Shown: positions 1 through 64,000 of the stretch, in pieces
Numbering within the stretch: the stretch's first letter is position 1
Layout of the letters: each line of letters opens with the position of its first letter
Origin: Acinetobacter phage ABPH49
Length of the DNA stretch: 64,000 nucleotides
Sequence record: MH533020.1
Reading direction: 5' to 3' (one strand)
Made by a program: the position numbers and the translations under genes
The notes under the pieces: model-generated
Seen by the model: only the letters and a program-made list of their open reading frames with translations
What the model was told of the DNA's origin: nothing
Databases searched by the model: none

Positions 1-10
1 GAACAGAGAG

Positions 11-259
11 TCATACAGCATCGGGAACCTCCTTAGGTAACGGGCCAGAAAGGGCCTCCAATTCAAGGTCTTCTCCGAAAACCACCGAAGAGCTGAAGCT
101 CAGGCCGGTATCATCAAGACACAGGTCTGTCCACAGGTTCATGACCTCTTTCTGGGCGATCCCCGCCGCATACTCGTAACTCTTGAACGGCCCGTAGGCC
201 TTGAACGCCACCAGATCACCATTTGAACCAACAACCATCACGTTTGCTACGTATTCCAT
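11..259 (-). CDS. hypothetical protein (82 aa)
   Basis: ORF in track; RBS GGGGAG upstream of ATG at 259. Confidence 0.6.
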   Translation of the reverse strand: MEYVANVMVVGSNGDLVAFKAYGPFKSYEYAAGIAQKEVMNLWTDLCLDDTGLSFSSSVVFGEDLELEALSGPLPKEVPDAV

Positions 260-267
260 AAACTCCC

Positions 268-537
268 CTATTTCAGTTTCTTGAGGTTCTTCTCTTGAAC
301 CCGCAGTGTTACCCAGCCACGGGACGTGCCAGTTTGGACCCTGACGGAGAACATTCTCTCCGTTGGATTCAACGGATGGGCATACGTCTCATACATCACG
401 TAGCCGCGTTTACCGGCGTACTTGCCGGTTGTTGGAGTTACATCATCGTCTGACTTTATCGTGGCAGGAACGGGGGTTTCCCCGTACTTCACCCTCGCTG
501 CCCCTCTGGCCGCATACCATTCTGAAAGGTCACTCAT
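268..537 (-). CDS. hypothetical protein (89 aa)
   Basis: ORF; RBS GGAGG upstream of ATG at 537. Confidence 0.65.
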   Translation of the reverse strand: MSDLSEWYAARGAARVKYGETPVPATIKSDDDVTPTTGKYAGKRGYVMYETYAHPLNPTERMFSVRVQTGTSRGWVTLRVQEKNLKKLK

Positions 538-749
538 TTCGCCTCCAGCAATGCCAGCCCTTTGCGGTGAATCAGGTCGCGAGCAGTGTACGGCTTACCT
601 GTACCTTCCCACCCAAGTACGAGATGAGGATTAGCGCAGGTGAAGCAGAACTTATCATACTTCCCGCCGGAGTAGTCACGGCGACAACGAAGGCAGTGAC
701 CTAAGTACCGGTCATCGTGCGGGTGATCCGCATTGCTGAATACTTTCAT
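534..749 (-). CDS. small Cys-rich (zinc-ribbon-like) protein, 71 aa
   Basis: internal ATG at 749 with GGAG RBS; motif HCLRCRR...CFTC; the track's longer N-extension lacks an RBS. Confidence 0.55.
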   Translation of the reverse strand: MKVFSNADHPHDDRYLGHCLRCRRDYSGGKYDKFCFTCANPHLVLGWEGTGKPYTARDLIHRKGLALLEAK

Positions 750-883
750 TATTTGAACTCCAAGTACCGAGGCTCTACGTTGCCAACCTCGATGTTGTTG
801 ACGAGGATGTCGTAGTTCCCATTGTCCCGCTTCCTCAATATTTCGCATTCAAAGCGATAGTGTTTTGGAAGGTATACACTCAT
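749..883 (-). CDS. hypothetical small protein (~44 aa)
   Basis: not in track (<60 aa); very strong RBS AAGGAGGAAAAAC-ATG at 883; TAATG overlap with downstream gene. Confidence 0.4.
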   Translation of the reverse strand: MSVYLPKHYRFECEILRKRDNGNYDILVNNIEVGNVEPRYLEFK

Positions 884-1163
884 GTTTTTCCTCCTTTAGT
901 TTCTTCCTCCGGGCAATAGCCCTCGCGGCCTGAATGTCCTGATCGGACGGTGGAGGGCCATCATACCCTCCATGCGCCCAGTATGCAAGAGTCCGACCGC
1001 AAGATTTGCACTGGTGGGAATACTCACAGACTGTGTAGTCAAGCCGGTCGTGGACGACCGTCTCAACCTCTTCACTGGAGCAGACGAAACACTTCTTGGC
1101 CCCGCCATCCTCGTCCCAGAATTCACTGCGGAGCTTGTATGTTTCAGGCCGCACCGGCTTCAT
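849..1163 (-). CDS. Cys-rich hypothetical protein (104 aa)
   Basis: ORF; RBS GAAAGAG; CxxC...CxxC motifs; 3' end overlaps the 749-883 candidate, so one of the two may be wrong. Confidence 0.5.
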   Translation of the reverse strand: MKPVRPETYKLRSEFWDEDGGAKKCFVCSSEEVETVVHDRLDYTVCEYSHQCKSCGRTLAYWAHGGYDGPPPSDQDIQAARAIARRKKLKEEKHECIPSKTLSL

Positions 1164-1512
1164 ACTCTTTCAGCAGGGCTATCACACCGGCCTTCAGAGG
1201 GTTATCAGCAATTGCAGAGTACCGTGGCACCTTCTCACCTTTAAACTCCGTGATGGCGTACCACAGCCCGTTCTGGAGCTTGATCTGGGTTACCCCGCCA
1301 TTCATCAGGAACCGGAAAGAGTCCCCCGCGTTGGAGCAGAAATCGTACCAGTGGTATTCGTCATTCTTTACCACACCAACGGAGCGATTGTCCCCGGCAT
1401 GTGGGTACCCGACAATTTTTGGTTCTTCCTGCCAGCCAGATTTTTCACGGATCATCTTCAGGAATTCCGCGTTCAGCTGGAAGGTTGTCATCTTGTCGTA
1501 ATTTTTCATCAC
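1144..1512 (-). CDS. hypothetical protein (122 aa)
   Basis: ORF; AAAGGG RBS. Confidence 0.6.
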   Translation of the reverse strand: MMKNYDKMTTFQLNAEFLKMIREKSGWQEEPKIVGYPHAGDNRSVGVVKNDEYHWYDFCSNAGDSFRFLMNGGVTQIKLQNGLWYAITEFKGEKVPRYSAIADNPLKAGVIALLKEYEAGAA

Positions 1513-1862
1513 AGTAGCCCTTTTGCCTTGTTGAGAACAGCGTTAACCCAGTCGCGATCGAAGCCCGGCATGGTTGGCAGAGGGGTGTCTTGAGGAACGG
1601 CGTCAATCCATTCCAGAGCCGCCTCCAGCGCCTCAACCATCTCGATGCTTACCGCCTTAGCATGTGAAGATCCAACGCGGATCAGTTTATCATCTTCCGA
1701 CGACCAAACCTCTACCGTATTTAACAGTTCGTCTTCCTCGTCGTCCGAAAATGCCGTGGAAGGGATCTCTTTGAATACGTGGGCATTTTCTTTCTTCTTT
1801 GTGTAGCCATAGCCCTTTTGTGCGTACCACCCGTGACTGGTGTCTCTGATCAGGTAACCCAT
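1509..1862 (-). CDS. hypothetical protein (start at MGYLIRD)
   Basis: RBS GGAGG before internal ATG at 1862; TAATG overlap with upstream gene. Confidence 0.6.
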   Translation of the reverse strand: MGYLIRDTSHGWYAQKGYGYTKKKENAHVFKEIPSTAFSDDEEDELLNTVEVWSSEDDKLIRVGSSHAKAVSIEMVEALEAALEWIDAVPQDTPLPTMPGFDRDWVNAVLNKAKGLL

Positions 1863-2134
1863 TATAAATCCTCCAGTATTTCCCAAACCTCGGAACGGAA
1901 TTCCGGGTCGCAGTTCAACAGCATTTTTATCGTCGTGTAAAGCTCACCAGATGAGTCAGGGAACGGCATCAAGTGGTACCGGCGAGCATTGATCTCCGCG
2001 ATGTAAATTTCACGTTCTTCCTCAACAGCAGACGGACTCTCCGTCATCACGTACCCTGTCCCGCTGAACATGGTGCCCTTCGGTGCAGGGATGCCACGGG
2101 AGATTCGACGATAGAACGCCTTGATTTCCGCCAC
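1862..2134 (-). CDS. hypothetical protein (start uncertain; GTG at 2134 or ATG near 2071)
   Basis: ORF; overlaps the 2047-2277 ORF in another frame. Confidence 0.45.
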   Translation of the reverse strand: MAEIKAFYRRISRGIPAPKGTMFSGTGYVMTESPSAVEEEREIYIAEINARRYHLMPFPDSSGELYTTIKMLLNCDPEFRSEVWEILEDL

Positions 2135-2277
2135 CGGGTACCCGAAGTAAACTCCGAGGCCACCCAGCGCAAAGCTTTGGCGTGGAGGTGTTTGAACTCC
2201 GGCAGAGGGATGTCGAATTCGTCACCGTCGTTAACCCGCTCGTTAAATTGCGGAAAATTTGGTCTTGTTTTGGTCAT
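2047..2277 (-). CDS. hypothetical protein (76 aa; C-terminal part may be out-of-frame)
   Basis: RBS AAAGGGG before ATG at 2277; N-terminal 47 aa look protein-like, the rest overlaps the 1862-2134 frame. Confidence 0.45.
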   Translation of the reverse strand: MTKTRPNFPQFNERVNDGDEFDIPLPEFKHLHAKALRWVASEFTSGTRWRKSRRSIVESPVASLHRRAPCSAGQGT

Positions 2278-2281
2278 TATT

Positions 2282-2485
2282 TTACCCCTTTACGTTGCCG
2301 AAGATGTTGTAAGCTTGCGATCTGTCGATCTCCCCGTGAACCCAGTGGTCCTCTTTCTCGTGGCACACCTTGCATATCCGGTACACCGTCGTAACGGGAC
2401 CATCAACCATGACGTTGTGGTCAAGGTGGGAGATCACCCAGTCGTGTTTGCACGACCTCGCCTTCTTCATGAAAAATCCGAACAT
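2282..2485 (-). CDS. small zinc-finger-like protein (67 aa)
   Basis: RBS GAGGAG; Cys/His spacing CKHDW...CKVCHEKEDH. Confidence 0.65.
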   Translation of the reverse strand: MFGFFMKKARSCKHDWVISHLDHNVMVDGPVTTVYRICKVCHEKEDHWVHGEIDRSQAYNIFGNVKG

Positions 2486-2487
2486 GG

Positions 2488-2736
2488 TTACTCCTCGCTG
2501 ACCCAGTATTTGTAAAACATAGAGTTAACAGCGACGCTTGACTGCTCGTAGAAGAAGTCCGCACCGGTACCTGTGTAGAATGTGGCGAGGTTTGGATGGT
2601 ACGAAGTTACCAAATTGAACAGCGCCTGACCGTAGCGGAGGTCAGGGTTCTTGATAGCCTCGTCATGCGCTCGAGAGGCAAGTTCCACGGCAACGAGTAA
2701 CGGAATCCGGTTGATTTCTTTATCCAGCTTTGACAT
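2488..2736 (-). CDS. hypothetical protein (82 aa)
   Basis: RBS AGGAGAGG. Confidence 0.65.
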   Translation of the reverse strand: MSKLDKEINRIPLLVAVELASRAHDEAIKNPDLRYGQALFNLVTSYHPNLATFYTGTGADFFYEQSSVAVNSMFYKYWVSEE

Positions 2737-2886
2737 ATCCTCTCCTAATGTGAGTTCTGTTTCGATATGGGGATTCTCTCACCTGAAGACATCCATGTCA
2801 ACAGAAAAGATCACAATTTTGCGAGGAGGAGAGTCAAGCCGACCGTGGCACCAATCCCAACGCAAAGAATCAACTCAATAATCTCG

Positions 2887-3522
2887 TTACTCATTGATTT
2901 CCTCAATCAGTTGGTTCAGTAAGTCTCTGAGTTTTATGATGTTTTTAACACCCATGATGGAAACCTCCTGATTTTTATTATCATCTCGCCTCAGGCTGAT
3001 GGTGCTGGCATTCCCGTTCGAGGTCGCCGTTACAATGGCATCATCGATCTTTCCGCATACCCTCATCGCAGGCCAAGCTACCGTAACCTCCTTTTCGAAG
3101 AAGTCTCGTACCAGCCTAACCACCACCGGTCCGTACATCTCCGCAACCTTGATGATGCGTTCCACACGGTGATATGCTACATCACGCTCACCAATAAACC
3201 GTGTAGTCAAGCATCGAGCTACCTGCACCAAGTGGTTATCGTTATCGGCGCGGAAGCTCCAGTAGCCCTCAGGGTAGGATGACGGCATCATCCGGGTAAG
3301 CAGGCGCTCCAACTGCTCGTCCACGATCTCAACATCTGGATGGATCATCATAGCCGAGAAGTGAAAAGACATCATGTTCCAGTCTACAGCTCCCGGCCCG
3401 CCGGGGAGGGCATCTGAATACATCAGGTAGCCGGACTCGCGAGCTTGACGAAGGTCCATTGTGGACATAAGCTCGTACTCTTTGCGTGGCACAACCACGG
3501 CCACTGATTGCGGCATACTCAT
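2887..3522 (-). CDS. hypothetical protein (~211 aa)
   Basis: ORF; start MSMPQS with GGGGTGG RBS. Confidence 0.6.
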   Translation of the reverse strand: MSMPQSVAVVVPRKEYELMSTMDLRQARESGYLMYSDALPGGPGAVDWNMMSFHFSAMMIHPDVEIVDEQLERLLTRMMPSSYPEGYWSFRADNDNHLVQVARCLTTRFIGERDVAYHRVERIIKVAEMYGPVVVRLVRDFFEKEVTVAWPAMRVCGKIDDAIVTATSNGNASTISLRRDDNKNQEVSIMGVKNIIKLRDLLNQLIEEINE

Positions 3523-4160
3523 TTGAACCACCCCTTTATTTTATCCACCACCGTCTGTCGTGGAGGTGCTGGCTTCAGCGTGAAGTTCTCTGGAACAACA
3601 ACCAGATCTTGGGTCAAGAGGTCGTGAGCCTCCTTCATCATCTTATCTAAGTTGTTGAATTTTCTATTCATTTTTGAAACTCTTGCAAACTTCTCGGTGA
3701 GTTCACCCACAGCCAGACTGTATTCACCCTCCAAGAATATCACATGTTCCATTAGGCCGGTTACTTTGTAGCCCCAATGACTGTGAGGATCAGGGCGAAT
3801 TCCAGTTTTCTGGCATACGGCATCTAGCTCATTGTAGGCCGCTGTCAGTGCGTTCCAGATTCCCTCTACACGCTCTGAAGAGCCTGACAATCGGTCCTTG
3901 TAGGGAGCCGTATCAAACTCTTCCAGCCGGGGGTAGATTCTCTTCGGAGGAGGGGCACTTACGGCCTGAGTTTCCAGAGCTTTCTTCGTTCCGATCGTCA
4001 GACTCAGCTGATCGATATCTGACACCCGATCAAGGATGTACCGGCGCAGGCCTACAACCCCGTCAGGACAAGACAGAATCTCTTTATACCCCCGCGAGGA
4101 GTTTACCTCGATCTTCGTCGTGTGTTTGGACAAGAAGTCCAGAATTTCTGTATCGGTCAC
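3519..4160 (-). CDS. hypothetical protein (213 aa)
   Basis: GTG start at 4160 with GAGGA RBS 7 nt upstream. Confidence 0.6.
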   Translation of the reverse strand: MTDTEILDFLSKHTTKIEVNSSRGYKEILSCPDGVVGLRRYILDRVSDIDQLSLTIGTKKALETQAVSAPPPKRIYPRLEEFDTAPYKDRLSGSSERVEGIWNALTAAYNELDAVCQKTGIRPDPHSHWGYKVTGLMEHVIFLEGEYSLAVGELTEKFARVSKMNRKFNNLDKMMKEAHDLLTQDLVVVPENFTLKPAPPRQTVVDKIKGWFK

Positions 4161-4170
4161 TTATTTATCC

Positions 4171-4530
4171 TCACCATTTTACGACTATTTGCACCGGGTA
4201 TTGTATAGAACCGCCCCGCTCGTATGCCTGCCGGTAGCCGAAATGCGCCTCGAATCCAAGATCTTTAAGGTTGGATATAAGGTTTTTGGCTCGCGTCAGA
4301 TAAGGCGATACATCGCGGTCTATGCCGTCTTCGTCCGGGTCAGCTACTGCTCCGGCAGTGCAGATGATGCATGAGTAATGTCCCTTGCTTGCTGCGGCGT
4401 GAATAGCATTTTTAACGACCTCTGGTACAAGCTTATCCTCCGCTTCTTTGGACTTACGACGGACATTCTCCGCATTAAATGCCTCAAGATCCACACCCTC
4501 TGGGTATGTTGTATCGTCTGTATGGATCAT
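4171..4530 (-). CDS. hypothetical protein (~119 aa)
   Basis: GGAGG RBS before ATG at 4530. Confidence 0.6.
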   Translation of the reverse strand: MIHTDDTTYPEGVDLEAFNAENVRRKSKEAEDKLVPEVVKNAIHAAASKGHYSCIICTAGAVADPDEDGIDRDVSPYLTRAKNLISNLKDLGFEAHFGYRQAYERGGSIQYPVQIVVKW

Positions 4531-4532
4531 TA

Positions 4533-4808
4533 TTACCTCCAACGGATGTGATCATCGCAGCTGTACTCGTACTGAGTCTGCAATGTTGTTTGTGGGACCA
4601 TGACCTTGCCGATGGTCAACCATGTTGTGACGGATTTGGTTTCTGACTGACCGGTCTTGACGCAATGTTGGGCATCCATCTCGACAGAGTCTTTGTACAT
4701 GGCGATCGGCAGTACAATGAACAGGAAGGCCACCAGCCAGACAGCAATGCCGATAAAGATGCCATCTTCAAACTTCATTGCGTCCCAAAGATCTTCAAAT
4801 ATCCACAT
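4533..4808 (-). CDS. membrane protein (91 aa, 1 TM)
   Basis: GGGAG RBS; hydrophobic segment VWLVAFLFIVLPIAM. Confidence 0.6.
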   Translation of the reverse strand: MWIFEDLWDAMKFEDGIFIGIAVWLVAFLFIVLPIAMYKDSVEMDAQHCVKTGQSETKSVTTWLTIGKVMVPQTTLQTQYEYSCDDHIRWR

Positions 4809-4810
4809 GA

Positions 4811-5146
4811 TTAGCTCCCATTGTCTTTAAGTCCTTGCAGCCCGGGAAGGGCCAGTCTACGGTTAAGCTCCTGTATTTCGCCCTCATACTGCTCGAAGAG
4901 GTCTTCGTACATTCTCATTGCCGGAGAGTCTACACCATGTTGGTCGGCAATGCCACCGCTTTCGTATTGTTTTCTTCGGATCTCCATTTGGGCATTGAGC
5001 AAGGTTCCGACGTTGGCGTCCCACATCGCCCGGGTGTAAATTATGTTGTTGTATTTCCTCACCTTTTCTTTCTCTGCCTTCAAAAGCAGGATTACCAGAA
5101 CAACGACAAGGGTGATGATGATCAACGCTCCAATTAATTCAGCCAT
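4811..5146 (-). CDS. membrane-anchored protein (111 aa)
   Basis: GGGGG RBS; N-terminal TM helix LIGALIIITLVVVLVILLL. Confidence 0.6.
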   Translation of the reverse strand: MAELIGALIIITLVVVLVILLLKAEKEKVRKYNNIIYTRAMWDANVGTLLNAQMEIRRKQYESGGIADQHGVDSPAMRMYEDLFEQYEGEIQELNRRLALPGLQGLKDNGS

Positions 5147-5321
5147 GAAACCCCCACTTCACCGGCATGATGCTGACATGACGATGACTGCGTTTTGGGA
5201 TGGTTTTCAGGTATTCTTCCCTAGCCATCTTAGCCTCTTCCTCGGTAGAATGAGCCGATACCGGCATATCTCGACAGCGGAACGATGTAGAGTCTCTCAT
5301 CACTACGTATATGTTTTTCAT
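5139..5321 (-). CDS. hypothetical protein (60 aa), paralog of 5318-5500
   Basis: internal ATG with GGGGGA RBS; shares NI(Y/H)VV..AH.T.E.A..A(R/K)EEYLK..VKWG with its neighbour. Confidence 0.55.
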   Translation of the reverse strand: MKNIYVVMRDSTSFRCRDMPVSAHSTEEEAKMAREEYLKTIPKRSHRHVSIMPVKWGFHG

Positions 5322-5500
5322 CCGATCCCCCACTTCACTTCTCGAACATGGACCTTGATGTTTCTCCATTTATCGAGGTCTTTCAGGTACTCTTCCTTTG
5401 CAGTTTCGGCACCTTCCGGCGTCTTGTGGGCAGACAGAAGCTGATCTCCGTACAGGCCAGTCAACGACGTCAAAACAACCACGTGTATGTTTTTACTCAT
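5318..5500 (-). CDS. hypothetical protein (60 aa), paralog of 5139-5321
   Basis: RBS AAGGAGAAAAC; tandem paralogy. Confidence 0.6.
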   Translation of the reverse strand: MSKNIHVVVLTSLTGLYGDQLLSAHKTPEGAETAKEEYLKDLDKWRNIKVHVREVKWGIG

Positions 5501-5509
5501 GTTTTCTCC

Positions 5510-5620
5510 TTACAGTGTCGACAGCAATTTTTCAAACCCAACCACCCCGGCAATGATGAGGAGGACAACTACCCATGCACCCATGAAGCGGAGGATGGTT
5601 GGTGGACTATCGTTCATCAT
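5510..5620 (-). CDS. small membrane peptide (~36 aa)
   Basis: not in track; RBS GGAGATAAAAG-ATGATG; hydrophobic core. Confidence 0.35.
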   Translation of the reverse strand: MMNDSPPTILRFMGAWVVVLLIIAGVVGFEKLLSTL

Positions 5621-5874
5621 CTTTTATCTCCTGTCCACTCGCCTTCGTGGTGTTTCACGGCAAACGTGTAATCCGGTCCGCCGAGATAACTCTCCCAGTG
5701 CAGGTCGGCGCATCCTGCCGCCCATTCTTGCTCAACAAGGTTGTACCCGCAAAGGGCTACAATTGCCAGCTTACCGGCGGCGATGGCCCCTGCCTCGGTA
5801 TCCGCGCCGCAGATGGTCCTAACCCAGCCACCGGCACAGCAGAAGTCTTTACAGCGTACTTGGACAACCCACAT
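5617..5874 (-). CDS. Cys-rich hypothetical protein (85 aa)
   Basis: GGAGG RBS. Confidence 0.6.
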   Translation of the reverse strand: MWVVQVRCKDFCCAGGWVRTICGADTEAGAIAAGKLAIVALCGYNLVEQEWAAGCADLHWESYLGGPDYTFAVKHHEGEWTGDKR

Positions 5875-6056
5875 TATCGATCCTCCAGAGAAATGAGAAT
5901 GATCTTTCCTACTTTCAGGAGGTACTGGAGATGAAACTGCTCATTTATGTACCCTTCGTCGTAGGCATAGGCCTCATCAGGATCTCGAGTAGTCCCTTTA
6001 TCAGGCGAAAGGTAATACTCTCCAGTAGCTACATGAAAAATAAGGAACTTTTTCAT
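5874..6056 (-). CDS. hypothetical protein (60 aa; start MKKFLIFHV), paralog of 6833-7045
   Basis: RBS GGAGAAGG before internal ATG; shared motif K.FLI...YYL.P with 6833-7045. Confidence 0.5.
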   Translation of the reverse strand: MKKFLIFHVATGEYYLSPDKGTTRDPDEAYAYDEGYINEQFHLQYLLKVGKIILISLEDR

Positions 6057-6352
6057 TATCGACCTTCTCCTTTTACGAGATGCTTCCAAGAGATGCGGAT
6101 GCTTACGATCTCTGTGAGGTGGTAATCATCACAGCTGTACGTCACTTCATACCCCAGAGACTTCAGCAGCTGACCTGCGGTCAACATTTCGTGGTTCAGA
6201 CTCGCCCCTACAATTTTGCGAGTCAGTTTGGTCTGGGTTTGTGTTGCCGGGACGTTGCGGATATGCTCCCATACTGCTTCTGGAAGAATAACTTCCTTTT
6301 GCAGCGCCTCTGTTGTCCGCTTCGCCATCTCTTCTGCTGTTGGTAAATTCAT
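6056..6352 (-). CDS. hypothetical protein (~98 aa; start MNLPTAEEM)
   Basis: RBS AAGGGGGA before internal ATG. Confidence 0.5.
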   Translation of the reverse strand: MNLPTAEEMAKRTTEALQKEVILPEAVWEHIRNVPATQTQTKLTRKIVGASLNHEMLTAGQLLKSLGYEVTYSCDDYHLTEIVSIRISWKHLVKGEGR

Positions 6353-6377
6353 TTTATCCCCCTTTGTTTTCAACATG

Positions 6378-6770
6378 TTAGTAGAATGAGTCTTCGTCTC
6401 TTTGCCAGAGATACTCCCAGCGCTCCTCCGCGTCTCGCATCCGAGACTCAAACCACTGAAGTTCGCGCTTCAGCTTGTCGTACTCCTCCTTTTTCTCCCA
6501 AGAGGCGTACTCGGTGCACTCGCTCTCGAAGTTACCTGAATCCGTGAATGAGGTTTGGTCCTCATTCCCACAGGAACACCGGTAGGATACACGAAGCATC
6601 CCACCGCTGTCAACAACTTCGCTGCCTTTTATTACTTGGTGGTTGCTCGAGATCCGGTCGCAGTTGTTACACATAAGCCGGGTTCTCGTCCCAAATCTTG
6701 CCTTTGTTCTTGGATGTTTTCTCACGCCCCCTCCAACTGTTGTGGTGTCCAAAATTGGTTGCAGTGGCAC
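6378..6770 (-). CDS. Cys-rich hypothetical protein (start uncertain)
   Basis: ORF; CNNC...CSCG zinc-ribbon-like motif; no clear RBS for the longest start. Confidence 0.4.
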   Translation of the reverse strand: MPLQPILDTTTVGGGVRKHPRTKARFGTRTRLMCNNCDRISSNHQVIKGSEVVDSGGMLRVSYRCSCGNEDQTSFTDSGNFESECTEYASWEKKEEYDKLKRELQWFESRMRDAEERWEYLWQRDEDSFY

Positions 6771-6832
6771 ACCAATATTGCCTAAAGAGGCAAACCAAGA
6801 CCCGCCTGAAGAGGCAGGCCAGTTTCCTCAGG

Positions 6833-7045
6833 TCACGCCACGGCCTGACCCTCTCCCCTCGGATTCAGCAGCACCAACCGGCATTCGCCGTACTTCAGAT
6901 TTTCCATGATGCTCCACGAACCGAGGATGGCACGCTCATCGTAGACGTGTGCCGAAACCCGTGATGGGGTAATCCCGCAAAACGGTGCAAGGTAATACTG
7001 GTCCTTTTCCACATCCTTGATCAAAAAGAGTTTACTGGTTTTCAT
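6833..7045 (-). CDS. hypothetical protein (~70 aa; start MKTSKLFLIKD)
   Basis: RBS AAGGAGGG before internal ATG; paralog of 5874-6056. Confidence 0.5.
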   Translation of the reverse strand: MKTSKLFLIKDVEKDQYYLAPFCGITPSRVSAHVYDERAILGSWSIMENLKYGECRLVLLNPRGEGQAVA

Positions 7046-7171
7046 TTGTCGCCCTCCTTTCCTGTACCCCATACCCATGAGCGGGTCACGGTACTTTGTC
7101 CAACTGTTAAGCCCAAACAGGCTCTTTGGTGTCACATCATAAAGCCCGTGTTCCCGCAGGATTGTCCCCTC

Positions 7172-7501
7172 TCAGTCAGACTCTTCATTCTGGGATACCT
7201 CCTTTTCCGGTATACCCCCGGTTTTAGAGGGGGTGGGGTCCAAAATATCACCACCAGAAATATCCCGTGGGGCTGTCTGGTCCCGTGGTGACTCGTCACG
7301 GGCGTGGTATCGCCAAATCCACAAGCTCCCGTGGGGTAAGCGCGTAGCAGGCTCACGAACTTCACCAAGGGCCTCGTCGATCGCATCGCGAAGTCTCAGC
7401 AGCTGCTCTTTCCCAACAAGGGTGACGACCTGTGTATTGCCACTCTTGAAGGTCTGGCAGACCACCAGTGATTCTCTGTCTGTTGCCAACTCAATGCTCA
7501 T
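7172..7501 (-). CDS. hypothetical protein (109 aa), first gene downstream of the 7536-7564 promoter
   Basis: GAGGA RBS; consensus sigma70 promoter just upstream. Confidence 0.6.
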   Translation of the reverse strand: MSIELATDRESLVVCQTFKSGNTQVVTLVGKEQLLRLRDAIDEALGEVREPATRLPHGSLWIWRYHARDESPRDQTAPRDISGGDILDPTPSKTGGIPEKEVSQNEESD

Positions 7502-7535
7502 ATTTTGTCCTCATGTCTGCTCATTTCTTTCCACC

Positions 7536-7564
7536 ACTATACCCAACCTAAAGAGGTCCGTCAA
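7536..7564 (-). promoter_or_regulatory. sigma70-like promoter TTGACG-N17-TATAGT
   Basis: read on the minus strand; about 32 nt upstream of the ATG at 7501. Confidence 0.6.
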
Positions 7565-8323
7565 CTGTTATCTTTCCTTGCCAAAATATCCTGCCCTTTG
7601 GAGGCGGACCGGAGGGAGGCCTCTGGGTCTTGGTGTTTCGGGGGAAATTACACTATTTGGATAGTGGTGCTTGACGGAACCTCTGGGCAGAACGGGGGTG
7701 GGGCGGATCTTTGCCAAATATCTGGGCAAAAATCAAAAAGGGTACCAGTTCCTCGCCGTTCTCAAGTTACAGACATTATAACATCGGCGTGCCAGAATAC
7801 AAGCTTTTTCTTTGCCTTTTTGTTGCAGGCATTCACCAACATTTGGGGTCAGATACAGCACTTTTTGCCAAGAAACCCGGGTTTACCTGTGCTTCACCCA
7901 ATTTAACATAAAACACGTTATACGCACCAACAAGGGACCGGCGGAGCGGGCCTGTTGCAATTGAGTCTCATTACCAACAAGGCAGGCCAGCTAAGGCGCG
8001 GCCAGTGATCAGCCACCTCCATTTGAGAACGCTTCTCATTCAACTTTTGCAATCTGAATCGCAATAATAATTATTCTCATTTGCATTTCGATCCGCATTC
8101 CGGGCACCAACTAAATTTAAAATAAAAATATTTGACAAGTAGCGAATACTGTGTTTTGCTAGGCAGCTTTGCCCTGCTGTTGGTCATCTTGTGAGCAAAT
8201 ACAGCCGCTATCCTGTGGAACCAGACCTCCGGGGCCTGTTGGTCTGCCTCTTCAGTCATCCCCTGATGCATTTCTATGCTAAGAAAACAAGATATTTATT
8301 CACTTAATTTGATAACAAAAAGC

Positions 8324-8351
8324 TTGACATACTGTAATTTGTCTCTATTAA
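8324..8351 (+). promoter_or_regulatory. sigma70-like promoter TTGACA-N16-TATTAA inside a non-coding gap
   Basis: plus-strand motif; no ORF downstream, only a structured region. Confidence 0.4.
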
Positions 8352-8357
8352 AGACAA

Positions 8358-8583
8358 AGGAAAATAGAGACAAGCGCCACCGCCGAAGGCGATGATCGCG
8401 GGGGAAGCAACACAGCCTAGCGCGTGATAGCGCTGGGTGTGGGGGTTACTCTATTTTCCTTTGTCGCTCGCTACGCTCGCGCCACCCTGATCGCGGGGGG
8501 AAAACTGCGACATCTGGTAAAGGTCAACAGCCGAAAAGCTGTGATCGTCTAAAACAGCCTGTGCGCTGTTTTAAGGCGTTTTC
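8358..8583 (+). ncRNA. candidate structured small RNA (about 220 nt), hypothetical
   Basis: promoter at 8324-8351; 17-bp arms 8353-8369 / 8449-8465 give a long-range inverted repeat; local hairpins; a repeated GATCGCGGGGG motif; terminator-like hairpin with T-run at 8553-8583; no coding potential. Confidence 0.25.
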
Positions 8584-8858
8584 ATGCTAAGGTGATAAAT
8601 GGTATGGCTTACAGCCCGAAAGCCTCGCAGTGGTCCGCCTGTGAAGCCGTTTAGATGATAATGGTTCTCAACAAGTTGGTGGTAGGATTTTTAGGGTGAT
8701 TGGTGGGTTTTGGGGGTTGTATTGATCATTGGTTGGTGATATTCTGTTAGATCGGTGTTGGTTGTGGGTGATACCATTCCGCCAGCGGCTAAGGCCGGTT
8801 TCCAACTGGTGGCAATGCCTCGAGGCTCGCCGCTGTTCGCCCTGGGTAATCTTGTGAC

Positions 8859-8888
8859 GAAAACAAGAAACCCGGCGCTGTGGCCGGG
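8859..8888 (-). terminator. rho-independent terminator (minus strand)
   Basis: hairpin CCCGGC-GCTGTG-GCCGGG followed by a U-tract on the minus strand (plus strand shows cgaaaacaagaaa). Confidence 0.5.
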
Positions 8889-8967
8889 CTTGTGGTGGGT
8901 GTTACTGTGGGTTACTGCTGGGTGTGAAACAACCATTTAGCCGCTTCATTGCGGGCCGCGACCTCTT

Positions 8968-9318
8968 CTAGAACTCTCCCCAGCTGATCCGGCTGATATG
9001 GCGGTTTTCCATTGCTGCCTGTACTGACAGATCAAAGGGGGAGAAACCATAGCGCACTATGCGGATCTCTTCAAAACCGGTGTAATACTCATTGCCGAAC
9101 TTCTTGGCTGAGAAGACCGCCTCGATCGTGTACTCCCGGTTGCCGTCGTTCACCTCTTCAATGAGGACAGTCTCACGCATTGCCCAATTCTGACAATCGC
9201 GGATAACTTGGCAAGCTTCAGGGCGGAGGGTGCCAAAATTCACGGCGTGAGCCAGCGCAGCAGGGCCAAAGGTGCGGGCAATAGCGATAACATCGGCGCG
9301 GGTTTCGATAGTGAACAT
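8968..9318 (-). CDS. hypothetical protein (~116 aa; start MFTIETRAD)
   Basis: RBS AAAGGAA before internal ATG. Confidence 0.55.
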   Translation of the reverse strand: MFTIETRADVIAIARTFGPAALAHAVNFGTLRPEACQVIRDCQNWAMRETVLIEEVNDGNREYTIEAVFSAKKFGNEYYTGFEEIRIVRYGFSPFDLSVQAAMENRHISRISWGEF

Positions 9319-9417
9319 GGTGTGATTCCTTTTTGTGGGTGGAGGCGGTATTGCCTCCCGATGTGTTAATAGTAGGTCATCTGGCGCAGGATGTAAAGCG
9401 GATAAGTGAAATAAATG

Positions 9418-9442
9418 CAAAAAACCCCGGCACTACGGCCGG
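9418..9442 (-). terminator. hairpin with U-tract (minus strand), possible terminator
   Basis: 5-bp GC stem, hexaloop, then an A-run on the plus strand (U-run on the minus transcript). Confidence 0.4.
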
Positions 9443-9705
9443 AGTTCGTTCGTGATTTCGTTGGCTGCGGCGATCTGCCGTAGGCGTGCCAATCTGTCAA
9501 GGTAGGTGCTATAAGCCTGCATTAGGGCGGCTGGCTCTTCCCGGTCATACTGCAAAGACACCCGGCGATCGTCTTCCATGCCAACGATCCAGAAATAGGC
9601 GTGATCGCTTTCTTCCACCGCAACCAGTTGTAACCAGTTAGGGGACATCCCGTCATCGTCAACAGGGGTTACGATACACTCTTCAAGCTTGATTGATTTG
9701 GTCAT
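9433..9705 (-). CDS. hypothetical protein (90 aa)
   Basis: GAGG RBS; ATGA overlap with upstream gene. Confidence 0.6.
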   Translation of the reverse strand: MTKSIKLEECIVTPVDDDGMSPNWLQLVAVEESDHAYFWIVGMEDDRRVSLQYDREEPAALMQAYSTYLDRLARLRQIAAANEITNELRP

Positions 9706-10020
9706 GATAAAGCCTCATTGGTTGGAAAATTTACTACCTGACACCGAACTTTATCAGGATAGGACCTTCCTGTTATAAAGTCAATAAAAATCGCATCTGT
9801 AAATTCAATGCTTACTGAATCATCACACCAGTTAACTATGTAATTTCTGTTTTCGAGTTGTTTGCGGGTGATGGGTTTTGCACCTGCGGCTTTCATAGAA
9901 GACCCAAGGATTTTATGGACTATCCACACATGCGCCGATCCCCGGTAAGATTTTTCTCCCTCGCTCAACAAATGGTCAAGGGCCTTTTCTGGACTGGTAA
10001 AGTTATAAGACATGTGCATG
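9702..10020 (-). CDS. hypothetical protein (~105 aa; start MHMSYNF)
   Basis: internal start preferred; the N-extension runs across an intergenic GC hairpin. Confidence 0.45.
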
Positions 10021-10059
10021 ATTAGGGTCTCATATAGGCCCCTTTCGGGGCCGGGTTGG

Positions 10060-10326
10060 TTACTTGTACAGTTTGACAAAGTCGCGGAAAATGTCGTTCC
10101 AGTCAGGACCGTTTTGCAGCTGGTAAGGCTTGCCGTGGTGGTCATAGTTCATGGCGCTAACTTCACCAGTGGCAAAGAAGCCGCTGTCATATGCTGCTTT
10201 CTCGGCCTTGCGGATCACGGCGTTGATCCGGTTTCCGTTCGGGTTGCCGTTGCTCTCAGCGTTCAATTGCTTGGCGGTAACTTCCAGATTTTTCAGGGCT
10301 GTTCTGATGAATTTAACTTTGTTCAC
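10060..10326 (-). CDS. hypothetical protein (88 aa; GTG start)
   Basis: ORF; AAAGGTAA RBS. Confidence 0.55.
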   Translation of the reverse strand: MNKVKFIRTALKNLEVTAKQLNAESNGNPNGNRINAVIRKAEKAAYDSGFFATGEVSAMNYDHHGKPYQLQNGPDWNDIFRDFVKLYK

Positions 10327-10423
10327 TTTACATTACCTTTCGGGGTGGCTGGCGGTGTGCCTTGCCTCTGGAAACAATAATAGGACCTTTCGGCCCTGAA
10401 GTCTTTAGCAAAAAGTGCTATTT

Positions 10424-10581
10424 TTATCGTTTACCGCTTGCACGGTTATTCAGCCAATCCCGAACCATGCGGATCGCCTCATAATTGTAACCTTCAGCCT
10501 GCATTCTGGCCTCTAACTGCATTTTGGTTAGGTTGAGCCTACGGATCCGCCGGGCGTACTGATAAGCCTGATCTTTTGTCA
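10424..10581 (-). CDS. hypothetical small protein (~52 aa; MTKDQAYQYARRIRR...)
   Basis: not in track; RBS GGGAGCGGG; directly abuts the downstream gene. Confidence 0.35.
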
Positions 10582-10764
10582 TTATACCCGCTCCCAAAAA
10601 GCATGATAATCAGATTCTGAGATAAAGACACGTTTACCCCGGTACAAGTAAAACCGGTGTTCGGTCCCGCGTTGCGGGTTGCGGCCCTTGTGAATGTTCA
10701 CGGTCTGGCCTGTTGCCGGGTTGGTGAAGCGCCCCAGCGGGCGCACATTTGTTAACTTAGACAT
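10582..10764 (-). CDS. hypothetical protein (~60 aa; start MSKLTNVRP)
   Basis: internal ATG with G-rich RBS. Confidence 0.5.
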   Translation of the reverse strand: MSKLTNVRPLGRFTNPATGQTVNIHKGRNPQRGTEHRFYLYRGKRVFISESDYHAFWERV

Positions 10765-10784
10765 AATCAACGATATTCCCCGGG

Positions 10785-11093
10785 TCAGTAGGTATAAAAA
10801 CCCTTTTCGGCACAAAATCCGAGATAACCGCCGGTTGTTGTTTCCCGTGCTAACAGGCCGGTTAAATCAACAGCGCCTACCCAGCGGCCCCACGCTTCAA
10901 TATAGAAAACAACATAGTTTGCCGGGCGGGCCTCAGCGTCGCCGTTTTTGTCAAAGTAAACAGCGGCGGCTTTTGCAATCTTAGCTACGGCCTTATCTGC
11001 GGCGGCCTCCGTTGCATAGTTTTTGCAAGGGTTTTTGTTATCTTTACGATACTCTTCAATGCGGGCGGTGATAGTTGCAATGATGTTAGCCAT
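10785..11093 (-). CDS. hypothetical protein (102 aa)
   Basis: follows a -10 TATAAT and the conserved 5' hairpin; AAAGAG RBS. Confidence 0.65.
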   Translation of the reverse strand: MANIIATITARIEEYRKDNKNPCKNYATEAAADKAVAKIAKAAAVYFDKNGDAEARPANYVVFYIEAWGRWVGAVDLTGLLARETTTGGYLGFCAEKGFYTY

Positions 11094-11112
11094 GATGTTT
11101 ACTCTTTAGTCT

Positions 11113-11147
11113 GGCGGGAACCATTCCCGCTTGATGTAATGATTATA
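11113..11147 (-). promoter_or_regulatory. -10 TATAAT plus conserved 5' hairpin GCGGGAA-TGG-TTCCCGC (copy 1 of 5)
   Basis: minus-strand order is -10, ATCAAG, hairpin, RBS, ATG 11093; the -35 is weak. Confidence 0.5.
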
Positions 11148-11261
11148 GCTGATCACGCGGGTGATGTTTAGCAATTCGTGCTATTTTGGGATATTTCTTC
11201 CAGATGATAAAGCTTATCATTTGCATTCTCACCTAAAAGGCCCTGAGAGCGATTCTAAGCG

Positions 11262-11370
11262 TTTTGCCGTTTTGGCTACCCTCTAAAACCGCCTGTAATC
11301 CATTCTAAGCCGCTTTTGCCTGAAGCCTAGCGGTTATACCTCTTTGAAGAGATCTCACTAATGCGAGCTA
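11262..11370. repeat. ~110-bp intergenic repeat copy A (partner at 12606-12715)
   Basis: shared blocks TAAAAC(C/G)GCCTGTAA and AGAGATCTC(A/G)CTAAT; ends in a GAGAA/TTCTC-type palindrome. Confidence 0.45.
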
Positions 11371-11385
11371 TTCTCATCTAGAAAA

Positions 11386-11646
11386 TCAGGAATTATGTGA
11401 TAAAAGCTTGTCAACGCTTGCCAAGTATGATTTAAGCAGGCTGATGCTCTTCATGTGGTCAACGTGCCCGGCCTTGCCGTTCTGGCTGTTGGTCTTAGTT
11501 TTCCTATACCGTGCCAACAACAACAGGTAAAGATCTGTGTTATGGCGGTTAGCGAAAGGCGGCGTTTGCCGCTCTGGTAAAGCCAGTATGTGACAGGGGG
11601 CAAATCGGCGGGATTGGTCCAGATCGTTACGGCGGTTAGCGCCCAT
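11386..11646 (-). CDS. hypothetical protein (86 aa)
   Basis: preceded by a GGGGCC-GTAA-GGCCCC hairpin and a GAGGA RBS. Confidence 0.45.
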   Translation of the reverse strand: MGANRRNDLDQSRRFAPCHILALPERQTPPFANRHNTDLYLLLLARYRKTKTNSQNGKAGHVDHMKSISLLKSYLASVDKLLSHNS

Positions 11647-11686
11647 GAGAAGATCCTCAAAGATGGGGCCTTACGGCCCCTGTTGG

Positions 11687-11920
11687 TTAACGTAAAGCCT
11701 TGACGGTTTCGCCATAGGAATAATCAATAGGCGATCCGGGGTGATCAGCGGTAATCACATCGACGCCGGTTTGCTTCAGCACGATCCCGGCGACCGTTTC
11801 GTAAATAGGCTGGCGGACGTCGTCGCCGCTTTCGTTTGTGGCGTCATAGTAGCCGGTTAGGATTTCGTCGCCCGCTTGAAGGTTTTCAGCGTTGATCAGT
11901 TGGCGCGTTTTAGTAGTCAT
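11687..11920 (-). CDS. hypothetical protein (~77 aa; start MTTKTRQ)
   Basis: AGAGG RBS; GC hairpin 11938-11955 just upstream. Confidence 0.5.
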   Translation of the reverse strand: MTTKTRQLINAENLQAGDEILTGYYDATNESGDDVRQPIYETVAGIVLKQTGVDVITADHPGSPIDYSYGETVKALR

Positions 11921-11963
11921 ACGTAAAGCCTCTATAGTGGGGCCTTGTGCGGCCCCTGTTAGG

Positions 11964-12446
11964 TTAGAAGTTGTGGTAACCGTCGATGCTATTAGGGTTG
12001 ACAAAGGGGAAATGATGATTCAGCGTGTTGCGGCCCCATTGTGCCATATTCATGGAGGCCAGATCCCGGCGCTCAACTGCTGCGGCGTATGCCTCGGCCT
12101 GTTCTGCGGCGTCATTCTCAACAAAGGCGCGGATCTTCTCGCATACGTTATCCGGTAGCCTTGCCAACTCATGATAGGCGAACATGTAGCCATTGAAAGC
12201 GGTGATAACCCGGCCTTGGAACTCAGCAAAGCGTGAATGGTGGTAATTGTAAGACGTTGGATCAATGAAATGCTCTACCGGTGAAACGCGGATATCATCT
12301 GGCTTGCAGAATTGCCAAACAGCCTTGCCAAGGTCTAAGCACAATTCGCCGTCAGCTGCAATATTGATGACGGTTGCATTGATGAGGCCTTTGCTGATGG
12401 AATCGAAAATAACTTTCTGGCCTACGCAATAGATTGACTTTTTCAT
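11964..12446 (-). CDS. hypothetical protein (~160 aa; start MKKSIYCVGQ)
   Basis: AAAGAGG RBS before internal ATG. Confidence 0.55.
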   Translation of the reverse strand: MKKSIYCVGQKVIFDSISKGLINATVINIAADGELCLDLGKAVWQFCKPDDIRVSPVEHFIDPTSYNYHHSRFAEFQGRVITAFNGYMFAYHELARLPDNVCEKIRAFVENDAAEQAEAYAAAVERRDLASMNMAQWGRNTLNHHFPFVNPNSIDGYHNF

Positions 12447-12605
12447 GGTGTTGCCTCTTTGTTGGCGTTGTTTCGTTCTGATGAGGTAATTATAGATCAA
12501 CGGGTGGGAGATGCAAGCGGATTTTTCAACTTTTTGCATCTTTTTCGTTGTTGAGAACGCTTATAGTTTACATTCTCATCTTGCGGGGTGTTTTGTCCAA
12601 ACTGG

Positions 12606-12715
12606 TGTTTTAGCTGTTGTCAAGCCGTCTTAAAACGGCCTGTAAGGGCCTATAAGGCGTTTTATCCGTTAGCCTTGCCGTTGTATGGCTTCGCAGAGAT
12701 CTCGCTAATAGGAAT
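12606..12715. repeat. ~110-bp intergenic repeat copy B
   Basis: see copy A; flanked by GAGAACGC...TTCTC at 12553-12578. Confidence 0.45.
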
Positions 12716-12740
12716 AATTCTCAATTGGAAAAGCCCGGAT

Positions 12741-13085
12741 TTACCGGACCTTTATTGGCAACACGCAACCCCATTCCGGGCGCTGCTTTTCTGCTACGCT
12801 TTCCAACTCTTCAGCCTCATAGCCTGACGTTCTCAGATCAAACAAGGCCGCGTCTATTTCTTCTATCTTCTTTACAAGCTCGTTTTTGCGGGCCTGTAAG
12901 GCATCGTCTAACGCTTCTATTGCCTGTTTGACCGTCTCCCCTTTTGCCTCTAGATAACCCCGATCCCTGCCGGGCAAGCTCCCGGCGCTGGTGCTGGCCG
13001 TCCAGCGTCCACGCTTAGACCAGAAAACCCGGAAGCCTTTAACCTCAAAGATGAAATTTTTCATTACGTGGCAAAAGCGGATCAT
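12741..13085 (-). CDS. putative DNA-binding protein (possible AP2-like domain), start uncertain
   Basis: segment FRVFWSKRGRWTASTSAG resembles the AP2 DNA-binding core (RG.R.R.WGKW.A.I); weak RBS. Confidence 0.4.
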   Translation of the reverse strand: MIRFCHVMKNFIFEVKGFRVFWSKRGRWTASTSAGSLPGRDRGYLEAKGETVKQAIEALDDALQARKNELVKKIEEIDAALFDLRTSGYEAEELESVAEKQRPEWGCVLPIKVR

Positions 13086-13297
13086 ATCTCTTTCCTCGCT
13101 TGTAAGTAAAGCACCGCCGTTAAGTAGGACTCATCGGCCCACTCTTTAACCGCATCCATAAAGGATGGGTATTTGTAGCTCTTAGCCTCGGGTGTTCCGT
13201 GCCAAGGGTAGATAGTCTGATAAACCTCTTTTAATACCTCTTCCCGGCGCTGTTGTGTCATGGATTCAGGATCATAACGCAAAGGTAAATTGTTCAT
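13082..13297 (-). CDS. hypothetical protein (71 aa)
   Basis: GGAG RBS; overlapping stop/start. Confidence 0.6.
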   Translation of the reverse strand: MNNLPLRYDPESMTQQRREEVLKEVYQTIYPWHGTPEAKSYKYPSFMDAVKEWADESYLTAVLYLQARKEI

Positions 13298-13740
13298 TTC
13301 TTGGCAAGCTCCCGATAAAGGCGATCATGGTAGGCCGGGCCGCGTTCGTTAACGTCGATATAAGCCTGCGTTGCGATCCGGCTCTGGTCTGGGTCACAAA
13401 TCAGAGTAGTAATGCCGCCAGCAACTACAGACACGCGGCCAAGATAATAAACATAAGCGCCGCACTCTGTGAAAATGGTGCAATTCTGGCGCAGGTATGG
13501 TAACAGGTATTTATCCCCCATTGCACGGGCCTTGTAAATAGCCTGTGAGCCGTTGATCAGGCGCTTGATGTGATGCGGGTCGTTGATCGCCTTGTTTGGG
13601 CTTCCCATGTACTGATAACGGGCCTCGGCGATGTTTTTGGCCTTGGCTTCAAGCTCTGGGATCATAACGTTGATCCGGGCCTGTTCCTGCGCCGCTGGCG
13701 TCAACTCATCAAAGTAAAACAGTTTTGAAAGATTCATCAT
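13294..13740 (-). CDS. hypothetical protein (~148 aa; start MMNLSKLF)
   Basis: AAGGGG RBS. Confidence 0.55.
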   Translation of the reverse strand: MMNLSKLFYFDELTPAAQEQARINVMIPELEAKAKNIAEARYQYMGSPNKAINDPHHIKRLINGSQAIYKARAMGDKYLLPYLRQNCTIFTECGAYVYYLGRVSVVAGGITTLICDPDQSRIATQAYIDVNERGPAYHDRLYRELAKK

Positions 13741-13836
13741 AAGCCCCTTGGCTTGTTGGTTACCTTTGACCGGTGAAGCCTCGCAAGGCCCCACCTCAAA
13801 GATATTATGGGACCAGTTCGGCCCCTTGTCAACACT

Positions 13837-14226
13837 TTAAATATAAACTTTCCCGTCGTCGCCGACGTATGGATCACAGCTCCCGGCTTTTTTGCTCATC
13901 GCTGTAAGAACGTCGCCAGTGTTGCCAAGGCCGCGATCCCAGAATCCTACGCCGTGCCCGTTGCGAGTTAACCAAAAGTCATGCCCGGACAATTCGAAAG
14001 AGTGGAGGCCGTCGGCGTCTAGACGTTCCATAATGGTATAAGCATCTTTCCAAAACGCATGGCACTCTAATTTCACCTGCTCCACAGTCTCGGCGGCCAG
14101 CTCAAAGGCTTGGAGATCCTCCACCTCTTCACCAGTGGCGGGATCCGTGCCCGGCGTGCTCCACAGCATGGCGGTGATATAGGCCTTTACAAAAGCGTTG
14201 AATTGTGGGTTATCTGAGTATTGCAT
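13837..14226 (-). CDS. hypothetical protein (~129 aa; start MQYSDNPQF)
   Basis: ATG with AAGAG RBS; the track start is a TTG. Confidence 0.5.
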   Translation of the reverse strand: MQYSDNPQFNAFVKAYITAMLWSTPGTDPATGEEVEDLQAFELAAETVEQVKLECHAFWKDAYTIMERLDADGLHSFELSGHDFWLTRNGHGVGFWDRGLGNTGDVLTAMSKKAGSCDPYVGDDGKVYI

Positions 14227-14279
14227 AATGGTATCTCTTTTCAAAGGGGCCGGGGTATCCGGCCCTTGTGGTTAGTATT

Positions 14280-14495
14280 TTACGCCAATTCGGTGATGGT
14301 TGCAACAGCGCCAAGCATTACATATTCCGAACCTTCAGCGGTGAAGTGACGATCGCCGATATAGCTTACAAAATCAGACTCGCCGACGTTACGCATAAAA
14401 CACTTATTGTCAGAATCACGAACAAAGAATTGAACCTTCTCTTTCTTGTTGGTGTAGAACTTGCCAGCGCTGCGAGTGGTTTTGGTCTGGTACAT
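14280..14495 (-). CDS. hypothetical protein (71 aa)
   Basis: RBS AAGAGGAAA; upstream TTGCGT-N16-TATAAT embedded in an inverted repeat at 14503-14543. Confidence 0.6.
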   Translation of the reverse strand: MYQTKTTRSAGKFYTNKKEKVQFFVRDSDNKCFMRNVGESDFVSYIGDRHFTAEGSEYVMLGAVATITELA

Positions 14496-14568
14496 TTGGG
14501 ATTTCCTCTTGTTGTCCCGTTTCGATATAAAAGATTATACATCACCCACGGGACAACGCAAGCACATT

Positions 14569-14721
14569 TTAGAGATAAGTGATCGAAAACTCCCAACTGA
14601 TTGAAAACGTTTTGTAAACCAGCCAGCAAATCAGACCTACAAGTGCCAGATCACACAGGACAGACAAGCCAAGGGCGGCTAGGTATTTACGGCGCAGGCG
14701 CTTTGTGGTTGAATTTTCCAT
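14569..14721 (-). CDS. small membrane protein (~50 aa; MENSTTKRL...)
   Basis: RBS AAGGGGGAA before internal ATG; TM segment. Confidence 0.45.
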   Translation of the reverse strand: MENSTTKRLRRKYLAALGLSVLCDLALVGLICWLVYKTFSISWEFSITYL

Positions 14722-14731
14722 GTGTTCCCCC

Positions 14732-15016
14732 TTAGAACCAGTTGGCTGAGTCGTTGAATTTTTGATCGCCGTAGCGGCCGGTAAAGTACAGGCGAACCAG
14801 TGTTGAGAATCGCTCACAGGTCACTGATACAATCAAAAGCGACAAGGTAGCATCCATTTGATCCCACTCCTCAAGCTTCAGTCCGCCAGCCTGCGCCGCC
14901 TGTTGTATGCGCTTCAATTCATCATGGCACGCCGCCCGGGTCCAGCCTGTAAGGCTACCAGTCCCGATCACTTGCTGCAATACGGCATTGTTTACGGGTA
15001 AAGGTTGGTTTGTCAT
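14732..15016 (-). CDS. hypothetical protein (94 aa)
   Basis: RBS AAGAGGA. Confidence 0.6.
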   Translation of the reverse strand: MTNQPLPVNNAVLQQVIGTGSLTGWTRAACHDELKRIQQAAQAGGLKLEEWDQMDATLSLLIVSVTCERFSTLVRLYFTGRYGDQKFNDSANWF

Positions 15017-15028
15017 GGTGCTATCCTC

Positions 15029-15160
15029 TTAGAAGTTGGCCGCGTGGCCGGTTTGGTAAATAGAATCAAGTGCCTTAAAGATCCCGATCATTCTGTCGGC
15101 GTCAAGTCGGTTTACTGATAACTCAACCAGCTTGTAAATCAGTTCGTGGATGATTGACAT
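15029..15160 (-). CDS. hypothetical small protein (43 aa; MSIIHELIYK...)
   Basis: not in track; AGGAGCC RBS; preceded by hairpin GCGGGCC-GTGGT-GGCCCGC. Confidence 0.35.
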   Translation of the reverse strand: MSIIHELIYKLVELSVNRLDADRMIGIFKALDSIYQTGHAANF

Positions 15161-15205
15161 CTTTAAGGCTCCTGTGCGGGCCGTGGTGGCCCGCTGTAGT
15201 TTGGG

Positions 15206-15625
15206 TTAGCGCTGATAGCCGATCAGCTCAAAACGGGCACCGGCAGCGCGGTAATTGCAACATTCACAGGCTGCGGGGGTGAAGTCCGTCTCTTTCTCAC
15301 CATTGCCCAAAAATTTATAAAGGCGATCCAGTCGCAAAACAGACTTTTCGATCTTGGCTTCCCACTCCGCCGGGATTTCTTCGCGGTGTTCACCATTGGC
15401 CCAGAACAGGCGGCAATCTTCGCACACCATGAGACTGATCGGATCTTTTGATGGCTCCAATTCGAAACCGTTGTTTAAGATCACGTGCTTCACGGCTTCC
15501 ACCATAGACGGGCTTTCGTTGTATTTGCCGGATACCGGGTCGATCTCGATCATTCCGATAAATGAACCTTCACGCTCTACAGCCATGCGGTTTGATGTGA
15601 CGCGGGTCAAAGTGCAGTTATACAT
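15206..15625 (-). CDS. Cys-rich hypothetical protein (139 aa)
   Basis: AAAGGA RBS; CEDC ... CECC motifs. Confidence 0.6.
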   Translation of the reverse strand: MYNCTLTRVTSNRMAVEREGSFIGMIEIDPVSGKYNESPSMVEAVKHVILNNGFELEPSKDPISLMVCEDCRLFWANGEHREEIPAEWEAKIEKSVLRLDRLYKFLGNGEKETDFTPAACECCNYRAAGARFELIGYQR

Positions 15626-15705
15626 GGTAAAATCCTTTGTTTCTGTTGGTTGATAACTCTTTATATGCGGCTATCTTAGCAATGATCATAACCGCATGTA
15701 AAGGA

Positions 15706-15852
15706 TTATTTTTCGGTAATGTGTAAAATTTTTGGCGCTTTGTTCACTGGTGCGGGCTTCTCGCCGTACTGGTGGATAAAGAAAGCAAAAACACAGGCTA
15801 ACATGATATGCTTTTTCCAGTCAATACGCACCGTATGCTTTTTTGTGCTCAT
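15706..15852 (-). CDS. hypothetical small protein (~48 aa)
   Basis: not in track; GGGGGCG RBS; ATGA overlap. Confidence 0.35.
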   Translation of the reverse strand: MSTKKHTVRIDWKKHIMLACVFAFFIHQYGEKPAPVNKAPKILHITEK

Positions 15853-16064
15853 AGGTAACGCCCCCACACCTTAGGGATCATGGCATCGATCACCATCGCC
15901 AGACCCGCCAGCGGCCCGGCAACAAACAGGGCAACCGCTCCGCATACCGCCACCGAATCGGCGGACCCGGTTGTCATAATCCCGATCCCGGCGGCAATGT
16001 ACGCCACAGGGACCGCAACTAACATTAAGAATATTGCAGCGGATACTGTGATTAAGCAATTCAT
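15849..16064 (-). CDS. membrane protein (~71 aa; start MNCLITVSAA)
   Basis: AGAGA RBS before internal ATG; two hydrophobic helices. Confidence 0.5.
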   Translation of the reverse strand: MNCLITVSAAIFLMLVAVPVAYIAAGIGIMTTGSADSVAVCGAVALFVAGPLAGLAMVIDAMIPKVWGRYL

Positions 16065-16372
16065 TTTTCTAATCTCTGGGGCGGTGTCCGCCCCGTTGGG
16101 TGTCAACTTACCGGCACCGCGTGCCAACTATTGACTATGGTTTTATCTTTACCGCGTGCCTCTTCAAGGTCGCGATAGTGTTTCAAGGCCCGATCCTTGT
16201 CAGTGTATACGCCTTTCACCTCGGCGGCAAGCGGGGCCGCCGTGGCTTGCGTGACAATGTAAATCACGTTAGTGATCCGCCGGGATCGTATCGTTAGCGA
16301 TGGCGGCGATAACGCCTTGCACCATATGATCCGGCAGGTAATCGCTCTCCGCCTCGGCGATGCGCTGGCCGT

Positions 16373-16576
16373 TCACCTCGCATCATAGCCGATCTTGAAC
16401 CCTTCAGCGGTACGGTAAACCATAACCACCAGCGGGCAAGTTTTGGATTCGTCCTTGTGGTGTTTAAAGGTGATCATGGTGACGTGCCCGGAGATCTTCA
16501 CCTCTGCATCGATGTGACGTTCTACAGCGGACAGGAAGAAAAATTGATTTGCTTGGCTCATGCGTTGGATAGTCAT
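16373..16576 (-). CDS. hypothetical protein (67 aa)
   Basis: downstream of promoter TTGACA-N18-TATACT and the conserved 5' hairpin; RBS AGAGGAAA. Confidence 0.65.
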   Translation of the reverse strand: MTIQRMSQANQFFFLSAVERHIDAEVKISGHVTMITFKHHKDESKTCPLVVMVYRTAEGFKIGYDAR

Positions 16577-16592
16577 TTTAGTTTCCTCTGTT

Positions 16593-16652
16593 GGCGGGAA
16601 CCATTCCCGCCGCTTGATAAGAAGTATAGGCGATTGTTCGCGGTGCTGTCAA
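16593..16652 (-). promoter_or_regulatory. sigma70 promoter TTGACA-N18-TATACT plus conserved 5' hairpin (copy 2)
   Basis: -35 at 16647-52, -10 at 16623-28, hairpin GGCGGGAA-CCA-TTCCCGCC at 16593-16611. Confidence 0.65.
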
Positions 16653-17186
16653 CTAAATAAACAGGACTTTATCAATTAATTTTTCCACCAGATCCGCGCG
16701 GTGTGCTGCGTTGCCGTTCGTCTGGCTCAGGGATACGGCGCAGGCGGCGCGGTATGCGGCGATCATGGGTTTAAGCTGCACGCGGTTAACCGTGGCTCGG
16801 GCGGCGGTGTCTGCGTTGTCACTCTGGCCTTTCATGAAGGTTATAGCGTTCTCTTCGCCGACCTTATATTTTGTAATGATCCGGCGATCTTTGAGGTAGG
16901 AAACGATCTCTTTCTGGAAGGAATAGAACCCCTCGAGGCTTCCACGTTCCAACATTTCCCCAGCAACAGACCAGACACAAGCGGCGGCGTAGGTCCCGGT
17001 TTGGCATGAGTCGGCCAGAACGTTTACCGCGTGGCGGAATTCACCGGCGGCGATCAGCTGGCGGATCTCATAAGCGCGGAATTTATAAAAGGTATGCATG
17101 GCGCTTCCAACGGGCGCTGTTCGGCGCTCGGCGATCGCCTGATCAACGATGTCAAATTTCGGCTGCAATTCGTTTAAAGTGTACAT
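16653..17186 (-). CDS. hypothetical protein (177 aa)
   Basis: GAGGA RBS. Confidence 0.65.
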   Translation of the reverse strand: MYTLNELQPKFDIVDQAIAERRTAPVGSAMHTFYKFRAYEIRQLIAAGEFRHAVNVLADSCQTGTYAAACVWSVAGEMLERGSLEGFYSFQKEIVSYLKDRRIITKYKVGEENAITFMKGQSDNADTAARATVNRVQLKPMIAAYRAACAVSLSQTNGNAAHRADLVEKLIDKVLFI

Positions 17187-17273
17187 GGTAGATCCTCAAC
17201 TGTTTTTGTGGGTTAACTTCTTTAACTGATGCCGCCATTGTATAGCGGCACCTTAAAGAATGCAACCTTTATT

Positions 17274-17432
17274 TTACCTCGCAAAGTATGCCGGGTTAAC
17301 CTTGATCCCGTGGCGGGTCAGTTCGTCAGACCGCACACGTTGACCAGCGGTAAAGCGGAAAACCCCCGCGCCTGTCCCGATCGTTACATCTACCAGACAA
17401 AACAGCAATTTACAGATTGAGCCTTTCATATT
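17274..17432 (-). CDS. hypothetical small protein (~52 aa; MKGSICKLL...)
   Basis: AAGAGG RBS before internal ATG. Confidence 0.4.
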   Translation of the reverse strand, partial: NMKGSICKLLFCLVDVTIGTGAGVFRFTAGQRVRSDELTRHGIKVNPAYFAR

Positions 17433-17505
17433 GTTACCTCTTAAAAAATGTATTGTAAAAGTGAACCTACACCATACCAGAACGCCGCACACAAAACAAG
17501 GATTG

Positions 17506-17652
17506 CGGCATAAACTTTTTGATTAAACGTGAAGCGTTGACCCATTGCCGTTCCCCCCGCTAGGTTTCTTGTTTAGCTGCTGAACCATCCACGCCGGGAC
17601 CTTCTGGCCCGCTGGCTTGTGGGTGAATTTCGTGGTTTTCTTGGTGATGCGG
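17506..17652 (-). CDS. hypothetical basic small protein (~48 aa), frame uncertain
   Basis: not in track; AAAGGGA RBS; an alternative overlapping frame exists. Confidence 0.25.
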
Positions 17653-17750
17653 ATAAATACAGATGGCATTTTGTAGTCCCTTTTGGTTTGCTTTCGTTTG
17701 CATATGCCGCCATTCTACACGACGGCATAAACCAACGTCAAGCTATTATT

Positions 17751-17936
17751 TTATGGCATTGGCTCAACTTCAGGGCCGGGGATACACTGCGCCAAAATGT
17801 AGCGGTGATCCTTGCGGCGCTCGGCTGCTACGATCTCACAGGTTACGCGGTCGTCGTAGGAGTCAATAACGTAATCTTCACAGTTCATATAACCGAAGTT
17901 TGACAAAAAGCACATAGTTGCGAATACTTCAAACAT
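17751..17936 (-). CDS. hypothetical protein (61 aa)
   Basis: GGGAGGG RBS. Confidence 0.55.
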   Translation of the reverse strand: MFEVFATMCFLSNFGYMNCEDYVIDSYDDRVTCEIVAAERRKDHRYILAQCIPGPEVEPMP

Positions 17937-18092
17937 TTACACACCCTCCCGAACATAAAATTTTGTGCCTGCTGGCAGGCGTTTGCCGTAGCCCTCTCGA
18001 TCTCTCAGTCGCTGGCGGGCTTCTTTCTCATTGTGGCCGTGAACCTTGAGGGGGTGAGCCACGCCGGGGATATTTACAAAATAGTGTTTCAT
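17937..18092 (-). CDS. hypothetical small protein (~51 aa; MKHYFVNIPG)
   Basis: internal ATG with AAAAGG RBS. Confidence 0.45.
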   Translation of the reverse strand: MKHYFVNIPGVAHPLKVHGHNEKEARQRLRDREGYGKRLPAGTKFYVREGV

Positions 18093-18094
18093 AG

Positions 18095-18202
18095 TTACCA
18101 GCCTTTTACAATTGCGATTGCTGCACATGATACCAGAGCAACCAGAGTGAAGAAAACAGCGCCGATCGCGCTAACAGGTACTTGTGTCAATTCATAAGTC
18201 AT
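18095..18202 (-). CDS. small membrane peptide (~35 aa)
   Basis: not in track; AAGGAAATG; downstream of promoter 18254-18282. Confidence 0.35.
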   Translation of the reverse strand: MTYELTQVPVSAIGAVFFTLVALVSCAAIAIVKGW

Positions 18203-18253
18203 TTTACATTTCCTTGTCGGTTTGGTCGGGGCCTTTCCCGTCCTGATGTAAGT

Positions 18254-18282
18254 AATATACACCTACTCGATCGGGGTGTCAA
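18254..18282 (-). promoter_or_regulatory. sigma70 promoter TTGACA-N17-TATATT
   Basis: consensus hexamers with ideal spacing on the minus strand. Confidence 0.6.
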
Positions 18283-18306
18283 CAAGGAAACAGAAAATAA
18301 TTTAGA

Positions 18307-18531
18307 TTATTTTCGTGTGACTCGGATCGCCGTAAAAATCTGCTTTCCCTCTTCACAGATCAGGATCTGCGAGGTACTAACCCGGATACCTTCACGCGAT
18401 GCCGTAGCTGTCAGCGAGCTAACCGCCTGCGCGTAGGTTTTTGGAGCCTCCACAAAATAAACCAGTGAATAGCCTAGCTGTTGCGCCTTCAGGTGGCGGA
18501 TAAAAGCGGTTAGACTAAGAATGTTTTCCAT
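18307..18531 (-). CDS. hypothetical protein (74 aa)
   Basis: ORF; AAAGGTAA RBS. Confidence 0.5.
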   Translation of the reverse strand: MENILSLTAFIRHLKAQQLGYSLVYFVEAPKTYAQAVSSLTATASREGIRVSTSQILICEEGKQIFTAIRVTRK

Positions 18532-18589
18532 CGTGTCGCATTACCTTTGTTTGTGGGTCAAAAGCGGCCCGTGTGGGCCGCTACGCTGT

Positions 18590-18730
18590 TTAATCCTTCA
18601 GGCCTTCCCAGTGCCACGCCTTGCCGCGTTGCGTCTTGTTGGCCTTGCTACGCTTAACCTTGTCGCGGTCGTGGTAGCCAAATTTTTCTTTGCTTGCCGC
18701 GTTGCGGGTTACTGCATTGTTGGTGATCAT
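18590..18730 (-). CDS. highly basic small protein (~46 aa)
   Basis: internal ATG with AGGATAA RBS. Confidence 0.4.
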   Translation of the reverse strand: MITNNAVTRNAASKEKFGYHDRDKVKRSKANKTQRGKAWHWEGLKD

Positions 18731-18740
18731 GCTTATTATC

Positions 18741-19046
18741 CTATTTGTTTGATTTAAGTTCAAGTGCATAACGGCGATCAATCTCATCCTGCACCAGTTC
18801 CAACGATTGGCGGGTGTAATGGTATAGCACCTCGCCGCCTAACTTCTCGAGCCGGGACAATACTGCATCGGCTACGAATTCATTTAACGCGCCGTTTTCC
18901 CGCGTGGTGTACACATCACCAAACAACTCATATTCAATATAATGAAACACTTTATGCTTTCTCCGCATAAGCTCCCGTTTGATGAGGGGCGGCGCATAGT
19001 ACGCCACCACCGCCACGGCCGCAAGGCCTGTTATCATATCAATCAT
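18741..19046 (-). CDS. hypothetical protein (101 aa), N-terminal TM
   Basis: ATGA overlap with upstream gene. Confidence 0.55.
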   Translation of the reverse strand: MIDMITGLAAVAVVAYYAPPLIKRELMRRKHKVFHYIEYELFGDVYTTRENGALNEFVADAVLSRLEKLGGEVLYHYTRQSLELVQDEIDRRYALELKSNK

Positions 19047-19461
19047 TCATCGCGTCATCCAGTAAACGGGCGATATCTTCCACGATGACGGCGCAGATCG
19101 TCCAGCTGATTACCTCCCAATCATCACCCTTTTGAGCATAGAGCGCCTTGCCGATTTCGTCAAGGTTGAAGTCCGCCAAGCCTCGGCACTCTTTGAGCAT
19201 TTCCAGAGATGATCCGTTGCCACAGTTTGCGGCCAGATTGGACAAATGATCTTGCACCTGATCCGCATACTTTTTGAGGAAAGCGCCGCACTCAGTATAG
19301 TAAATGAAACTTGTACCGCCTGCCGCGCCGTGGTTGGCGATGTCTGAAGCTTTCTCCTTGAAGTCTGCCCAGCTGCCGTGCACATTGGCAACCGCGCGGA
19401 TCAGTTTTGCATTCAGAGCGTTGTCAGTAACAAAAGATTTCAGAGTGATATTCTTAGCCAT
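19039..19461 (-). CDS. hypothetical protein (140 aa)
   Basis: AAGGTAAA RBS; promoter 19535-19562 upstream. Confidence 0.6.
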   Translation of the reverse strand: MAKNITLKSFVTDNALNAKLIRAVANVHGSWADFKEKASDIANHGAAGGTSFIYYTECGAFLKKYADQVQDHLSNLAANCGNGSSLEMLKECRGLADFNLDEIGKALYAQKGDDWEVISWTICAVIVEDIARLLDDAMND

Positions 19462-19534
19462 GATATTTACCTTATATAAAATGCCTGTCGGCGGTTGTTT
19501 GGGTTAGGGTGTTTCCCTTCCCCTGATGCCACCT

Positions 19535-19562
19535 ATTATAGGGCGGCACCGGGAAGAGTCAA
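19535..19562 (-). promoter_or_regulatory. sigma70 promoter TTGACT-N16-TATAAT
   Basis: minus-strand consensus. Confidence 0.6.
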
Positions 19563-19571
19563 CAACTATTT

Positions 19572-19937
19572 TTAATTTTCTTCGTCTTCCTCTTCGTTTT
19601 CCAACTCTTCGATCTTCTCTTCCAGATCGCTGATCTCGTTTTCTAATTCCTCTTCCTCTTCCATTAAGCCCTTATAATCCTCCTCGTCCTCTTTATCAAG
19701 GCTGTCGGTCCAGTCATTCAGGCCGCCACGGAAAGCGGTCGGGTCCAGCTGTTGGAGCGCGTAGCCCGTGTTGTAGGTTCCACCGGCGATCTCAACCGTC
19801 CCGTAGACCTCATCAAGATACTCCATGTAATCCTCATCGCTGCGGCTGATTTCGTAGGATTCCATTTCAGCCTGTTTTTCCTTCAGGTTATTGCGGGCGA
19901 TGATCAGTTGAGCGTTCAAAGTTTCGATGTTAGCCAT
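19572..19937 (-). CDS. acidic coiled-coil protein (121 aa, E/D-rich)
   Basis: downstream of promoter plus conserved hairpin; strong composition bias. Confidence 0.6.
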   Translation of the reverse strand: MANIETLNAQLIIARNNLKEKQAEMESYEISRSDEDYMEYLDEVYGTVEIAGGTYNTGYALQQLDPTAFRGGLNDWTDSLDKEDEEDYKGLMEEEEELENEISDLEEKIEELENEEEDEEN

Positions 19938-19958
19938 TATATTTATCTCTCATATTGT

Positions 19959-20019
19959 GGCGGGAACCATTCTCGCCTTGATGTGTCGTATCTTACTACT
20001 ACCTGTTTTGCGTGTCAAA
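19959..20019 (-). promoter_or_regulatory. promoter TTGACA-N18-TAAGAT plus conserved 5' hairpin (copy 3, one mismatch)
   Basis: hairpin GGCGGGAA-CCA-TTCTCGCC at 19959-19977. Confidence 0.5.
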
Positions 20020-20026
20020 CTTATTT

Positions 20027-20221
20027 TTAAATCTTTTTGCCTTGCCAATCAAACTTGAAAATCACTTTTAAATCAGGGCCTAGCAGGTTTCCGGCGGCAC
20101 TCAGTGCGGCGATCCGCTGGCTGGCTTCTTTCTCTATGTCGTTAAGAGTCTTTACCTCGCCTTTGTGGTTTACCGGCTGTATATACAAAACCGGCCCCGT
20201 TGATAAGCTTATGCTGTACAT
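20027..20221 (-). CDS. hypothetical protein (~64 aa; MYSISLSTG)
   Basis: AAGGAGG RBS before internal ATG. Confidence 0.55.
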   Translation of the reverse strand: MYSISLSTGPVLYIQPVNHKGEVKTLNDIEKEASQRIAALSAAGNLLGPDLKVIFKFDWQGKKI

Positions 20222-20541
20222 TGTGAAACCTCCTTGAACCGTGCGGCCTCGTCTGGGTGTGCGTAGCGACCGAGGCCTATCACATACTCCCAATTTTCGG
20301 CAGTCATTACAAAAGTTTGGTGACGGCGGTCAAGTATGCCGCTTAATGCCGCCTGATCATTATAGACCGTTGGGCTTTTTGCGTCGATAACATAGCGGTT
20401 TAAGCTTGCCGCCTCGCCAGCCGTCAACACGTGGCCGGTATAACATGTATAACCCTCACAAAGCGGGTTTTTAGCCAAGTGATCGACCCGGCCTTGTAAA
20501 GACTCCAAAGAAGGGAGATCAGGATTCTGATTGTATTTCAT
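20209..20541 (-). CDS. hypothetical protein (110 aa)
   Basis: GAGG RBS. Confidence 0.6.
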   Translation of the reverse strand: MKYNQNPDLPSLESLQGRVDHLAKNPLCEGYTCYTGHVLTAGEAASLNRYVIDAKSPTVYNDQAALSGILDRRHQTFVMTAENWEYVIGLGRYAHPDEAARFKEVSQCTA

Positions 20542-20606
20542 AGTTTAACCTCGTGTCAACAAAACTTTTATGAGTGGGACCAGACAAGATCCCACTGGTA
20601 AAAGCC

Positions 20607-20786
20607 TTAGTGACGGTTTAAGCTCAAAGTGCCGCCGGTATGGGTTAGGCCCACCGTCCAGCCGTCGCGGCCCTTAACCGGTTGTTTGGTTTTGCCGCCT
20701 ACCTTGCGGAGGATAGCCGCTTCTTTGCGGGCCTGTTCGCGGGTGGTGTGAGTTGCGCCGATAGTAACGATAGTAACGTTTTTCAT
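20607..20786 (-). CDS. hypothetical basic protein (59 aa; MKNVTIVTIGATH...)
   Basis: not in track (the plus-strand shadow ORF 20682-20879 is listed instead); RBS AAAGGAAAGG; follows promoter plus hairpin. Confidence 0.5.
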   Translation of the reverse strand: MKNVTIVTIGATHTTREQARKEAAILRKVGGKTKQPVKGRDGWTVGLTHTGGTLSLNRH

Positions 20787-20806
20787 AATGCCTTTCCTTT
20801 TGGTCT

Positions 20807-20866
20807 GGCGGGAACCATTCCCGCCTTGATATTGAGTATATTAGATTATCTTGTTTTGCCTGTCAA
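20807..20866 (-). promoter_or_regulatory. sigma70 promoter TTGACA-N17-TAATAT plus conserved 5' hairpin (copy 4)
   Basis: -35 at 20861-66, -10 at 20838-43, hairpin 20807-20825. Confidence 0.6.
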
Positions 20867-21216
20867 CCGATCATTTTAGTTTTTACTGAAATTTTCGGGT
20901 GTGGAAGGATCGACCCGTCCAGCAATTCCCCGCCTGCGTGGCGCTGGCGGAAGCGATCCACAAAGTTCAACAATTCGGTATAGCTCGAGATCCTGCCGCG
21001 TGCTGATCTGTTTAGCCCTGCGTACTTAGGATCCCCATGAGACGATGATACGGTCGCCACGCGGCCCGGGGTGATAGGTTGGAAGTATACCGCACGCGCG
21101 GCGCGGATTGACTCAATACCCGGGGCGGCTTTCTTGGCTACGGTTTCGCCATGCTTTACAAACAAGATCTTGTTAAGTTCTGGGGCGTAGGCGTGGATCT
21201 CGATAACCATTTTCAT
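20863..21216 (-). CDS. hypothetical protein (117 aa)
   Basis: downstream of promoter plus hairpin; AGGTAA RBS. Confidence 0.6.
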   Translation of the reverse strand: MKMVIEIHAYAPELNKILFVKHGETVAKKAAPGIESIRAARAVYFQPITPGRVATVSSSHGDPKYAGLNRSARGRISSYTELLNFVDRFRQRHAGGELLDGSILPHPKISVKTKMIG

Positions 21217-21238
21217 CTGTCATTACCTTTTTGATTTT

Positions 21239-21297
21239 GGCGGGAACCATTCCCGCCGCTTGATAACTAATTTACGCCCTTATCTTGTTGGCGTCAA
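21239..21297 (-). promoter_or_regulatory. sigma70 promoter TTGACG-N17-TAAATT plus conserved 5' hairpin (copy 5)
   Basis: -35 at 21292-97, -10 at 21269-74, hairpin 21239-21257. Confidence 0.6.
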
Positions 21298-21305
21298 CTA
21301 CTATT

Positions 21306-21596
21306 TTAAATCTTTTTTACGTCTTTTCCTGCAACAACCCGGACACGTGCGCCGGGGTGGCGGGCCTGATACGTGGCCGCGCCGTCTTCGCATTCGCGCT
21401 TTGTTCCCACGTGGATTACAGATATTTCCCCGTCCAGCTTATCAGTGGTTACGGCGGCGTGCGACCGGTCAACGGACAACCATCCCGCCTCGAAAGCTGC
21501 GATATTTTCCGCCTTGTTGTAGCGGCTTTTCATGATCAGGCCTTGGCGGGCACACTTCACGCCATACTGATAAGCCGGGGTGTTTACGTCGATCAT
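21306..21596 (-). CDS. hypothetical protein (96 aa)
   Basis: AAGGAG RBS. Confidence 0.65.
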   Translation of the reverse strand: MIDVNTPAYQYGVKCARQGLIMKSRYNKAENIAAFEAGWLSVDRSHAAVTTDKLDGEISVIHVGTKRECEDGAATYQARHPGARVRVVAGKDVKKI

Positions 21597-21610
21597 TTTG
21601 CATTTCTCCT

Positions 21611-21901
21611 TTACAGTATGCGGGAACCTTTGAATCTAAGAATGTAGCGTTCTGTTTTGGCCGCGATGTTTTCCACCGTCTGGCGGTCATAGCCTTGGAT
21701 CTGGATGTAACAACATACCGGCGTGTTGTATGTTTCGATATCTACCAGACATGGCGGAAGGAAACCATTTACCGGCGGAAACTTTTTCCTGATCGTGTCG
21801 TGGAATTTTTCCGCCGCGTCTAGGACCTGATCAACCTCGAGATTTTCGCCCGGCTCAAAGTCTATACTACAGCGGTAAATGGTTTCAATTGTGCTTTTCA
21901 T
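21611..21901 (-). CDS. hypothetical protein (~96 aa; start MKSTIETIY)
   Basis: internal ATG; upstream extension is unsupported. Confidence 0.5.
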   Translation of the reverse strand: MKSTIETIYRCSIDFEPGENLEVDQVLDAAEKFHDTIRKKFPPVNGFLPPCLVDIETYNTPVCCYIQIQGYDRQTVENIAAKTERYILRFKGSRIL

Positions 21902-21910
21902 TGTCTGGCC

Positions 21911-22063
21911 TTTATCGGGTTTCGATATGCTCCATTCTAAGCCACGGCCCGGCGTTGTCAACTTCTTTTTTAATCAGCGCTTTGGCCTCAACCGCCGATC
22001 CGGCCTTGATCCATTGCCGCCCGTAGTGCTGGCCGACTTGCCAGCGGATCAAATATTCTTTCA
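21911..22063 (-). CDS. hypothetical small protein (~50 aa; MKEYLIRWQVGQHYG)
   Basis: not in track; GAGGGCAACAAAATG. Confidence 0.35.
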
Positions 22064-22074
22064 TTTTGTTGCCC

Positions 22075-22380
22075 TCATCTTAATTGTGAATCTTTAGACC
22101 CGCGCCGGTTGTACGTTGACGCGATCGCCCGATCGTGGTCCTGTTGGCACGTGATGCAATACCGGCAACCCGGCACGGCCGCCCGGCGGCGCTCTGGTAT
22201 AGGCTCCCCGCAATCGTCACAGTGAGTTAATGATTCACCCCGGCGGATCTGGGACCGTGCAAAATCGATCGCGTTGTCTATTGTTGCTTGGATCATGTTT
22301 AGATGATCGTCAGCACCTGCAAAACCACTAGCCATAAAATAGAGTCCCTTGTAAAGTTTCGGACAGTCTACGCCAGCCAC
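22075..22380 (-). CDS. TraR/DksA-family C4 zinc-finger protein
   Basis: CDDCGEPIPERRRAAVPGCRYCITCQ matches the TraR/DksA C4 zinc-finger signature; start uncertain (22380 or ~22335). Confidence 0.6.
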   Translation of the reverse strand: MAGVDCPKLYKGLYFMASGFAGADDHLNMIQATIDNAIDFARSQIRRGESLTHCDDCGEPIPERRRAAVPGCRYCITCQQDHDRAIASTYNRRGSKDSQLR

Positions 22381-22416
22381 CGGAGCAAAGCAAGCAAAAA
22401 TATTTTAATTTTGTTG

Positions 22417-22444
22417 TTGACTGCTGCAACACAGGGCCTATAAT
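22417..22444 (+). promoter_or_regulatory. sigma70 promoter TTGACT-N16-TATAAT (plus strand)
   Basis: perfect -10; drives the small plus-strand gene at 22476. Confidence 0.6.
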
Positions 22445-22475
22445 GGAGGTACAAACAACGCGGAGAATTGAAACA

Positions 22476-22685
22476 ATGTTGAACCTTGACCAGTTGAAAG
22501 CAGCAATAAATAACGGGGAGCTTGAAACGGCTTACAAGGATTGCCGCCGGTACGGGGTGATAACCTCCAAAGAGGATCGCCAGTGGTTTGGCGACATTAT
22601 CACCACGGTTTGGATAAGTTATCTGGGTAGGCCCTTTAAATTCTCCTTGCGGTTAGGTGTGGTAACGGCGGCAACTCTTTATTAA
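22476..22685 (+). CDS. hypothetical protein (69 aa), the only plus-strand gene inside the left arm
   Basis: promoter upstream, GGAG RBS, terminator hairpin downstream. Confidence 0.5.
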   Translation: MLNLDQLKAAINNGELETAYKDCRRYGVITSKEDRQWFGDIITTVWISYLGRPFKFSLRLGVVTAATLY

Positions 22686-22697
22686 ATTGTGTTGACA

Positions 22698-22726
22698 ACC
22701 CAGCGCAAGCTGGGTTATTCTGTTGT
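22698..22726 (+). terminator. rho-independent terminator ACCCAGC-GCAA-GCTGGGT plus T-rich tail
   Basis: 7-bp stem, GCAA loop, TATTCTGTTGT tail. Confidence 0.5.
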
Positions 22727-23027
22727 CAGCAGGAAACGCCACCCCACGGCGAAAAGGCGGGGCTAACGCAGCCGGGCACGGCGCGGAAGGTTAATCGCCG
22801 GTAGCTCGTCCAAAATTTCTTTTGTAAAGATTGAGAAAAAGCTTGATCGTGGGTGTGAGTGTGCTATTCTTATCACATGGCACCGGATGACGGGGAAGAC
22901 AAACACCACCCCTGCCTGTCATTCTGCAAACGAGAATGATTATCATTCAACATCCTAAATGAGAACCATTCTCATCCCGACCGGGAGAGATCTAGACCGA
23001 AAAACTGATTTACAAAAACAGGATACC

Positions 23028-23240
23028 CTAGAAAAATTTTTCGCCCTCCCCTCTTCTGATATAATACGATCGGAAATTTAAAAAATCGATCGAGATCCTA
23101 AAAATTTTTCGCCCTGCCCTTCTGTAGATTACGAAACCGAAAATGAAAAACCGATCGAGTACCAGAAAATTTTTTCGCCCTCCCCTGCCCGGGGTATTTC
23201 GATCTCGATTTTGAAAAACCGATCGAGAACTCAAGTTTTT
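23028..23240. repeat. three-plus tandem direct repeats of ~67 bp
   Basis: each unit carries TTTTTCGCCCT(C/G)CCC and AAAAACCGATCGAG; the units start near 23028, 23097 and 23162, in a 1.1 kb non-coding region. Confidence 0.6.
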
Positions 23241-23471
23241 TTTAATCCCACGAGGTTGGTAGGAGCGGGCCGATGGAGACCCTTCCGGTGGGTCAAGGTG
23301 TTGGGATACGTGGCGAAGTTATCCACACTTGGAGGTAAGTGGGTGGTAAGCTGTAGGTGGATGGAGGCCCTGAGTGGGTGATTACCGGCAACCGAGTGGC
23401 CGCCGGGATCTCAATTTGAATCTCGATTTGGATTTGATTTTGATTCAGGTTTTATAATATCCTGAAAAATA

Positions 23472-24251
23472 TCAAATATCTCCAAATATCTTGTCGAGAT
23501 TGTACTGGTGGGACGGGTAAATCATCTGGAAAAGATCTCCCTCTTCTTTCGTAGGCTTCGTCCAGTCAACAAATATCTTCTTCACCTCTGCGATAGGGAT
23601 CGTTAAATATCCGCTATCACCGGGCAGCTGCATCCCGACCTTACCCTCTGTAAGGTTCAACACACATCCATTGCGGTAAACGTAGAAGCCGTGGCCGCAC
23701 CACACGGCACGAATACCCTGCACTGGGTCCATGATCTGATACTCACCACGCTTCAAGTCAGGGTACATGGTGCAACGCCTCAGGCCGAGCGACGTAATTA
23801 CCTCAACAAACAACGGGGCGACTTTATGTGCGGCTATGTGGGAATCAACAGTCATGGCGTATGGGAGGTTTCTAGTAAGTTCTTCCCTCATGTGGGTCAC
23901 CATAATCTTCAGCTGTTCCAGAGACAGCTCGTCAAGGTCTGGTTCCTCATGTAAGCCGCCTGACGCCTCTAGGGCACATACCACGTCATGGCGGAAGTCA
24001 TCCATCTTCTCGTAGACTTTGTCGTGGTACTCCATGAAGTCACTGAAGTCGGGGGCCGAAAGGCTGTTAAGCTCCTTCACCAATGGGTGCACGTCATCAA
24101 GATCATCAGCATTATCGAGATTGTTGGCAATCGTGGCAATCTCCGACATCAGGTCATCCGCACTCGGAGAGGCTGGAGTCTTGCAATTGTAATTGGCATA
24201 GTATTCGGTAACACCCAATACGTGATCCATAGTGATATGGTTTAGTGGCAC
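23472..24251 (-). CDS. hypothetical protein (~259 aa; GTG start)
   Basis: GGAGG RBS 5 nt before an in-frame GTG (MPLNHITMDH); the upstream part of the track ORF is low-complexity. Confidence 0.55.
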   Translation of the reverse strand: MPLNHITMDHVLGVTEYYANYNCKTPASPSADDLMSEIATIANNLDNADDLDDVHPLVKELNSLSAPDFSDFMEYHDKVYEKMDDFRHDVVCALEASGGLHEEPDLDELSLEQLKIMVTHMREELTRNLPYAMTVDSHIAAHKVAPLFVEVITSLGLRRCTMYPDLKRGEYQIMDPVQGIRAVWCGHGFYVYRNGCVLNLTEGKVGMQLPGDSGYLTIPIAEVKKIFVDWTKPTKEEGDLFQMIYPSHQYNLDKIFGDI

Positions 24252-24355
24252 AAAACCTCCTGTACGCCATTCTAAAGACGTTGATTGTTTACTGGTGTGG
24301 TTGGATGGGTTGGGGGTTGAAAGTTGAATAGCGGCCCGCAGGGGCCGCACAGAAG

Positions 24356-24658
24356 CTACAGCAGGTACGCCACCAACCAGCACCGGGTCTTCATGAACTC
24401 AAGGGTCCAATCAACCGCTTCGTTGAACTCCGCGACGTGCTCGGCGCTGGCGCTGATCCGAAGGATATTGAAGGTATTATCGTCAACATCCAGAGTCACG
24501 TGACTGTTGAAGTCCTGACTCTCAAATTCGGCAACCACCAAATCTTCCATCTCAGCGTTGTCCGACCAAACGTTTTCAGGGTCGGTGCTCTCGAATGCCA
24601 GCCGGGCGGTAGAGATTATCGACTTGATCCCGAGATCTTTTCTTTCGTGATGTTTCAT
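24356..24658 (-). CDS. acidic hypothetical protein (100 aa)
   Basis: GGGGAGAAC RBS. Confidence 0.6.
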   Translation of the reverse strand: MKHHERKDLGIKSIISTARLAFESTDPENVWSDNAEMEDLVVAEFESQDFNSHVTLDVDDNTFNILRISASAEHVAEFNEAVDWTLEFMKTRCWLVAYLL

Positions 24659-24666
24659 GTTCTCCC

Positions 24667-24816
24667 CTATCGATGCAGGATGTATGCGAAGTACGCGCTG
24701 TTGCGGTTGGCCTTCACGCCATAATACGCCTCATGCCCGTAGCCAAACAGCCAGCCGGTGACGATCAGGATGTACTCCCACATCTTCCAGCGTGCTTTGA
24801 GTGCCAGCTTTTTCAT
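24667..24816 (-). CDS. small membrane protein (~49 aa; MKKLALKARWKMWEY...)
   Basis: not in track; GGAGGGG RBS; ATGA overlap. Confidence 0.4.
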   Translation of the reverse strand: MKKLALKARWKMWEYILIVTGWLFGYGHEAYYGVKANRNSAYFAYILHR

Positions 24817-24977
24817 TTCCCCTCCGGGTGGTTGATTGTCGTCAATGTCTCACCCAGAGTCCGGGCCAGCTGCTCACGGAGTTGTTGGGTGCCTTGGTAT
24901 TTCACGGCCGTGTCACGGAGCCTGTTTACAAGCTCCCGAAACACGTGCGGCTTTACGTGGGTCTTAGTCTCGTTCAT
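24813..24977 (-). CDS. hypothetical small protein (~54 aa; MNETKTHVKPHVF...)
   Basis: not in track; AAAGAAAG RBS. Confidence 0.35.
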   Translation of the reverse strand: MNETKTHVKPHVFRELVNRLRDTAVKYQGTQQLREQLARTLGETLTTINHPEGK

Positions 24978-25416
24978 CTTTCTTTGCCGGTGCGATGAAG
25001 TAGTTCTGACCCTGTTTCACTTGCACAAAGAAGCCACGGAACCACACGCTACCGTCCAGCATGTCTGTATTCATAGCCACATCGTACAGATCGAGGGTTT
25101 CACGGGATGGGCGCATGGTGGCCGTCAGAAGAGTGTCGAATGCACTCATTGAAAGCTCGTACATGTGGCCGTCTTTGTCTTCCAGATGGATGTTGGCTGC
25201 GCTACGCCCACGGCTGTAAGTGTTGTAACGGAGTTCCAGCTTCCGACTGATGTGCTGATCCACAATCTTGTGCGTCTGCGAAGGCATCCAGTGATATTTG
25301 TCCCGATCCTCCTCGATCCGGATGTCGCCTTCCCAGCCAGTATACCACTTGCCGTCTTTTTCCCCGCCATCGTAAACTACCGCAGGATACTTTCGTTTGT
25401 TCAGCTTTTTGTTCAT
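24964..25416 (-). CDS. hypothetical protein (150 aa)
   Basis: GGAGG RBS. Confidence 0.65.
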   Translation of the reverse strand: MNKKLNKRKYPAVVYDGGEKDGKWYTGWEGDIRIEEDRDKYHWMPSQTHKIVDQHISRKLELRYNTYSRGRSAANIHLEDKDGHMYELSMSAFDTLLTATMRPSRETLDLYDVAMNTDMLDGSVWFRGFFVQVKQGQNYFIAPAKKDERD

Positions 25417-25505
25417 TTTACCTCCACAGCGTTATCAGTAGGTGGAGTGTACCACACACAACCACCAATGCAAGCCCTAATCTGATCATCCAAAATGAGA
25501 TCAGG

Positions 25506-25727
25506 TCACCCATGCGATCCTTTTCGATTTTTGGCCTCCTTTTGGTTTATTGCAATAAACCATGCCACTGTAAATGCTATGCACGTTATGGATCTGGCGA
25601 TCTTGTCATTCTCGACACCGAACAGGTGGTTCAACAACATGTGGGTGCCGACACCAAATGCAGCCAGTAAGGCTCCACACAGGGCCATCCAAAACATCAC
25701 GACCAGAAACTGTAAGAAAATCTTCAT
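25506..25727 (-). CDS. membrane protein (~73 aa, 2 TM)
   Basis: AAGGAG RBS before internal ATG. Confidence 0.55.
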   Translation of the reverse strand: MKIFLQFLVVMFWMALCGALLAAFGVGTHMLLNHLFGVENDKIARSITCIAFTVAWFIAINQKEAKNRKGSHG

Positions 25728-25924
25728 TTCTTTATGAACTCCTTCTCTATCATATTCCCCAACAAGTAGCAAGTGACAAATACAGCAGCTATTCCAACGA
25801 ACTTAATGAACATCCACAAGTTATTGTTTATTAGCCATGCGGCACTGATCATCAAAGCTGCAACGATCATGATCACAATGATAGCACACAACCCATAAAA
25901 CATACGCTTTAGAAAATTAGACAT
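25724..25924 (-). CDS. membrane protein (~66 aa, 2 TM)
   Basis: GGAGG RBS before internal ATG (MSNFLKRMF). Confidence 0.55.
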   Translation of the reverse strand: MSNFLKRMFYGLCAIIVIMIVAALMISAAWLINNNLWMFIKFVGIAAVFVTCYLLGNMIEKEFIKK

Positions 25925-26112
25925 GAAAACCTCCAACATTTAGTAAAGATCCGTTATAATTAGGAGATCAATAATGACGACCGGTTAGGGAGTTATTATT
26001 GATCGAATAATTATCATGAGCGACCAGCGGGAGCGAGTGTTCTTATGTTAATACTTGTGTTCCTTTTTAAGAACACCACTCCACGCCGATCTTGTAGCTG
26101 TTGACTACAACA

Positions 26113-26493
26113 TCATCTCTCGAGACGCTTGGTGAACTTCCTCACCGCGTTGTCAACCTCCTCATCATCGGTACCGGCCTGCCAGTGGATAACGAGAAGT
26201 GATCCCAACTCTATCATCTCTCGGTCCACGTCGTCAAACCTTTCCGTCAACATTTGGATCAGATCCTTCTCACTGTCCTGAACGTCGTCTGGATAGGTGA
26301 AACTGTTGAACTTGACATACGTGTCTTCGAATCCATCACTGAACTTCCGCTCAATTTGGAAACCTTTCCCGTTGGCCGTGATGTTGTACACGATGCTTGA
26401 CTCTTCCCCTGAGTCTGGGATATCCGTTACTGTGAAGATCCCGTACATCCCTGTACGAACGGCGATTGCTTCGCCAGATACGTTTCTTGCCAT
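26113..26493 (-). CDS. hypothetical acidic protein (126 aa)
   Basis: AAGGAGAG RBS. Confidence 0.65.
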   Translation of the reverse strand: MARNVSGEAIAVRTGMYGIFTVTDIPDSGEESSIVYNITANGKGFQIERKFSDGFEDTYVKFNSFTYPDDVQDSEKDLIQMLTERFDDVDREMIELGSLLVIHWQAGTDDEEVDNAVRKFTKRLER

Positions 26494-26502
26494 GAACTCT
26501 CC

Positions 26503-28269
26503 TTACATGAACTCATCGAAGTAGATCACCTCGCCAAATGGCGCTATCCACGGTGCCCGTCGCCCACCCAGCTTGACCCACAAGGTTTGGTTGTACTTGT
26601 GGTACCAATCTTTCTCGTTGGCTGGAGAGTGGAACTCGCAGTCAGTGAAGATTATCAGCTGATCAACCCGCTCGTCAAGCGTGTCGAGGTAATTAAACAC
26701 GCAGAACACGTCAGTCCCCCACGAAGTCTCGATCTTGTAATCGTTGATCTCGAAGGCATTCTCTTTCGTGTACCGGCATACCTTGCCCACGTGCGTTGAC
26801 CAGCAGAACAATACCACCTCGAACTCGTCGAACTGGTTCATCAGTCCACCGATCTCATTTCGAACATGGCGGAGAAGGCCGTCGTTAAATGACCCTGACA
26901 CGTCGAAACCAATGAATACCTTGATGATCTTCTTGGTATCCTTGCCCGGCAACACGACCGACTGGTTCGGCTTAATGTACCCACCTGACCGCAGTGAGCG
27001 AGTCAATGACCACGACCGACGATGTGGACGGCGATACGACACGTTTTCCTTACGCAGAGACATCAGGGTCTTACGGATCATCTCCATGTAGTTGATACAG
27101 GCTTGTTGGCCGTCTTCCAACCACTCGCGGGCCTCTTTTGGTGCAGCTGCCCCAGCGTTAATGATCGCAACCTCGCATGTGCGACGCATAACCGCCTGAT
27201 TTTCTTTCATCTCCTCTTCGGAAATCTCAGGCTGCTTTGATGTGTCTACGCCCAGTGCACTTTGGATATCCCCGAGGGAAGTCTTTCCGTCATCATCCTC
27301 TTCACCTTCCTGATCGGAGGATCCCTTTCCGCCGACGCCGGATCCTTCTCCCTCTTCTTCACCCTCGCCCTCTTCAGGTTCGCCTTCCCCGTCGCCAGAA
27401 TCTGCTTCGCCTGAGCCTTCCAAATCCCCCTCGTCGTCCTCTTCTTCCTCGGTATCATCGTCTTCATCCGGGGAAGACCCGCCACCTTCTTCTTCTTCGG
27501 GTTCCTCAGGTGGTGGAGTGCCAGAATCATCCTCTTCTCCCTCCGGCTTGTTGCCGGATCCGTCTTCATTGAGGTGGACGTCGTGGGACTTGTCTGGAAC
27601 ATCCTCGCCAGACTCTACACGCTTGTAGATGTCTCGGTAAATGTCTTCAGTCGCCCAGTTCAGGTACTTGAAGTCTACGCAGCACAGGGACAACCATCCG
27701 AACTCTTCACCACGGACAAAGACAGTTTTCTCTGCATCAGGGAACCACGCCTTGCCGAGGGCATCAGTTTTACTGTGCTCGATTACCAGACTTGTGTTGA
27801 TGCCGTGATCCGCAGCGATGTTGAACTCATCATTGTTGAACTCTTTACCACGGAAGATGTGTTCGTTCAGTACGTGGCGCACCTCATGCTCCATGACAAA
27901 GACAACCTCGCGAGGGGTCTTCTCTTTGAACCAAACATCCAGCTCCTCCTTCAGCCGCTGCCGCTTAGCGAAGGACATACCCAGACTGTCGATGCGCTTG
28001 TGGACCATCTCACGGCGCTTCTCTGACATCCCGGCGATGAACTCGACGGAGTAGTAGAAGTTGCGACCATCAGTGGCGCAGGTACTTAACCACTCTGTGG
28101 CCTCAACAACCGGCATGGATGCGAGCATGGTGCCGTAGAACGGGCGAACACGCTGAAGCTGTATGGATGCCATCTCCAACAGGCGGGTCGCCTTCTCGGA
28201 GTTTATACGCGCCTCTGCAAGCTCTTCTTGGGTCATGTGTTTTGGTGCAGTTAACAACTCGATAGACAT
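26503..28269 (-). CDS. CobT-like VWA-domain protein with N-terminal HExxH metallopeptidase-like domain (DUF2201-type) and ~100-aa acidic linker
   Basis: N-terminus HEVRHVLNEH (HExxH); C-terminus DVSGS (MIDAS DxSxS) with VWA-like beta-alpha pattern; central D/E/G/P-rich tract; start MSIELL with GGAGGAAAGA RBS. Confidence 0.75.
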   Translation of the reverse strand: MSIELLTAPKHMTQEELAEARINSEKATRLLEMASIQLQRVRPFYGTMLASMPVVEATEWLSTCATDGRNFYYSVEFIAGMSEKRREMVHKRIDSLGMSFAKRQRLKEELDVWFKEKTPREVVFVMEHEVRHVLNEHIFRGKEFNNDEFNIAADHGINTSLVIEHSKTDALGKAWFPDAEKTVFVRGEEFGWLSLCCVDFKYLNWATEDIYRDIYKRVESGEDVPDKSHDVHLNEDGSGNKPEGEEDDSGTPPPEEPEEEEGGGSSPDEDDDTEEEEDDEGDLEGSGEADSGDGEGEPEEGEGEEEGEGSGVGGKGSSDQEGEEDDDGKTSLGDIQSALGVDTSKQPEISEEEMKENQAVMRRTCEVAIINAGAAAPKEAREWLEDGQQACINYMEMIRKTLMSLRKENVSYRRPHRRSWSLTRSLRSGGYIKPNQSVVLPGKDTKKIIKVFIGFDVSGSFNDGLLRHVRNEIGGLMNQFDEFEVVLFCWSTHVGKVCRYTKENAFEINDYKIETSWGTDVFCVFNYLDTLDERVDQLIIFTDCEFHSPANEKDWYHKYNQTLWVKLGGRRAPWIAPFGEVIYFDEFM

Positions 28270-28343
28270 TCTTTCCTCCAAAAGAAAATGGGCCATCTGT
28301 TAAGATGACCCATTGTTTCATGTGTTGATTACGAAGTCAACAC

Positions 28344-29618
28344 CTATTTGAATGCACTCGCCATCGATGCATATCGCGCCATGTACATCGAGACGATATT
28401 CGACAGGTCTTTCACTTTTCGCAGCAAGCTGGTGATCAGGTTATCGCCACGCAGTGGGTTCATGTCCAGAATCGCCTCTTCCTCTTTGGCAACCTGACGC
28501 ATCAGCTTCATGGAGACAGCAATGATCGAGTCCTTGGCTTCATGGATGTGGTTTTTCATCATGAATTTCAGGAAGTTAGCTACACGACTCAGGAACTCGT
28601 CGTTGCTGTACTTGTCGATATTCATCACATCTTTCTTCAGCTGGCGCAGGCAGTAATACACCAACACGGACACCAGATCGATCTCGTTAGGTGCCAGTTT
28701 GTTTTTGTGCTCTGTTACCTTCCCGCTGAGTACGTCCTCGGCGTCTGGAAGCTTCTTAGACCGCACGTGGTGGTCCATCAGGGCAGTTACCATGTCTGAA
28801 CCAACCAGACCTTGAATAGCCACTTCTGCCAACTCACGGTCCAGCTCTCCGGCATCATAATCATCGAGAACATTGCCGCAGTCTACCAGTTGGCGAGGTG
28901 ACGAGAAGCATGGCCCTTCGAAGCCTTGTGTACCAACCAGATGGCCGGTATAGATTTTGTCCGGGTTTTTCTTGATGAAGGTTACGACGCTCTGGTGCAC
29001 GTTCTGAGGAACAGCGAAGTCCTCGATCCACACAGTTGCGTTATAATCAACCTCAACAATCATCATTCGGTTAACCAACGGACCCAACAGCTCGGTTGTT
29101 GCACCGTTGTCGCCCGGGCGGTTACCAGCACCGATAAAGACGGACTTCGGGAAGGTGAACTCGCCGATACGGTGATCCAGCATGATCTGGTATGCCGCCT
29201 GTTGACACGCCGGGCTGGCGTTTGTCAGCTCGTCAAGGAAGACGAATCCGCGCCAGTTTGGGTCGGTAGGCCAGAAGCTTGGCGTTGCGTACACGGTTCT
29301 GACGATAGTCTTTCCGTTCTCGACAACCTCAACTGGGATCTGCACACCGGCCAAGTCGGCAGGTTCTTTATCCGACAGGCGGATATCACAGACTGACCCC
29401 CACGACGTACCGATGTAATCTGGGAACATCTCCGCCGCGAGTTGGGCAATCTTTTGGGATTTACCAAGACCGGCACCGCCGAAGAAGAAGATCGCCTTGC
29501 CAGTTTTGGCACAGTGTTTGATCAGGGGTTCCATCTGGCGCATGGTTATGCGACGAGTGAAGATGTTTTGCTTTTTGTACTGAGCCACAATATTTCCTCT
29601 TTCATGTGAATGAGGCCC
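28344..29618 (-). CDS. CobS-like MoxR-family AAA+ ATPase
   Basis: Walker A GGAGLGKSQ, Walker B FVFLDE; directly upstream of the VWA partner; start MGPHS with AAAGG RBS. Confidence 0.75.
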   Translation of the reverse strand, partial: GPHSHERGNIVAQYKKQNIFTRRITMRQMEPLIKHCAKTGKAIFFFGGAGLGKSQKIAQLAAEMFPDYIGTSWGSVCDIRLSDKEPADLAGVQIPVEVVENGKTIVRTVYATPSFWPTDPNWRGFVFLDELTNASPACQQAAYQIMLDHRIGEFTFPKSVFIGAGNRPGDNGATTELLGPLVNRMMIVEVDYNATVWIEDFAVPQNVHQSVVTFIKKNPDKIYTGHLVGTQGFEGPCFSSPRQLVDCGNVLDDYDAGELDRELAEVAIQGLVGSDMVTALMDHHVRSKKLPDAEDVLSGKVTEHKNKLAPNEIDLVSVLVYYCLRQLKKDVMNIDKYSNDEFLSRVANFLKFMMKNHIHEAKDSIIAVSMKLMRQVAKEEEAILDMNPLRGDNLITSLLRKVKDLSNIVSMYMARYASMASAFK

Positions 29619-29644
29619 CATGATAAGGACCTTTTGACAGGATG

Positions 29645-29866
29645 TCAAATTACTTTTTCGTACCCTTCTGCATAGAGGTCAGTGACAAACCATGCAACCA
29701 ACTTGACTCCACCTTCAGAGAATGGATCCAGTGCCGACGGGTATGGGGTAGCCATAGTTCCATCTCGCCTTTCAAACCAATTTGTCAGGGTTTTGTTTGC
29801 GAAGTCGAATCGGTAAGTATGTCCCGAGATTGGTTCGCGAAAAGTCAAGGTATCATCTTGATTCAT
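29645..29866 (-). CDS. hypothetical protein (73 aa)
   Basis: GGAGAG RBS. Confidence 0.6.
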   Translation of the reverse strand: MNQDDTLTFREPISGHTYRFDFANKTLTNWFERRDGTMATPYPSALDPFSEGGVKLVAWFVTDLYAEGYEKVI

Positions 29867-30062
29867 AGATGCTCTCCAAGTCTAACCACTGATCAAGACC
29901 AACAGCCTTTCCATCGGTCTTCCGGTATTTAGTAATCTTGCCAGTTGAGCACTGGACCGCACTGACCCAGTATTTCTGACCCCCGTCCCGCAGTTGCTCT
30001 GACCAACCCCACCCGAGGGTGTTGCTGATCTTGCCTCTGTGAGTGAATTCTTTCTTAGCCAT
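29853..30062 (-). CDS. hypothetical protein (69 aa)
   Basis: GGAGG RBS. Confidence 0.6.
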   Translation of the reverse strand: MAKKEFTHRGKISNTLGWGWSEQLRDGGQKYWVSAVQCSTGKITKYRKTDGKAVGLDQWLDLESIYESR

Positions 30063-30116
30063 TATTTACCTCCAGAACAACCCCAACTCCGCCGCAAGTT
30101 TGGCATGGGCCAACCT

Positions 30117-30407
30117 TCATGTCCGATTCATCATAGAAGAATCCTTGGTGGCACCCATTTCCCCGGCAAACATGGGCTTTAGCTTTTTTCGTTGCCGGAT
30201 GATCCAGAATCCACTGTGACCACCTTTCCCAACCTCCTCGAGGTAACCTTTGGAGATCAGGCCTTCCGCCACCTTTCCGATTTTAACAGGTAACAGGCAG
30301 TCCCCGTCCCAATACTGGGTTTTTCGACGAGGACTGGCCTCTATCTCCCAGCCAAATACAACAGCAGCTTGGAGGAAACTTGCCTCGCGTTTGTTAATCT
30401 TGCTCAT
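30117..30407 (-). CDS. hypothetical protein (~96 aa; start MSKINKREAS), possibly DNA-binding
   Basis: GGGGG RBS; TGATG overlap with upstream HD gene. Confidence 0.5.
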   Translation of the reverse strand: MSKINKREASFLQAAVVFGWEIEASPRRKTQYWDGDCLLPVKIGKVAEGLISKGYLEEVGKGGHSGFWIIRQRKKLKPMFAGEMGATKDSSMMNRT

Positions 30408-30886
30408 CACTGACCCCCGTGAAGGATTTCGTGCAGCTGGCGGGCAGAGTCCAGACGAACCCACATCGCGTGGTATTTACGCATACGCAGCAGATCCTTG
30501 TCGGTAATGCCCTTCAGGCGGCGAATGTCGGTATTGTGGCGCAGGTCGGCCAGCTTAACCAGTGTTGCATTCGGGCTTTGCATCAGGCCATTGAGGTATT
30601 CCTCAGGCGTCTGACCTTCCTTCTTGGTCATGCGGTCGACAATGTCCACGACGGACTTGTCAAATCCGGCCTCGAGGAGGTATTCCAAAGTGACGTTGGT
30701 ATCTTCCACCAGATCGTGCATTACCGCAGCCGCTTTCACCAACGGGTCCTGCGACTTGACGTAGTGCATCACTTTCAAGCAGTGCAGGATGTATGGTTGA
30801 CCACCCTTGTCAAACTGGCCGTGGTGATGGGTAGCTGCCAGATAGATTGCTTTAGCCAGTTGTTCTTCTTTGCTCATCAGTTCCAT
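30407..30886 (-). CDS. HD-domain (p)ppGpp hydrolase (Mesh1/SpoT-hydrolase-like small alarmone hydrolase)
   Basis: motifs HHHGQFDKGGQPYILHCLKV ... HDLVEDT match the HD hydrolase signature of RelA/SpoT/Mesh1; AGGAGAAG RBS. Confidence 0.75.
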   Translation of the reverse strand: MELMSKEEQLAKAIYLAATHHHGQFDKGGQPYILHCLKVMHYVKSQDPLVKAAAVMHDLVEDTNVTLEYLLEAGFDKSVVDIVDRMTKKEGQTPEEYLNGLMQSPNATLVKLADLRHNTDIRRLKGITDKDLLRMRKYHAMWVRLDSARQLHEILHGGQ

Positions 30887-30898
30887 TATCTTCTCCTA

Positions 30899-31846
30899 TT
30901 AAAACATCTGTGGTGGCGGGAAGTATCTAATTTCTTCGTACTTAGGATATGAAGGATATCCTAACTTCTCCCCCTCGTCAACAAAAAACTGACCATCAGG
31001 CCAAACCATCCGAACCAGTGGTGGGATCTCTGGAAGGTTTTTAATCTCCTCGTCGAGCATCTTTGCAACATCCTGCGTCCGGCAGAAGGAAGCACATACC
31101 CTGTCATTTGGGAAAATAACAGATTCATGCTCTGTGCCGATCTCCATCCACATGTGGGTGTCACGATTGGACCAGCTGGAATAGTCCCTGACATTGGACC
31201 CATAATCCGGCCGCGCCGGTGCATTGCCGAAGTTTATCCGCAAGCCACCCAGCTGCGTCCTAACCCTATTGACGCCATACCCGAATTCCTTCGTCACCAG
31301 AGAGATCTCTGTCCCGAGCGTCAGCTCTTTGTGTTCTTCGGTGAGAAGACTACTCACCGCACTTAAACCCTCTATGCAGTACCAGAGGGACCCAACTTTT
31401 GGGCCACTACCCTGTTGGGAATCGAGCTTATAGAAATGCTCGAAAAGCTCCTCCAGAACGGTTTTTATGGAGGTGTTGTAGAATTTAACCATCCCAGTCC
31501 CGCTGACTGTCGGCATCAGATTAGGGCTTGCATTGGTGGTGGTGTGGTATCGGATAGATGGAGCCTCACGATAGAGAACAAAGGAAACGTCATCCCTTTC
31601 CTGATGCTTTACTGAATAGGCAGCGGCGCTGCCCATATTGATCATCGCATCAAGAATGCGCTCATGGAACTGAACAGACCGGTAATTTGGTATTTTACGC
31701 AAGGCTGAGTAAAACAGTGACTCATTTTTGTCGTTGGTCTGAGTGTCCCAATTGCCATTCAACATCGCCTTCATCTCCCTTTCTGAGAAGTTTGGTGTGC
31801 GTATGGATCGTTGTCCGACCCACCACGGATTTTTGTCAATTTTCAT
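30899..31846 (-). CDS. hypothetical protein (~315 aa), first gene of the left arm
   Basis: AAGGAGGG RBS before ATG (MKIDKNPWW); no recognisable domain. Confidence 0.65.
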   Translation of the reverse strand: MKIDKNPWWVGQRSIRTPNFSEREMKAMLNGNWDTQTNDKNESLFYSALRKIPNYRSVQFHERILDAMINMGSAAAYSVKHQERDDVSFVLYREAPSIRYHTTTNASPNLMPTVSGTGMVKFYNTSIKTVLEELFEHFYKLDSQQGSGPKVGSLWYCIEGLSAVSSLLTEEHKELTLGTEISLVTKEFGYGVNRVRTQLGGLRINFGNAPARPDYGSNVRDYSSWSNRDTHMWMEIGTEHESVIFPNDRVCASFCRTQDVAKMLDEEIKNLPEIPPLVRMVWPDGQFFVDEGEKLGYPSYPKYEEIRYFPPPQMF

Positions 31847-31904
31847 ATTCCCTCCTTCATTAGATTCACATAAAGGTACCATGATATTTTTATGATTTCA
31901 AGTG

Positions 31905-31933
31905 TTGACTTCGGATAATTCGACATGTAATAT
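31905..31933 (+). promoter_or_regulatory. sigma70 promoter TTGACT-N17-TAATAT that launches the right arm
   Basis: consensus hexamers; a divergent minus-strand promoter probably overlaps at 31870-31900. Confidence 0.6.
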
Positions 31934-31965
31934 TGGCACATCTTAAACGAACTGAGGGTATGAAT

Positions 31966-32664
31966 ATGTCTCGAGTTATGACCAAGAAAGAAAAGATGGC
32001 CTACATCCAAGAAACCAAGAAGATCTTGGCCGGAGCACCGACAGACTTTATCGCGGGGTTTGATCATCAGAAAGGTACGGACTTCATGGCTTACCGCGAC
32101 AACCCATACACCCGTGAAGATGGGGACAAGGGCCGCCACTGGGCCGCTGGTTTTGAACGGGCAACCATTACCAATCGGGTACGGGAGGAACTGAAGAACA
32201 CCGTTCCTGTGACCTTCGGCGAGATCCTTGCTCTGCCACGTAAAGATATGGAGTCTTGGGACACATCTCGTATTTGCAGCCTGATCGAGCACCACATGAT
32301 CCAAGGTGTCTATAACGCAACAAGCGTCTGGGTGGAAGATAAGGCCTTTGAGCGCATCGACGTCGAGACGATCTTCTACGACAATGGTGATGGAGAACGT
32401 ACCCGCACTATCGGCCTGTTGAGCTTCGACAGTATCCCTGTGATGCTTTACAACCACTCTGGTCGTGGTAGTTTTGAATACTCCAACGAATTTGTTTTGA
32501 ATTCGCTTGTGTTCAAGAACATGGCGTTGTATATTCAAAGTGTTCTTTTGGAACACGACGATGATGCGGATATTGTTGAGTATTCGCCAGATGATGACGC
32601 GGAGCACCTGATCAACTTCTATGGGTCCCGTCTGGAAATTGTAAAAGGAGAGGAAAATGTCTAA
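31966..32664 (+). CDS. hypothetical protein (~232 aa)
   Basis: GAGGG RBS; ATG at 31960 or 31966; the 276-aa antisense ORF is treated as a shadow. Confidence 0.6.
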   Translation: MSRVMTKKEKMAYIQETKKILAGAPTDFIAGFDHQKGTDFMAYRDNPYTREDGDKGRHWAAGFERATITNRVREELKNTVPVTFGEILALPRKDMESWDTSRICSLIEHHMIQGVYNATSVWVEDKAFERIDVETIFYDNGDGERTRTIGLLSFDSIPVMLYNHSGRGSFEYSNEFVLNSLVFKNMALYIQSVLLEHDDDADIVEYSPDDDAEHLINFYGSRLEIVKGEENV

Positions 32665-32914
32665 GACAATCAAGCGCCACCCTGCTGTTTACGAGTGTGA
32701 TCCGGGTGAATCTCTCGGAGGAGAGGCCAAGTACGATGTCCTGCTCAAATCGGGTTGGCACTTCTCTGACCTTGACGAGATGCCTGATGACACCCCGGTA
32801 GGTCACCCTAACCTCCGCCGGGAGGCTCGTTTCGAGACGGTGAAGGAGTTCTTTGATGCCAAACCTCGCCGTCTTAAAGACAAGAATGGAAATCCAGTTG
32901 CGGAGGGCGTGTGA
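32657..32914 (+). CDS. hypothetical protein (85 aa)
   Basis: AAAGGAGAGG RBS. Confidence 0.65.
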   Translation: MSKTIKRHPAVYECDPGESLGGEAKYDVLLKSGWHFSDLDEMPDDTPVGHPNLRREARFETVKEFFDAKPRRLKDKNGNPVAEGV

Positions 32915-33261
32915 TGAAAACCTCTAAAATCGATGAGGCGTTGATACTTTTCCTGTTGTGCTGGGCTATCATCGCCACGTGGTTTGCTATTCCAAGCGGC
33001 CCGCGATCGGATCTTCTTCAATCCAAAGAGGAGATCGCTGCCATCATGAAGGCCAGTGGCTACCGGGACGTAACTTTTGGACCGGAAGTTAAGCAGATGG
33101 GCAAGGAGTGGGGTCCTTGCCTGATCTTTGATGCCCGATATGAGAAGTCTCATGTCAGTGGTGGATACTGCACACCGAAATTTATGGACTGGGGTGTTGT
33201 CATTACTGACTACAAAGTTTCCGATATGGAACATAAAATCGAGGAGAGTTATCAAAAATGA
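32914..33261 (+). CDS. membrane-anchored protein (115 aa)
   Basis: ATGA overlap; N-terminal TM helix. Confidence 0.6.
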   Translation: MKTSKIDEALILFLLCWAIIATWFAIPSGPRSDLLQSKEEIAAIMKASGYRDVTFGPEVKQMGKEWGPCLIFDARYEKSHVSGGYCTPKFMDWGVVITDYKVSDMEHKIEESYQK

Positions 33262-33515
33262 AAAAGTTACTGATTCTGGTCACCGCCGTTCTGCTGTCTG
33301 GCTGCGATCCAACAACAAGGGACGTCAGTGGGACATTTGCAATCCCACAGGAGCTGAAGGACAAAGGCTGTACAATGTACCGCATGAAGAATGAGTACGC
33401 AGAGGCTATTTATGTCCTGTACTGTCCGAATGCGAACACAACAACGCAGCTGCAAGCCAAGCATCCCGCAAACGGATCAGTCATCAATGGTGTGTATTAT
33501 GAAGAAAACCATTAA
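33258..33515 (+). CDS. lipoprotein (85 aa)
   Basis: signal peptide plus lipobox LLSGC. Confidence 0.65.
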   Translation: MKKLLILVTAVLLSGCDPTTRDVSGTFAIPQELKDKGCTMYRMKNEYAEAIYVLYCPNANTTTQLQAKHPANGSVINGVYYEENH

Positions 33516-33720
33516 GTATGAGTACCGGATTGCCCGGTTTACGGTGTCTCTATATCCGACCCCGAGAATGTCTTTCCGTATAGAGCGTCGCCGAACCGAT
33601 AAGTACCTGTTTGTTTTCCCATACGCATGGGTGCCGGTGCGGCACAACGCATGGGTAACAATCTCTGGTGTTGGGTGCTGCTTAGTCCCTCCCGAGGGGG
33701 GATTACTTTGCGGAGTATGA
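33499..33720 (+). CDS. hypothetical protein (~73 aa)
   Basis: ATG inside a track ORF; weak RBS; overlaps the lipoprotein 3' end. Confidence 0.3.
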   Translation: MKKTIKYEYRIARFTVSLYPTPRMSFRIERRRTDKYLFVFPYAWVPVRHNAWVTISGVGCCLVPPEGGLLCGV

Positions 33721-33857
33721 AACTTTGGAGGAGGCCGTGGATTCTATTAAAAAGGCTCTTGACAAGCAGACGGATCCCGAGGTAACATTAACCTACTTTG
33801 ACGCAGCCGGTAATAAAATCGGCTCTGAAAAAGAAGGAACTGACCTATATTAAGGCC

Positions 33858-33888
33858 TTGACAACTGAAGTGGGAAGATGAGATACTC
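33858..33888 (+). promoter_or_regulatory. promoter TTGACA ... GATACT, with its -10 inside a hairpin
   Basis: TTGACA at 33858; -10-like GATACT lies in the loop of hairpin GGGAAGA-TGAGATAC-TCTTCCC. Confidence 0.4.
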
Positions 33889-33921
33889 TTCCCAACGCAA
33901 ACAACAAAGAAGGATAAAATT

Positions 33922-34929
33922 ATGACTCTGCAAACTCAAATCTCTACTATCAAAGATGTAAACCGCGCTTATGGCTACACCGATTGTGGCTCTCTGGTCC
34001 GCAAACTGGGTAACAAGAAGCTGAATGCAGCTGACCGAAACATCGCGTATGACCTGAACTTTGACGACCTCCTGATGATGGGTTATAAACTCTCTGGCAA
34101 CGGCACCTGTGACTATACCGGCTTACCTTTCTTCGGTACCGATAACGAAGCCTTCGCCCCGACCATCGAGCGTATCGACGACTGCAAGGGCTATGTCCGT
34201 GGCAATATCGCCATTGTTGGTGCCCGGGCAAACTATCTCAAAGATAAGTTTATCGACAAGAACCATCAGGACCCTTCCGATCTGGAGCTGAGCAAAGACG
34301 ACATCAAGATCATCAACGCCATGCTGCCGCGTGTACACGCCAAGGGTTATCTGGAAGCCCTGAAGGGGAAATACATCCCTAACTTCGCAACCGAAGAAGA
34401 ACTGGTAAAAATGCTGGACGAGAAGTGGTTCTTACCATCACTCCACCGCATCAACGACCAGCTGGAAGAGATCGCCAAAGGATCTGCTCCAGAGGATGGT
34501 AACATTTCCCTTCAGGGCGTGGGTGCGAAACTGGAAGTTCCTGAGGTGGATACCTCAGAAGAGGTTGATGCAGCACCTCTGGAGATCGACACCTCAACCC
34601 CGGCAGAAGATGAAGCAGAGAAGCCTTCTTTGCCAGATGATGTGGAGATTGCCGCGAGTTACGCAAAACTCTGCCGGGCACTGGGTAAAGTGATGACTGT
34701 GAATATCACCTTCAGCCAGTACAAGAGTATCTACACCAACAAGCGTTGCCCGTTCACCGGTGAAGAGTTGACAGAGCGTTACCCTCTGATCCTCGACCGA
34801 TCGTTGCCTCTGGAGTCTGGCAACGTGAAGATGACCAGCAACCGAGTTGGGCAGGCAATGAACGAATTTATCGACGCCACAGGCCTGTCTGTTTTCGAAC
34901 TGGCTAAAAACCTGAAGAAGTTGGCGTAA
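33922..34929 (+). CDS. protein with two degenerate Endonuclease VII-like (beta-beta-alpha-Me) repeats
   Basis: internal duplication; KGYVRGNIAIVGARANYLKDKF and SGNVKMTSNRVGQAMNEF resemble T4 Endo VII GKVRGLLCNLCNAAEGQ.KHKF, but the Cys/His ligands are mostly absent. Confidence 0.65.
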   Translation: MTLQTQISTIKDVNRAYGYTDCGSLVRKLGNKKLNAADRNIAYDLNFDDLLMMGYKLSGNGTCDYTGLPFFGTDNEAFAPTIERIDDCKGYVRGNIAIVGARANYLKDKFIDKNHQDPSDLELSKDDIKIINAMLPRVHAKGYLEALKGKYIPNFATEEELVKMLDEKWFLPSLHRINDQLEEIAKGSAPEDGNISLQGVGAKLEVPEVDTSEEVDAAPLEIDTSTPAEDEAEKPSLPDDVEIAASYAKLCRALGKVMTVNITFSQYKSIYTNKRCPFTGEELTERYPLILDRSLPLESGNVKMTSNRVGQAMNEFIDATGLSVFELAKNLKKLA

Positions 34930-34960
34930 CACCACAGGGCAAACAACAAAGAGGATAGCA

Positions 34961-35167
34961 ATGAACGAAGAACTGATAGTTGATAGCGGGGAATATCCCG
35001 GCGTAGCCACCCCAAAGTTTAAGGTTGGTGACCGGGTACGCGACCTCGTAACTCAAAATGTGTTTTACATTGCGAGTGCGGTGTGGCAACCAGCCTTCGA
35101 AAACTGGTGCTACTCTTCCGGCGAAGATACGATGTTTATCTCGGAAGTCGATCTCGAAGGGGTGTAA
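34961..35167 (+). CDS. hypothetical protein (68 aa)
   Basis: AAAGAGGA RBS. Confidence 0.6.
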   Translation: MNEELIVDSGEYPGVATPKFKVGDRVRDLVTQNVFYIASAVWQPAFENWCYSSGEDTMFISEVDLEGV

Positions 35168-35174
35168 AAACCCT

Positions 35175-35203
35175 TGACACTGAAACAGGAGCATGTAACA
35201 ATG
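35175..35203 (+). promoter_or_regulatory. promoter TTGACA-N16-TAACAAT with hairpin GGAGCAT-GTAACA-ATGCTCC
   Basis: motifs read directly on the plus strand. Confidence 0.4.
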
Positions 35204-35236
35204 CTCCTGTTCTCACATAAACCCAAGGAGTTATAA

Positions 35237-35833
35237 ATGGTCACTTTTGAAGAAATGAACAATATTATCAGTATCGAGCGTGTTAAAATCGAGGATTGTT
35301 CGAAGCCTCTCCGAGTTTTCCGCCTGAAAGTCCGCGAAGATGGTTCTATGGAGCATGAAGAGCAGGGCTACGCACTGACAGAAGAGTCCCTGAATACCAT
35401 CCGCCAGTCAGGCTATGATATTGTTCAGGTGGAAGATATCATCGCTGCGGACATGCCTGCTCGGATATTTTACGATCTGGACCAATTGGCTGCGACAACC
35501 GGTGCGGTTGCTTTCCTTGAGGAAGAAGCGCGCCGCCTGCGCCTTGCTTGGGATATTGCGTCGGCAAAGCGCGTCATGGAAGAGGAAGAGAAAAAAGAGT
35601 CCCTTAAAAAGTCGGTGGCTGTTCTCGGCCTTTGTGGGGTAAGTGGCAAACTGATAAGGGACATCCTTGCCGAGCGCCACGGGGTCAGCTGCCTGATGGC
35701 TCGCCCAAACGATGTTTGGGATTTCCCGCAAGAGATGTTGGCGGACACCCCGCAGGAAAGCTGGAAACAGACAAAGCTTCGCCGGGGGCCGGGCCACAAT
35801 AAATTCAGCAAGCGTAAGGGGAAGAAAAAATAA
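35237..35833 (+). CDS. hypothetical protein (198 aa) with basic C-tail
   Basis: AAGGAG RBS. Confidence 0.65.
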   Translation: MVTFEEMNNIISIERVKIEDCSKPLRVFRLKVREDGSMEHEEQGYALTEESLNTIRQSGYDIVQVEDIIAADMPARIFYDLDQLAATTGAVAFLEEEARRLRLAWDIASAKRVMEEEEKKESLKKSVAVLGLCGVSGKLIRDILAERHGVSCLMARPNDVWDFPQEMLADTPQESWKQTKLRRGPGHNKFSKRKGKKK

Positions 35834-36192
35834 TGAAAGACGTAGACTATTACCGGTCTATTTACAACCGGGATGAACTCAATCTTGAGAAAATCCTGAT
35901 GCTTCTTGACGAGACCTGTAAGGACCGTGACAACGATTCACTCATCGACCGTCCACTTGGATACCTTCGTGACATTCTCGCCCTTGGCGAGGCGTACAGG
36001 AAGGAATTGTACGCAGTTCGTGTGGTTGGTCTGTCGAAGTTTGTTTCTGGCGACTTGGTTGTCGATAAGGTTCTCGGATTTAAGTTCGAGGTAACAGACG
36101 CGCAGGTCGAACTTAACGACGGCGCTTACAAATGGATGTACCGCCGTGGTGCATACTGGATCCCAGAGGAAGACTTGGAGGAAGTGCAATGA
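35833..36192 (+). CDS. hypothetical protein (119 aa)
   Basis: ATGA overlap. Confidence 0.6.
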   Translation: MKDVDYYRSIYNRDELNLEKILMLLDETCKDRDNDSLIDRPLGYLRDILALGEAYRKELYAVRVVGLSKFVSGDLVVDKVLGFKFEVTDAQVELNDGAYKWMYRRGAYWIPEEDLEEVQ

Positions 36193-36464
36193 AAAGTGCA
36201 GATGCAGCAATCCGCGAAGCCATTTCAGCTTTGCGTTATCTGGCAAAACACGAACGCCCTGTCGGTGGTGAAAGCCTGTTCAACTCGGCTCACCTCGAAC
36301 AGCTGGCTCAGCAACTGGTACCAGTCCAATACGAGGTTGGGTTTGTTGTTCAGTTGCCGAAAGGTCTGGCGAAGAATATCAAAGATGACGGGTATTACCG
36401 TGGGGTCTGCGATATGATGGACTGTGTTCGCGCCGCAGGTAGTAAGATGGTAGGGGACGAATGA
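36189..36464 (+). CDS. hypothetical protein (91 aa)
   Basis: ATGA overlap; start MKSADAAIRE. Confidence 0.55.
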   Translation: MKSADAAIREAISALRYLAKHERPVGGESLFNSAHLEQLAQQLVPVQYEVGFVVQLPKGLAKNIKDDGYYRGVCDMMDCVRAAGSKMVGDE

Positions 36465-36646
36465 TGACAAAATCTCATGAAGAGCGTATCCTGTTTGCAC
36501 AGGTTAACGATATGCCGATGGACTTTGTTGATTGGTTCTTCGATAACAAAGCCCCGGCAATCAGCAGCTCGATGGTTCTGTGTGCAGCGGCCTTCATGTA
36601 TGAAGGTTGGAAAGGTCGTGACGATCAAGATGGCCGGGGGTGTTAA
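36461..36646 (+). CDS. hypothetical protein (61 aa)
   Basis: ORF, overlap-coupled to its neighbours. Confidence 0.5.
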   Translation: MMTKSHEERILFAQVNDMPMDFVDWFFDNKAPAISSSMVLCAAAFMYEGWKGRDDQDGRGC

Positions 36647-37093
36647 ATGAGTATGACTCCAGAGCAAAAGAAGATCCTGATTGACACCTGCAACGTGTTA
36701 ATAAAAAGGGAGAATACCTCCGAGTATTCTGATAACCTGCGTGAAGTGGCGAAGGTCGCACTGTCCGTTCTGACTGACAGCAAAGACCCGATCGCATACC
36801 TGACTTGGCATCAGGGTTGCCGGGCACCGGATGATTGTGAGTATTATCTGGAAGCTTGGATGCACAAAACTGAAGAGCGCAGCATTGACGGGAGTCCTGC
36901 AATTCCCGTGTACGCCAATCCGTGGGAAGTTCGTAATCCTGATTATTGGATCACTTATTACCCGGAAGTGGTCGGCTTCGATGACAAAGCCCACTCCCAA
37001 AGTGGCGCGGAGTCCTGTGCGAAACGTATTGCCAAAGAGATCGGCGGTTTTGTCCGCCCTGTCTATATTGGCGACATCCAAAAAGTGGTCTGA
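36647..37093 (+). CDS. hypothetical protein (148 aa)
   Basis: ORF. Confidence 0.6.
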   Translation: MSMTPEQKKILIDTCNVLIKRENTSEYSDNLREVAKVALSVLTDSKDPIAYLTWHQGCRAPDDCEYYLEAWMHKTEERSIDGSPAIPVYANPWEVRNPDYWITYYPEVVGFDDKAHSQSGAESCAKRIAKEIGGFVRPVYIGDIQKVV

Positions 37094-37109
37094 CCGAGGA
37101 GATAAAATC

Positions 37110-37472
37110 ATGGGTTTTGAAAAGGATAAGCAGTACAAGTTCCTGAGTGCAACCACCCGTCAGCGCTTCGTTGACCGAGGTGTCGCAGATGCTGACGATT
37201 ATGTGGCTAACGAGATAATTGGCGATAAATCCTTCACCGTTCTGCATATCGATTCAGCGGGTTGTGTGACGGAGATTAAAGTTGGAGAGAAAGTGTTCAC
37301 CAGCGATGATATCGACCAGTCTTTCCTCTTTGATGAGGAAGAGATCGAGTTCTTCTACGAGTACGTTCCCGTAGATGACCCGGCGTACCGGTCGTATCTG
37401 GTGGGTAAGCTGGCCGCACTCCGTGAAGAGTGCGATGCAATCGAGCAAGAAATCAACAACCTTAAAAAGTGA
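37110..37472 (+). CDS. hypothetical acidic protein (120 aa)
   Basis: GAGGAG RBS before ATG 37110 (MGFEKDKQYKF). Confidence 0.6.
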   Translation: MGFEKDKQYKFLSATTRQRFVDRGVADADDYVANEIIGDKSFTVLHIDSAGCVTEIKVGEKVFTSDDIDQSFLFDEEEIEFFYEYVPVDDPAYRSYLVGKLAALREECDAIEQEINNLKK

Positions 37473-37480
37473 GGTGACAA

Positions 37481-37666
37481 ATGGTAATGCATGAAGTTAT
37501 GAATCCGATTATGGACCTGATCGACGACATCTGCGATGGTAATACAGAGCTGGCAATGAAGGCATTGGTTCTGTGCACAGCAACCTTGCTGGCGCAAAAC
37601 GACATGGATGGTGTTGAGATCGGCGTTGCCGGTCAAAAGATCACAGTAACGATCGAGGAAGAGTAA
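37481..37666 (+). CDS. hypothetical protein (61 aa)
   Basis: GAGGTG RBS. Confidence 0.55.
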   Translation: MVMHEVMNPIMDLIDDICDGNTELAMKALVLCTATLLAQNDMDGVEIGVAGQKITVTIEEE

Positions 37667-37667
37667 T

Positions 37668-37985
37668 ATGTGGTACGTCACACTGACGTCACTTCTCTTC
37701 CATGCATTGGTTCTGGTATTCATAGTCTGGCCGGTGATTCGTGAGACGTCGAGGGCGATCGCCCGCTGCGCCTCCATCTACCGCTGGACAATGGCTGGCC
37801 GCGAAGCAAACGGCCTGCCGAAATACCGGTGGAAGGTGTTCAAGTACAGCTGCGGCTGGTTCTGGAACTTCTTCGGGAGTGAAATAACCCGGGTGTCATC
37901 TAACCACGGAGAGTGGTTCGGCATTGGCGATTGGAAGGTCTACACAGGGGATAAAGATGAGAGCGCTGCTGAAGATCGAATGTAA
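37668..37985 (+). CDS. membrane protein (105 aa)
   Basis: N-terminal TM helix. Confidence 0.6.
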   Translation: MWYVTLTSLLFHALVLVFIVWPVIRETSRAIARCASIYRWTMAGREANGLPKYRWKVFKYSCGWFWNFFGSEITRVSSNHGEWFGIGDWKVYTGDKDESAAEDRM

Positions 37986-38145
37986 AGGGAAGGTCTTGTT
38001 CAACAGCGGGGTCCAGCACGATGTCCCCGAGGTTGGAGAGAAGATCTGGGTGAACTTCAAAGAGGTGGAGGTTACTGAGATAAAGAAACTGTACAGCCGC
38101 GACGAAGTCGTTGCACTGGTGGAGGTAAAGAAAAATGAACAATAA
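37957..38145 (+). CDS. hypothetical protein (~62 aa; MRALLKIECKG)
   Basis: GGGGATAAAG RBS. Confidence 0.5.
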   Translation: MRALLKIECKGKVLFNSGVQHDVPEVGEKIWVNFKEVEVTEIKKLYSRDEVVALVEVKKNEQ

Positions 38146-38362
38146 TGAGCGTCCAACAGTCATGTACGCAGTATATGACACCGTACTCAACGAGATCCCG
38201 CAGATGGGTCACGTACTGACACCAACTCAAAAGGCGGTGTTTGGTATTGAACGAGATGCAGCATACATTGTTGCGAACTGCAACTTTAAGCATCCCAATC
38301 GGTTCCGAGTAGTTCCTGTTGAGATTTTCCATGTTGACAACGTGGAACAACCCATGCAATAA
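38135..38362 (+). CDS. hypothetical protein (75 aa)
   Basis: GGAGG RBS. Confidence 0.6.
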   Translation: MNNNERPTVMYAVYDTVLNEIPQMGHVLTPTQKAVFGIERDAAYIVANCNFKHPNRFRVVPVEIFHVDNVEQPMQ

Positions 38363-38376
38363 TGCTCCACATGAAG

Positions 38377-38402
38377 ACGGCCCACACCGGGCCGTTATTT
38401 AG
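38377..38402 (+). terminator. rho-independent terminator ACGGCCC-ACACC-GGGCCGT-TATTT
   Basis: 7-bp GC stem plus T-run. Confidence 0.55.
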
Positions 38403-38411
38403 GAGTTTGAA

Positions 38412-38846
38412 ATGCAATTCGATATTGATGATTACCGTGTGACAATCAAAGACAGCAAGTCTGACACGATTATCGATGCCCTCTTTGGACACCACCCGGG
38501 CAATAAGTTTGCGGTGATCTCCCTCCCAGATGAGTTGATGCACCCCGCCATAATCCCTTTTGTGAAGTTTAAGATAAAAATGATGATTGACTTCACGGAG
38601 AGAAAGAGTAAGATGAATTCCACTTCTCGATACATTCCCAACCGGGATCGTCCAACGAAGTGGGTGGTGCGGAAGTTCAAGTCCGAGTTTGAAAAGGTTC
38701 ATGGTCACGACATTGAGGTCGCGAAGACAAACTGGGATTACAACAAGGCACCAAAGCATAACAACACAGGCCGGTTTGGGGACCTGAAAGCATTCTGCGG
38801 GATGCGAAAAGGACAGGAACTTGACCTCGTAGCGAAAGGAGAGTGA
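38412..38846 (+). CDS. hypothetical protein (144 aa)
   Basis: AGGAG RBS. Confidence 0.65.
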   Translation: MQFDIDDYRVTIKDSKSDTIIDALFGHHPGNKFAVISLPDELMHPAIIPFVKFKIKMMIDFTERKSKMNSTSRYIPNRDRPTKWVVRKFKSEFEKVHGHDIEVAKTNWDYNKAPKHNNTGRFGDLKAFCGMRKGQELDLVAKGE

Positions 38847-38847
38847 G

Positions 38848-39363
38848 ATGACTACGCCATACTCAGAGTACATGGCCCGTCAGTTGGAGGGGTGTGTAAA
38901 CGACCCAGAGGGTCCTCGATACTACGGTAATATTGAGGTGGATCTCGAAGATATAACTGATCAGCAAGAAAAAGCGTTGATGGAACAGTTCAAATCTATC
39001 GGCGTGTCCTGTCAGATGATAAACAATCTGGACAGGCCGGTATTGATAGGTTTTGAGAGTGAAGAATACATAGGTTGGTCAATTTTATCCTGCGTAACTC
39101 TCGGCCTGTTTAACAAGACTCATTACGATGTTGGTCGAGATCTTGTCCGGGTGAGTATGTATGCCATGAAGTATGGACTGCAAAAATACACCGTGGAGGA
39201 GAATGCGGTGTATCTCGAGTTCATGATTTATTTGGCAAACAACCAGTTCTGTAATTGGGAAGATGCGGTAACACGGGTAAACTCTGTGTACCCAGATCTC
39301 CCCCGGTCAGAGATCAACAAGGCTGGGGATCGTATTCGTCGTGAAGTTGCGGGGTTGGAATAA
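38848..39363 (+). CDS. hypothetical protein (171 aa)
   Basis: GGAGAG RBS. Confidence 0.65.
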   Translation: MTTPYSEYMARQLEGCVNDPEGPRYYGNIEVDLEDITDQQEKALMEQFKSIGVSCQMINNLDRPVLIGFESEEYIGWSILSCVTLGLFNKTHYDVGRDLVRVSMYAMKYGLQKYTVEENAVYLEFMIYLANNQFCNWEDAVTRVNSVYPDLPRSEINKAGDRIRREVAGLE

Positions 39364-39860
39364 TGATTGATTACCAAATTGGGGATTTGTTCCCACACGC
39401 TTACGCCTCGGTACTGGAAGGCCACCCAACGGTTGTTGCACACTGTTGCAACTGCTTCAACACGATGAAGTCTGGGATTGCACCGCTGGTTGCGAAGAAC
39501 TTCCCAGAGGCAGAGTCCGTTGATAAGCTGACCACCAAAGGTGATCGTGGCAAACTGGGAACCACAACAGAGGCCTTCAGTCAGGGCATTCTGGTGTTCA
39601 ACCTGTACGGCCAGTTTGGCTACTGGAAACGTCGTGAAGGTAAGATGGACCTCGAGTACCCAGCCCTTGACTCTGCCCTCGGTCAAATGGCCGCAAGCAT
39701 TCACGCAAAGTGCCGGGTCAATGATATCCGTCCCAACGAGGTGAAGGTACTCTTGCCGATGATCGGTGCCGGTCTGGCAGGTGGTGATTGGAACGTAATT
39801 TCCCAGCTGATCGAGAAAAATCTCGGTAAATTCAGCGTTACTGTTTTCAAATTGAAATAG
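39363..39860 (+). CDS. macro-domain protein (ADP-ribose binding/processing; Poa1p/YmdB-like)
   Basis: N-terminal VVAHCCNCFNTMKSGIA and C-terminal LLPMIGAGLAGGDWNVI match the two glycine-rich macro-domain motifs. Confidence 0.7.
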   Translation: MIDYQIGDLFPHAYASVLEGHPTVVAHCCNCFNTMKSGIAPLVAKNFPEAESVDKLTTKGDRGKLGTTTEAFSQGILVFNLYGQFGYWKRREGKMDLEYPALDSALGQMAASIHAKCRVNDIRPNEVKVLLPMIGAGLAGGDWNVISQLIEKNLGKFSVTVFKLK

Positions 39861-39868
39861 GAGAGAAG

Positions 39869-41236
39869 ATGAGCGAGTACAAAGATCAGTACGAAGGTAA
39901 AGTGTTTGGTGGTGAGTTGGCCCTGATGGCCTGCTATGCTTGCAACCTGTACGGTAATCTGCGTAAAGACATGCGGGGCCGATTCAAAGACAACACTTCT
40001 GTGGAGACGTCTTCCGTGGAGAAGCTGGTTGTTGACAACGACACCATGATCGCGATCACCCGCAACACCGCGTATGCGTTGGTCGGCCCGTTGGTTGAGA
40101 GAGCGGTTAGTAAATCCTACGGCATGATGGCTCTATGGGACGCTGCTGTAGCAGAGCACAAAGTGGCTGTCGTTGCAGGGTTCAAAGGCCGCAAGTACCC
40201 AAGTACCGGCCAATTCCGCAATGCGATCCGCCATGCAAAACAAGTGCTGTCGTTCGAAGGCCTTGACGCCGAGGGTAATCCGATGTACGCTCCCGGCCCA
40301 TACCCGAAAATTGCCTACGGCGGTACTGTTAAGATCCACGGCACCAACGGGAGTTTCTTCAAGCTTCACCCGGAAGCCGAGATCGTTTACCAGTCCAAAG
40401 AGCGCGTTCTGTCTCTGGAGAGCGACAACTATGGCTTCTATGCCAAGTACAAGCCGAAAGAGGACGTAATTAACGGCATCTTCGGTGAGGTCGTCGAATA
40501 CCTGAAAGGATCCGGCCTTGATGATGGTGAGATTTATCCGATCCGCATCAGTGGTGAGTACGCCGGTGAAGGTATCCAGCGCGGGGTTGCAGTTGGTGAA
40601 GTGCCACGCTTCTTTGCCATCTTCGGTATTGCCTTTGGCCCAGAGCAGAACTGGTTGCCGGAAGTTGATGGTTTCGGTCATGATCTTGAAGATCATCGCA
40701 TCTTCAACATCGTCGACCTCGGCGGCGTAGACATTCTGTATCTGGACGTGGAAAACCCTCAGGCAATCCAGAATGAGCTGATTGAGCGGACGCTCGCGGT
40801 AGAGAAAGAGTGCCCGGTTGGTAAGTTCTTCGGCGTGACTGGTGTCGGAGAAGGTAAGGTATGGAAGCCTCTGGCTGCGGAATACGCAGGGGACACTGGC
40901 CTGTGGTTCAAGGTGAAGGGTGAGAAGCACTCCACCACCAAGGTCAAGACACTGGCGGAGATCGACCCGGTTAAGCTGGCTAACATCGCGGAGTTTGTTG
41001 AGTACGCACTGACCGATGCTCGTCTGGATCAGGGGTTGGCAGAACTCTTCCCAGATGGTAAGCTGGATATCCGTCGCACTGGTGACCTGCTGCGTTGGGT
41101 TAACCGCGACATCCACAAAGAAGAGTCTGACGTTCTGGAGAAGTCCGGCCTGACGATGAAGGATATCTCCAACGCCGTCGGTCTGAAGACCCGCACTTGG
41201 TTCTTCGAGCAGATTAACAATCAGGAGGTGGTGTAA
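39869..41236 (+). CDS. ATP-dependent RNA ligase (Rnl2-like nucleotidyltransferase)
   Basis: motif I KIHGTN (adenylated lysine, as in T4 Rnl2), motif IV-like EYAGEGIQ, motif V-like LWFKVKGEKH. Confidence 0.75.
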   Translation: MSEYKDQYEGKVFGGELALMACYACNLYGNLRKDMRGRFKDNTSVETSSVEKLVVDNDTMIAITRNTAYALVGPLVERAVSKSYGMMALWDAAVAEHKVAVVAGFKGRKYPSTGQFRNAIRHAKQVLSFEGLDAEGNPMYAPGPYPKIAYGGTVKIHGTNGSFFKLHPEAEIVYQSKERVLSLESDNYGFYAKYKPKEDVINGIFGEVVEYLKGSGLDDGEIYPIRISGEYAGEGIQRGVAVGEVPRFFAIFGIAFGPEQNWLPEVDGFGHDLEDHRIFNIVDLGGVDILYLDVENPQAIQNELIERTLAVEKECPVGKFFGVTGVGEGKVWKPLAAEYAGDTGLWFKVKGEKHSTTKVKTLAEIDPVKLANIAEFVEYALTDARLDQGLAELFPDGKLDIRRTGDLLRWVNRDIHKEESDVLEKSGLTMKDISNAVGLKTRTWFFEQINNQEVV

Positions 41237-41592
41237 TGGACATCATTCAAAGCCGTGATGGTAAGGTGGTGATCGCTGGAAACAGCCAGAGCTTGGTTAT
41301 CTCCAACTCCAACGGGGTTGTGACAGTGAATGGTGTGGAGATCTCACAGGTTTCCAACTGCTCGCTGGTCATCAAAATCGATGGCAACGCCGGACCAGTA
41401 ACCCTGAATGGCAGCGGCAATGTCGAAGTTTGGGGCAGTGTTGACGGCAACGTGCAGTCAATGTCTGGTGACATCGATATTCGCGGTTCGGTAGGTAGCG
41501 GTGTAACAAGTGCATCCGGCAATATCGAGGTCGGTGAAGAAGTCTGGGGCAACGTAACAACAATGTCCGGGGATATCCTCACCAAGCGATAA
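41236..41592 (+). CDS. beta-helical repeat protein (bactofilin/DUF583-like periodicity)
   Basis: 118 aa made of about 6-residue G-x-V/I repeats (GNVEVWGSVDGNVQSMSGDIDIRGSVGSGV...). Confidence 0.6.
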   Translation: MDIIQSRDGKVVIAGNSQSLVISNSNGVVTVNGVEISQVSNCSLVIKIDGNAGPVTLNGSGNVEVWGSVDGNVQSMSGDIDIRGSVGSGVTSASGNIEVGEEVWGNVTTMSGDILTKR

Positions 41593-41602
41593 GAACCTTT
41601 TG

Positions 41603-41628
41603 CCGCCCTTAGGTGGGCGGCTTTTCCC
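41603..41628 (+). terminator. rho-independent terminator GCCGCCC-TTAGGT-GGGCGGC-TTTTCC
   Basis: GC stem plus T-run. Confidence 0.6.
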
Positions 41629-41640
41629 ATTGGAGGTAAA

Positions 41641-42078
41641 ATGCGATTATGTGCCACTCTGTTGGCCTTTACACTGTCTTTGGCACCAGCTTTATCGTAT
41701 GCCCAAGAGAGTGCAAAGAAACCCCATCAGCGCGTCATACACACGTGCAGCACTAAAGACAACTCGACGTATGCCCTTGCCTGCAACATCTACAAGGAGG
41801 CCGAAGGAGAGGGTCTGGAGGGGCAAATGGCGATCGGTTTTGTGACGATCAACCGGGCGCAGCATGATAAGTTCCCGACGTCGGTCCGAAAAGTAGTTTA
41901 CCAGCACAAACAATTCAGCTGGACAATCTACAAAAACGGGTATAAGATTCGTAATCAAGAGGTGTGGGAACAGAGCATTAAAATCTCTAAGTTCCTGATA
42001 AAGATAAGGAATATGCCGGTGCTGTATAATTACCTTGACAACACACATGGTTCCCTGTACTTTCACACCACGCAATAA
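41641..42078 (+). CDS. secreted cell-wall hydrolase (SleB/CwlJ family, Hydrolase_2), candidate endolysin
   Basis: signal peptide MRLCATLLAFTLSLAPALSYA; ALACNIYKEAEGEGLEGQMAIGFVTINRAQHDKFPTSVRKVVYQHKQFSW matches the SleB-type signature. Confidence 0.7.
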   Translation: MRLCATLLAFTLSLAPALSYAQESAKKPHQRVIHTCSTKDNSTYALACNIYKEAEGEGLEGQMAIGFVTINRAQHDKFPTSVRKVVYQHKQFSWTIYKNGYKIRNQEVWEQSIKISKFLIKIRNMPVLYNYLDNTHGSLYFHTTQ

Positions 42079-42154
42079 AGCCTTACTGGTCAAAGTCTTT
42101 TAAGAAGACAGTGGTGATCGGTAACCACCAGTTTTATAAACTAAAGGAGCCATC

Positions 42155-42397
42155 ATGAAAGGTCGTCTGTTCAAGTCCCTCAAGTCACTGCAAATCGTTG
42201 CAATCTTCCTTGCACCAATGGCGATTTGGATCTTCGTGGGACAGTTCGTCGCAGGGATGTTTTTCTCCGGCGTGTACGCTGAACACCCAAGCATCGTGCC
42301 GTTTATGTTCATGGCTGGGTTTGCAGTTGGACGCATCGCAGAGTTGGTAATGTGCGGCATGGTGGAAGTATTCAAAAGAAAAGAGGGGATCGAGTGA
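42155..42397 (+). CDS. small 2-TM membrane protein (holin-like candidate)
   Basis: 80 aa, two hydrophobic helices, charged C-terminus; follows the cell-wall hydrolase. Confidence 0.55.
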   Translation: MKGRLFKSLKSLQIVAIFLAPMAIWIFVGQFVAGMFFSGVYAEHPSIVPFMFMAGFAVGRIAELVMCGMVEVFKRKEGIE

Positions 42398-43725
42398 GCT
42401 ACGAAATCGGCAGTGAGTCCGCCATCAAGAGCATCATGAGCGGAAAAAATACATTCATTACAGGCCCGGGTGGCTCTGGTAAGTCACAGATCATCCACAC
42501 GGTACAGGACATGTTGGGAGAATCTTCCCTGTCTCTGGCACCAACGGGTATCGCGGCATTGAACATCAACGGCATGACAGCACACCGTGCGATGGGACTG
42601 TCGATGGGTGTGACAATGGACGAAGACATTACAAAGGTCCGTTCCAACAAACAGGCCAAGCTGTTGTCTTCTCCGGCAATCAAGCGTATCATTCTGGACG
42701 AGGTCAGTATGATCCGTGCAGACAAGCTGTACGAAATGGACCACAAGTTCCGCCACTTCCGCAAAAACAGTAAGCCGTTTGGTGGTTTGCAGGTTGTAGC
42801 GTTTGGCGACGGATTCCAGATCAGCCCGGTCCTGACGCAGCGTGAAGCGATGGATTTCAGAAACCTGTATGGTTCAGAGATCCCGTTCGACTCGCAGACG
42901 TGGTCAGAAGCAGGGTTCCATAACATCCTGCTGGACAAGGTTTGGCGTCAGGAGGACAAGGAGTTTAGTGGTGCCCTGAACAATCTTCGTGTTGGCCGGG
43001 ACATTGATGCGGCGATCGCCTTCATCAACAACCGCTGCGCTAACAAGGGGATTCATTCGGACGCGGTAACCCTGACTTCGACCAACAAATTGGCCGACGA
43101 GATCAACTTGCGGGAGTTTAATGCTCTCCCGGGCAAGAAGTCTACCCACAGGGCGAGTATCTTGGGCGACTTCAAGGATCGACCAGTTGCTGAGGTTCTG
43201 GAATTGAAGGAGGGTTTGAAGGTGATGATCACCGCCAATGACCAAGCCGTTCCTTCCCGGTACGTCAATGGTACGGTCGGAATCGTCCGGCGCATGGCCT
43301 CGAGCTACATTCTTGTTGATATCGACGGGGATCTGGTTGAAATCATGCCGAAAGAGTGGAAGAATATCGGTTATGAGATCCAACGTCATCAGGAAGAGGT
43401 GTTTGACAAGGAAGGTAATCCGAAGTTCGTGATGGTGGATAAGAAGGTTGAGGTAAATCTCGGCCAGTACACTCAGTTCCCTTTGAAGTTGGGTTACGCC
43501 ATCACCACCCACAAGTCCCAAGGCCTGACTCTGGGTCGTGTGAACATTGACCTCGGTCACGCTGGTGCATTCACCGCCGGTCAGGCTTACGTGGCGCTGT
43601 CACGTGCTCGCTCCACCGAAGGCCTGCGGATGGTTAAACCTCTGCGAAGAAAAGATATCATCGTAGATAAGCGTGTGGTAGACTTCTACCTGAAGACATT
43701 CCCAACGCTGAGAGGAGAAGGTTGA
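42394..43725 (+). CDS. SF1B DNA helicase (Dda/PIF1/RecD-like)
   Basis: Walker A ITGPGGSGKSQ, Walker B ILDEVSM, motif III VAFGDGFQ, C-terminal TTHKSQGLT; GTG start overlaps the upstream stop (GTGA) with an AAGAGGGGA RBS. Confidence 0.8.
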   Translation: MSYEIGSESAIKSIMSGKNTFITGPGGSGKSQIIHTVQDMLGESSLSLAPTGIAALNINGMTAHRAMGLSMGVTMDEDITKVRSNKQAKLLSSPAIKRIILDEVSMIRADKLYEMDHKFRHFRKNSKPFGGLQVVAFGDGFQISPVLTQREAMDFRNLYGSEIPFDSQTWSEAGFHNILLDKVWRQEDKEFSGALNNLRVGRDIDAAIAFINNRCANKGIHSDAVTLTSTNKLADEINLREFNALPGKKSTHRASILGDFKDRPVAEVLELKEGLKVMITANDQAVPSRYVNGTVGIVRRMASSYILVDIDGDLVEIMPKEWKNIGYEIQRHQEEVFDKEGNPKFVMVDKKVEVNLGQYTQFPLKLGYAITTHKSQGLTLGRVNIDLGHAGAFTAGQAYVALSRARSTEGLRMVKPLRRKDIIVDKRVVDFYLKTFPTLRGEG

Positions 43726-43916
43726 TGGAAGACGAATACGTTAACCACACTATCGTGTTGCCGGGTCCGTGCCCGGTAATCATTGCAGTTTCCAAAACTA
43801 TCGCCGTAGATGCTGCAAAAAGCATGTATGGTGAGAAATGGGAAAGTAAAGGGGTAACTGTGCGTAAGACCACGGTGAATGATTTCCGACTGCTGAATCC
43901 AAGGGGTACAAAATGA
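43722..43916 (+). CDS. hypothetical protein (64 aa)
   Basis: ATGA overlap. Confidence 0.55.
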   Translation: MMEDEYVNHTIVLPGPCPVIIAVSKTIAVDAAKSMYGEKWESKGVTVRKTTVNDFRLLNPRGTK

Positions 43917-44119
43917 GCATACCGTTTTATGATGACGGGGTGTCAGCTTTCTACTTCCCCCCGGAAGATAAAGATCAGGGTGGTAACATCCAGATTATCG
44001 ATGAAGAGGGTGGGGAGATTTGGCTGACAACTGATCAGGCAGCTGCACTGCGTGAGGTCCTTAACAAGGCACTCAAGATCGCAGACGAGAAAGAGGGGAC
44101 CTTCGATGTCAACAATTAA
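43913..44119 (+). CDS. hypothetical acidic protein (68 aa)
   Basis: ATGA overlap. Confidence 0.55.
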   Translation: MSIPFYDDGVSAFYFPPEDKDQGGNIQIIDEEGGEIWLTTDQAAALREVLNKALKIADEKEGTFDVNN

Positions 44120-44339
44120 AGATTGCTTCGGCAACGAGGTGCGTCTGGGAGACACGATTTACTTCTCCCGGGGTAATGCTGGTGCCAAGCCGTGGGAAAA
44201 GTCGGTGGTTACCAAGATCACTGCAAAAACCATCACCTTCCACGGTAAGACGGGAAGTATGTACCGGTCAGAGTCAGAGGAGCTTCGGCGGGGTGAAGGT
44301 TGTTTCGTAATTGACATGGGAGCACGTGCAGATGGCTAA
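44106..44339 (+). CDS. hypothetical protein (77 aa)
   Basis: internal ATG MSTIKDCFG. Confidence 0.5.
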   Translation: MSTIKDCFGNEVRLGDTIYFSRGNAGAKPWEKSVVTKITAKTITFHGKTGSMYRSESEELRRGEGCFVIDMGARADG

Positions 44340-44517
44340 GAAATTCAAGGGTGGCGATGTTGTAATCCTGAACAGCGGTGGTCCCCACATGACCATCAGT
44401 CGCTACGAAGACGATGAAATTTGCAGCGCTACATGGTGGAACGGCTCAGAGTTCACTGCCGCCCGGTTCCATCAGGAATCTCTGACCAAGGTGGAGAAGA
44501 AGGAGGCCAAGCAATGA
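44332..44517 (+). CDS. DUF2158 (YodC-like) small protein, paralog 1
   Basis: MAKKFKGGDVVILNSGGPHMTI matches the DUF2158 signature FK.GD.V.LKSGGP.MTV. Confidence 0.65.
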   Translation: MAKKFKGGDVVILNSGGPHMTISRYEDDEICSATWWNGSEFTAARFHQESLTKVEKKEAKQ

Positions 44518-44702
44518 TGGTTAAGGACCTGTCAAAGGATCTGACTGCACTGAGCAATGATAAATTGCTGAAGATGCGAGACGTCGCCAACGATAACTAC
44601 TTGGAAGCCAAGATCGAGATGGCGAAGGCAGAACAGTACCTGTACCAGATTTTCGGTGAAATTGATCGTCGCCGGATGTTGGAAGGGCAGAGGCAAGCAT
44701 AA
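44514..44702 (+). CDS. hypothetical protein (62 aa)
   Basis: AGGAGG RBS. Confidence 0.55.
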   Translation: MMVKDLSKDLTALSNDKLLKMRDVANDNYLEAKIEMAKAEQYLYQIFGEIDRRRMLEGQRQA

Positions 44703-44896
44703 TGGCACCGGCAGACTTCACATACCAGATTAACGAACGGCTGAAGTTCGATCAGGGCGACAAGTCTTATCATTTCCGTGGAGAAGGCAAGGTCCTTCTC
44801 CAACAGAACTACCCGCAGTGCAACTGCTATCTGGTGGAAATGGACGACGGTCGCAAGGTGCAGGTCGTCGAGGAGCACATCCTCGGCAAGATTTGA
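44702..44896 (+). CDS. hypothetical protein (64 aa)
   Basis: ATAATG overlap. Confidence 0.55.
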   Translation: MAPADFTYQINERLKFDQGDKSYHFRGEGKVLLQQNYPQCNCYLVEMDDGRKVQVVEEHILGKI

Positions 44897-44905
44897 GGAG
44901 TTCCA

Positions 44906-45142
44906 ATGGAAAGCAAAGAGTTAGGGCTGTACTGTATTGAGGTCCGGGGTGCAGCCCCGGAGAGTGGTAAATTAGAGACTGCCCGCCAAGTTTACGTGGT
45001 GGCAGACTCTCCAGAGCACGCAAAATTGCAAGTTAGCGGCTTGTCTGGTGTGGTTTGCACCTTCGATAACGACAAGCATGAAAGTAAACTGGTTGGTTTT
45101 GGCAGCACGACTGATCCGAAGAAGTCAAAAATTTATCACTAA
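44906..45142 (+). CDS. hypothetical protein (78 aa)
   Basis: GAGGAG RBS. Confidence 0.6.
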   Translation: MESKELGLYCIEVRGAAPESGKLETARQVYVVADSPEHAKLQVSGLSGVVCTFDNDKHESKLVGFGSTTDPKKSKIYH

Positions 45143-45154
45143 GGAGTAGCACAA

Positions 45155-45424
45155 ATGACTCAAAGTATCGAGATTGCAACATTCGTAGAAGGTATTGGCG
45201 CAGTGGTTCTGGACGTTCAATACAACTACCTCCCCGCCGTGATCGGTGCCAATTCCGACTGGGATTCCCGCAACCACATCGAAATTGTCGAAGCATCTTT
45301 GTGGCAAAAAGGTGAAAAGCTGGACGTTGACATTGATCTGAATCAGGTGTACCCTGTAGTTTCGGCTCGACTTCAGGAAGTTGAGATGGAACAGGCATTC
45401 GAAGAAGAGGAAGGGGGCTTTTGA
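45155..45424 (+). CDS. hypothetical acidic protein (89 aa)
   Basis: AAGGAG RBS. Confidence 0.6.
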   Translation: MTQSIEIATFVEGIGAVVLDVQYNYLPAVIGANSDWDSRNHIEIVEASLWQKGEKLDVDIDLNQVYPVVSARLQEVEMEQAFEEEEGGF

Positions 45425-45594
45425 TGGATGATGTTTACATCATCACTCATGCAGACTCCACCGTTCTTTCCAAGGAAATCGTGCGGGTAAGTGACCTGTT
45501 TGGTTACCGATTCGTAGGTCCAGTCAGTACAGCAACCTGTATGAAGACTGGCAAGATCATGTACACGGCAACACTGGTGCGAGGGAAAGAATGA
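45424..45594 (+). CDS. hypothetical small protein (~56 aa)
   Basis: not in track; overlap-coupled (TGATGG). Confidence 0.4.
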   Translation: MDDVYIITHADSTVLSKEIVRVSDLFGYRFVGPVSTATCMKTGKIMYTATLVRGKE

Positions 45595-47789
45595 GCGGTG
45601 GAATCTTTGGTGATGGCCTGCTAGGCGGGTACAAGTTGGGGTACAAAAACCCTAAAGCATCGGCGACACGAAGCTCAGGGGGCGGTAGAATGGAAAAGTA
45701 TCAGGAAACGTTGGAGGATATCCTGACATATCCTTCGAAGGCAATCCCAGAACGAGGAATCTCCGAGGAGACAGCACGTCACTTCGGTATCCGGGTAAAG
45801 CTTTCAGCTAAGGATGGCCTGACGCACGAAGCACACTATTTCCCTTACTACATCGAGGGCAAGGTGTGTGGCTACAAAAAGCGTGATCTGACGATCCCTA
45901 AACTCCAGAACGGTCACTTCTCGACCATCGGGTATCAGGGCGTACAGTGCGAGCTGTTTGGTATGCACGCTGCCAACAAAACATCCAAACGGATGATCGT
46001 TATCACCGAAGGTGAGTATGACGCGGCGATTGCATGGCAGACGATCCGCGAGAACTACAAGAAAGACGGTAAGCCGGTAAAAATCAACCCGACGGTGGTT
46101 TCAATCACCAACGGTACCAGCAACGCAGTGCAGTGTTTGTCCCAAAAGGTCAACTACAAGCTGGTGAATAAGTTCGAGCAGGTGATCGTTGCATTCGATG
46201 GTGACAAAGCCACCGAGGCAGAGAAAGCCAAGGGCATCATGAAGGGTAAAGACGCCACGGCGGCGGTGTACTCGGTAATCCCGCAGATGAAAGTCTCGGA
46301 CATCCCTGAGGACATGGACCCTTGTGACATGTACAACAAAGGCATGGCCGTCCAGCTGTTCTGGTCGTTCTTCAAGCCAAAAGAGTACGTCCCTGAGGGC
46401 TTCAGCCTGTACGAGCAGTTCCGCGACAAAGCGCATGAACTTCCAACGCTGGGCCGTCCGTGGCCTTGGCCGACGATGACCAAGAAGACTCTGGGCCGAA
46501 GACTCGGCGAGGGCTACTTCATTGGTGCAGGCGTCAAGATGGGTAAGTCGGAGTGGCTTAACCAGTTGGTAGAGCACATCATTGTCACGGAGAGGACAAA
46601 GGTTGCGGTGTTCAAGTTCGAGGAAGAGAACAAGATCACCTGTCAGAAGGTTGCCGGGAAGCGGTACCACAAGGACTTTACAAACGCTGAGAAGGTGTTG
46701 TACCCTCAAGAAGATGGGTCTTACAAGGACATCTGGGGTAATGAGGTCCACCCGGGGATGCGTGGATACTTCACGCAGGAAGAGCTGGTTGAAGCAACGG
46801 ATAGTGTTGGAGACAACATCATCTATTACAACAACTACGGTCGAGCAGTTTGGGACGAAGTTAAGGGCGCGATCCGACACGCCGTGTTGGTAGAGGGCTG
46901 TCTTGACATCTTCATCGACCCAATCACTCGTCTGGTGCAGGGTATGAGCGCCAGTGACGCGAACATCGAGCTTGAACGCTTCTCTGATGAAATCAGTAAG
47001 ATGGCGAAAGAGTTGGGCTTCACGTACTACTGCTTCTGCCACCTGAACAAGCCAGAGAACGGCAAGCCGCACGAATTCGGCGGTCAGGTTCAGTCTGCAC
47101 AGTTCGCCGGTTCTCGTTCGATGATGCGTAACACGTACTACATGATTGGTATTGAGCGATCGAAAGATCCTGAGTTGTCACTGAAGCAACGCAACACCTC
47201 TCATTTCGTTATCCTTGATGACCGTAAGCATGGTCGTTCTGGTAAATTCCCGGTCTTCTACGACATTGATACCGGTGATTACCTCGAACCACCTGAAGGT
47301 TTCTTGGATTCTCAGTACGAGACGCTGAGGGAGTGGTATCTGGCCTATCCAGACTCCGATCCTACCAAGCTGGCACCGCGTGATGCATCCGTGCCTCTGT
47401 CGCCGGAGCAAGAGGTGGTGACCGAGTCGGACCTGACGCAGGACGACATTCCGGCCATGCGTGATCAGGACAAAGAGCCTGTTTACCCGGAAGAGGAAGA
47501 GGACGAGCCAGAGTTCAATCAGGATGATGAACCAGTAGCTGAGGAAAAGACTGACACTCCGACGGAGGAACCAAAAACTCCAGAGGTTGTGAGTGAAGAA
47601 CCAAAACCGGAACCACAGCAGGAAGCCCCTGTAGAGCCTGTGGCTGAACCGGTAGTCGAACCAGTGCAACCGGAAGGTCGTGAAGAGATCTCTTCTCCTG
47701 CCGCCCCTGCGGAGCCGCCTGAACCACCTGTGGCGAGTTTCGGAGAGTGGCAAGAGGATGACGACGACGATGACTCCTGCCCGTTCTAA
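45591..47789 (+). CDS. bifunctional primase-helicase (TOPRIM primase + DnaB/gp4-type helicase) with acidic P/E-rich C-tail
   Basis: TOPRIM-like ITEGEYDAAI ... VIVAFDGDKA; Walker A GAGVKMGKSEW; about 150-aa E/P/D-rich tail; no N-terminal Cys4 zinc ribbon seen. Confidence 0.8.
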   Translation: MSGGIFGDGLLGGYKLGYKNPKASATRSSGGGRMEKYQETLEDILTYPSKAIPERGISEETARHFGIRVKLSAKDGLTHEAHYFPYYIEGKVCGYKKRDLTIPKLQNGHFSTIGYQGVQCELFGMHAANKTSKRMIVITEGEYDAAIAWQTIRENYKKDGKPVKINPTVVSITNGTSNAVQCLSQKVNYKLVNKFEQVIVAFDGDKATEAEKAKGIMKGKDATAAVYSVIPQMKVSDIPEDMDPCDMYNKGMAVQLFWSFFKPKEYVPEGFSLYEQFRDKAHELPTLGRPWPWPTMTKKTLGRRLGEGYFIGAGVKMGKSEWLNQLVEHIIVTERTKVAVFKFEEENKITCQKVAGKRYHKDFTNAEKVLYPQEDGSYKDIWGNEVHPGMRGYFTQEELVEATDSVGDNIIYYNNYGRAVWDEVKGAIRHAVLVEGCLDIFIDPITRLVQGMSASDANIELERFSDEISKMAKELGFTYYCFCHLNKPENGKPHEFGGQVQSAQFAGSRSMMRNTYYMIGIERSKDPELSLKQRNTSHFVILDDRKHGRSGKFPVFYDIDTGDYLEPPEGFLDSQYETLREWYLAYPDSDPTKLAPRDASVPLSPEQEVVTESDLTQDDIPAMRDQDKEPVYPEEEEDEPEFNQDDEPVAEEKTDTPTEEPKTPEVVSEEPKPEPQQEAPVEPVAEPVVEPVQPEGREEISSPAAPAEPPEPPVASFGEWQEDDDDDDSCPF

Positions 47790-48237
47790 GGTGTGTAAGA
47801 AGTGCGGGGCTGAAAAGCCCCTCACTGACTTTTACCGCCACAGTGGAATGCTTGATGGGTTCTTAAACCACTGCAAGTCGTGCGTCAAGTCTCGGGTTAA
47901 GAATCACCGGGATGAGAACATAATGGAAGTTCGACAAAAAGATCAGGAAAGGGCTGCGAGAAGGGATATGGTTGCAGCTACCAAATCAGGAAAGAAGTAT
48001 CGTCAGCGAAACCCAGAGAAATACAGGGCACACACGGCGGTAGGTAATGCAGTTAGGGATGGAACCCTTATTAAACCTACCAATTGTGAGAGGTGTGGGT
48101 CTGGAGGCAGGATTACCGGACACCACCACTCTTACGCTGAAGAATTCCATCTTGACGTACTGTGGTTATGCTATCCTTGCCACTCGGCAGAGCATAAAAG
48201 GTTAAACCTTCTGGGGATTGACCCAGACAATGGTTGA
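47758..48237 (+). CDS. HNH endonuclease (homing-endonuclease-like)
   Basis: CKKCG...CKSC then CERCGSGGRITGHHHSYAEEFHLDVLWLCYPCHSAEH (HNH motif); its start overlaps the primase-helicase tail in another frame. Confidence 0.7.
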   Translation: MTTTMTPARSKVCKKCGAEKPLTDFYRHSGMLDGFLNHCKSCVKSRVKNHRDENIMEVRQKDQERAARRDMVAATKSGKKYRQRNPEKYRAHTAVGNAVRDGTLIKPTNCERCGSGGRITGHHHSYAEEFHLDVLWLCYPCHSAEHKRLNLLGIDPDNG

Positions 48238-48245
48238 CTTTTCCA

Positions 48246-48276
48246 AAGGGGTGGCGTAAGCTGCCCCTTAGTTTTA
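48246..48276 (+). terminator. terminator hairpin GGGG...CCCC plus T-run
   Basis: AAGGGGTGGCGTAAGCTGCCCCTT then AGTTTTAT. Confidence 0.5.
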
Positions 48277-48291
48277 TCCACGGAGGACAAG

Positions 48292-48456
48292 ATGAAGAAG
48301 AAATATATCATTTTTGGAAGGATGGGTGTTGACTATGACTGGCATCAGGTCGGCACCGTGTATGCTGAGTTCTTGGACCAGCGCATGAAGCACTATTACA
48401 AAACATGGCGACAGCTGAAAACTGAGGAGATTACGTATGACCGTGATGAAGGGTAA
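48292..48456 (+). CDS. hypothetical small protein (54 aa)
   Basis: not in track; GGAGGACAAG-ATG. Confidence 0.5.
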   Translation: MKKKYIIFGRMGVDYDWHQVGTVYAEFLDQRMKHYYKTWRQLKTEEITYDRDEG

Positions 48457-48823
48457 AGAAGAACTGGGCGTTCTGTTGGAAGACGGAAAGAAGTACGCGC
48501 GAATTGTCGGAGCGATCGGTCAGGCTGCTGACCTCCACATTGGGTCCGGTAAGGCAGAAGACGCTGAGTCAATCATCACCTTCGCCCAGCTGATAAATGA
48601 CACCTCTGGGTTGCTGGAAACCCTCGTCTCCGAGTTGGATAAAACCCGACAGGCAGCGGATGCACGTCTGGAGTGTGTCCAGATTTATCACCGCCGCCAG
48701 CAATACATCACCAATATTGCTGCAAAATACCCTGATCTGCCTGTAAGCGAGGTCATGGAGATGACGCGTCAGTACATGATCCGAACAAATAAAGAGGTTG
48801 CCGATGGCGCAGAGTCGGCATGA
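48437..48823 (+). CDS. hypothetical protein (128 aa)
   Basis: GAGGAG RBS. Confidence 0.6.
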   Translation: MTVMKGKEELGVLLEDGKKYARIVGAIGQAADLHIGSGKAEDAESIITFAQLINDTSGLLETLVSELDKTRQAADARLECVQIYHRRQQYITNIAAKYPDLPVSEVMEMTRQYMIRTNKEVADGAESA

Positions 48824-49004
48824 ATTGATTGCGATGGGTATTCGCATGGCTATGGATGTTGTCCAGCAGGCTCGGGATAACATCTGCGCCGGTGGCGATG
48901 CAACATCTCGCCAGTACGAAGAGTCCATCGTAGGGCCGTATCTCGATGGGGTACACGACGAGTTGAACGACATAGCAAGTGACCTGCATAAAAAGGGAGA
49001 GTAG
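48804..49004 (+). CDS. hypothetical protein (~66 aa)
   Basis: AAAGAGG RBS. Confidence 0.55.
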   Translation: MAQSRHELIAMGIRMAMDVVQQARDNICAGGDATSRQYEESIVGPYLDGVHDELNDIASDLHKKGE

Positions 49005-49006
49005 TG

Positions 49007-49291
49007 ATGGCAAGAATAACAAGACCAAAAGACCGTATCGCACACCTCACCGATGAGGCGATAAAAGAGGCTTTCGAGGGGACAAACTTTGGCCGCGAGG
49101 ATTACGATGTGATCTTGGCCGAGGTTGTTGTCAAGCGTGCCGCCGGGTATTGGTGCGGACACACCGCAACCTACCTCGCCGAGAAACTGGGCCTGATCTC
49201 ACCTAAGACCCACAACCCGACAAAAGCTGGTTATGAGTGGGCCTGCGAAGTGTTCTATTCCCGCCGGGAGAGAAAGGGGGCGACTTCATGA
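49007..49291 (+). CDS. hypothetical protein (94 aa)
   Basis: GGGAGAG RBS. Confidence 0.6.
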   Translation: MARITRPKDRIAHLTDEAIKEAFEGTNFGREDYDVILAEVVVKRAAGYWCGHTATYLAEKLGLISPKTHNPTKAGYEWACEVFYSRRERKGATS

Positions 49292-49593
49292 CAAAATTCA
49301 AAGGAACCAAAGGGCCTTGGGAGGCATTCGTCGGGCATGGTGGGTTGACACTCGCAATCCACACTCCCGGGGACAGAGGCTGCGATAATGTTGTGGGGTG
49401 GATGGGTTTCGACAGTATTGACGAAACAGCCAAGGTCAAGGTTGCGAATGCAAGACTGATAGCTGCCGCCCCAGAGCTGCTTGAGGTACTGGAATCAATA
49501 ATCTCTTGCCAAGAAAACAATGGTGCCATTTCGGCAGCGCACCTAATCGCTGCGAAGGCTGTTGTACGTAAAGCTCTTACTCAAAGAGGTTGA
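49288..49593 (+). CDS. hypothetical protein (101 aa)
   Basis: ATGA overlap; start MTKFKGTKGPW. Confidence 0.55.
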   Translation: MTKFKGTKGPWEAFVGHGGLTLAIHTPGDRGCDNVVGWMGFDSIDETAKVKVANARLIAAAPELLEVLESIISCQENNGAISAAHLIAAKAVVRKALTQRG

Positions 49594-49594
49594 C

Positions 49595-49861
49595 ATGTAC
49601 AGAAATGAAGACGAATGCCTTGCTGCGGGGCTTGACCCCAAAGAGGTAGAGAAAATTGCCAGAGGTCTGAGCCGCTATGGAAAGATGGCGAAGGATCTGG
49701 GAATCTCTGTTTTCGGTGGGTCTGGGTCGGGATCTTTGCGATTCAACCAGATGAACGGAAAGCCAGAGCTTATTGTTGCCGACCTCGTCGGTGGCATTTT
49801 TGACGGCGGAGACGGGGCAACGGATTACGATTCTGATGGCCTGCGACGCGGAGAGATGTAA
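49595..49861 (+). CDS. hypothetical protein (88 aa)
   Basis: AAAGAGG RBS. Confidence 0.6.
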   Translation: MYRNEDECLAAGLDPKEVEKIARGLSRYGKMAKDLGISVFGGSGSGSLRFNQMNGKPELIVADLVGGIFDGGDGATDYDSDGLRRGEM

Positions 49862-49870
49862 GGAGAGTGA

Positions 49871-52543
49871 ATGAAGGGGTTGTTCATTGGAGATCTGGAG
49901 GCCAACGGCCTGCTGGATGAATTGACTCACTTCCACTGTGTCCTGTTCAAAGAGTACGAGAAGGAGAACTACCACCTTTTCCTGAACAAGGCGCATGAGG
50001 AATTTGAGTCTGCATTGGCTTATGCCGAGGACAGGGCAAATGTGCCCGGCACCAACCTGACCGTGTATGATTTCACGGAATTGAACACATGGTTTGTTAC
50101 TTGTCCAAGATCAATCGCGATCCACAACCTGTTTGGTTACGACCTGCGGGCGATGAAGATGTTGTACAACACAGAGTACGATATGTTCAAGGATCCGAAG
50201 TGCATGGGCACCATCAACGGGAAGCAGGTGAACCTGTTCGACACGCTGTCTATGTCGAGAACCCTGTTCCCTGACCGACCGCTACCACGTGGTTGCCCTG
50301 ACCAGATGAAAAACCCGGTCACCGGCAAGATGAAAAAGATGGGTCCTCACGGTCTGGAAGCTTGGGGTCTGCGAGTAGCCAACCTGAAGCCGTCGATCGA
50401 GGACTGGCGTGACCTCCCGCTGTGGAAATACGTTGACCGTGTTTGGGAAGACGTAACCATCAACGAATTGGTGTGGACTGCACTGATCGCTGAGACACGG
50501 AGCGATAACACCCCGGAAGACAAGCGCTTCTATTACGACGAGGTCCCAGACCCGAAACGTATGAAGCTGATCAACTGGAAAAACGCCCTGCGTCGTGGTA
50601 TGTTGACCGACTACCTGATGGTTGAGCAGGAAATCCAAGGGGTCGTGTTCGATATCGAGAAGGCCTTGAAGCTTCGCGATGTGATCGACGCCCTGATGCG
50701 GGACATTGAGGAGGACGTTGAGCCGAAACTTCCGATGAAGGAAATGACGGCATCCGCCCGGCCAAACTTCCCGGCCAGCCCGTTCAAGGCTGATGGCACT
50801 ATCTCGGGCAATGGTTGGAAATGGTTGGAACGTCTCGGGTATAAAGTCGATTGGGACGCACTGAACTTCAAAGGCCCACCGGCCAAGGCATTCAAGGCTG
50901 ATGGATCGCTGAGTGCATCAGGCATCAAGTATTGTAATGAGCACGGGATTGAAGATGAGGATGTGATGCCTAACTTCATCCGTAATCAGAACAAGCGTGG
51001 TGAAAACCTGTCGCCGCTCCCGGCAGACCAGTTGGAAAAAGCACATCAGGATCTTCGTGACAAGAAAGAACCTGACTTCCTGATCCCGATGCGAATTGGT
51101 AACCAAGACGACATCAAGAAATACCTGATCAGGGACGCTGGGTGGAAGCCTACGCTGTGGCGAACCAACGACGTAACCAAGGACCAGTTCAAGAAACAGC
51201 GTCCAGACAGTGACGTTGACGCGCTGGTTAAGCTGTACATCCAGAAACTGGACGAGTCGGAGTACCGAGATCTGATCCTGAACAACATTGGTTTCCCGTT
51301 GTCTAAGTTCAAGAACCCGGATCAGGCTTACAAGTTCTTCCGCAAGAAAGCGCGGCAGTTGCCTTCCTCGCCGAAGCTGAAGGATGAGCGTGGGGAGTTG
51401 TGTCCAAACCTCGAGAAGATCGATGGTGAGCTGGCAAAACAGATCGTTAAGTGGCTGTCTTCACGTAACCGCCGTTCTGTTCTTGACCCGCTGAAAGAGG
51501 ACAAGGTTGATACCGGCTGGCTGAACCACCCACGACTGAAGATCGATGGTAAACTCCCGGCCAGATTCTCGGGGATTACCAACACCGGACGTCGTAAGCA
51601 CACGATCGTAGCCAACGTTCCGAAGCCGGATCCGAAGGTTCTCTTCGGTTACGAGATGCGTGAGTTGTTTACGGTACCAAAAGGCCATTATCAGGTTGGT
51701 ATCGACGGTTCTAACCTCGAGGGGATGATCGCCGCATGGGGCGCTTATGAGTTCGATGGTGGTGAATACCTGCGGATCATGGAGTCCGGTGACGCCCACG
51801 CCCGAAATGCCGAGGCATACTCGAAGGCAGCTGGGGTTACGGTAACACGTAACGGCGGTAAGAGCATCACCTACGGCATCATGTATGGTGCACAGGCCGC
51901 GAAGATTGCAGCGATGTTGGGCATATCCTTGGAGAAAGCACAGGCTGTAATCGACGCATTCTGGGACAGCAACATCGGGTTGAAAGGTCGTAAAGAGGCC
52001 CTCGAGAAGTTCTGGGAGTCGAATGGTAAGCGCTTCATCTACGGTCTGGACGGTCGTAAAATCTACACCCGCTCCAAGCACAGCCTGTTGAACGCCTACC
52101 AGCAGAACGGCGGCGCAAGCCTGTTCGACCTTGTTGGTATCCTGCTGCACAACCAGCTGGTCAAGAAGGGTTGGTACGATCAGGGTGTTCGTCGGACGAT
52201 TTACTATCACGATGAATACCAGCTTCAGGTTCCAAACAGCTTCAAAAAGGTGTGGGAGTTCGACACGCTGGAACAAGCAGATGCGTTCGTTGCAGACATG
52301 ACGAGCAAGAAGCGTGTTCTGGATGGTCACGACTACAAGAAGCAGTGCAAGGATGAGAACGGCGACAAGATCAAGGGTAAGTTCGACCCAATCTTGAACG
52401 CCAGAGGGAAGATCGAGATCGGGTACTGCCCGGTCGGCGAGATGGTTGTGAAGTGTGTTGAGCAAGCGGCACGCCTCATGAAGTCTCCAGTACACATCAC
52501 CGGTGCATACCTGACGGGTATGAACTGGGGAGACTGCCACTGA
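49871..52543 (+). CDS. family A DNA polymerase with N-terminal 3'-5' exonuclease domain
   Basis: Exo I DLEANGL; polymerase motif A/B/C equivalents incl. KSITYGIMYGAQAAKIA (motif B) and YHDEYQLQV (motif C HDE); AAGGAGAG RBS. Confidence 0.9.
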   Translation: MKGLFIGDLEANGLLDELTHFHCVLFKEYEKENYHLFLNKAHEEFESALAYAEDRANVPGTNLTVYDFTELNTWFVTCPRSIAIHNLFGYDLRAMKMLYNTEYDMFKDPKCMGTINGKQVNLFDTLSMSRTLFPDRPLPRGCPDQMKNPVTGKMKKMGPHGLEAWGLRVANLKPSIEDWRDLPLWKYVDRVWEDVTINELVWTALIAETRSDNTPEDKRFYYDEVPDPKRMKLINWKNALRRGMLTDYLMVEQEIQGVVFDIEKALKLRDVIDALMRDIEEDVEPKLPMKEMTASARPNFPASPFKADGTISGNGWKWLERLGYKVDWDALNFKGPPAKAFKADGSLSASGIKYCNEHGIEDEDVMPNFIRNQNKRGENLSPLPADQLEKAHQDLRDKKEPDFLIPMRIGNQDDIKKYLIRDAGWKPTLWRTNDVTKDQFKKQRPDSDVDALVKLYIQKLDESEYRDLILNNIGFPLSKFKNPDQAYKFFRKKARQLPSSPKLKDERGELCPNLEKIDGELAKQIVKWLSSRNRRSVLDPLKEDKVDTGWLNHPRLKIDGKLPARFSGITNTGRRKHTIVANVPKPDPKVLFGYEMRELFTVPKGHYQVGIDGSNLEGMIAAWGAYEFDGGEYLRIMESGDAHARNAEAYSKAAGVTVTRNGGKSITYGIMYGAQAAKIAAMLGISLEKAQAVIDAFWDSNIGLKGRKEALEKFWESNGKRFIYGLDGRKIYTRSKHSLLNAYQQNGGASLFDLVGILLHNQLVKKGWYDQGVRRTIYYHDEYQLQVPNSFKKVWEFDTLEQADAFVADMTSKKRVLDGHDYKKQCKDENGDKIKGKFDPILNARGKIEIGYCPVGEMVVKCVEQAARLMKSPVHITGAYLTGMNWGDCH

Positions 52544-52547
52544 CCAC

Positions 52548-52578
52548 AAGGCCACCTTCGGGTGGCCTTTTCTATTTG
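52548..52578 (+). terminator. rho-independent terminator AAGGCCACC-TTCG-GGTGGCCTT-TTCTATTT
   Basis: 9-bp stem, UUCG tetraloop, T-run. Confidence 0.7.
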
Positions 52579-52628
52579 CATCGTAAAACAGATGGTGATA
52601 TACTGCACGAAACTTTAAAGGGGCTATT

Positions 52629-53186
52629 GTGAACTATTCAGATTTTCCAGATATTCAGCAAGATGAGTGGAGCTTGACAAGACCTACGTTCCCAACGCCA
52701 AAGGGTGGGGATTTAACGGTTGTTGGGTGGTCGGGCAGGGTAGGTAGGATAGGTGCACATAAAGCCTATATCGTGGAGTGCAGTGAATGTAAAAAGGATC
52801 CATGCTTGCATGGGGGTGGCGTTTTTAAAATCTCTAAACAAGGCCTCAGCAAAGGGGGAATACCCTGCGGCTGTGCAAGAAGGGTGTATTGGACACCAGA
52901 GCAATATAAGGTGTTGATCGAAAGAATCCTGAATGGGAGCGAATTAAAATTTTTAGGCTTCGTAGATAACAATGTGGAAAATGGGAACAAGACAAAGGTG
53001 AGGGTATTTTGTCAAAAACATGGTGAGTGTAACAAAACTTCGATAAGACAAGCTCTGAGATCAGGAATAAGTTGCCCTTCGTGCACTGCCGATAGGCTGG
53101 TGAAAATAATTAATCTCAAAAAGTCATCTCGCCACGCCGGATTGCGAAAGATATTTTGGAAGCCTCCCCAAAAAGCTATACTTTGA
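52629..53186 (+). CDS. Cys-rich zinc-ribbon protein, truncated paralog of 53219-53884 (homing-endonuclease-like)
   Basis: GTG start with AAAGGGG RBS; shares ECS.C.KD...G.PC.C.RR.YT.EQ and C.KHG...SG.SCPSC with its neighbour; low-GC region. Confidence 0.55.
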   Translation: MNYSDFPDIQQDEWSLTRPTFPTPKGGDLTVVGWSGRVGRIGAHKAYIVECSECKKDPCLHGGGVFKISKQGLSKGGIPCGCARRVYWTPEQYKVLIERILNGSELKFLGFVDNNVENGNKTKVRVFCQKHGECNKTSIRQALRSGISCPSCTADRLVKIINLKKSSRHAGLRKIFWKPPQKAIL

Positions 53187-53218
53187 GAACCTCAGACAAA
53201 AAGTCGGGTGGGAAGAAT

Positions 53219-53884
53219 ATGGTACAAATTGAGTGTTCGATCTGTGCAAAAGACATGTATGCAGAGGCAGGACTTTGTGATGGGGTATTTTATACTCTTC
53301 CGAGACACTTGCTGAGAGAACCTCCGCAGCTCCCTTGTCGTTGTTCTAGAAGACCCAGTTACACTAAAGAGCAATTGGACTACAGGGCAAAAAAGGTCTG
53401 TGAGGGGTTAGGTTATGAATTTGTTGAGTGGGTTAAAGAAATAAGGACATCAGGGAAGATACGTTACAGATGCAAAATCCACGGAATTCACTCAATAAGG
53501 ATGAAAAATATGGTTAATGGAACAGGGTGCCCAGAGTGTGCAGGAAAAAACCAAAAACAATGCTACATAAATACGGTATACGACAACCGTACAGCTGTAG
53601 CTATTAAGTTTGGTATCACCAAAGACAGCGACAAGAGGGTTAAACATCAGAATTACAGAAACCTCTTCCAGATGGAACAATCTGCGGTGTACGAGTTCAA
53701 AACCGTTAAGGCGTGCAAGGATGCAGAGAAGGCCTGCAAGGGCGAGCTGAAGTGCGGGGTTCTGTCAAAGAGAGAGCTGAAGGATGGGCACTCAGAGACT
53801 GTTTCTCTGTTGGATCTGGAGAAGGTAATTGCCATTTACGAGAGATTTGGTGGTGTGAGGGTGTTGACACCAGCCAAGGAGTAG
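53219..53884 (+). CDS. T5orf172/MUG113-type (GIY-YIG-superfamily) domain protein with N-terminal Cys-rich zinc ribbon
   Basis: C-terminal AIKFGITKDSDKRVKHQNYRNLFQ ... AEKACKGEL ... GHSETV matches the T5orf172 signature (IKIGIT..R..); N-terminus is paralogous to 52629-53186. Confidence 0.6.
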   Translation: MVQIECSICAKDMYAEAGLCDGVFYTLPRHLLREPPQLPCRCSRRPSYTKEQLDYRAKKVCEGLGYEFVEWVKEIRTSGKIRYRCKIHGIHSIRMKNMVNGTGCPECAGKNQKQCYINTVYDNRTAVAIKFGITKDSDKRVKHQNYRNLFQMEQSAVYEFKTVKACKDAEKACKGELKCGVLSKRELKDGHSETVSLLDLEKVIAIYERFGGVRVLTPAKE

Positions 53885-53924
53885 TCCACAATGCAGAAAA
53901 TCAACCACAAGATAGGAGATTGAA

Positions 53925-54608
53925 ATGTTTAAACAGCTGATCGAACTGAAAGACAAATACTTCCCAAGCAAAAAGTCACTGGAGCGGGAGGCCCGCAAAG
54001 AACGGACCAAAAAGGCCATCGACTACTACGAGGAGCTGTGTACCCTGACCAATAGTCTGGGGATTCCCTGTGATAGTGGGTATTATATCGAAATTGAAGA
54101 TCGGTGTACTCAGCTACTCAGGAACATAATCGTCTCGGATTGCTCTGTATCGAAGCCCGGGAGCACCAAGATCTACATCGCTACCTTTGAAGAGGCATAC
54201 CGGTTCAGGAACAGCTTAGAACTTCTCCTGCCGGAGCTTGACGAACCGGCGACATCGATGATTGCAGAGATCACTGCTGCTACTGAGCGGGTGAAGCAGG
54301 GTTTGTGGTCTGAATCCGATCGCATATCCCCGATCATCAAGCGGGATGAAAATGGTTGGGTTATCTGCAAGGGGGTTGAAGATAGCGAAGTAAGTCTCGT
54401 ACTTCATATTGATGACGCCCATCCACCGAAGCTGTGTAAGATCGAGGATCGTGACATGGATAAGGATGTCACAGACCTCTCTTGGCTATCTTCTTACGAG
54501 AGACACCAGATCGGAAAAGCGATCGATGAATTCCTCTCCGAATACGACAAGGCTGATGCCCGTGAGATGCGTAAGTTCTACACCGGCGTGTACAACGGGT
54601 CAGTCTGA
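53925..54608 (+). CDS. hypothetical protein (227 aa)
   Basis: AGGAGA RBS; terminator follows. Confidence 0.65.
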   Translation: MFKQLIELKDKYFPSKKSLEREARKERTKKAIDYYEELCTLTNSLGIPCDSGYYIEIEDRCTQLLRNIIVSDCSVSKPGSTKIYIATFEEAYRFRNSLELLLPELDEPATSMIAEITAATERVKQGLWSESDRISPIIKRDENGWVICKGVEDSEVSLVLHIDDAHPPKLCKIEDRDMDKDVTDLSWLSSYERHQIGKAIDEFLSEYDKADAREMRKFYTGVYNGSV

Positions 54609-54613
54609 ATAAG

Positions 54614-54643
54614 AAAGCCACCTTCGGGTGGCTTTATTTTTAT
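54614..54643 (+). terminator. rho-independent terminator AAAGCCACC-TTCG-GGTGGCTTT-ATTTTTAT
   Basis: near-identical to the terminator at 52548. Confidence 0.7.
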
Positions 54644-54650
54644 CTGGGGG

Positions 54651-54679
54651 TTGACTCCCGGCTTTGGGGGTGCCATAAT
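54651..54679 (+). promoter_or_regulatory. sigma70 promoter TTGACT-N17-CATAAT
   Basis: plus-strand motifs. Confidence 0.5.
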
Positions 54680-54705
54680 CTCTCCATCGAAACACAGGAG
54701 GCTAT

Positions 54706-54894
54706 ATGGTAATTTACAACAAAGAGGGTATACGGGTCCTTCAACATGACCATTTGCAACTCTTCCACGTCCAACAATGGATGGAGGGGGATTGCCCACG
54801 GTCATACGGCCGCAGCTACGACTACCACACGGTTCTGGAAACGAGAAGTATCGAAGAGGTCAACAAGAAGGTGAAGGAGCTTTCTGATGCTTAA
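54706..54894 (+). CDS. hypothetical protein (62 aa)
   Basis: AGGAGG RBS. Confidence 0.6.
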   Translation: MVIYNKEGIRVLQHDHLQLFHVQQWMEGDCPRSYGRSYDYHTVLETRSIEEVNKKVKELSDA

Positions 54895-55141
54895 AGAAGA
54901 TTTCTTTTACCACCTTGGGCAAACGTCTCAAAAGTTTGAACCGAAGGGAATAAGAATCTCGTCGAAGTGGGAAGAGCACAAACTCTTTATTTGCGGACCT
55001 TCCAGCATCGACCCGACACTGGTGCTCGGGATTGACATCTGGCCCGCTGAGCGTACTGTGTATAAAAGTGAGAGCCGGGCATTGTTGCAGTTGAACAAGC
55101 TCCAGCGCTGGTTTAAAGAATGGGAAAAGGAGTATAAATAA
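54887..55141 (+). CDS. hypothetical protein (84 aa)
   Basis: overlap-coupled. Confidence 0.55.
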   Translation: MLKEDFFYHLGQTSQKFEPKGIRISSKWEEHKLFICGPSSIDPTLVLGIDIWPAERTVYKSESRALLQLNKLQRWFKEWEKEYK

Positions 55142-55485
55142 TGAAAGTTGGCGATATTGTTGTTCTGAAGAGTGGCGGACCTAACATGGTGATCAGTGCC
55201 CTCAACAACCGAGGGTCTGCTGAAGGTAAGCAAGGTACTGCGATCTGTAACTGGATGCATGAGGGTAATTACCACTGCTCTGAGATACCGAAGAATGCTT
55301 TGCAGTTGTACCATGAGCCAAAGCATAACGAGACGGGGATCTTCGTCACGGCAAGCAGCCCTCACTATCGGTATGGTAGAAAGGTTGAGATGAGTGGAGA
55401 CATCTCCATGTCCCAGTTTAAAGAAGCATTCTCGGATATCCTGTCTCTGGGCGCAACTTTCAGATTCTCCTCGGAGGAAGATTAA
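55141..55485 (+). CDS. DUF2158 (YodC-like) protein, paralog 2 with C-terminal extension
   Basis: MKVGDIVVLKSGGPNMVISAL matches the DUF2158 signature. Confidence 0.65.
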   Translation: MKVGDIVVLKSGGPNMVISALNNRGSAEGKQGTAICNWMHEGNYHCSEIPKNALQLYHEPKHNETGIFVTASSPHYRYGRKVEMSGDISMSQFKEAFSDILSLGATFRFSSEED

Positions 55486-55887
55486 ATGTTAGAACTTAAA
55501 AATTGGGTGGAGTTCACGAAGAAATACCCACCGGCGGAGATCTTCTTCCAGCAGAACAAAGAAAAGCAGGAGAAGCGCTGCAAGCAGCTGTGCGAGATCC
55601 TTTTCACACTGGAGCCTACCAACAGTGATCACCCGGCGGCAAAGCTGCGCCTGATGTGGCAATGGTGGCGTGAGTTTGAGGTCCTTCTCAAGCTGGGCAT
55701 CGACGACATGAAGCGCGAAGAGGTCGTCACCACGGCAGCTTGCTTCAAGCAGACGGCAAAAGATGCCATCCGGCTGATGGAAATGTATTACAAGGCTGAT
55801 CAGTACCTGTGGGCGCATTATCAAACCGGCGGCATCTCTATCAAGAAGATGACCGAACTTGTCGAAAAAGAGATTGGGAGGGGTTGA
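55486..55887 (+). CDS. hypothetical protein (133 aa)
   Basis: ORF. Confidence 0.6.
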   Translation: MLELKNWVEFTKKYPPAEIFFQQNKEKQEKRCKQLCEILFTLEPTNSDHPAAKLRLMWQWWREFEVLLKLGIDDMKREEVVTTAACFKQTAKDAIRLMEMYYKADQYLWAHYQTGGISIKKMTELVEKEIGRG

Positions 55888-55888
55888 G

Positions 55889-56326
55889 ATGGAACATTAT
55901 TTAGTTTCTCACAAAGACGGGTTCAAGGGTATTCAGGACATCATTACGATCTGCAACAATGGCGACCTCCTTACCTATTCCAAAGAAACCCGGTGGGTGA
56001 AGTGTCACCTGTGGTCTGAAGATTACATTCGTGAGCACGGAGAGCGGATCTCCCGCTATTCGTTGAAAAGTTCAGGCATCACTCCGCCAGTCCGAGATTT
56101 TAAGGATCTGGCTTGGGAGTGGAATGAAGAGCGTCAAGAATACCATGCAGTTGCCCACATTCAGGGCTATGTAGACCTGATTATCTTCCACGATGGGTCT
56201 GACTGGTGCCTGCATTACGAAGACCGGGACCCTAGTGAGCTAATCTTCAAAGGTGAGTTTTATCAGCTTCAAGATAAGGCCCAATCTCTTCACGAAGAGT
56301 CTTTGATGGCTGAATTCTTCGAATAA
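55889..56326 (+). CDS. hypothetical protein (~145 aa)
   Basis: GGGAGGGG RBS before ATG (MEHYLVSHKD). Confidence 0.6.
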   Translation: MEHYLVSHKDGFKGIQDIITICNNGDLLTYSKETRWVKCHLWSEDYIREHGERISRYSLKSSGITPPVRDFKDLAWEWNEERQEYHAVAHIQGYVDLIIFHDGSDWCLHYEDRDPSELIFKGEFYQLQDKAQSLHEESLMAEFFE

Positions 56327-56330
56327 TCGG

Positions 56331-56358
56331 TTGACGGAAGGAAAGGGGTATGTAATAA
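56331..56358 (+). promoter_or_regulatory. promoter TTGACG-N16-TAATAA with hairpin AGGGGTAT/ATGCCCCT around the -10
   Basis: plus-strand motifs. Confidence 0.45.
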
Positions 56359-56388
56359 TGCCCCTATCTTGAAACGAGGAGTCATATT

Positions 56389-56640
56389 ATGGACATGAAG
56401 AAGCAAAAAGAAGAGCTGTCTGCAAAAAGAGTTGCCGAGATTGATCGTACCAAGCGTCAACGTCTAAGTTTGGAGATGGTAAGGGCGCTCGTCAAGAAGG
56501 AATCCAGAAAGGGGGTTCTCTCGATGATTGAGGCAAAAAGGGCGCTCGAAGCGATCGACAAGTTGGACCACCACACGATGGTTGTTCTGTCACAACAGCA
56601 GGAAAATCACCGTATTCGGGAGAAGCGTAATGGAAAATAA
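56389..56640 (+). CDS. hypothetical basic coiled-coil protein (83 aa)
   Basis: GAGGAG RBS. Confidence 0.6.
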   Translation: MDMKKQKEELSAKRVAEIDRTKRQRLSLEMVRALVKKESRKGVLSMIEAKRALEAIDKLDHHTMVVLSQQQENHRIREKRNGK

Positions 56641-56851
56641 AGAAATCAGTTTAGAAGACCTTCAGGAAAATCTGCGCCAAGACCTGAAGAAGCTGACCAA
56701 GTCGCAGCTGATCGAGGTGGTTATCCAATCGCAGATGCAGGTGATGGATCTGGTTTGGTCTTTGGATAACGAGAGAAAAGACCACCGCCGGTTGAAGCAG
56801 GTAGCCAGCTCCCGCCCTCTGCGCTCCGTCGGCGGGGTAACTCTCCCATGA
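56630..56851 (+). CDS. hypothetical protein (~73 aa)
   Basis: internal ATG MENKEISLED. Confidence 0.5.
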   Translation: MENKEISLEDLQENLRQDLKKLTKSQLIEVVIQSQMQVMDLVWSLDNERKDHRRLKQVASSRPLRSVGGVTLP

Positions 56852-57027
56852 ATAAGCCAGACACTGATTACTGTGCTCATGCTATCATCATCGGTCGCTG
56901 CCTTATGGGGATCTGGTCTACCAAGCACGGGGCTATCTCTGTTGCGGAGGCAATGTACCCACACCGGGGCTGGGAGGTTACGATTGCAACGCGGGAACAT
57001 TACAGACTTTTGGGGGTACGTCCATGA
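56848..57027 (+). CDS. hypothetical small protein (~59 aa)
   Basis: not in track; ATGA-coupled at both ends. Confidence 0.4.
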   Translation: MNKPDTDYCAHAIIIGRCLMGIWSTKHGAISVAEAMYPHRGWEVTIATREHYRLLGVRP

Positions 57028-57389
57028 AAAACTACAATGAACTTTCCGACGTCCAGATCAACCGGATGGTTGCCGGAACCTTAGGTTTCGACGAATTCGG
57101 CTTTGGATGGGTAGACGGGTATGACGGCATGTACCAGTACATGTCGAAGAAGGGATCTGAGTGGCGTTCCATGCTGCCGGATTACTGCAACAATATCGCC
57201 TACGGGGCAGAGCTGGCCTTCAACGAGAAGATCACGATCATGTTTGATGGTGGTATCAACCCGATCGCCGGTACGGTTGATAGCGTTGGGCAGTGCTTCG
57301 AGGTATCCTTTGAGCACCTGATCGAGGACAAAAATCCTCTGCGGGCAGCGATGATCGTTTACTTACTGAAGAAGAGGGTTTTGCTATGA
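57024..57389 (+). CDS. hypothetical protein (121 aa)
   Basis: GGGGG RBS. Confidence 0.6.
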   Translation: MKNYNELSDVQINRMVAGTLGFDEFGFGWVDGYDGMYQYMSKKGSEWRSMLPDYCNNIAYGAELAFNEKITIMFDGGINPIAGTVDSVGQCFEVSFEHLIEDKNPLRAAMIVYLLKKRVLL

Positions 57390-57688
57390 ACACACCTGTG
57401 GTCACTGCGTTGGTAAAATACGACCTGTTCCCACATTATGTGGTATGTACCGGGACCCTCCGTAATGACGGCGGTATTCAAATGTCCGGGGCTTCTTACT
57501 ATCCGGCGGGGAGCGTTCTTCGTATCCTCCCTGAATCCTGTTATCAGGAGGAACGGCGCAAGCGAGGGGAACTCGAGCGCCGCCACTCGGCAGGGGTTGA
57601 GCGTCTTCGCTATGAACTCTTGTCGGAGGCTGGGGTTTTGGAACTCGTAGGACGAGGAGAGGGGAATGGCGCGGATACGGGTTACTGA
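57386..57688 (+). CDS. hypothetical protein (100 aa)
   Basis: ATGA overlap. Confidence 0.55.
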   Translation: MNTPVVTALVKYDLFPHYVVCTGTLRNDGGIQMSGASYYPAGSVLRILPESCYQEERRKRGELERRHSAGVERLRYELLSEAGVLELVGRGEGNGADTGY

Positions 57689-57857
57689 CCGGGGAGGCTG
57701 CTACATCCCGTCCTCTGAGATAAGAGAACTTCCAGAGGTCAAGGAAATGCAGCGCCTTGCCAAAATAATTGTTGAAAAGTCTCGGGAAATGTCTTACCGT
57801 ATGTTGGAAGGATTGCCGGAGAAGATGGAAGAAGAGAACTTCAACAATCCCGAATAA
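57666..57857 (+). CDS. hypothetical protein (63 aa)
   Basis: GGAGAGGGG RBS. Confidence 0.5.
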   Translation: MARIRVTDRGGCYIPSSEIRELPEVKEMQRLAKIIVEKSREMSYRMLEGLPEKMEEENFNNPE

Positions 57858-57863
57858 AAGTTG

Positions 57864-57892
57864 TTGACAGCAGAAATTCACCGGGTTAATAT
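57864..57892 (+). promoter_or_regulatory. sigma70 promoter TTGACA-N17-TAATAT
   Basis: consensus; upstream of the 667-aa gene. Confidence 0.6.
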
Positions 57893-57924
57893 ACTCGCAC
57901 ATTCACTGAAGAGGAGTTTTAAAG

Positions 57925-59928
57925 ATGGCAAATTTCGCCAAGTTCGCAGAAGCAGTTAAAGCACGTTTCGTTCAACTGGAAGCACGCGGTCTGTTCAAGG
58001 TCGAGCTGTCGAAAGACGAGATCTGGGACGCATATATGGCAGCGTTCCCGGCGGGCACCAACGAAATGTTCCGTGAGCGCCGTGAGTACGACTGTAACAC
58101 CTGTAAGCAATTCCTGCGTACCGCCGGTGGGTCTGTGGCAATCGGCGACAACGGTGAGCTGCTGTCAATCTGGGAAGTCGACGCTGAAGGTTACTACCAA
58201 GAAGTGGCCGACAAGATGGCGGCGCTGGTCAAGTCTGCTCAGATCCGTGGCAAGTTCTACCACTACGAAAACCGTGTGGGCATGAAAGAAACCCGCAACC
58301 TGTCCAATGTGGGTGACAAAGTTGAAGTGTACAACCACTTCTACGCTCCGCTGGCAAACAGCAGTGTCAAGCGTAAAGACGACATCGCAACTCAGCTGGG
58401 CCGCGAGCGTGCCAACAAAGACGTGCTGCTGCGGACGATGGAAGAGATCAGTCTCGATTCGGCAGAAACCGTACTGGAGCTGATTGCCCAGAACAGCCTG
58501 TACCGTGGAGAAGAGCACAAGCGCACCATCGAGCTGTTTGTACGACTGAAGCGTGCGTTCGATAAAGCCGACAACAAAGACACGTTCGCGTGGGTTGAGA
58601 GCCAGAAACTGGGTGAAGCTTCCAAGATCCGTAACACCGTGATCGGCACCCTGCTGTCCGACCTGTCAGAAGGTCAGGATCTGGAGAAGGCGGTTAAGTC
58701 GTTCGAAAGCAAAGTGGCACCGACCAACTACAAGCGCCCTACCGCGCTGGTAACTCCGGCCATGATCAAAAAGGCACAGGAGAAGGTTGAAGAGTTGGGC
58801 CTGATCGATGCACTGCCGCGCCGCTTCGCAGTGGCTACTGACCTGAACATCACGAACGTACTGTTCGCTGACCGTTCCGTCAAGCCTGCGATGAACGTGT
58901 TCGAAGAGCTGGCGCAGGGTACCGGCGTCAAAGCCAAGGACTTCGGCAAGGTTGAAGAGATCGGCATCGAAGACTTCCTGACCAAGGTACTGCCGTCGGC
59001 AGAATCTCTGGAAGTTCTGGTGGAGAACGGCCACACTGGCAACCTGATGAGCCTGATCGCTCCTCAGCACGCAGACGCTCCGAACCTGATGAAGTGGGGC
59101 AATAAGTTCAGCTGGTCGTACAACGGCGATGTTACCGACTCCATTAAGGAGCGTGTGAAGTCTGCCGGTGGTTGTGTCGAAGGTGCACTGCGTGTGTCTC
59201 TGGCATGGAGCAACCCGGACGATCTGGACCTGCACATGCGTACCCCGGACGGCCACCACATCTACTACGGTAACAAGCGTGGGGGCGGTGCGGAGCTGGA
59301 TCTGGACATGAACGGCATGGACAAACATGATGCCAACAACCCGGTAGAGAACATCATCTTCGTCAGCGAAGGTAAGATCAAAGAGGGTGTCTACACCGTG
59401 TGGGTAAATCAGTTCCGCCGTCGTTCTGGTGACCGTGTTGGTTTCACCGTGCAGCTGGATCACAAAGGTACGCAGTTTGACTTCAGCCACCCGAAAGAGC
59501 ACCGCTCCGGCGATGTGAATGTGGTTAAGTTCAACTACAGCCGTAAGGATGGCATCAAGATCATCGAATCGATGCCTCATACCAAGCAGTCGAAGGAAGT
59601 GTGGGGCGTAACCACCGAGAAGTTCCAGAAGGTCAGTATGGTGATGAACTCGCCAAACCACTGGGACGGTGAGCAGACCGGCAACAAGCACGTGTTCTTC
59701 ATCCTGCAAGGTTGTAAGAACCCTGACGCGGCACGCGGCTTCTACAATGAGTACCTGCGTGGCGATCTGGAAGAGCACCGTAAAGTGTTCGAGCTGCTGG
59801 GTGGCAAGATGAAGGTTGAGCCGTCCGACGATCAACTGAGTGGTGTTGGCTTCTCCAGCACGAACCGCAATAAAGTTGTCGTAAAAGTGACTGGAAAGGT
59901 TGCACGAACCCTGAAAGTTGTGTTCTAA
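57925..59928 (+). CDS. large hypothetical protein (667 aa), probably highly expressed
   Basis: AAGAGGAG RBS, own promoter, strongly biased codon usage (CGT/CTG/CCG), hairpin downstream. Confidence 0.8.
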   Translation: MANFAKFAEAVKARFVQLEARGLFKVELSKDEIWDAYMAAFPAGTNEMFRERREYDCNTCKQFLRTAGGSVAIGDNGELLSIWEVDAEGYYQEVADKMAALVKSAQIRGKFYHYENRVGMKETRNLSNVGDKVEVYNHFYAPLANSSVKRKDDIATQLGRERANKDVLLRTMEEISLDSAETVLELIAQNSLYRGEEHKRTIELFVRLKRAFDKADNKDTFAWVESQKLGEASKIRNTVIGTLLSDLSEGQDLEKAVKSFESKVAPTNYKRPTALVTPAMIKKAQEKVEELGLIDALPRRFAVATDLNITNVLFADRSVKPAMNVFEELAQGTGVKAKDFGKVEEIGIEDFLTKVLPSAESLEVLVENGHTGNLMSLIAPQHADAPNLMKWGNKFSWSYNGDVTDSIKERVKSAGGCVEGALRVSLAWSNPDDLDLHMRTPDGHHIYYGNKRGGGAELDLDMNGMDKHDANNPVENIIFVSEGKIKEGVYTVWVNQFRRRSGDRVGFTVQLDHKGTQFDFSHPKEHRSGDVNVVKFNYSRKDGIKIIESMPHTKQSKEVWGVTTEKFQKVSMVMNSPNHWDGEQTGNKHVFFILQGCKNPDAARGFYNEYLRGDLEEHRKVFELLGGKMKVEPSDDQLSGVGFSSTNRNKVVVKVTGKVARTLKVVF

Positions 59929-59989
59929 TACACACATGGCCCCGGTGCTCGGGGCCTAAACAACAAATTCCATTGAGAGGAGAATAAAG

Positions 59990-60388
59990 ATGACTACTAC
60001 CGCAAACCTGTTCGAACTGGCTGCACGTCGTAAGTTCCGTTTCGAGTCCCCACGTGGCCTGCTGACCGTAGAAGACCTGTTCGAGCTGCCGCTGACCGGC
60101 AAGCTGTCCCTGAACACCGTGGCGCAGCTGGTTAACCGCGACGTTAAGGCGCTGACCGAGGAAAGCTTCGTCGATACCCCGACCATTCAGGCATCTCTGG
60201 CGACTGACAAGCTGGAACTGGTTAAGCGTGTAATCGCTATCCGTAAAGAAGAAGGCGAACAGCAAGATCGTGCCCGCAACGCTGCGGCTCAGAAACAAAT
60301 CCTGCTGGCGGCGCTGGAGCGTAAAGACCAGCAAGATATCAACGAGCTGACCCGCGAAGAGCTGCTCGCTAAGCTGAAAGACCTGTAA
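59990..60388 (+). CDS. hypothetical protein (132 aa), highly expressed-type codon usage
   Basis: GAGAGGAG RBS; terminator follows. Confidence 0.7.
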   Translation: MTTTANLFELAARRKFRFESPRGLLTVEDLFELPLTGKLSLNTVAQLVNRDVKALTEESFVDTPTIQASLATDKLELVKRVIAIRKEEGEQQDRARNAAAQKQILLAALERKDQQDINELTREELLAKLKDL

Positions 60389-60401
60389 GGTAAAATCCCA
60401 G

Positions 60402-60428
60402 AGGCCCCTTCCGGGGCCTTTCTTACAT
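60402..60428 (+). terminator. rho-independent terminator AGGCCCC-TTCC-GGGGCCT-TTCTT
   Basis: 7-bp GC stem plus T-run. Confidence 0.65.
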
Positions 60429-60441
60429 TAGGAGAGAAGAG

Positions 60442-60981
60442 ATGATTACTATTCGTATCCCTGCTCAGATTCGTGGTGAAGAGCGAACCAACGTGAAAGA
60501 CCTGAACCTTGGCTTTGTTCGCCTTTCCTCTGTGTTCCAGCACCAGTTCGACCAGAAACTGGCCCGTGCCGTTCGTGGCATCACTCTGGAAAAGCGCCCA
60601 ACTGTTGGCAATACCCGATTCTTCCCGATCGACCTTGACCTGTCGCAGGAAGATATCGAAGAGTTCCGCATTGCCTCCGCCACCCAAGACCTGAGCCGAT
60701 ACACTACCAAGGTCCACAAGAAAGCCCAGAGTCTGGTAGACCTGATGGTTAGCCAGTGGGTAGCCATGATCCGTGATGAGCTGGCAGTATTCTCTGAGCA
60801 GAACCCGGGCAAGGCCGCCGCCGTAACTGCCGTAATCGAAGGCGCAGATACCGTGCTGAATGAAGAAATCCTGCCGGTCAACGTGTTCCTCCGTGACTAC
60901 GCCGACCGCACACCTCAGCTTCAGGTGGAAACATCTGTTAACTTCGTGGTCACCGAGGCTGAAGTAAAACAGGAAGGCTAA
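60442..60981 (+). CDS. hypothetical protein (179 aa)
   Basis: AGGAGAGAAG RBS. Confidence 0.7.
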   Translation: MITIRIPAQIRGEERTNVKDLNLGFVRLSSVFQHQFDQKLARAVRGITLEKRPTVGNTRFFPIDLDLSQEDIEEFRIASATQDLSRYTTKVHKKAQSLVDLMVSQWVAMIRDELAVFSEQNPGKAAAVTAVIEGADTVLNEEILPVNVFLRDYADRTPQLQVETSVNFVVTEAEVKQEG

Positions 60982-61328
60982 TGGCAAAGGTCCTCAACTT
61001 CTACAAAGAGGGCCTAAAGATCCCAGACGGTGCTGTGTACATTGGCAGGCGCATGGTTAAACACGGGCTTTCTGCCAGCAAGTTTGCCAACCCCTTCCGT
61101 TTATCTGACGATGAACCAAGGGGTGCTACCATTGAGCGGTACCGGCACTGGCTCTGGGAAAATATCAGGTCCGGCAAGATAACAGAGAAAGATCTGCTTG
61201 CATTGGAAGGTAAAGATGTAGTATGCTTCTGTCATCCGGCACCATGTCATGGTGATGTGGTGGTAAAGGCTGTTGAATGGGCAATTAGGAGAAGAGATGA
61301 AAGATTATCGTCGTACAAAAAGAAGTGA
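60981..61328 (+). CDS. DUF4326-like protein (conserved C.C.P.PCHGDV motif)
   Basis: VVCFCHPAPCHGDVV near the C-terminus. Confidence 0.55.
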   Translation: MAKVLNFYKEGLKIPDGAVYIGRRMVKHGLSASKFANPFRLSDDEPRGATIERYRHWLWENIRSGKITEKDLLALEGKDVVCFCHPAPCHGDVVVKAVEWAIRRRDERLSSYKKK

Positions 61329-61713
61329 TAACTCCCCTGTCGAGTACATGATGGGCACCGGTGAGATCTGCATGGTGATTCACGCAGACGGTAATACCAA
61401 CATCATGACCGATGCTGACCGTGTCGTCATTTCCACCAAGTATGCCGCAGTGGCCCTGCGTAATATGCTGAATGATGCGTATTCTCGCGGTGAGCTGGGT
61501 GTCGAACCAGAGAAGAAGGTTAGTGTATTCTGTGAGTGGGATATCGGCCAAGAGAACCTTGTGTTTAACAGCAAGGAAGAGGCTAAACAGTGGCTGATCG
61601 ACAACACCAATCTGGAAGAGTGCTACGAAGAAGGCCTCGAGGGCGTTGAAGCCGTTGATGACCTGATCGGCGCGGGTCTGGTTGGATTCACAGAACTGAC
61701 TGGCGGCCACTAA
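61297..61713 (+). CDS. hypothetical protein (~138 aa)
   Basis: GGAGAAGAG RBS before ATG (MKDYRRTKR); overlaps the upstream gene by ~30 nt. Confidence 0.5.
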   Translation: MKDYRRTKRSDNSPVEYMMGTGEICMVIHADGNTNIMTDADRVVISTKYAAVALRNMLNDAYSRGELGVEPEKKVSVFCEWDIGQENLVFNSKEEAKQWLIDNTNLEECYEEGLEGVEAVDDLIGAGLVGFTELTGGH

Positions 61714-62003
61714 TGCGTCGCTCAGCCCGGTTTGACACCGGCACTCCAAAATTGTTCAAAGGTTGGTTTGCGTTTGTTGGGATCATGATTGTCGCTATGG
61801 TTTCATTGACCGCAACGCATATGTATCTTGACGTGCAGGACGACATCAAGTATAACTGTCAACCTACCGGACAGCAGCGCATGGTGAACTCCATGCTGCA
61901 CGCATCAGATTCGGCTATGTCCACACTGGTAGTTCAAGACCAGTTTGAATGCGACGGTGGCCGCATCAAGTGGAAAACTCAGTACAACCAGTTTGGAGGT
62001 TAA
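61713..62003 (+). CDS. membrane protein (96 aa)
   Basis: TAATG coupling; TM helix WFAFVGIMIVAMVSL. Confidence 0.55.
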   Translation: MRRSARFDTGTPKLFKGWFAFVGIMIVAMVSLTATHMYLDVQDDIKYNCQPTGQQRMVNSMLHASDSAMSTLVVQDQFECDGGRIKWKTQYNQFGG

Positions 62004-62004
62004 A

Positions 62005-62238
62005 ATGGCACAGAACTTGCACATCAACAACTATCAAGAGCGTGTAACCATGCTGGCGCGGGAGATCTTTATTGCCGCCGGGGGTAAAATGGTACCATCG
62101 GATGCCTTCATCCACGCTAAGCGGTTCATCGAAGAACAGCAGTGGCAAGAAGATAAGGCTCGTAAGGAGTCAGAAGAGGAGTTGGCACGCACGCTGGCCC
62201 GAGCAAACAAACCACACGGGGGTACGTTACGTGGCTAA
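62005..62238 (+). CDS. hypothetical protein (~77 aa)
   Basis: GGAGG RBS. Confidence 0.6.
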   Translation: MAQNLHINNYQERVTMLAREIFIAAGGKMVPSDAFIHAKRFIEEQQWQEDKARKESEEELARTLARANKPHGGTLRG

Positions 62239-62245
62239 GAATCAC

Positions 62246-62845
62246 ATGATGTTGGATATTGAGACTCTCGATCTCAAACCAACGGCTGCGGTATTGAGCA
62301 TCGCGGCGACATTCTTCGATCCGCTTACCGGCGAGCTGGGTGAAAGCTTTGATAAGCAGATCAACCTGAAGTCGTGCACGGACCTCGGCCTGACTGTTGA
62401 TCCTTCCACAATTATGTGGTGGATGGAGCAGTCGAAGGAGGCTCAGGACGCCTTCAAAGGTAACAACAAGGCGCAGGCCTTGTCAGAGGTACTCATCAAC
62501 TTCCACAACTGGGTAACTCTGCATAGAGGCTATCTGTTTTCAGATGGTGAGTCAGACCTCTGTGTATGGGGAAACGGCAAAGACTTCGATTGCGTAATCA
62601 TCGAAAATGCCTACCTCGCTGCGGGGATTAAACGCCTGTGCCCTTGGAAATTCTGGGAAACAATGGATGTTAGAACCCTTGTCCAGCTCGGGTCAATGGC
62701 TGGTGTTCCTGACTTCAAGAAAATGGCACTTGACAACTTCAAAGGTGTCAAGCACAATGCTCTCGATGACGTGCAGAACCAGATTAAGTACGTTGTCCAG
62801 TACACACAGGCGCTGGTAGGCAAAGGTGGTGTTGATGCTCAGTAA
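62246..62845 (+). CDS. DEDDh-family 3'-5' exonuclease (DnaQ-like)
   Basis: Exo I LDIETLDL, Exo II VWGNGKDFDCVII, Exo III HNALDDV; start at ATG 62246 or GTG 62231. Confidence 0.7.
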   Translation: MMLDIETLDLKPTAAVLSIAATFFDPLTGELGESFDKQINLKSCTDLGLTVDPSTIMWWMEQSKEAQDAFKGNNKAQALSEVLINFHNWVTLHRGYLFSDGESDLCVWGNGKDFDCVIIENAYLAAGIKRLCPWKFWETMDVRTLVQLGSMAGVPDFKKMALDNFKGVKHNALDDVQNQIKYVVQYTQALVGKGGVDAQ

Positions 62846-63356
62846 ATTGAAAGCGTGGTTCGCCAAGTGGCTGCATGGTAAAGTTGAAAAGGTTTCGGTT
62901 CAGGATCCTTATCTTCGACAATTCGTAACTTTGGAAAAGGAACGAAAAGAAGATGTTTCCCCGACCGGACGTCGAAATCTTGAAGCCCTTCGGCACCAAA
63001 AAGAGATCGACAAAGCCATCTCGCAGATGGCGAGTCTTCGCAAACGAAACATCGTGAAGCCGAAGCCGGGTAACCACCCGGGTTGGCGTAGCCAAGGATC
63101 TCCATACGACGCTACGTTTGGTATTCGTTCGAATGAAAGACCGCGCCAGAGTGATGGTGGAACTATTGACCCGGCAACCGCCGTGACAATGGGATACATG
63201 CTGGGTTCTATGCCTGATGTGTCTACCTCACACTCAACGCGGTCCAGCAGCAGTAGTGATAGCTGTGATTACCACAGCAGTCATAGCAGCTCATCATCGA
63301 GCAGTTATGACAGCAGCTCTTACGACAGTGGGTCTTCCTACTCAAGTTCAAGCTGA
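62835..63356 (+). CDS. hypothetical protein with Ser/Tyr-rich low-complexity C-tail
   Basis: AAGGTGG RBS; last ~45 aa are Ser/Tyr/Asp-rich (SSSSSDSCDYHSSHSSSSSSSYDSSSYDSGSSYSSSS). Confidence 0.55.
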   Translation: MLSKLKAWFAKWLHGKVEKVSVQDPYLRQFVTLEKERKEDVSPTGRRNLEALRHQKEIDKAISQMASLRKRNIVKPKPGNHPGWRSQGSPYDATFGIRSNERPRQSDGGTIDPATAVTMGYMLGSMPDVSTSHSTRSSSSSDSCDYHSSHSSSSSSSYDSSSYDSGSSYSSSS

Positions 63357-63405
63357 GATTAAACCGAGCAAACGCTCATCATAAACTGGGAATAGGAGAA
63401 GTATC

Positions 63406-63798
63406 ATGGGAACACAAACAAACAAAGCGCCACAACGACTGACCGACGAAGAGTTTCAGGGTTGCCTGAAGCACTGGCCTACCGCTTATGCCACCGGGCA
63501 GAGCGAAGACCCACATCAGTTGTTTGCGTCATTGATGGGCGTAACTCGTAACGAGGCCAAGCGCATTTCGTGGACTTACATCTACACGAACAAAAAGCCG
63601 TGGGTTATGGACCACATGGCTTACGAACGGCACCGTATCAGCGTCCTGTCTCGAGAACTGATCAAGATGCACCGTGCCAACGGGGTGGACATGTCAGTTT
63701 ATCAACTGCTCAATTGGGCGGATGACGAGGTTCAAAAAGAGAAAGCGGCCCGGGCAGAACGTATTGCCAAGCAAAAGGAGGAGGCTAAAAATGTTTGA
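63406..63798 (+). CDS. hypothetical protein (130 aa)
   Basis: AGGAGAAG RBS. Confidence 0.65.
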   Translation: MGTQTNKAPQRLTDEEFQGCLKHWPTAYATGQSEDPHQLFASLMGVTRNEAKRISWTYIYTNKKPWVMDHMAYERHRISVLSRELIKMHRANGVDMSVYQLLNWADDEVQKEKAARAERIAKQKEEAKNV

Positions 63799-64000
63799 TC
63801 TTCTTATCACGATCTCTACTCCGCCGACAGGTAGCGTCCTCCTGTCCGCGATCCTGAAGGTATTCTTCACGGCGGCACTGATCAGCCTGTTCATCCTCCC
63901 GATGATAATTGCTGGTGCCCGCCGGGTTAAGAACTGGTTCTGGACCAGCATGTTCGTCTGGATCAGTGTCCTTCCGTTGGTGATCCCTTCGAAAGACCCC
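63791..64000 (+). CDS. membrane protein, 3'-truncated by the window edge
   Basis: AAGGAGGAGG RBS; multiple hydrophobic helices; no stop inside the window. Confidence 0.55.
   Translation, partial: MFDLLITISTPPTGSVLLSAILKVFFTAALISLFILPMIIAGARRVKNWFWTSMFVWISVLPLVIPSKDP

Follow-up and report, generated by a model that had tools for sequence, protein, structure and literature searches.

In a Serratia-type myovirus, two early operons are separated by about 1.4 kb without genes; what does this stretch do? The stretch belongs to Acinetobacter phage ABPH49 (record MH533020.1), of which 64,000 nucleotides, hereafter the window, were analysed. An initial annotation had described positions 7540–8890 as holding no credible open reading frame (ORF), and this was borne out: no ORF of at least 10 codons stays intact across the relatives in the gap and substitutions are split 10/11/8 over the three codon positions, that is, codon periodicity is absent. 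On these two grounds a missed protein gene was ruled out, and an SD-like TAAGGTGAT with a 15-codon ORF at 8605–8652 was rejected, not being kept in the relatives L115 or L117. None of the ten proteins nearest to the gap matched Pfam, and no informative family was found for the flanking proteins or for the small ORFs of a second gene-poor gap at 22.4–23.5 kb.

The gap is real and conserved as well as non-coding. The initial annotation, which had proposed a structured non-coding RNA or a replication origin, had made this proposal depend on conservation in close relatives, and we found eight copies of the element in all, including five more from public assemblies in which the gap sits upstream of the same gene; seven sequences, among them the window and the divergent L116, make up the alignment. 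DNA identity to phage ChuuTotoro is 80–94% in the gap and 55–75% in the flanking genes, which places the gap tiles in the top 5–10% of the window by this measure. An IMG/VR exact-pattern scan with four conserved blocks, together with metagenome and genome scans, gave no true match (they returned nothing but AT-rich palindromes that arise by chance and unrelated repeats of high GC), and a plasmid collection held no match to the gap. In the literature on these phages no expression data were found.

As the initial annotation held, the gap separates two early operons, both of them leftward units, with a terminator at its right (8891–8868) and a conserved promoter at its left (7564–7536):

7536–7564, minus strand: promoter of the left-hand early operon, of sigma-70 type (TTGACG-N17-TATAGT); the first gene starts at 7501
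7776–7805, minus strand: second leftward promoter (AAAAAGC-TTGTAT-N16-TATAAT), in 7/7 relatives
8660–8790: tract rich in G and T on the plus strand, with GC skew up to +0.53; its minus strand is rich in C and A and poor in G
8868–8891, minus strand: intrinsic terminator of the right-hand early operon, with a 9-bp stem, six G-C pairs and a T-rich tail

The promoter 7564→7536 keeps the same alignment position in 7/7 sequences (−10 variants TATAGT, TATACT, TATGAT and TACATT), and the promoter 7805→7776 shows drift in its −10 (TATAAT/TAGAAT/TATCAT) and −35 (TTGTAT/TTGCAT/TTGTAA). No sigma-70 promoters other than these two leftward ones are conserved across the seven aligned sequences, in which the central segment has no conserved sigma-70 promoter on either strand and the minus strand of 8600–8870 no conserved promoter; a weak minus-strand promoter at 8091–8064 was dropped as not conserved, and a T4-type late promoter at the invariant GATAAATGGTAT was rejected, the motif being unused elsewhere in the window. 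The terminator sequence is conserved in ChuuTotoro, L115 and L117, and in L116 its 5′ half is conserved, at which point the aligned stretch of L116 stops. The insulation is not absolute, since phage Kashira, without the right-hand terminator, still has the element; there, a truncated ORF runs directly into the element with no intervening terminator. The tract at 8660–8790, described earlier as GT-rich repeats, proved to be skewed in composition with no repeat array, TRF finding nothing there and only a trivial 10-nt tandem array at 8895–8925 in the gap. This tract is dispensable, because Kashira lacks it entirely; Rho could be loaded there on RNA that reads through leftward.

Judging from the aligned sequences, a folded element with three arms is present in the gap as a single copy, and compensatory mutations back it:

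8353–8465, no strand assigned: core element, a three-way junction of P1, P2 and P3, backed by covariation
8353–8369 with 8449–8465: P1, the closing stem, of 17 bp
8381–8384 with 8388–8391: P2, with a GRA/UYC triloop, extendable to 8374–8398
8411–8423 with 8430–8441: P3, with P2 one of the two inner hairpins of the junction

The 17-bp inverted arms that had been noticed at 8353–8369 and 8449–8465 form a perfect repeat exactly there, with no other occurrence in the window (0.2 matches expected), and close the junction. All 17 pairs of P1 are kept in every aligned sequence (119/119 cells are Watson-Crick), including L116, where four pairs are changed on both sides. Compensatory pairs are also present in P2 and P3 and the curated junction is 97.8% paired. 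Double-change pairs number 7–8, compared with 1.7 ± 1.1 in shuffles (0/500 as high) and 0–3 in slid controls, so that the covariation check in relatives suggested by the initial annotation supports the fold beyond controls; the independent events are few, because most of the covariation comes from one divergent lineage, L116. G·U pairs adjoin covarying Watson-Crick pairs, the usual pattern in RNA. In each genome the covariance model detects a single copy. An additional insertion of ~25 nt, a self-contained hairpin inside the junction, is present in three relatives, and across copies the arm spacing varies from 79 to 104 nt with the fold kept; since the arm distance varies while the fold persists, the arms seem to belong to a folded single strand rather than to paired protein sites.

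A conserved structured non-coding element was therefore found where a structured non-coding RNA had been claimed, but the single-sequence fold of 239 nt did not stand: it is not preserved by substitutions, which keep only the local junction and a few hairpins. Global minimum-free-energy folds of 8352–8650 and 7565–8060 were rejected as unsupported by substitutions, and in the larger single-sequence folds five changed pairs are kept and 21 broken. The nested hairpin described at 8341–8371 is present (8339–8349 / 8363–8373), as is that at 8419–8434; apart from the 17-mer, the inverted repeats at long range reach 73–92% matches, as chance gives.

Three further features follow the junction:

8478–8500, no strand assigned: second copy of GCGCCAC...TGATCGCGGGGG(A), a 23-mer identical in 7/7 sequences
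8527–8542, no strand assigned: hairpin H4 (ACAGC / GCTGT)
8550–8573, no strand assigned: hairpin H5, symmetric, with A-tract and T-tract flanks

The direct repeat TGATCGCGGGGG, reported before, is found at 8393 and 8488 and does not vary among the relatives, the second motif copy being the base of P2 minus the hairpin tip. Where a terminator-like hairpin had been placed (8553–8583), the hairpin itself is present as H5 and conserved, but its stem is weak, its run has only four U and the terminator scan did not call it; H5 could work in either direction.

Upstream of the junction, two plus-strand sites deserve attention:

8113–8138, plus strand: A/T-rich tract with a perfect TTGACA, identical in 7/7 sequences including L116
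8324–8351, plus strand: TTGACA-N16-TATTAA, of which the TTGAC box alone is conserved

The first looks like an UP element with a −35 box and resembles upstream regions of the phage's own strong early promoters; a conserved TGn follows 15 nt later, with no recognisable or conserved −10. The second had been claimed as a plus-strand promoter, and its sequence is indeed present, but the consensus scan (four promoter-like sites, 2.4 expected) did not list it and its −10 is found only in the window and L116 (2/7 aligned sequences). L116 reads TTGACA-N16-TACAAA here and five relatives read TTGACT-N20-TACAGA, with a hairpin (CAGACC..GGTCTG) in the 20-nt spacer. The TTGAC box lies 23–27 nt before P1 in all copies.

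A Fur-box-like palindrome, TGAGAATnATTCTCA, is common to the gap and to the second gene-poor gap, and its family is confined to these two:

8024–8038, no strand assigned: operator-like perfect palindrome TGAGAACGCTTCTCA, clustered with 8065–8079
8065–8079, no strand assigned: second site of the family, TAATAATTATTCTCA, which in Kashira reads TGATAATCATTCTCA
8656–8670, no strand assigned: right-hand site of the family, TGATAATGGTTCTCA, conserved in ChuuTotoro at 84771

The cluster at 8024–8079, which has three sites in ChuuTotoro-type relatives, and the site at 8656–8670 bracket the central non-coding unit, and in the 147-kb ChuuTotoro genome the six best matches to the palindrome all fall in the gap and one other gap. 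Against the E. coli Fur-box consensus the palindromes score 13–15/19 in all relatives (14–15/19 for the 8024–8038 site in relatives), a match that alone is not specific, because 25 plus-strand positions of the window reach 13/19. The Fur box GATAATGATAATCATTATC shares the 7-1-7 symmetry (phage TGAKAAT-n-ATTMTCA, Fur TGATAAT-n-ATTATCA), whereas the best phage copies, TGAGAAT-n-ATTCTCA, have G/C at symmetric position 4, where Fur has T/A. A weak Rfam match to PrrF covers no more of that model than its promoter/Fur-box end. The second gap also holds a G-rich segment, which the junction covariance model did not find; its paralogy with module B was rejected (score 28, shuffles 18.7 ± 2.9, maximum 31).

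We hypothesize, with a probability of roughly one half, that the gap is an insulated, operator-carrying control locus whose centre (~8100–8650) specifies a structured non-coding RNA. Leftward early transcription of the right-hand operon would halt at the terminator 8891–8868 and the left-hand operon would be restarted from the two conserved promoters, 7805→7776 and 7564→7536. The intervening segment of ~0.5 kb, bracketed by Fur-box-like palindrome copies, would carry, in this order, the three-way junction (8353–8465), the second GCGCCAC...UGAUCGC-GGGGG copy and the two small hairpins, which could end transcripts from either side. Its product would be an RNA of a few hundred nucleotides, whose junction domain and two invariant motifs may serve as binding sites for a protein or a further nucleic acid, and a dimeric DNA-binding protein (host Fur or a phage protein) on TGAGAATnATTCTCA would control its synthesis. 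The folded molecule would be RNA rather than single-stranded DNA, and we lean slightly towards the plus strand.

That the fold lies in a leftward, minus-strand RNA, reached by read-through of the terminator or from an unrecognised promoter, is to our mind rather unlikely; in that case a long leader between the operons would include the junction and hairpins as a module for processing, stability or attenuation. The evidence from wobble pairs is split, the extended P2, the second motif copy, H4 and H5 favouring the minus strand and P3 the plus strand. On the minus strand, the extended P2 has 11/11 pairs in every sequence, including two invariant U·G pairs that are C·A mismatches on the plus strand, and its energy is −11.7 to −14.0 kcal/mol, compared with −6.1 to −8.6 kcal/mol on the plus strand; because its outer part is invariant, that pairing is not proven by covariation. 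The second motif copy forms a hairpin on the minus strand only (−3.9 vs −0.1 kcal/mol). Changes in H4 (its closing pair in L115 and L117) and H5 (in L116) give G·U on the minus strand, where the plus strand has a mismatch of A and C, and H5 of L116 reaches −6.6 kcal/mol on the minus strand, its plus strand forming no comparable hairpin. The architecture of the minus-strand folds is common to all sequence types, whereas that of the plus-strand folds varies by type; furthermore, the minus strand carries every flanking gene as well as the two conserved promoters, and the truncated ORF of Kashira enters the element without a terminator. Nevertheless, a good intrinsic terminator and then a C-rich, G-poor tract precede the element in the leftward direction, there is no conserved minus-strand promoter at 8600–8870, and P3 is weaker on the minus strand, by ~6 kcal/mol. 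The plus-strand hints counted for an RNA were the 8113–8138 tract with its TTGACA, the TTGAC box and the P3 energy; the lack of a conserved central sigma-70 promoter and the contradictory wobble evidence were counted against it. Choosing the strand by consensus folding energy was abandoned, since the energy simply follows G-richness.

The element may also act as DNA, its hairpin or cruciform serving as a replication start or priming, packaging or recombination site, or, in a variant, a G-run-rich plus-strand transcript may act as an R-loop primer, in the manner of ColE1 or T4 oriF/oriG; we regard this as unlikely. The helices P1, inner P2 and P3 are strictly Watson-Crick, with no strand asymmetry, as a cruciform or an inverted repeat in DNA would also be, an observation counted against an RNA. 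On the plus strand, C-G closes the GRA triloops of P2 and of a hairpin at 7928–7957, and such triloops give unusually stable DNA mini-hairpins. An AT-rich stretch (8050–8199, 37% GC), three invariant G5–6 runs with positive GC skew downstream of the TTGAC box, five TGATCR in the gap (~1.7 expected) and the single copy, as expected of an origin, point the same way. ColE1 RNA II and T4 oriF/oriG likewise combine a promoter-like box, a structured G-run-rich region and an AT-rich neighbourhood, but here there is no skew signal, no adjacent replication gene (the ten nearest proteins being those without a Pfam match) and no demonstrated unwinding element. In fact, the cumulative GC-skew minimum of the window is at ~31 kb, away from the gap, at a divergent gene switch, with a small local inflection at the gap. 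The ACCAAC/GTTGGT copies in the gap, split by orientation, are doubtful as iterons, being no commoner than the top hexamer of other tiles and not conserved on the right-hand side. Conserved G·U beside covarying pairs is less expected in DNA, and the second gap, with its 66-bp tandem repeats and A/T tracts, looks more origin-like. Neither skew nor iterons support the origin that the initial annotation had offered as an alternative, which gained no positive support. Still less probable, in our view, is a protein-binding regulatory region only, with arms and palindromes as binding sites and no functional folded product, its conservation being due to the layout of promoters and operators. The two conserved promoters, the palindrome family confined to two gaps, the long invariant sequence blocks and the unsupported global folds would fit such a region, but three separate helices, among them two short-range hairpins, show compensatory changes, the 25-nt hairpin insertion shifts the arms by ~2.4 helical turns while they stay perfect, and conservation reaches ~850 bp upstream of the promoters, beyond normal promoter control.

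If a non-coding RNA is specified here, it has no counterpart in Rfam (4227 models), the check that the initial annotation had proposed: the whole window gave no match at gathering thresholds, and a permissive scan of 7450–8960 gave six matches (E = 0.11 to 8.1), all far below threshold. ARAGORN found no tRNA or tmRNA gene in the window, in line with the earlier statement that the gap has no tRNA-like structure. In the Pectobacterium phage ΦTE, of the same subfamily as the present phage (rV5-like, Vequintavirinae), an unannotated gap holds a pseudo-ToxI non-coding RNA locus that counters host defence (PMC3475682), and phages of this subfamily therefore carry functional non-coding RNA genes. Mimicry of ToxI or pseudo-ToxI was ruled out, since local alignment scores of 20 and 22 are no better than the shuffle mean of 22 and tandem repeats of ~36 nt are absent from the gap (TRF); in the ΦTE relative CB7, the ToxI-like repeats adjoin a tRNA in a different, rightward gene cluster. 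The phage-encoded pRNA of phi29, of ~120 nt, is a three-way junction with an end-pairing long helix and two hairpin arms, and the element resembles it in shape only: the present phage, a large myovirus, has a conventional large terminase (annotated in ChuuTotoro), the element has no complementary loop sequences for ring formation, and pRNA is not among the six permissive matches (E ≤ 10), which counts only if pRNA is in the library. Lambda PR′ 6S RNA, HK022 put and nut sites are alike in their −35-like box, structured domain, weak hairpins with U runs and position between operons, but here the promoter is not conserved, no plus-strand genes lie downstream for an antiterminator and no boxA/boxB match was established. 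Like the RNase III hairpins of T7 early genes, the element has long, fully Watson-Crick stems between early units of a lytic phage; the T7 sites have a two-stem design, unlike the 17-bp junction-closing stem, and the likeness applies only if the minus strand is transcribed. Retrons share the a1/a2 inverted repeats, the perfect 17-nt repeat flanking 79–104 nt, an interior shorter than a typical msr plus msd, and were ruled out for lack of a neighbouring reverse transcriptase gene, the gap having no conserved ORF and the ten nearest proteins no Pfam match. A CRISPR-repeat mimic was also discarded (no CRISPR-DR family in the permissive Rfam scan, no type I-E/I-F hairpins by eye), as were hammerhead, T-box and boxA/boxB resemblances seen by eye, which are too short.

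The locus is in any case a well-defined non-coding RNA candidate, single-copy, covariation-backed and absent from Rfam, in a group of which two isolates, Kashira and ChuuTotoro, already exist. Few functional non-coding RNAs are known from virulent phages, and of these several proved to be anti-defence or packaging devices. A further, doubtful idea is that the element founds a class of phage non-coding RNAs not described before, with a junction of ~110–140 nt, two invariant GCGCCAC...UGAUCGC-GGGGG modules and a Fur-like operator switch; a virulent phage would then tune an RNA effector, such as an anti-defence RNA, a replication primer or a decoy for a host protein, to host iron or metal status. 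Binding of Fur to the operator would in itself link early-phase control of the phage to host iron status, and, were the element a replication signal, it would be the first origin candidate for this phage group.

The best-kept part of the gap lies to the left of the central unit:

7880–8060, no strand assigned: most conserved block, hairpin-rich and nearly invariant at 7885–7965

Substitutions are too few here for covariation. The block includes the GC-rich hairpin 7928–7957, with a triloop that reads GRA on the plus strand and UYC on the minus strand, and consensus folding gives it −44.8 kcal/mol for the minus strand and −33.5 kcal/mol for the plus strand, a difference that tracks G-richness.

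The window belongs to a virulent myovirus whose kin are the Serratia phages vB_SmaM-Kashira (95–99% identity over the aligning parts) and ChuuTotoro (about 73–82%), both classed in the Vequintavirinae. The complete ChuuTotoro map places the gap locus within a 33-kb cluster, distant from either end, in which small early genes without known function are transcribed leftward. Of the 10 proteins encoded closest to the gap in the window, none matches Pfam, and their PHROG matches are all without known function. Using the protein whose gene adjoins the gap on its left as a query against Logan assemblies, we obtained five homologues (contigs L115–L119), each with a gene-free stretch of 1.2–1.5 kb upstream of the homologous gene; over the gap, L115–L118 share 74–81% identity with the window. 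The gap alignment comprises seven sequences, with L116 as the most divergent copy; L119 lies outside it, and its element was located by covariance model. When IMG/VR, metagenomes and genomes were scanned for exact patterns to find further copies, chance matches alone came back.

As the initial annotation had proposed, no credible gene is present in 7502–8967: the longest ORFs are not preserved among relatives, no ORF of at least 10 codons is intact in all seven aligned sequences, and the best-preserved one differs from ChuuTotoro by 10/11/8 substitutions at codon positions 1/2/3. Identity to ChuuTotoro is 80–94% in the gap versus 55–75% in the flanking genes (just 57% for the protein encoded directly to the left). 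The 300-nt gap tiles score 0.85–0.89, in the top 5–10% of all window tiles, a level nowhere exceeded in the window, and neither genome holds a second copy of the gap sequence. We consider the most likely account, with a probability of about one half, to be that the gap is an insulated locus, flanked by operators, from which a structured RNA not described before is made.

Components of the folded element and neighbouring hairpins (window coordinates)
8353–8369/8449–8465, 17-bp closing stem (P1)
8381–8391, hairpin, extendable to 8374–8398 (P2)
8411–8441, P3, forming with P1 and P2 a three-way junction (8353–8465)
8527–8542, hairpin (H4)
8550–8573, hairpin (H5)

The 17-bp inverted arms, the nested hairpin and the 12-nt direct repeat TGATCGCGGGGG were all found where they had been placed, the perfect inverted repeat and the direct repeat each being unique in the 64-kb window. 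Because the covariation test proposed at that stage is passed in the relatives, the predicted structured element is real and better founded than could then be known. In L116 the arms read GACAAAGCAAAATGAGG and CCTCATTTTGCTTTGTC, with four base pairs of P1 altered on both sides relative to the window and the 17-bp complementarity still perfect; P2 alternates between CGCC-GRA-GGCG and CCCC-GRA-GGGG among relatives, and the stem at 8420–8433 changes from GCGC/GCGC to GTGC/GCAC. The plus-strand alignment contains eight double-sided pair changes, against 1.7 ± 1.1 in shuffles (0/500 as high) and 0–3 when the partners are slid, and P1 is Watson-Crick in 119/119 cells of the seven-sequence alignment. 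On the minus-strand alignment the curated junction is 97.8% paired, with seven covarying pairs. With a covariance model built from the element, each genome or contig gives a single hit, and the second gap (22.4–23.5 kb) gives none. Larger single-sequence folds on the plus strand were rejected, since substitutions do not respect them (5 changed pairs kept, 21 broken), and of the predicted folds only the junction and some local hairpins are real.

Three relatives carry an insertion of ~25 nt, which forms its own hairpin with a pre-existing CGCCAC and shifts the arm spacing from 79 to 104 nt. Since the spacing thus varies through a self-folding insertion that leaves the arms undisturbed, a folded single strand is favoured over two protein-binding sites. 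A role at the DNA level, with the junction acting as DNA, is retained as an alternative because the core helices are strictly Watson-Crick. Next to P1, a 24-nt piece (8329–8352) is replaced relative to Kashira, though its surroundings are ~95% identical; in the window it creates an 11-bp hairpin (8339–8349/8363–8373) competing with the 5′ arm of P1, and six relatives have a self-contained hairpin, CAGACC..GGTCTG, at this position. The difference may reflect a switch between alternative pairings, or just a mosaic joint.

The strand on which the element would fold also bears on a rival account, in which it is a leftward leader or processing module. On the minus strand, P2 grows to 11 pairs by including the invariant blocks AUGAUCGC and GCGCCAC, with two U·G wobbles whose plus-strand counterparts are C·A mismatches (−11.7 to −14.0 kcal/mol on the minus strand versus −6.1 to −8.6 on the plus strand). 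The second motif copy (8478–8500) folds on the minus strand only, the changes in H4 (L115, L117) and H5 (L116) give G·U there but A·C if the plus strand is read, and the minus-strand architecture has one consistent form across all sequence types. P3 is ~6 kcal/mol more stable on the plus strand owing to its G·U pairs, among them one that alternates between U·G and C-G. Also counted for the plus strand were an invariant A/T tract with TTGACA (8113–8138) and a TTGAC box 23–27 nt ahead of P1, both present in all copies, and a good terminator just right of the segment that halts leftward transcription. Consensus folding energies were left unused, because they simply follow G-richness. The evidence conflicts, and we lean slightly towards the plus strand.

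Conserved leftward signals at the gap
7564→7536, minus strand, sigma-70-type promoter, conserved in 7/7 (position-aware scan)
7805→7776, minus strand, sigma-70-type promoter, conserved in 7/7 (position-aware scan)
8891–8868, minus strand, terminator

The minus-strand terminator and the promoter at 7564–7536 bound the gap as initially described. The position-aware scan of the seven sequences gave no other sigma-70-type promoter kept in every one; the −10 hexamers of the two that are kept drift among the functional variants TATAAT, TAGAAT, TATCAT and TATACT, the signature of promoters under selection. The proposed plus-strand promoter, TTGACA-N16-TATTAA, is present in the window, and its TTGAC box is shared, but it is absent from the consensus scan list and its −10 occurs in the window (TATTAA) and L116 (TACAAA) only; in the remaining five aligned relatives, TTGACT is followed by 20 nt with a hairpin and then by TACAGA. 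The terminator-like hairpin suggested downstream exists (8550–8573) but is not called a terminator by the scan. The proposed model of a ~220-nt promoter-driven plus-strand RNA is only partly supported: covariation upholds the structured element, and the plus-strand promoter is not conserved. The strong early promoters of the phage are otherwise almost all leftward. Between 13800 and 22000, near-consensus sigma-70 promoters, preceded by A/T-rich tracts, are densely spaced on the minus strand (at least ten match 10–11 of 12 hexamer positions; throughout the early cluster they follow one another at ~0.3–3 kb, with a median of about 0.6 kb), and several of the best-conserved early-region tiles (about 16.4, 18.0, 20.0 and 21.1 kb) lie no more than a few hundred bases from them.

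Palindrome sites
ChuuTotoro 84110, 84145, 84168, 84771, 98483 and 98512, 7-1-7 form TGAGAATnATTCTCA
Window 8024, 8065, 8656, 12709, 22931 and 22960, Fur-box-like 7-1-7 form

This palindrome family is over-represented in the window, where the shorter form TGAGAANNNTTCTCA gives 11 matches with at most two mismatches versus 3.2 expected, and the sites at 8024, 8065 and 8656 bracket the central segment of the gap. All six best matches in the complete 147-kb ChuuTotoro genome fall in two gene-poor gaps (four in the studied gap and two in the second, one copy being perfect), which suggests that both are controlled by a single dimeric DNA-binding protein, either host Fur or one encoded by the phage. 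The gap palindromes match the E. coli Fur box at 13–15/19 positions but differ from it at a symmetric position, so Fur is only one candidate for the binding protein. A purely regulatory gap is a further rival to an RNA-producing locus.

The suggestion that the gap is a replication origin is not supported: the GC-skew minimum of the window is at about 31 kb, where the divergent gene switch lies; the ACCAAC/GTTGGT hexamers in the gap are split by orientation, unexceptional in number and, in the right-hand copies, not conserved; and no replication gene adjoins it. The second gap is the better origin candidate, because it holds a 66-bp tandem repeat and A/T tracts.

The second gap, conserved and gene-poor in the same early cluster
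22381–23471 in the window; 114,170–115,628 in Kashira; 97,899–99,021 in ChuuTotoro
22443–22685, plus strand, small ORF behind a strong promoter, TTGACT-N16-TATAAT, at 22417 (plus strand)
22692, plus strand, second promoter, TTGACA-N18-TATTCT, with a hairpin in the spacer
22931 and 22960, TGAGAATnATTCTCA palindromes
23030–23186, 66-bp tandem repeat with A/T tracts

The GT-rich repeats described initially proved to be no repeat array but a tract skewed towards G and T (GC skew up to +0.53), which Kashira lacks. Relative to the window and ChuuTotoro, Kashira has a deletion of ~1.9 kb (window 8640–10545; Kashira L001 around 5246–5260) that takes out this tract, the terminator and several small genes, so that a truncated ORF (MTKDQAYQYARR...) is joined straight to the conserved block on the right-hand side of the element. 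Elsewhere, within the rightward replication-gene cluster, 47790–48568 (~780 bp) has no ORF of at least 60 codons in a crude ORF map.

The Rfam search proposed earlier gave no match for the gap at gathering thresholds and noise only at E ≤ 10, ARAGORN found no tRNA, as anticipated, and the plasmid collection gave no match. A pseudo-ToxI locus specifying a non-coding RNA is present in ΦTE, which belongs to the same subfamily (PMC3475682); it is a precedent and not a homologue, since the gap has no ToxI similarity and the ToxI-like repeats of the ΦTE relative CB7 sit elsewhere in the genome, adjoining a tRNA. The likeness to phi29 pRNA (in junction shape), promoter-proximal leader RNAs, R-loop origins and T7 RNase III sites is analogy only; of the defining features of the compared systems, where testable, none was found except covariation-supported structure. 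A two-unit ToxI query matched about 200 records in the phage collection (163 from Klebsiella phages; others include the Pectobacterium phages DU_PP_I and CB7). Most of these matches fall in DNA without annotation and most have 90–95% identity, and such antitoxin mimics may be far commoner in phages than the single ΦTE case suggests.

Follow-up and report, generated by a model that had tools for sequence, protein, structure and literature searches.

Stem-loops at the 5' terminus confer stability on E. coli mRNAs; examples are the leaders of ompA and of T7 gene 10 (GGGAGACCACAACGGUUUCCC). Promoter-early stem-loop (PeSL) cassettes have been described in T4-like phages (Arbiol et al. 2010, PMC2839356; Comeau et al. 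2014, PMC4122927). The hairpin cassette reported here, which precedes early genes of a Vequintavirinae (rV5-like) phage, is a variant of these two known ideas. No description of it was found in Rfam or the searchable literature, and no transcription start site maps for this phage group were found in the literature.

The window, i.e. the whole stretch of 64,000 nucleotides analysed, displays 97.6% identity to Serratia phage Kashira. A pattern search identifies five copies of the 19-mer GGCGGGAA-TGG-TTCCCGCC (minus-strand sense), all in the same orientation, while 100 dinucleotide shuffles of the sequence contain no match. This agrees with the five near-identical copies reported in the preliminary description. 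The copies and their contexts are as follows.

11113-11131, minus strand: hairpin copy 1, outer G to A, 7-bp stem, -10.8 kcal/mol; -35 TAAACA at 11170, -10 TATAAT ending at 11142; predicted to drive ORF 10785-11093.
16593-16611, minus strand: hairpin copy 2, perfect; -35 TTGACA at 16652, -10 TATACT ending at 16623; predicted to drive ORF 16373-16576.
19959-19977, minus strand: hairpin copy 3, internal G to A, -6.2 kcal/mol; -35 TTGACA at 20018; predicted to drive ORF 19572-19937.
20807-20825, minus strand: hairpin copy 4, perfect; -35 TTGACA at 20866, -10 TAATAT ending at 20838; predicted to drive ORF 20607-20786.
21239-21257, minus strand: hairpin copy 5, perfect; -35 TTGACG at 21297; the cassette ends at the ATG of ORF 20863-21216.

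Three of the five copies are perfect and the other two carry one mismatch each, so that the stem-loop, contrary to what had been claimed, is not perfectly conserved. In the minus-strand sense, the first G of copy 1 is replaced by A, leaving A.C as the outer pair, while the G5 to A change in copy 3 introduces an internal A.C mismatch; folded in isolation, this hairpin reaches only -6.2 kcal/mol instead of -13.1, and the minimum-energy fold of its leader is altered. The counterparts of copy 3 in Kashira and ChuuTotoro are perfect hairpins, and the ChuuTotoro ortholog of copy 1 displays a hairpin of other sequence, CGGGG-AAGG-CCCCG. The fold of copy 5 has a minimum free energy of -14.8 (z -2.4). 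The TCAAG flank and the A following the stem are invariant in all five window copies.

A consensus scan places a promoter-like site upstream of every copy, with the TTGACA/TTGACG -35 that had been reported for four of them and TAAACA at the fifth, copy 1. The region contains 35 promoter-like sites, compared with 13.4 +/- 3.7 in shuffles, and A-rich tracts precede the -35 of the motif promoters, as they do in the relatives. The element lies ahead of the RBS and ATG at sigma70-type early promoters, in the predicted initial transcribed region, as had been described. The stem begins 10-12 nt past the end of the -10; the 6-11 nt given previously reflects coordinates that included the ATCAAG(CG) leader. 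The stem ends 16-22 nt before the ATG, and the predicted unpaired 5' tail measures 2-6 nt, assuming a start 7-8 nt after the -10 as derived from promoter prediction. The genes downstream of the five copies encode mutually unrelated small proteins of no known function, which rules out gene duplication as the source of the repeats. On the sense strand the tails that follow the stem are A-rich and lack a U-tract (AAAAUCAAAAAGG, AGACCAAAAGG and similar), and a terminator scan of that strand has no match at any of the five copies, one of which is flagged as terminator-like on the antisense strand only. These sequence features speak against an intrinsic (Rho-independent) terminator.

Leader hairpins are not unique to these five promoters; elsewhere in the window, further early promoters have different hairpins at the same position, listed below.

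9341-9358, minus strand: different leader hairpin GGAGGC-aatacc-GCCTCC, after promoter 9397 and leader ACATCG.
13772-13795, minus strand: different leader hairpin GGUGGGGCC-UUGCGA-GGCUUCACC, after promoter 13832.
14245-14267, minus strand: different leader hairpin GGGCCGG-atacc-CCGGCCC, -15.8 kcal/mol, after promoter-like site 14305.
18224-18243, minus strand: degenerate relative GG(A)CGGG-aaaggc-CCCG(A)CC, after promoter 18282 and leader ACATCA.
19501-19523, minus strand: different leader hairpin GGG-gaa-GGG-aaaca-CCC-taa-CCC, after promoter 19562 and leader CATCA.

A structure of -9 kcal/mol or better follows 48% of the 67 predicted early promoters, against 10% of shuffles (Mann-Whitney p = 3e-7). 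The hairpin at 13772-13795 contains two G.U pairs in the sense strand and folds with -15.1 kcal/mol in sense versus -9.9 kcal/mol in antisense. The preliminary description also related the hairpin core to the GAGAACCATTCTC palindrome at 22961-22973. Although 11 of 13 bases are indeed alike, the palindrome is not promoter-proximal; it forms part of another conserved block, and the likeness is probably coincidental.

The 144.5-kb whole genome of Kashira was scanned for the motif, a search that the preliminary description had proposed, and contains the 19-mer at five places only, the same five as the window, all in the early block and none in coding or late regions. Covariance-model searches of the rest of the Kashira genome return only marginal matches (E 0.026 and 0.97). 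Across nine genomes from the Vequintavirinae and Stephanstirmvirinae, the same model recovers 44 distinct loci; all matches with E < 1e-3 lie on the early-gene strand, except for two weaker reverse-strand readings of loci already found. Across this family the hairpin begins 9-13 nt (median 11) after the end of the -10 at the 34 of 44 loci with a scoring promoter-like site, and lies 15-28 nt (median 21) from the start codon at all 44. Over the whole window, Rfam yields no match at the gathering threshold and elsewhere only chance-level hits (E up to 5).

Between Kashira and ChuuTotoro, none of 76 hairpin positions has changed as opposed to 30 of 340 flank positions (Fisher p = 0.0027), a comparison indicating that the stem-loop itself is under purifying selection. 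In the family alignment 95-96% of cells are paired, a percentage inflated by the choice or fitting of the aligned sequences as hairpins; four of the eight pairs are changed on both sides, and the observed score is reached by 0 of 500 shuffles. RNAalifold predicts the same helix. Behind equivalent promoters the rV5-like phage UPEC06 displays at least five unrelated stem sequences. Several stems at one position, together with the compensatory changes, constitute comparative evidence that pairing, rather than sequence, is kept. Genome comparisons reveal gain, loss and exchange of hairpins among close relatives. At the 13772-13795 locus, Kashira has the promoter in common with the window but another hairpin and another gene, and a gene starting MKKSIYC is preceded by a hairpin in ChuuTotoro that is absent in the window and Kashira.

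We interpret the element as an early-gene promoter and leader cassette of modular build whose RNA hairpin near the 5' end stabilises or insulates early mRNAs, with a probability of roughly 0.5. Such a cassette would open with a promoter of the host sigma70 type, A-rich in its upstream region, and continue with a short leader, (A)CATCAA/ATCAAG, most likely containing the start site, a GC-rich hairpin of 7-9 bp that begins at about +3 to +7, and an A/G-rich spacer with a Shine-Dalgarno sequence, followed roughly 20 nt on by the ATG. The active form would be the RNA rather than the DNA. With the hairpin a few nucleotides from the early-mRNA 5' end and the ribosome-covered RBS next to it, almost no single-stranded 5' RNA would be exposed. 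This would hinder 5'-end-dependent decay, both at pyrophosphate removal by RppH and at 5'-monophosphate sensing by RNase E, and would prevent base pairing between the RBS and the variable sequence upstream of it. Among the functions offered in the preliminary description, 5'-end protection fits this anatomy best. An RNase III target is unlikely for an 8-bp stem, given the length of substrate that this enzyme takes. The window contains an Srd-like region at 33922-34929 (phrog_1400, E 2.6e-9; phrog_4592, E 9e-13), rV5 gp11 has been called a probable Srd homolog (PMC3606486), and T4 Srd raises RNase E activity on host mRNA (PMC4980113). Because the phage encodes an Srd-like protein, and that of T4 stimulates RNase E, 5'-end protection of early mRNA could be selectively useful. 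Against the stabilising role, a 5' tail of up to 6 nt may exceed the length that allows full protection, and a purely structural role does not explain why the copies in this phage and its relatives are near-identical including the loop, nor the GGG/CCC core, invariant in the family, and the invariant TCAAG leader. One destabilised copy and one orthologous gene without the hairpin in the window and Kashira show that the element is dispensable gene by gene.

The near-identity of the copies in this phage makes a sequence-specific RNA operator possible, although we regard it as doubtful. A phage protein or a conserved enterobacterial protein would bind CGGG(A/G)(A/G)-loop-(U/C)(U/C)CCCG on early mRNAs and co-regulate them, for example through translation shut-off at the early-to-middle switch or through selective protection. 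Stem and loop are kept across five window (three perfect), five Kashira and four ChuuTotoro copies while the flanks are about 9% different; all 36 distinct family members have an unchanged GGG/CCC core, the TCAAG leader and 3' A are constant, and phages of two subfamilies, among them those of Klebsiella and Cronobacter, contain the same 19-mer. A recognised sequence is nevertheless difficult to reconcile with the orthologous hairpins of PVP-SE1 and GAP31, whose differences are nearly all confined to the loop and the pair that closes it, with the three loops (TGG, TGA and TTG) found on one stem in Klebsiella phage KP13-26, and with the unrelated stems of UPEC06. No RNA-binding Pfam domain is found among the 59 early-block ORFs, and enterobacterial host genomes show no sign of a regulon, their only copy of the 19-mer lying in a Kluyvera coding region. 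The 19-bp palindrome at about +5 to +23 might instead act as double-stranded DNA, either as the operator of a dimeric protein or as a cruciform blocking promoter escape, with early shut-off as the result. We consider this quite improbable. A perfect inverted repeat just past the predicted start does occupy a classical repressor position, and the acting-strand tests reveal no clear preference for the RNA sense strand: G.U to A.C counts are 9:16 in an unbiased but crude catalogue and 10:3 in a model-fitted alignment (p = 0.09), and sense and antisense folding energies do not differ (25 vs 18, p = 0.52). The early block also encodes a TraR/DksA-type zinc-finger protein, which implies that transcription-level control by phage factors exists, but TraR-type proteins bind RNA polymerase, not DNA, and no helix-turn-helix or other DNA-binding Pfam domain is found in this block. 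In addition, the half-sites vary among UPEC06 promoters and across the family with complementarity kept by double changes, and the non-palindromic TGG centre keeps one orientation with respect to the promoter, both in most relatives and in 16 canonical copies from the window and three Serratia genomes (itemised as five in the window, five in Kashira and four in ChuuTotoro).

Under a recombination model of the kind put forward for PeSLs, the promoter and hairpin segments would be homology patches for swapping small early genes, inserted or deleted with their own expression signals, while gene conversion would keep the copies identical. This reading, unlikely as the principal role, is compatible with the stabilising cassette rather than opposed to it. 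The PeSL precedent (PMC2839356, PMC4122927) points this way, as do the MKKSIYC gene, the position of the five unrelated small ORFs in a gene-dense variable block, and promoter 13832, where window and Kashira are alike through the -10 but beyond it have different hairpins and genes. That junction, however, falls in the promoter, outside the hairpin; an identical patch of 19-30 nt is short for homologous recombination, and the fixed distances to the -10 and ATG, as well as the retention of a hairpin by divergent cassettes, are left unexplained. A signal in the nascent RNA for pausing, attenuation or anti-termination, either nut/put-like or producing short RNAs by premature 5'-UTR termination, is highly improbable. 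The hairpin would form just past promoter escape, processive anti-termination could be of benefit in long early operons of many genes with internal hairpins, and other virulent phages commonly yield products of premature termination in the 5'-UTR (PMC10914365). The anti-termination or attenuation role put forward in the preliminary description nonetheless finds no U-tract after the sense-strand stem, no boxA-like partner and only the single antisense terminator-like call, and the need for read-through is not obvious where every cassette is served by a promoter of its own. The features that define boxB or put are all missing from an 8-bp stem with a 3-nt loop. With this UGG triloop geometry, no N-like or Q-like domain in the 59 early ORFs and no Rfam match, a nut/boxB-type site is rejected.

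The lambdoid nut (boxA/boxB) and HK022 put sites resemble the present element as small cis-acting RNA structures downstream of phage early promoters. In contrast to the 8-bp stem and UGG triloop found here, boxB is a 5-bp stem with a purine-rich (GNRA-like) pentaloop that depends on boxA and N and is located at a much greater distance from the start, and the roughly 70-nt double stem-loop of put is absent. The N4 virion-RNA-polymerase promoter is similarly a hairpin serving early transcription, formed in DNA by a stem of 5-7 bp and a loop of 3 nt. However, the N4 hairpin is itself the promoter, located upstream of the start and dependent on the phage virion RNA polymerase, whereas here a normal -35/-10 promoter precedes the hairpin and the phage group is reported to be without an RNA polymerase gene (PMC7344957). 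The 5' stabiliser stem-loops of the ompA and T7 gene 10 leaders share with the predicted arrangement a GC-rich hairpin near the 5' end, a short leader and a strong RBS, and the pairing-dependent, sequence-independent function expected of them agrees with the many stem variants. Those are single, experimentally proven cases, while the present hairpins form a multi-copy family conserved across a phage lineage and strikingly uniform in sequence in some phages. PeSLs and the present cassettes are both repeated units in which a GC-rich stem-loop adjoins a strong sigma70-like early promoter with AT-rich sequence upstream, together with a Shine-Dalgarno sequence and a start codon; both concentrate in variable regions rich in small genes of unknown function, and both are tied to insertion, deletion and replacement differences between close relatives. 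PeSLs belong to the Tevenvirinae, the present cassettes to the Vequintavirinae and Stephanstirmvirinae. In PeSLs the stem-loop is mostly found between the -35 and -10, or it overlaps the latter, and it has been described as terminating or attenuating transcription from upstream. In contrast, the hairpin here lacks a U-tract, keeps a fixed distance to the start codon and is located within the cassette's own predicted transcript, 9-13 nt past the -10 at all 34 scored loci.

The 19-mer GGCGGGAAYCATTCCCGCC of the canonical hairpin occupies five sites in a single orientation in a mismatch-tolerant search of the 64-kb window, and 100 dinucleotide-preserving shuffles contain no match to it. The early block is coded on the minus strand, where the element reads GGCGGGAA-UGG-UUCCCGCC and is distributed as follows.

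11113, minus strand: variant copy, first G replaced by A
16593, minus strand: perfect copy
19959, minus strand: variant copy, internal G to A, a change that takes the isolated hairpin from -13.1 to a weaker -6.2 kcal/mol and alters the predicted leader fold
20807, minus strand: perfect copy
21239, minus strand: perfect copy

The five near-identical, equally oriented copies of the preliminary description are thereby recovered, although perfect conservation extends to three of the five only. The TCAAG leader 5' of the stem and the A 3' of it are invariant. In a consensus promoter scan all five copies have a sigma70-like site upstream, such sites being enriched in the region (35 versus 13.4 +/- 3.7 in shuffles). 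The spacing is narrow, with 10-12 nt from the -10 hexamer to the stem start and 16-22 nt from the stem end to the start codon. The proteins encoded downstream (59-121 aa) are mutually unrelated and without known function, and no paralogy was found among the five genes. Thus, the repetition of the hairpin is not a by-product of gene duplication.

The region of the window displays 97.6% identity to Serratia phage vB_SmaM-Kashira and about 82% to vB_SmaM-ChuuTotoro, both rV5-like myoviruses of the Vequintavirinae of about 145 kb. The motif is not equally common in coding regions elsewhere, a possibility raised in the preliminary description: in the whole Kashira genome the 19-mer is found at five places only, which are the orthologs of the window's copies and are all perfect. 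The two variant copies of the window therefore represent recent mutations. In the Kashira-ChuuTotoro comparison, the four canonical copies that are orthologous carry substitutions at 0/76 hairpin positions as against 30/340 positions of the flanking promoter and leader (Fisher p = 0.0027). The fifth ortholog, ahead of the gene starting MANII, has many changes in ChuuTotoro and retains a hairpin, CGGGG-AAGG-CCCCG, while the gene starting MKKSIYC possesses a canonical-type hairpin in ChuuTotoro that is absent in the window and Kashira. These orthology-based comparisons are less biased evidence than fitted hairpin alignments. The early promoter at 13832 is common to the window and Kashira up to the -10, beyond which lie different hairpins and different genes. 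The mosaic junction (window 13725-13850 versus Kashira L004:5845-5970) is near-identical through the -35/-10 of this promoter and then diverges completely, and is an example of early-promoter cassette replacement. The window hairpin behind promoter 13832, GGUGGGGCC-UUGCGA-GGCUUCACC, contains two sense G.U pairs.

Searched by blastn, a 41-nt copy finds unannotated intergenic matches in about 115 phage records, mainly from phages of Klebsiella, Escherichia, Salmonella, Cronobacter, Erwinia and Serratia. The comparison took in the early regions of seven phages, namely KP13-16 and KP13-26 (Stephanstirmvirinae), UPEC06 (rV5-like), PVP-SE1 and GAP31 (Seunavirus), Hena1 (Henunavirus) and ChuuTotoro; the match in Salmonella phage 41, an unverified and poorly annotated record, was left out. 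GC-rich hairpins trail the early promoters at equal distance in all seven. The canonical 19-mer itself is present in GAP31 (14006), in KP13-16 and several times in KP13-26, where canonical-type loops are UGG, UGA or UUG. Other hairpins display altered stems (GGCCGGGAA/UUCCCGGUC, GCCGGGG/CCCCGGC, AGCGGGG-AAUGG-CCCCGCU and AGCGGGAA-CAC-UUCCCGCU), UPEC06 additionally has stems that are quite different (GGCGGC/GCCGCC, GGGGGA/UCCCCC and GGGGCG/CGCCCC), and the window holds further non-canonical leader hairpins at 9341, 13772, 14245, 18224 and 19501. Among 67 regex-predicted early promoters of six phages, 48% have downstream of them a structure at least as stable as -9 kcal/mol, a threshold reached by 10% of dinucleotide shuffles and 12% of random genomic windows (Mann-Whitney p = 3e-7).

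Outside this phage group, a wide distribution of the hairpin is not clearly seen. The 15-mer core retrieves 103 stretches from IMG/VR, approximately the estimated chance number; some 10-20 show the promoter-hairpin-RBS context, several of which are GAP31 or Hena1 relatives, and the loop-orientation test gives 10 versus 3 (p = 0.09). In three unrelated viral contigs of IMG/VR (L071, L017 and L086) the 15-nt core CGGGAATGGTTCCCG lies inside much longer perfect hairpins (up to 14 bp) whose outer stems are unrelated, trailed by a T-run in L086; these matches may be due to chance or to ordinary terminators.

A gapless alignment of 26 distinct hairpin variants shows both-side changes at four of the eight pairs, with a covariation score reached by 0/500 shuffles. 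Paired cells amount to 95% versus 82% in shuffles, and to 96% in the refitted alignment, percentages that are inflated because the aligned sets were chosen or fitted as hairpins. Sliding the 3' partner by 1-3 columns drops the pairing to 32-60%, and RNAalifold independently predicts the identical helix. The covariance model built from the 26 variants returns 47 matches in nine genomes (E below 1e-3), corresponding to 44 distinct loci, all on the early-gene strand except for two weaker reverse readings of known loci. Eleven of the 47 matches are non-seed, and these have an RBS and ATG downstream in every case and a -35/-10 pair upstream in nine. At the 34 of 44 loci with a scoring promoter the -10 ends 9-13 nt 5' of the stem (median 11), and at all 44 a start codon lies 15-28 nt 3' of the hairpin (median 21).

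An intrinsic terminator is rejected, the sense-strand tails being A-rich and devoid of a U-tract; copy 20807 alone of the five is flagged terminator-like, and that on the antisense strand, while terminator-like sites show no enrichment in the region (18 versus 16.2 in shuffles). A host regulon or host motif is likewise rejected, as the 45 bacterial genome stretches with the 19-mer belong mostly to GC-rich non-enterobacteria and sit inside genes or as ordinary terminators; the sole enterobacterial match, in Kluyvera, is within a coding region. Stems that differ among the promoters of one phage with complementarity retained argue against a half-site-reading DNA-binding dimer and for a folded single strand. 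The position of the hairpin in the transcribed leader also points to mRNA as the acting form. Strand-specific signals are mixed: the symmetric transition-mismatch count gives G.U:A.C = 9:16 in a crude catalogue and 10:3 in the model-fitted alignment (p = 0.09), and the folding energy of promoter-proximal segments is no different between sense and antisense (25 versus 18, p = 0.52). Rfam contains no matching family, either in a gathering search of the whole window or in an E-value search of 10.5-24 kb. A literature search with the literal hairpin sequence found no relevant paper and one for Vequintavirus TSS data found none; the genome papers of rV5 (PMC3606486) and CB7/Certrevirus (PMC7344957) report sigma70-like promoters and not the hairpin.

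A separate 8-bp GC hairpin, GCGGGCCG-TGG-TGGCCCGC, is located at 15176-15194 (+ strand) between the minus-strand ORFs 15206-15625 and 15029-15160. It equals the promoter hairpins in stem length and loop size, but follows a stop codon, not a promoter, and is flagged terminator-like on the antisense strand.

Transcription is predicted to start in (C)ATCAA, which would let the hairpin begin at about +3 to +7, followed by approximately 10 A/G-rich nt and then the SD and ATG; the 5' end of the mRNA would be either base-paired or under an initiating ribosome. RppH and the 5' sensor of RNase E require unpaired 5' nucleotides, and the E. coli ompA and T7 gene 10 leaders are precedents of 5' stabilisers. 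This leader anatomy, read with E. coli RNA-decay biology, suggests a 5'-stabiliser design. The window also encodes, at 33922-34929 (+), a protein of 335 aa that in its N-terminal region matches the PHROG families 'decoy of host sigma70' and 'Srd anti-sigma factor' and has a PHROG annotated HNH endonuclease as its best overall match; from these matches it is predicted to be relevant to how host RNA polymerase or RNase E is taken over. rV5 gp11 has been called a probable Srd homolog (PMC3606486), and T4 Srd raises RNase E activity on host mRNA (PMC4980113). We infer that, with an Srd-like protein acting in this manner, the phage would gain from shielding its early mRNAs against RNase E attack that depends on the 5' end.

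Structure alone does not demand that the copies be so uniform in Serratia and Klebsiella phages or that the GGG/CCC core be invariant, which brings into play a sequence-specific binder and, likewise, homogenisation by recombination in the style of the promoter-early stem-loop (PeSL) of T4-like phages. Pfam reveals no RNA-binding or DNA-binding candidate among the 59 early-block ORFs, the sole matches being a TraR/DksA zinc finger, a DUF2201 metallopeptidase/VWA and DUF7222. That the invariant-core hairpin is a regulon tag of rV5-like and phi92-like early mRNAs, read by a dedicated phage factor or a conserved enterobacterial one, is held to be improbable, at roughly one chance in seven. If true, tagged transcripts could be exempt from the RNase E-driven destruction that the Srd-like protein may unleash, or tagged genes could be jointly silenced at the early-to-middle switch; either would constitute a sequence-specific 5'-end immunity or shut-off code as opposed to a generic stabiliser.

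The ~0.8-kb non-coding region 22700-23470 adjoins the leftward early block and a small rightward ORF, and with three tandem ~66-bp iteron-like units at 23030-23242 (AGAAAAATTTTTCGCCCTCCCCT ... AAAAACCGATCGAG) and AT-rich tracts it has the appearance of an origin of replication or a control region. Upstream of the early block it holds GAATGATTATCATTC (22934-22948), a perfect palindrome of 15 bp, and, 12 nt away, GAGAACCATTCTC (22961-22973). The resemblance of the hairpin to GAGAACCATTCTC noted previously does not link the two, as GAGAACCATTCTC is part of a separate conserved block beside the Fur-box-like palindrome. GAATGATTATCATTC is kept in Kashira (L004:15093), KP13-16 (L010:18651), GAP31 (L114:11724) and an IMG/VR locus (L057). 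Its core AATGAT(A/T)ATCATT coincides with that of the E. coli Fur-box consensus (15/19 overall), and in the phage control region it may serve as a site for iron/Fur response or for binding of another dimer. A 'non-coding' box is also mentioned for rV5 (PMC3606486). Near the promoter-distal edge of the leftward block and adjoining the non-coding region, 22075-22335 (-) encodes a protein of 86 aa that carries a zinc finger of the DksA/TraR C4 type (Pfam PF01258, E 9.5e-14; CDDCGEPIPERRRAAVPGCRYCITC), likely an RNA-polymerase secondary-channel factor. An HD-domain protein (Pfam HD_4, E 2.8e-9) is encoded at 30407-30886 (-); its Kashira annotation is 'GTP pyrophosphokinase', and its presence alongside the TraR-like protein suggests phage manipulation of (p)ppGpp signalling. 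Upstream of copy 11113, a ~290-nt intergenic stretch (11140-11385, minus sense) is closely similar in Kashira and ChuuTotoro (91% mean column identity in the three-way alignment, hairpin and gene start included). Two direct repeats of ~50 nt lie in it, CAAAAGCGGCTTAGAATGG...CAGGCGGTTTTAG and CAAAACGCTTAGAATCGC...CAGGGCCTTTTAG, and the stretch may represent a small RNA or else a terminator-like unit in tandem.

The element is real, conserved, testable and useful for annotation, and would amount to a new principle only if there is a dedicated reader protein. Phages of the rV5-like and phi92-like groups are frequent therapy and biocontrol candidates whose early gene expression is almost unstudied. 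Promoter, 5' hairpin and RBS form a compact portable unit conserved across two subfamilies. This unit offers a testable handle on how early mRNA survives as the host transcriptome is taken apart, it can mark true gene starts and early transcription units for annotation among tiny unknown genes, and it supplies a natural series of insulated cassettes for expression in enterobacteria. Functionally, the closest likeness is to 5' stabiliser hairpins. The closest described concept is the PeSL cassette, which shares the strong early promoter with a stem-loop, the variable ORFan regions and the cassette turnover. In contrast to the PeSL, the hairpin described here is positioned 3' of the -10, within its own transcript and without a terminator signature, and belongs to phage subfamilies other than the T4-like; it extends the idea of mobile regulatory cassettes beyond T4-like phages with a different geometry.
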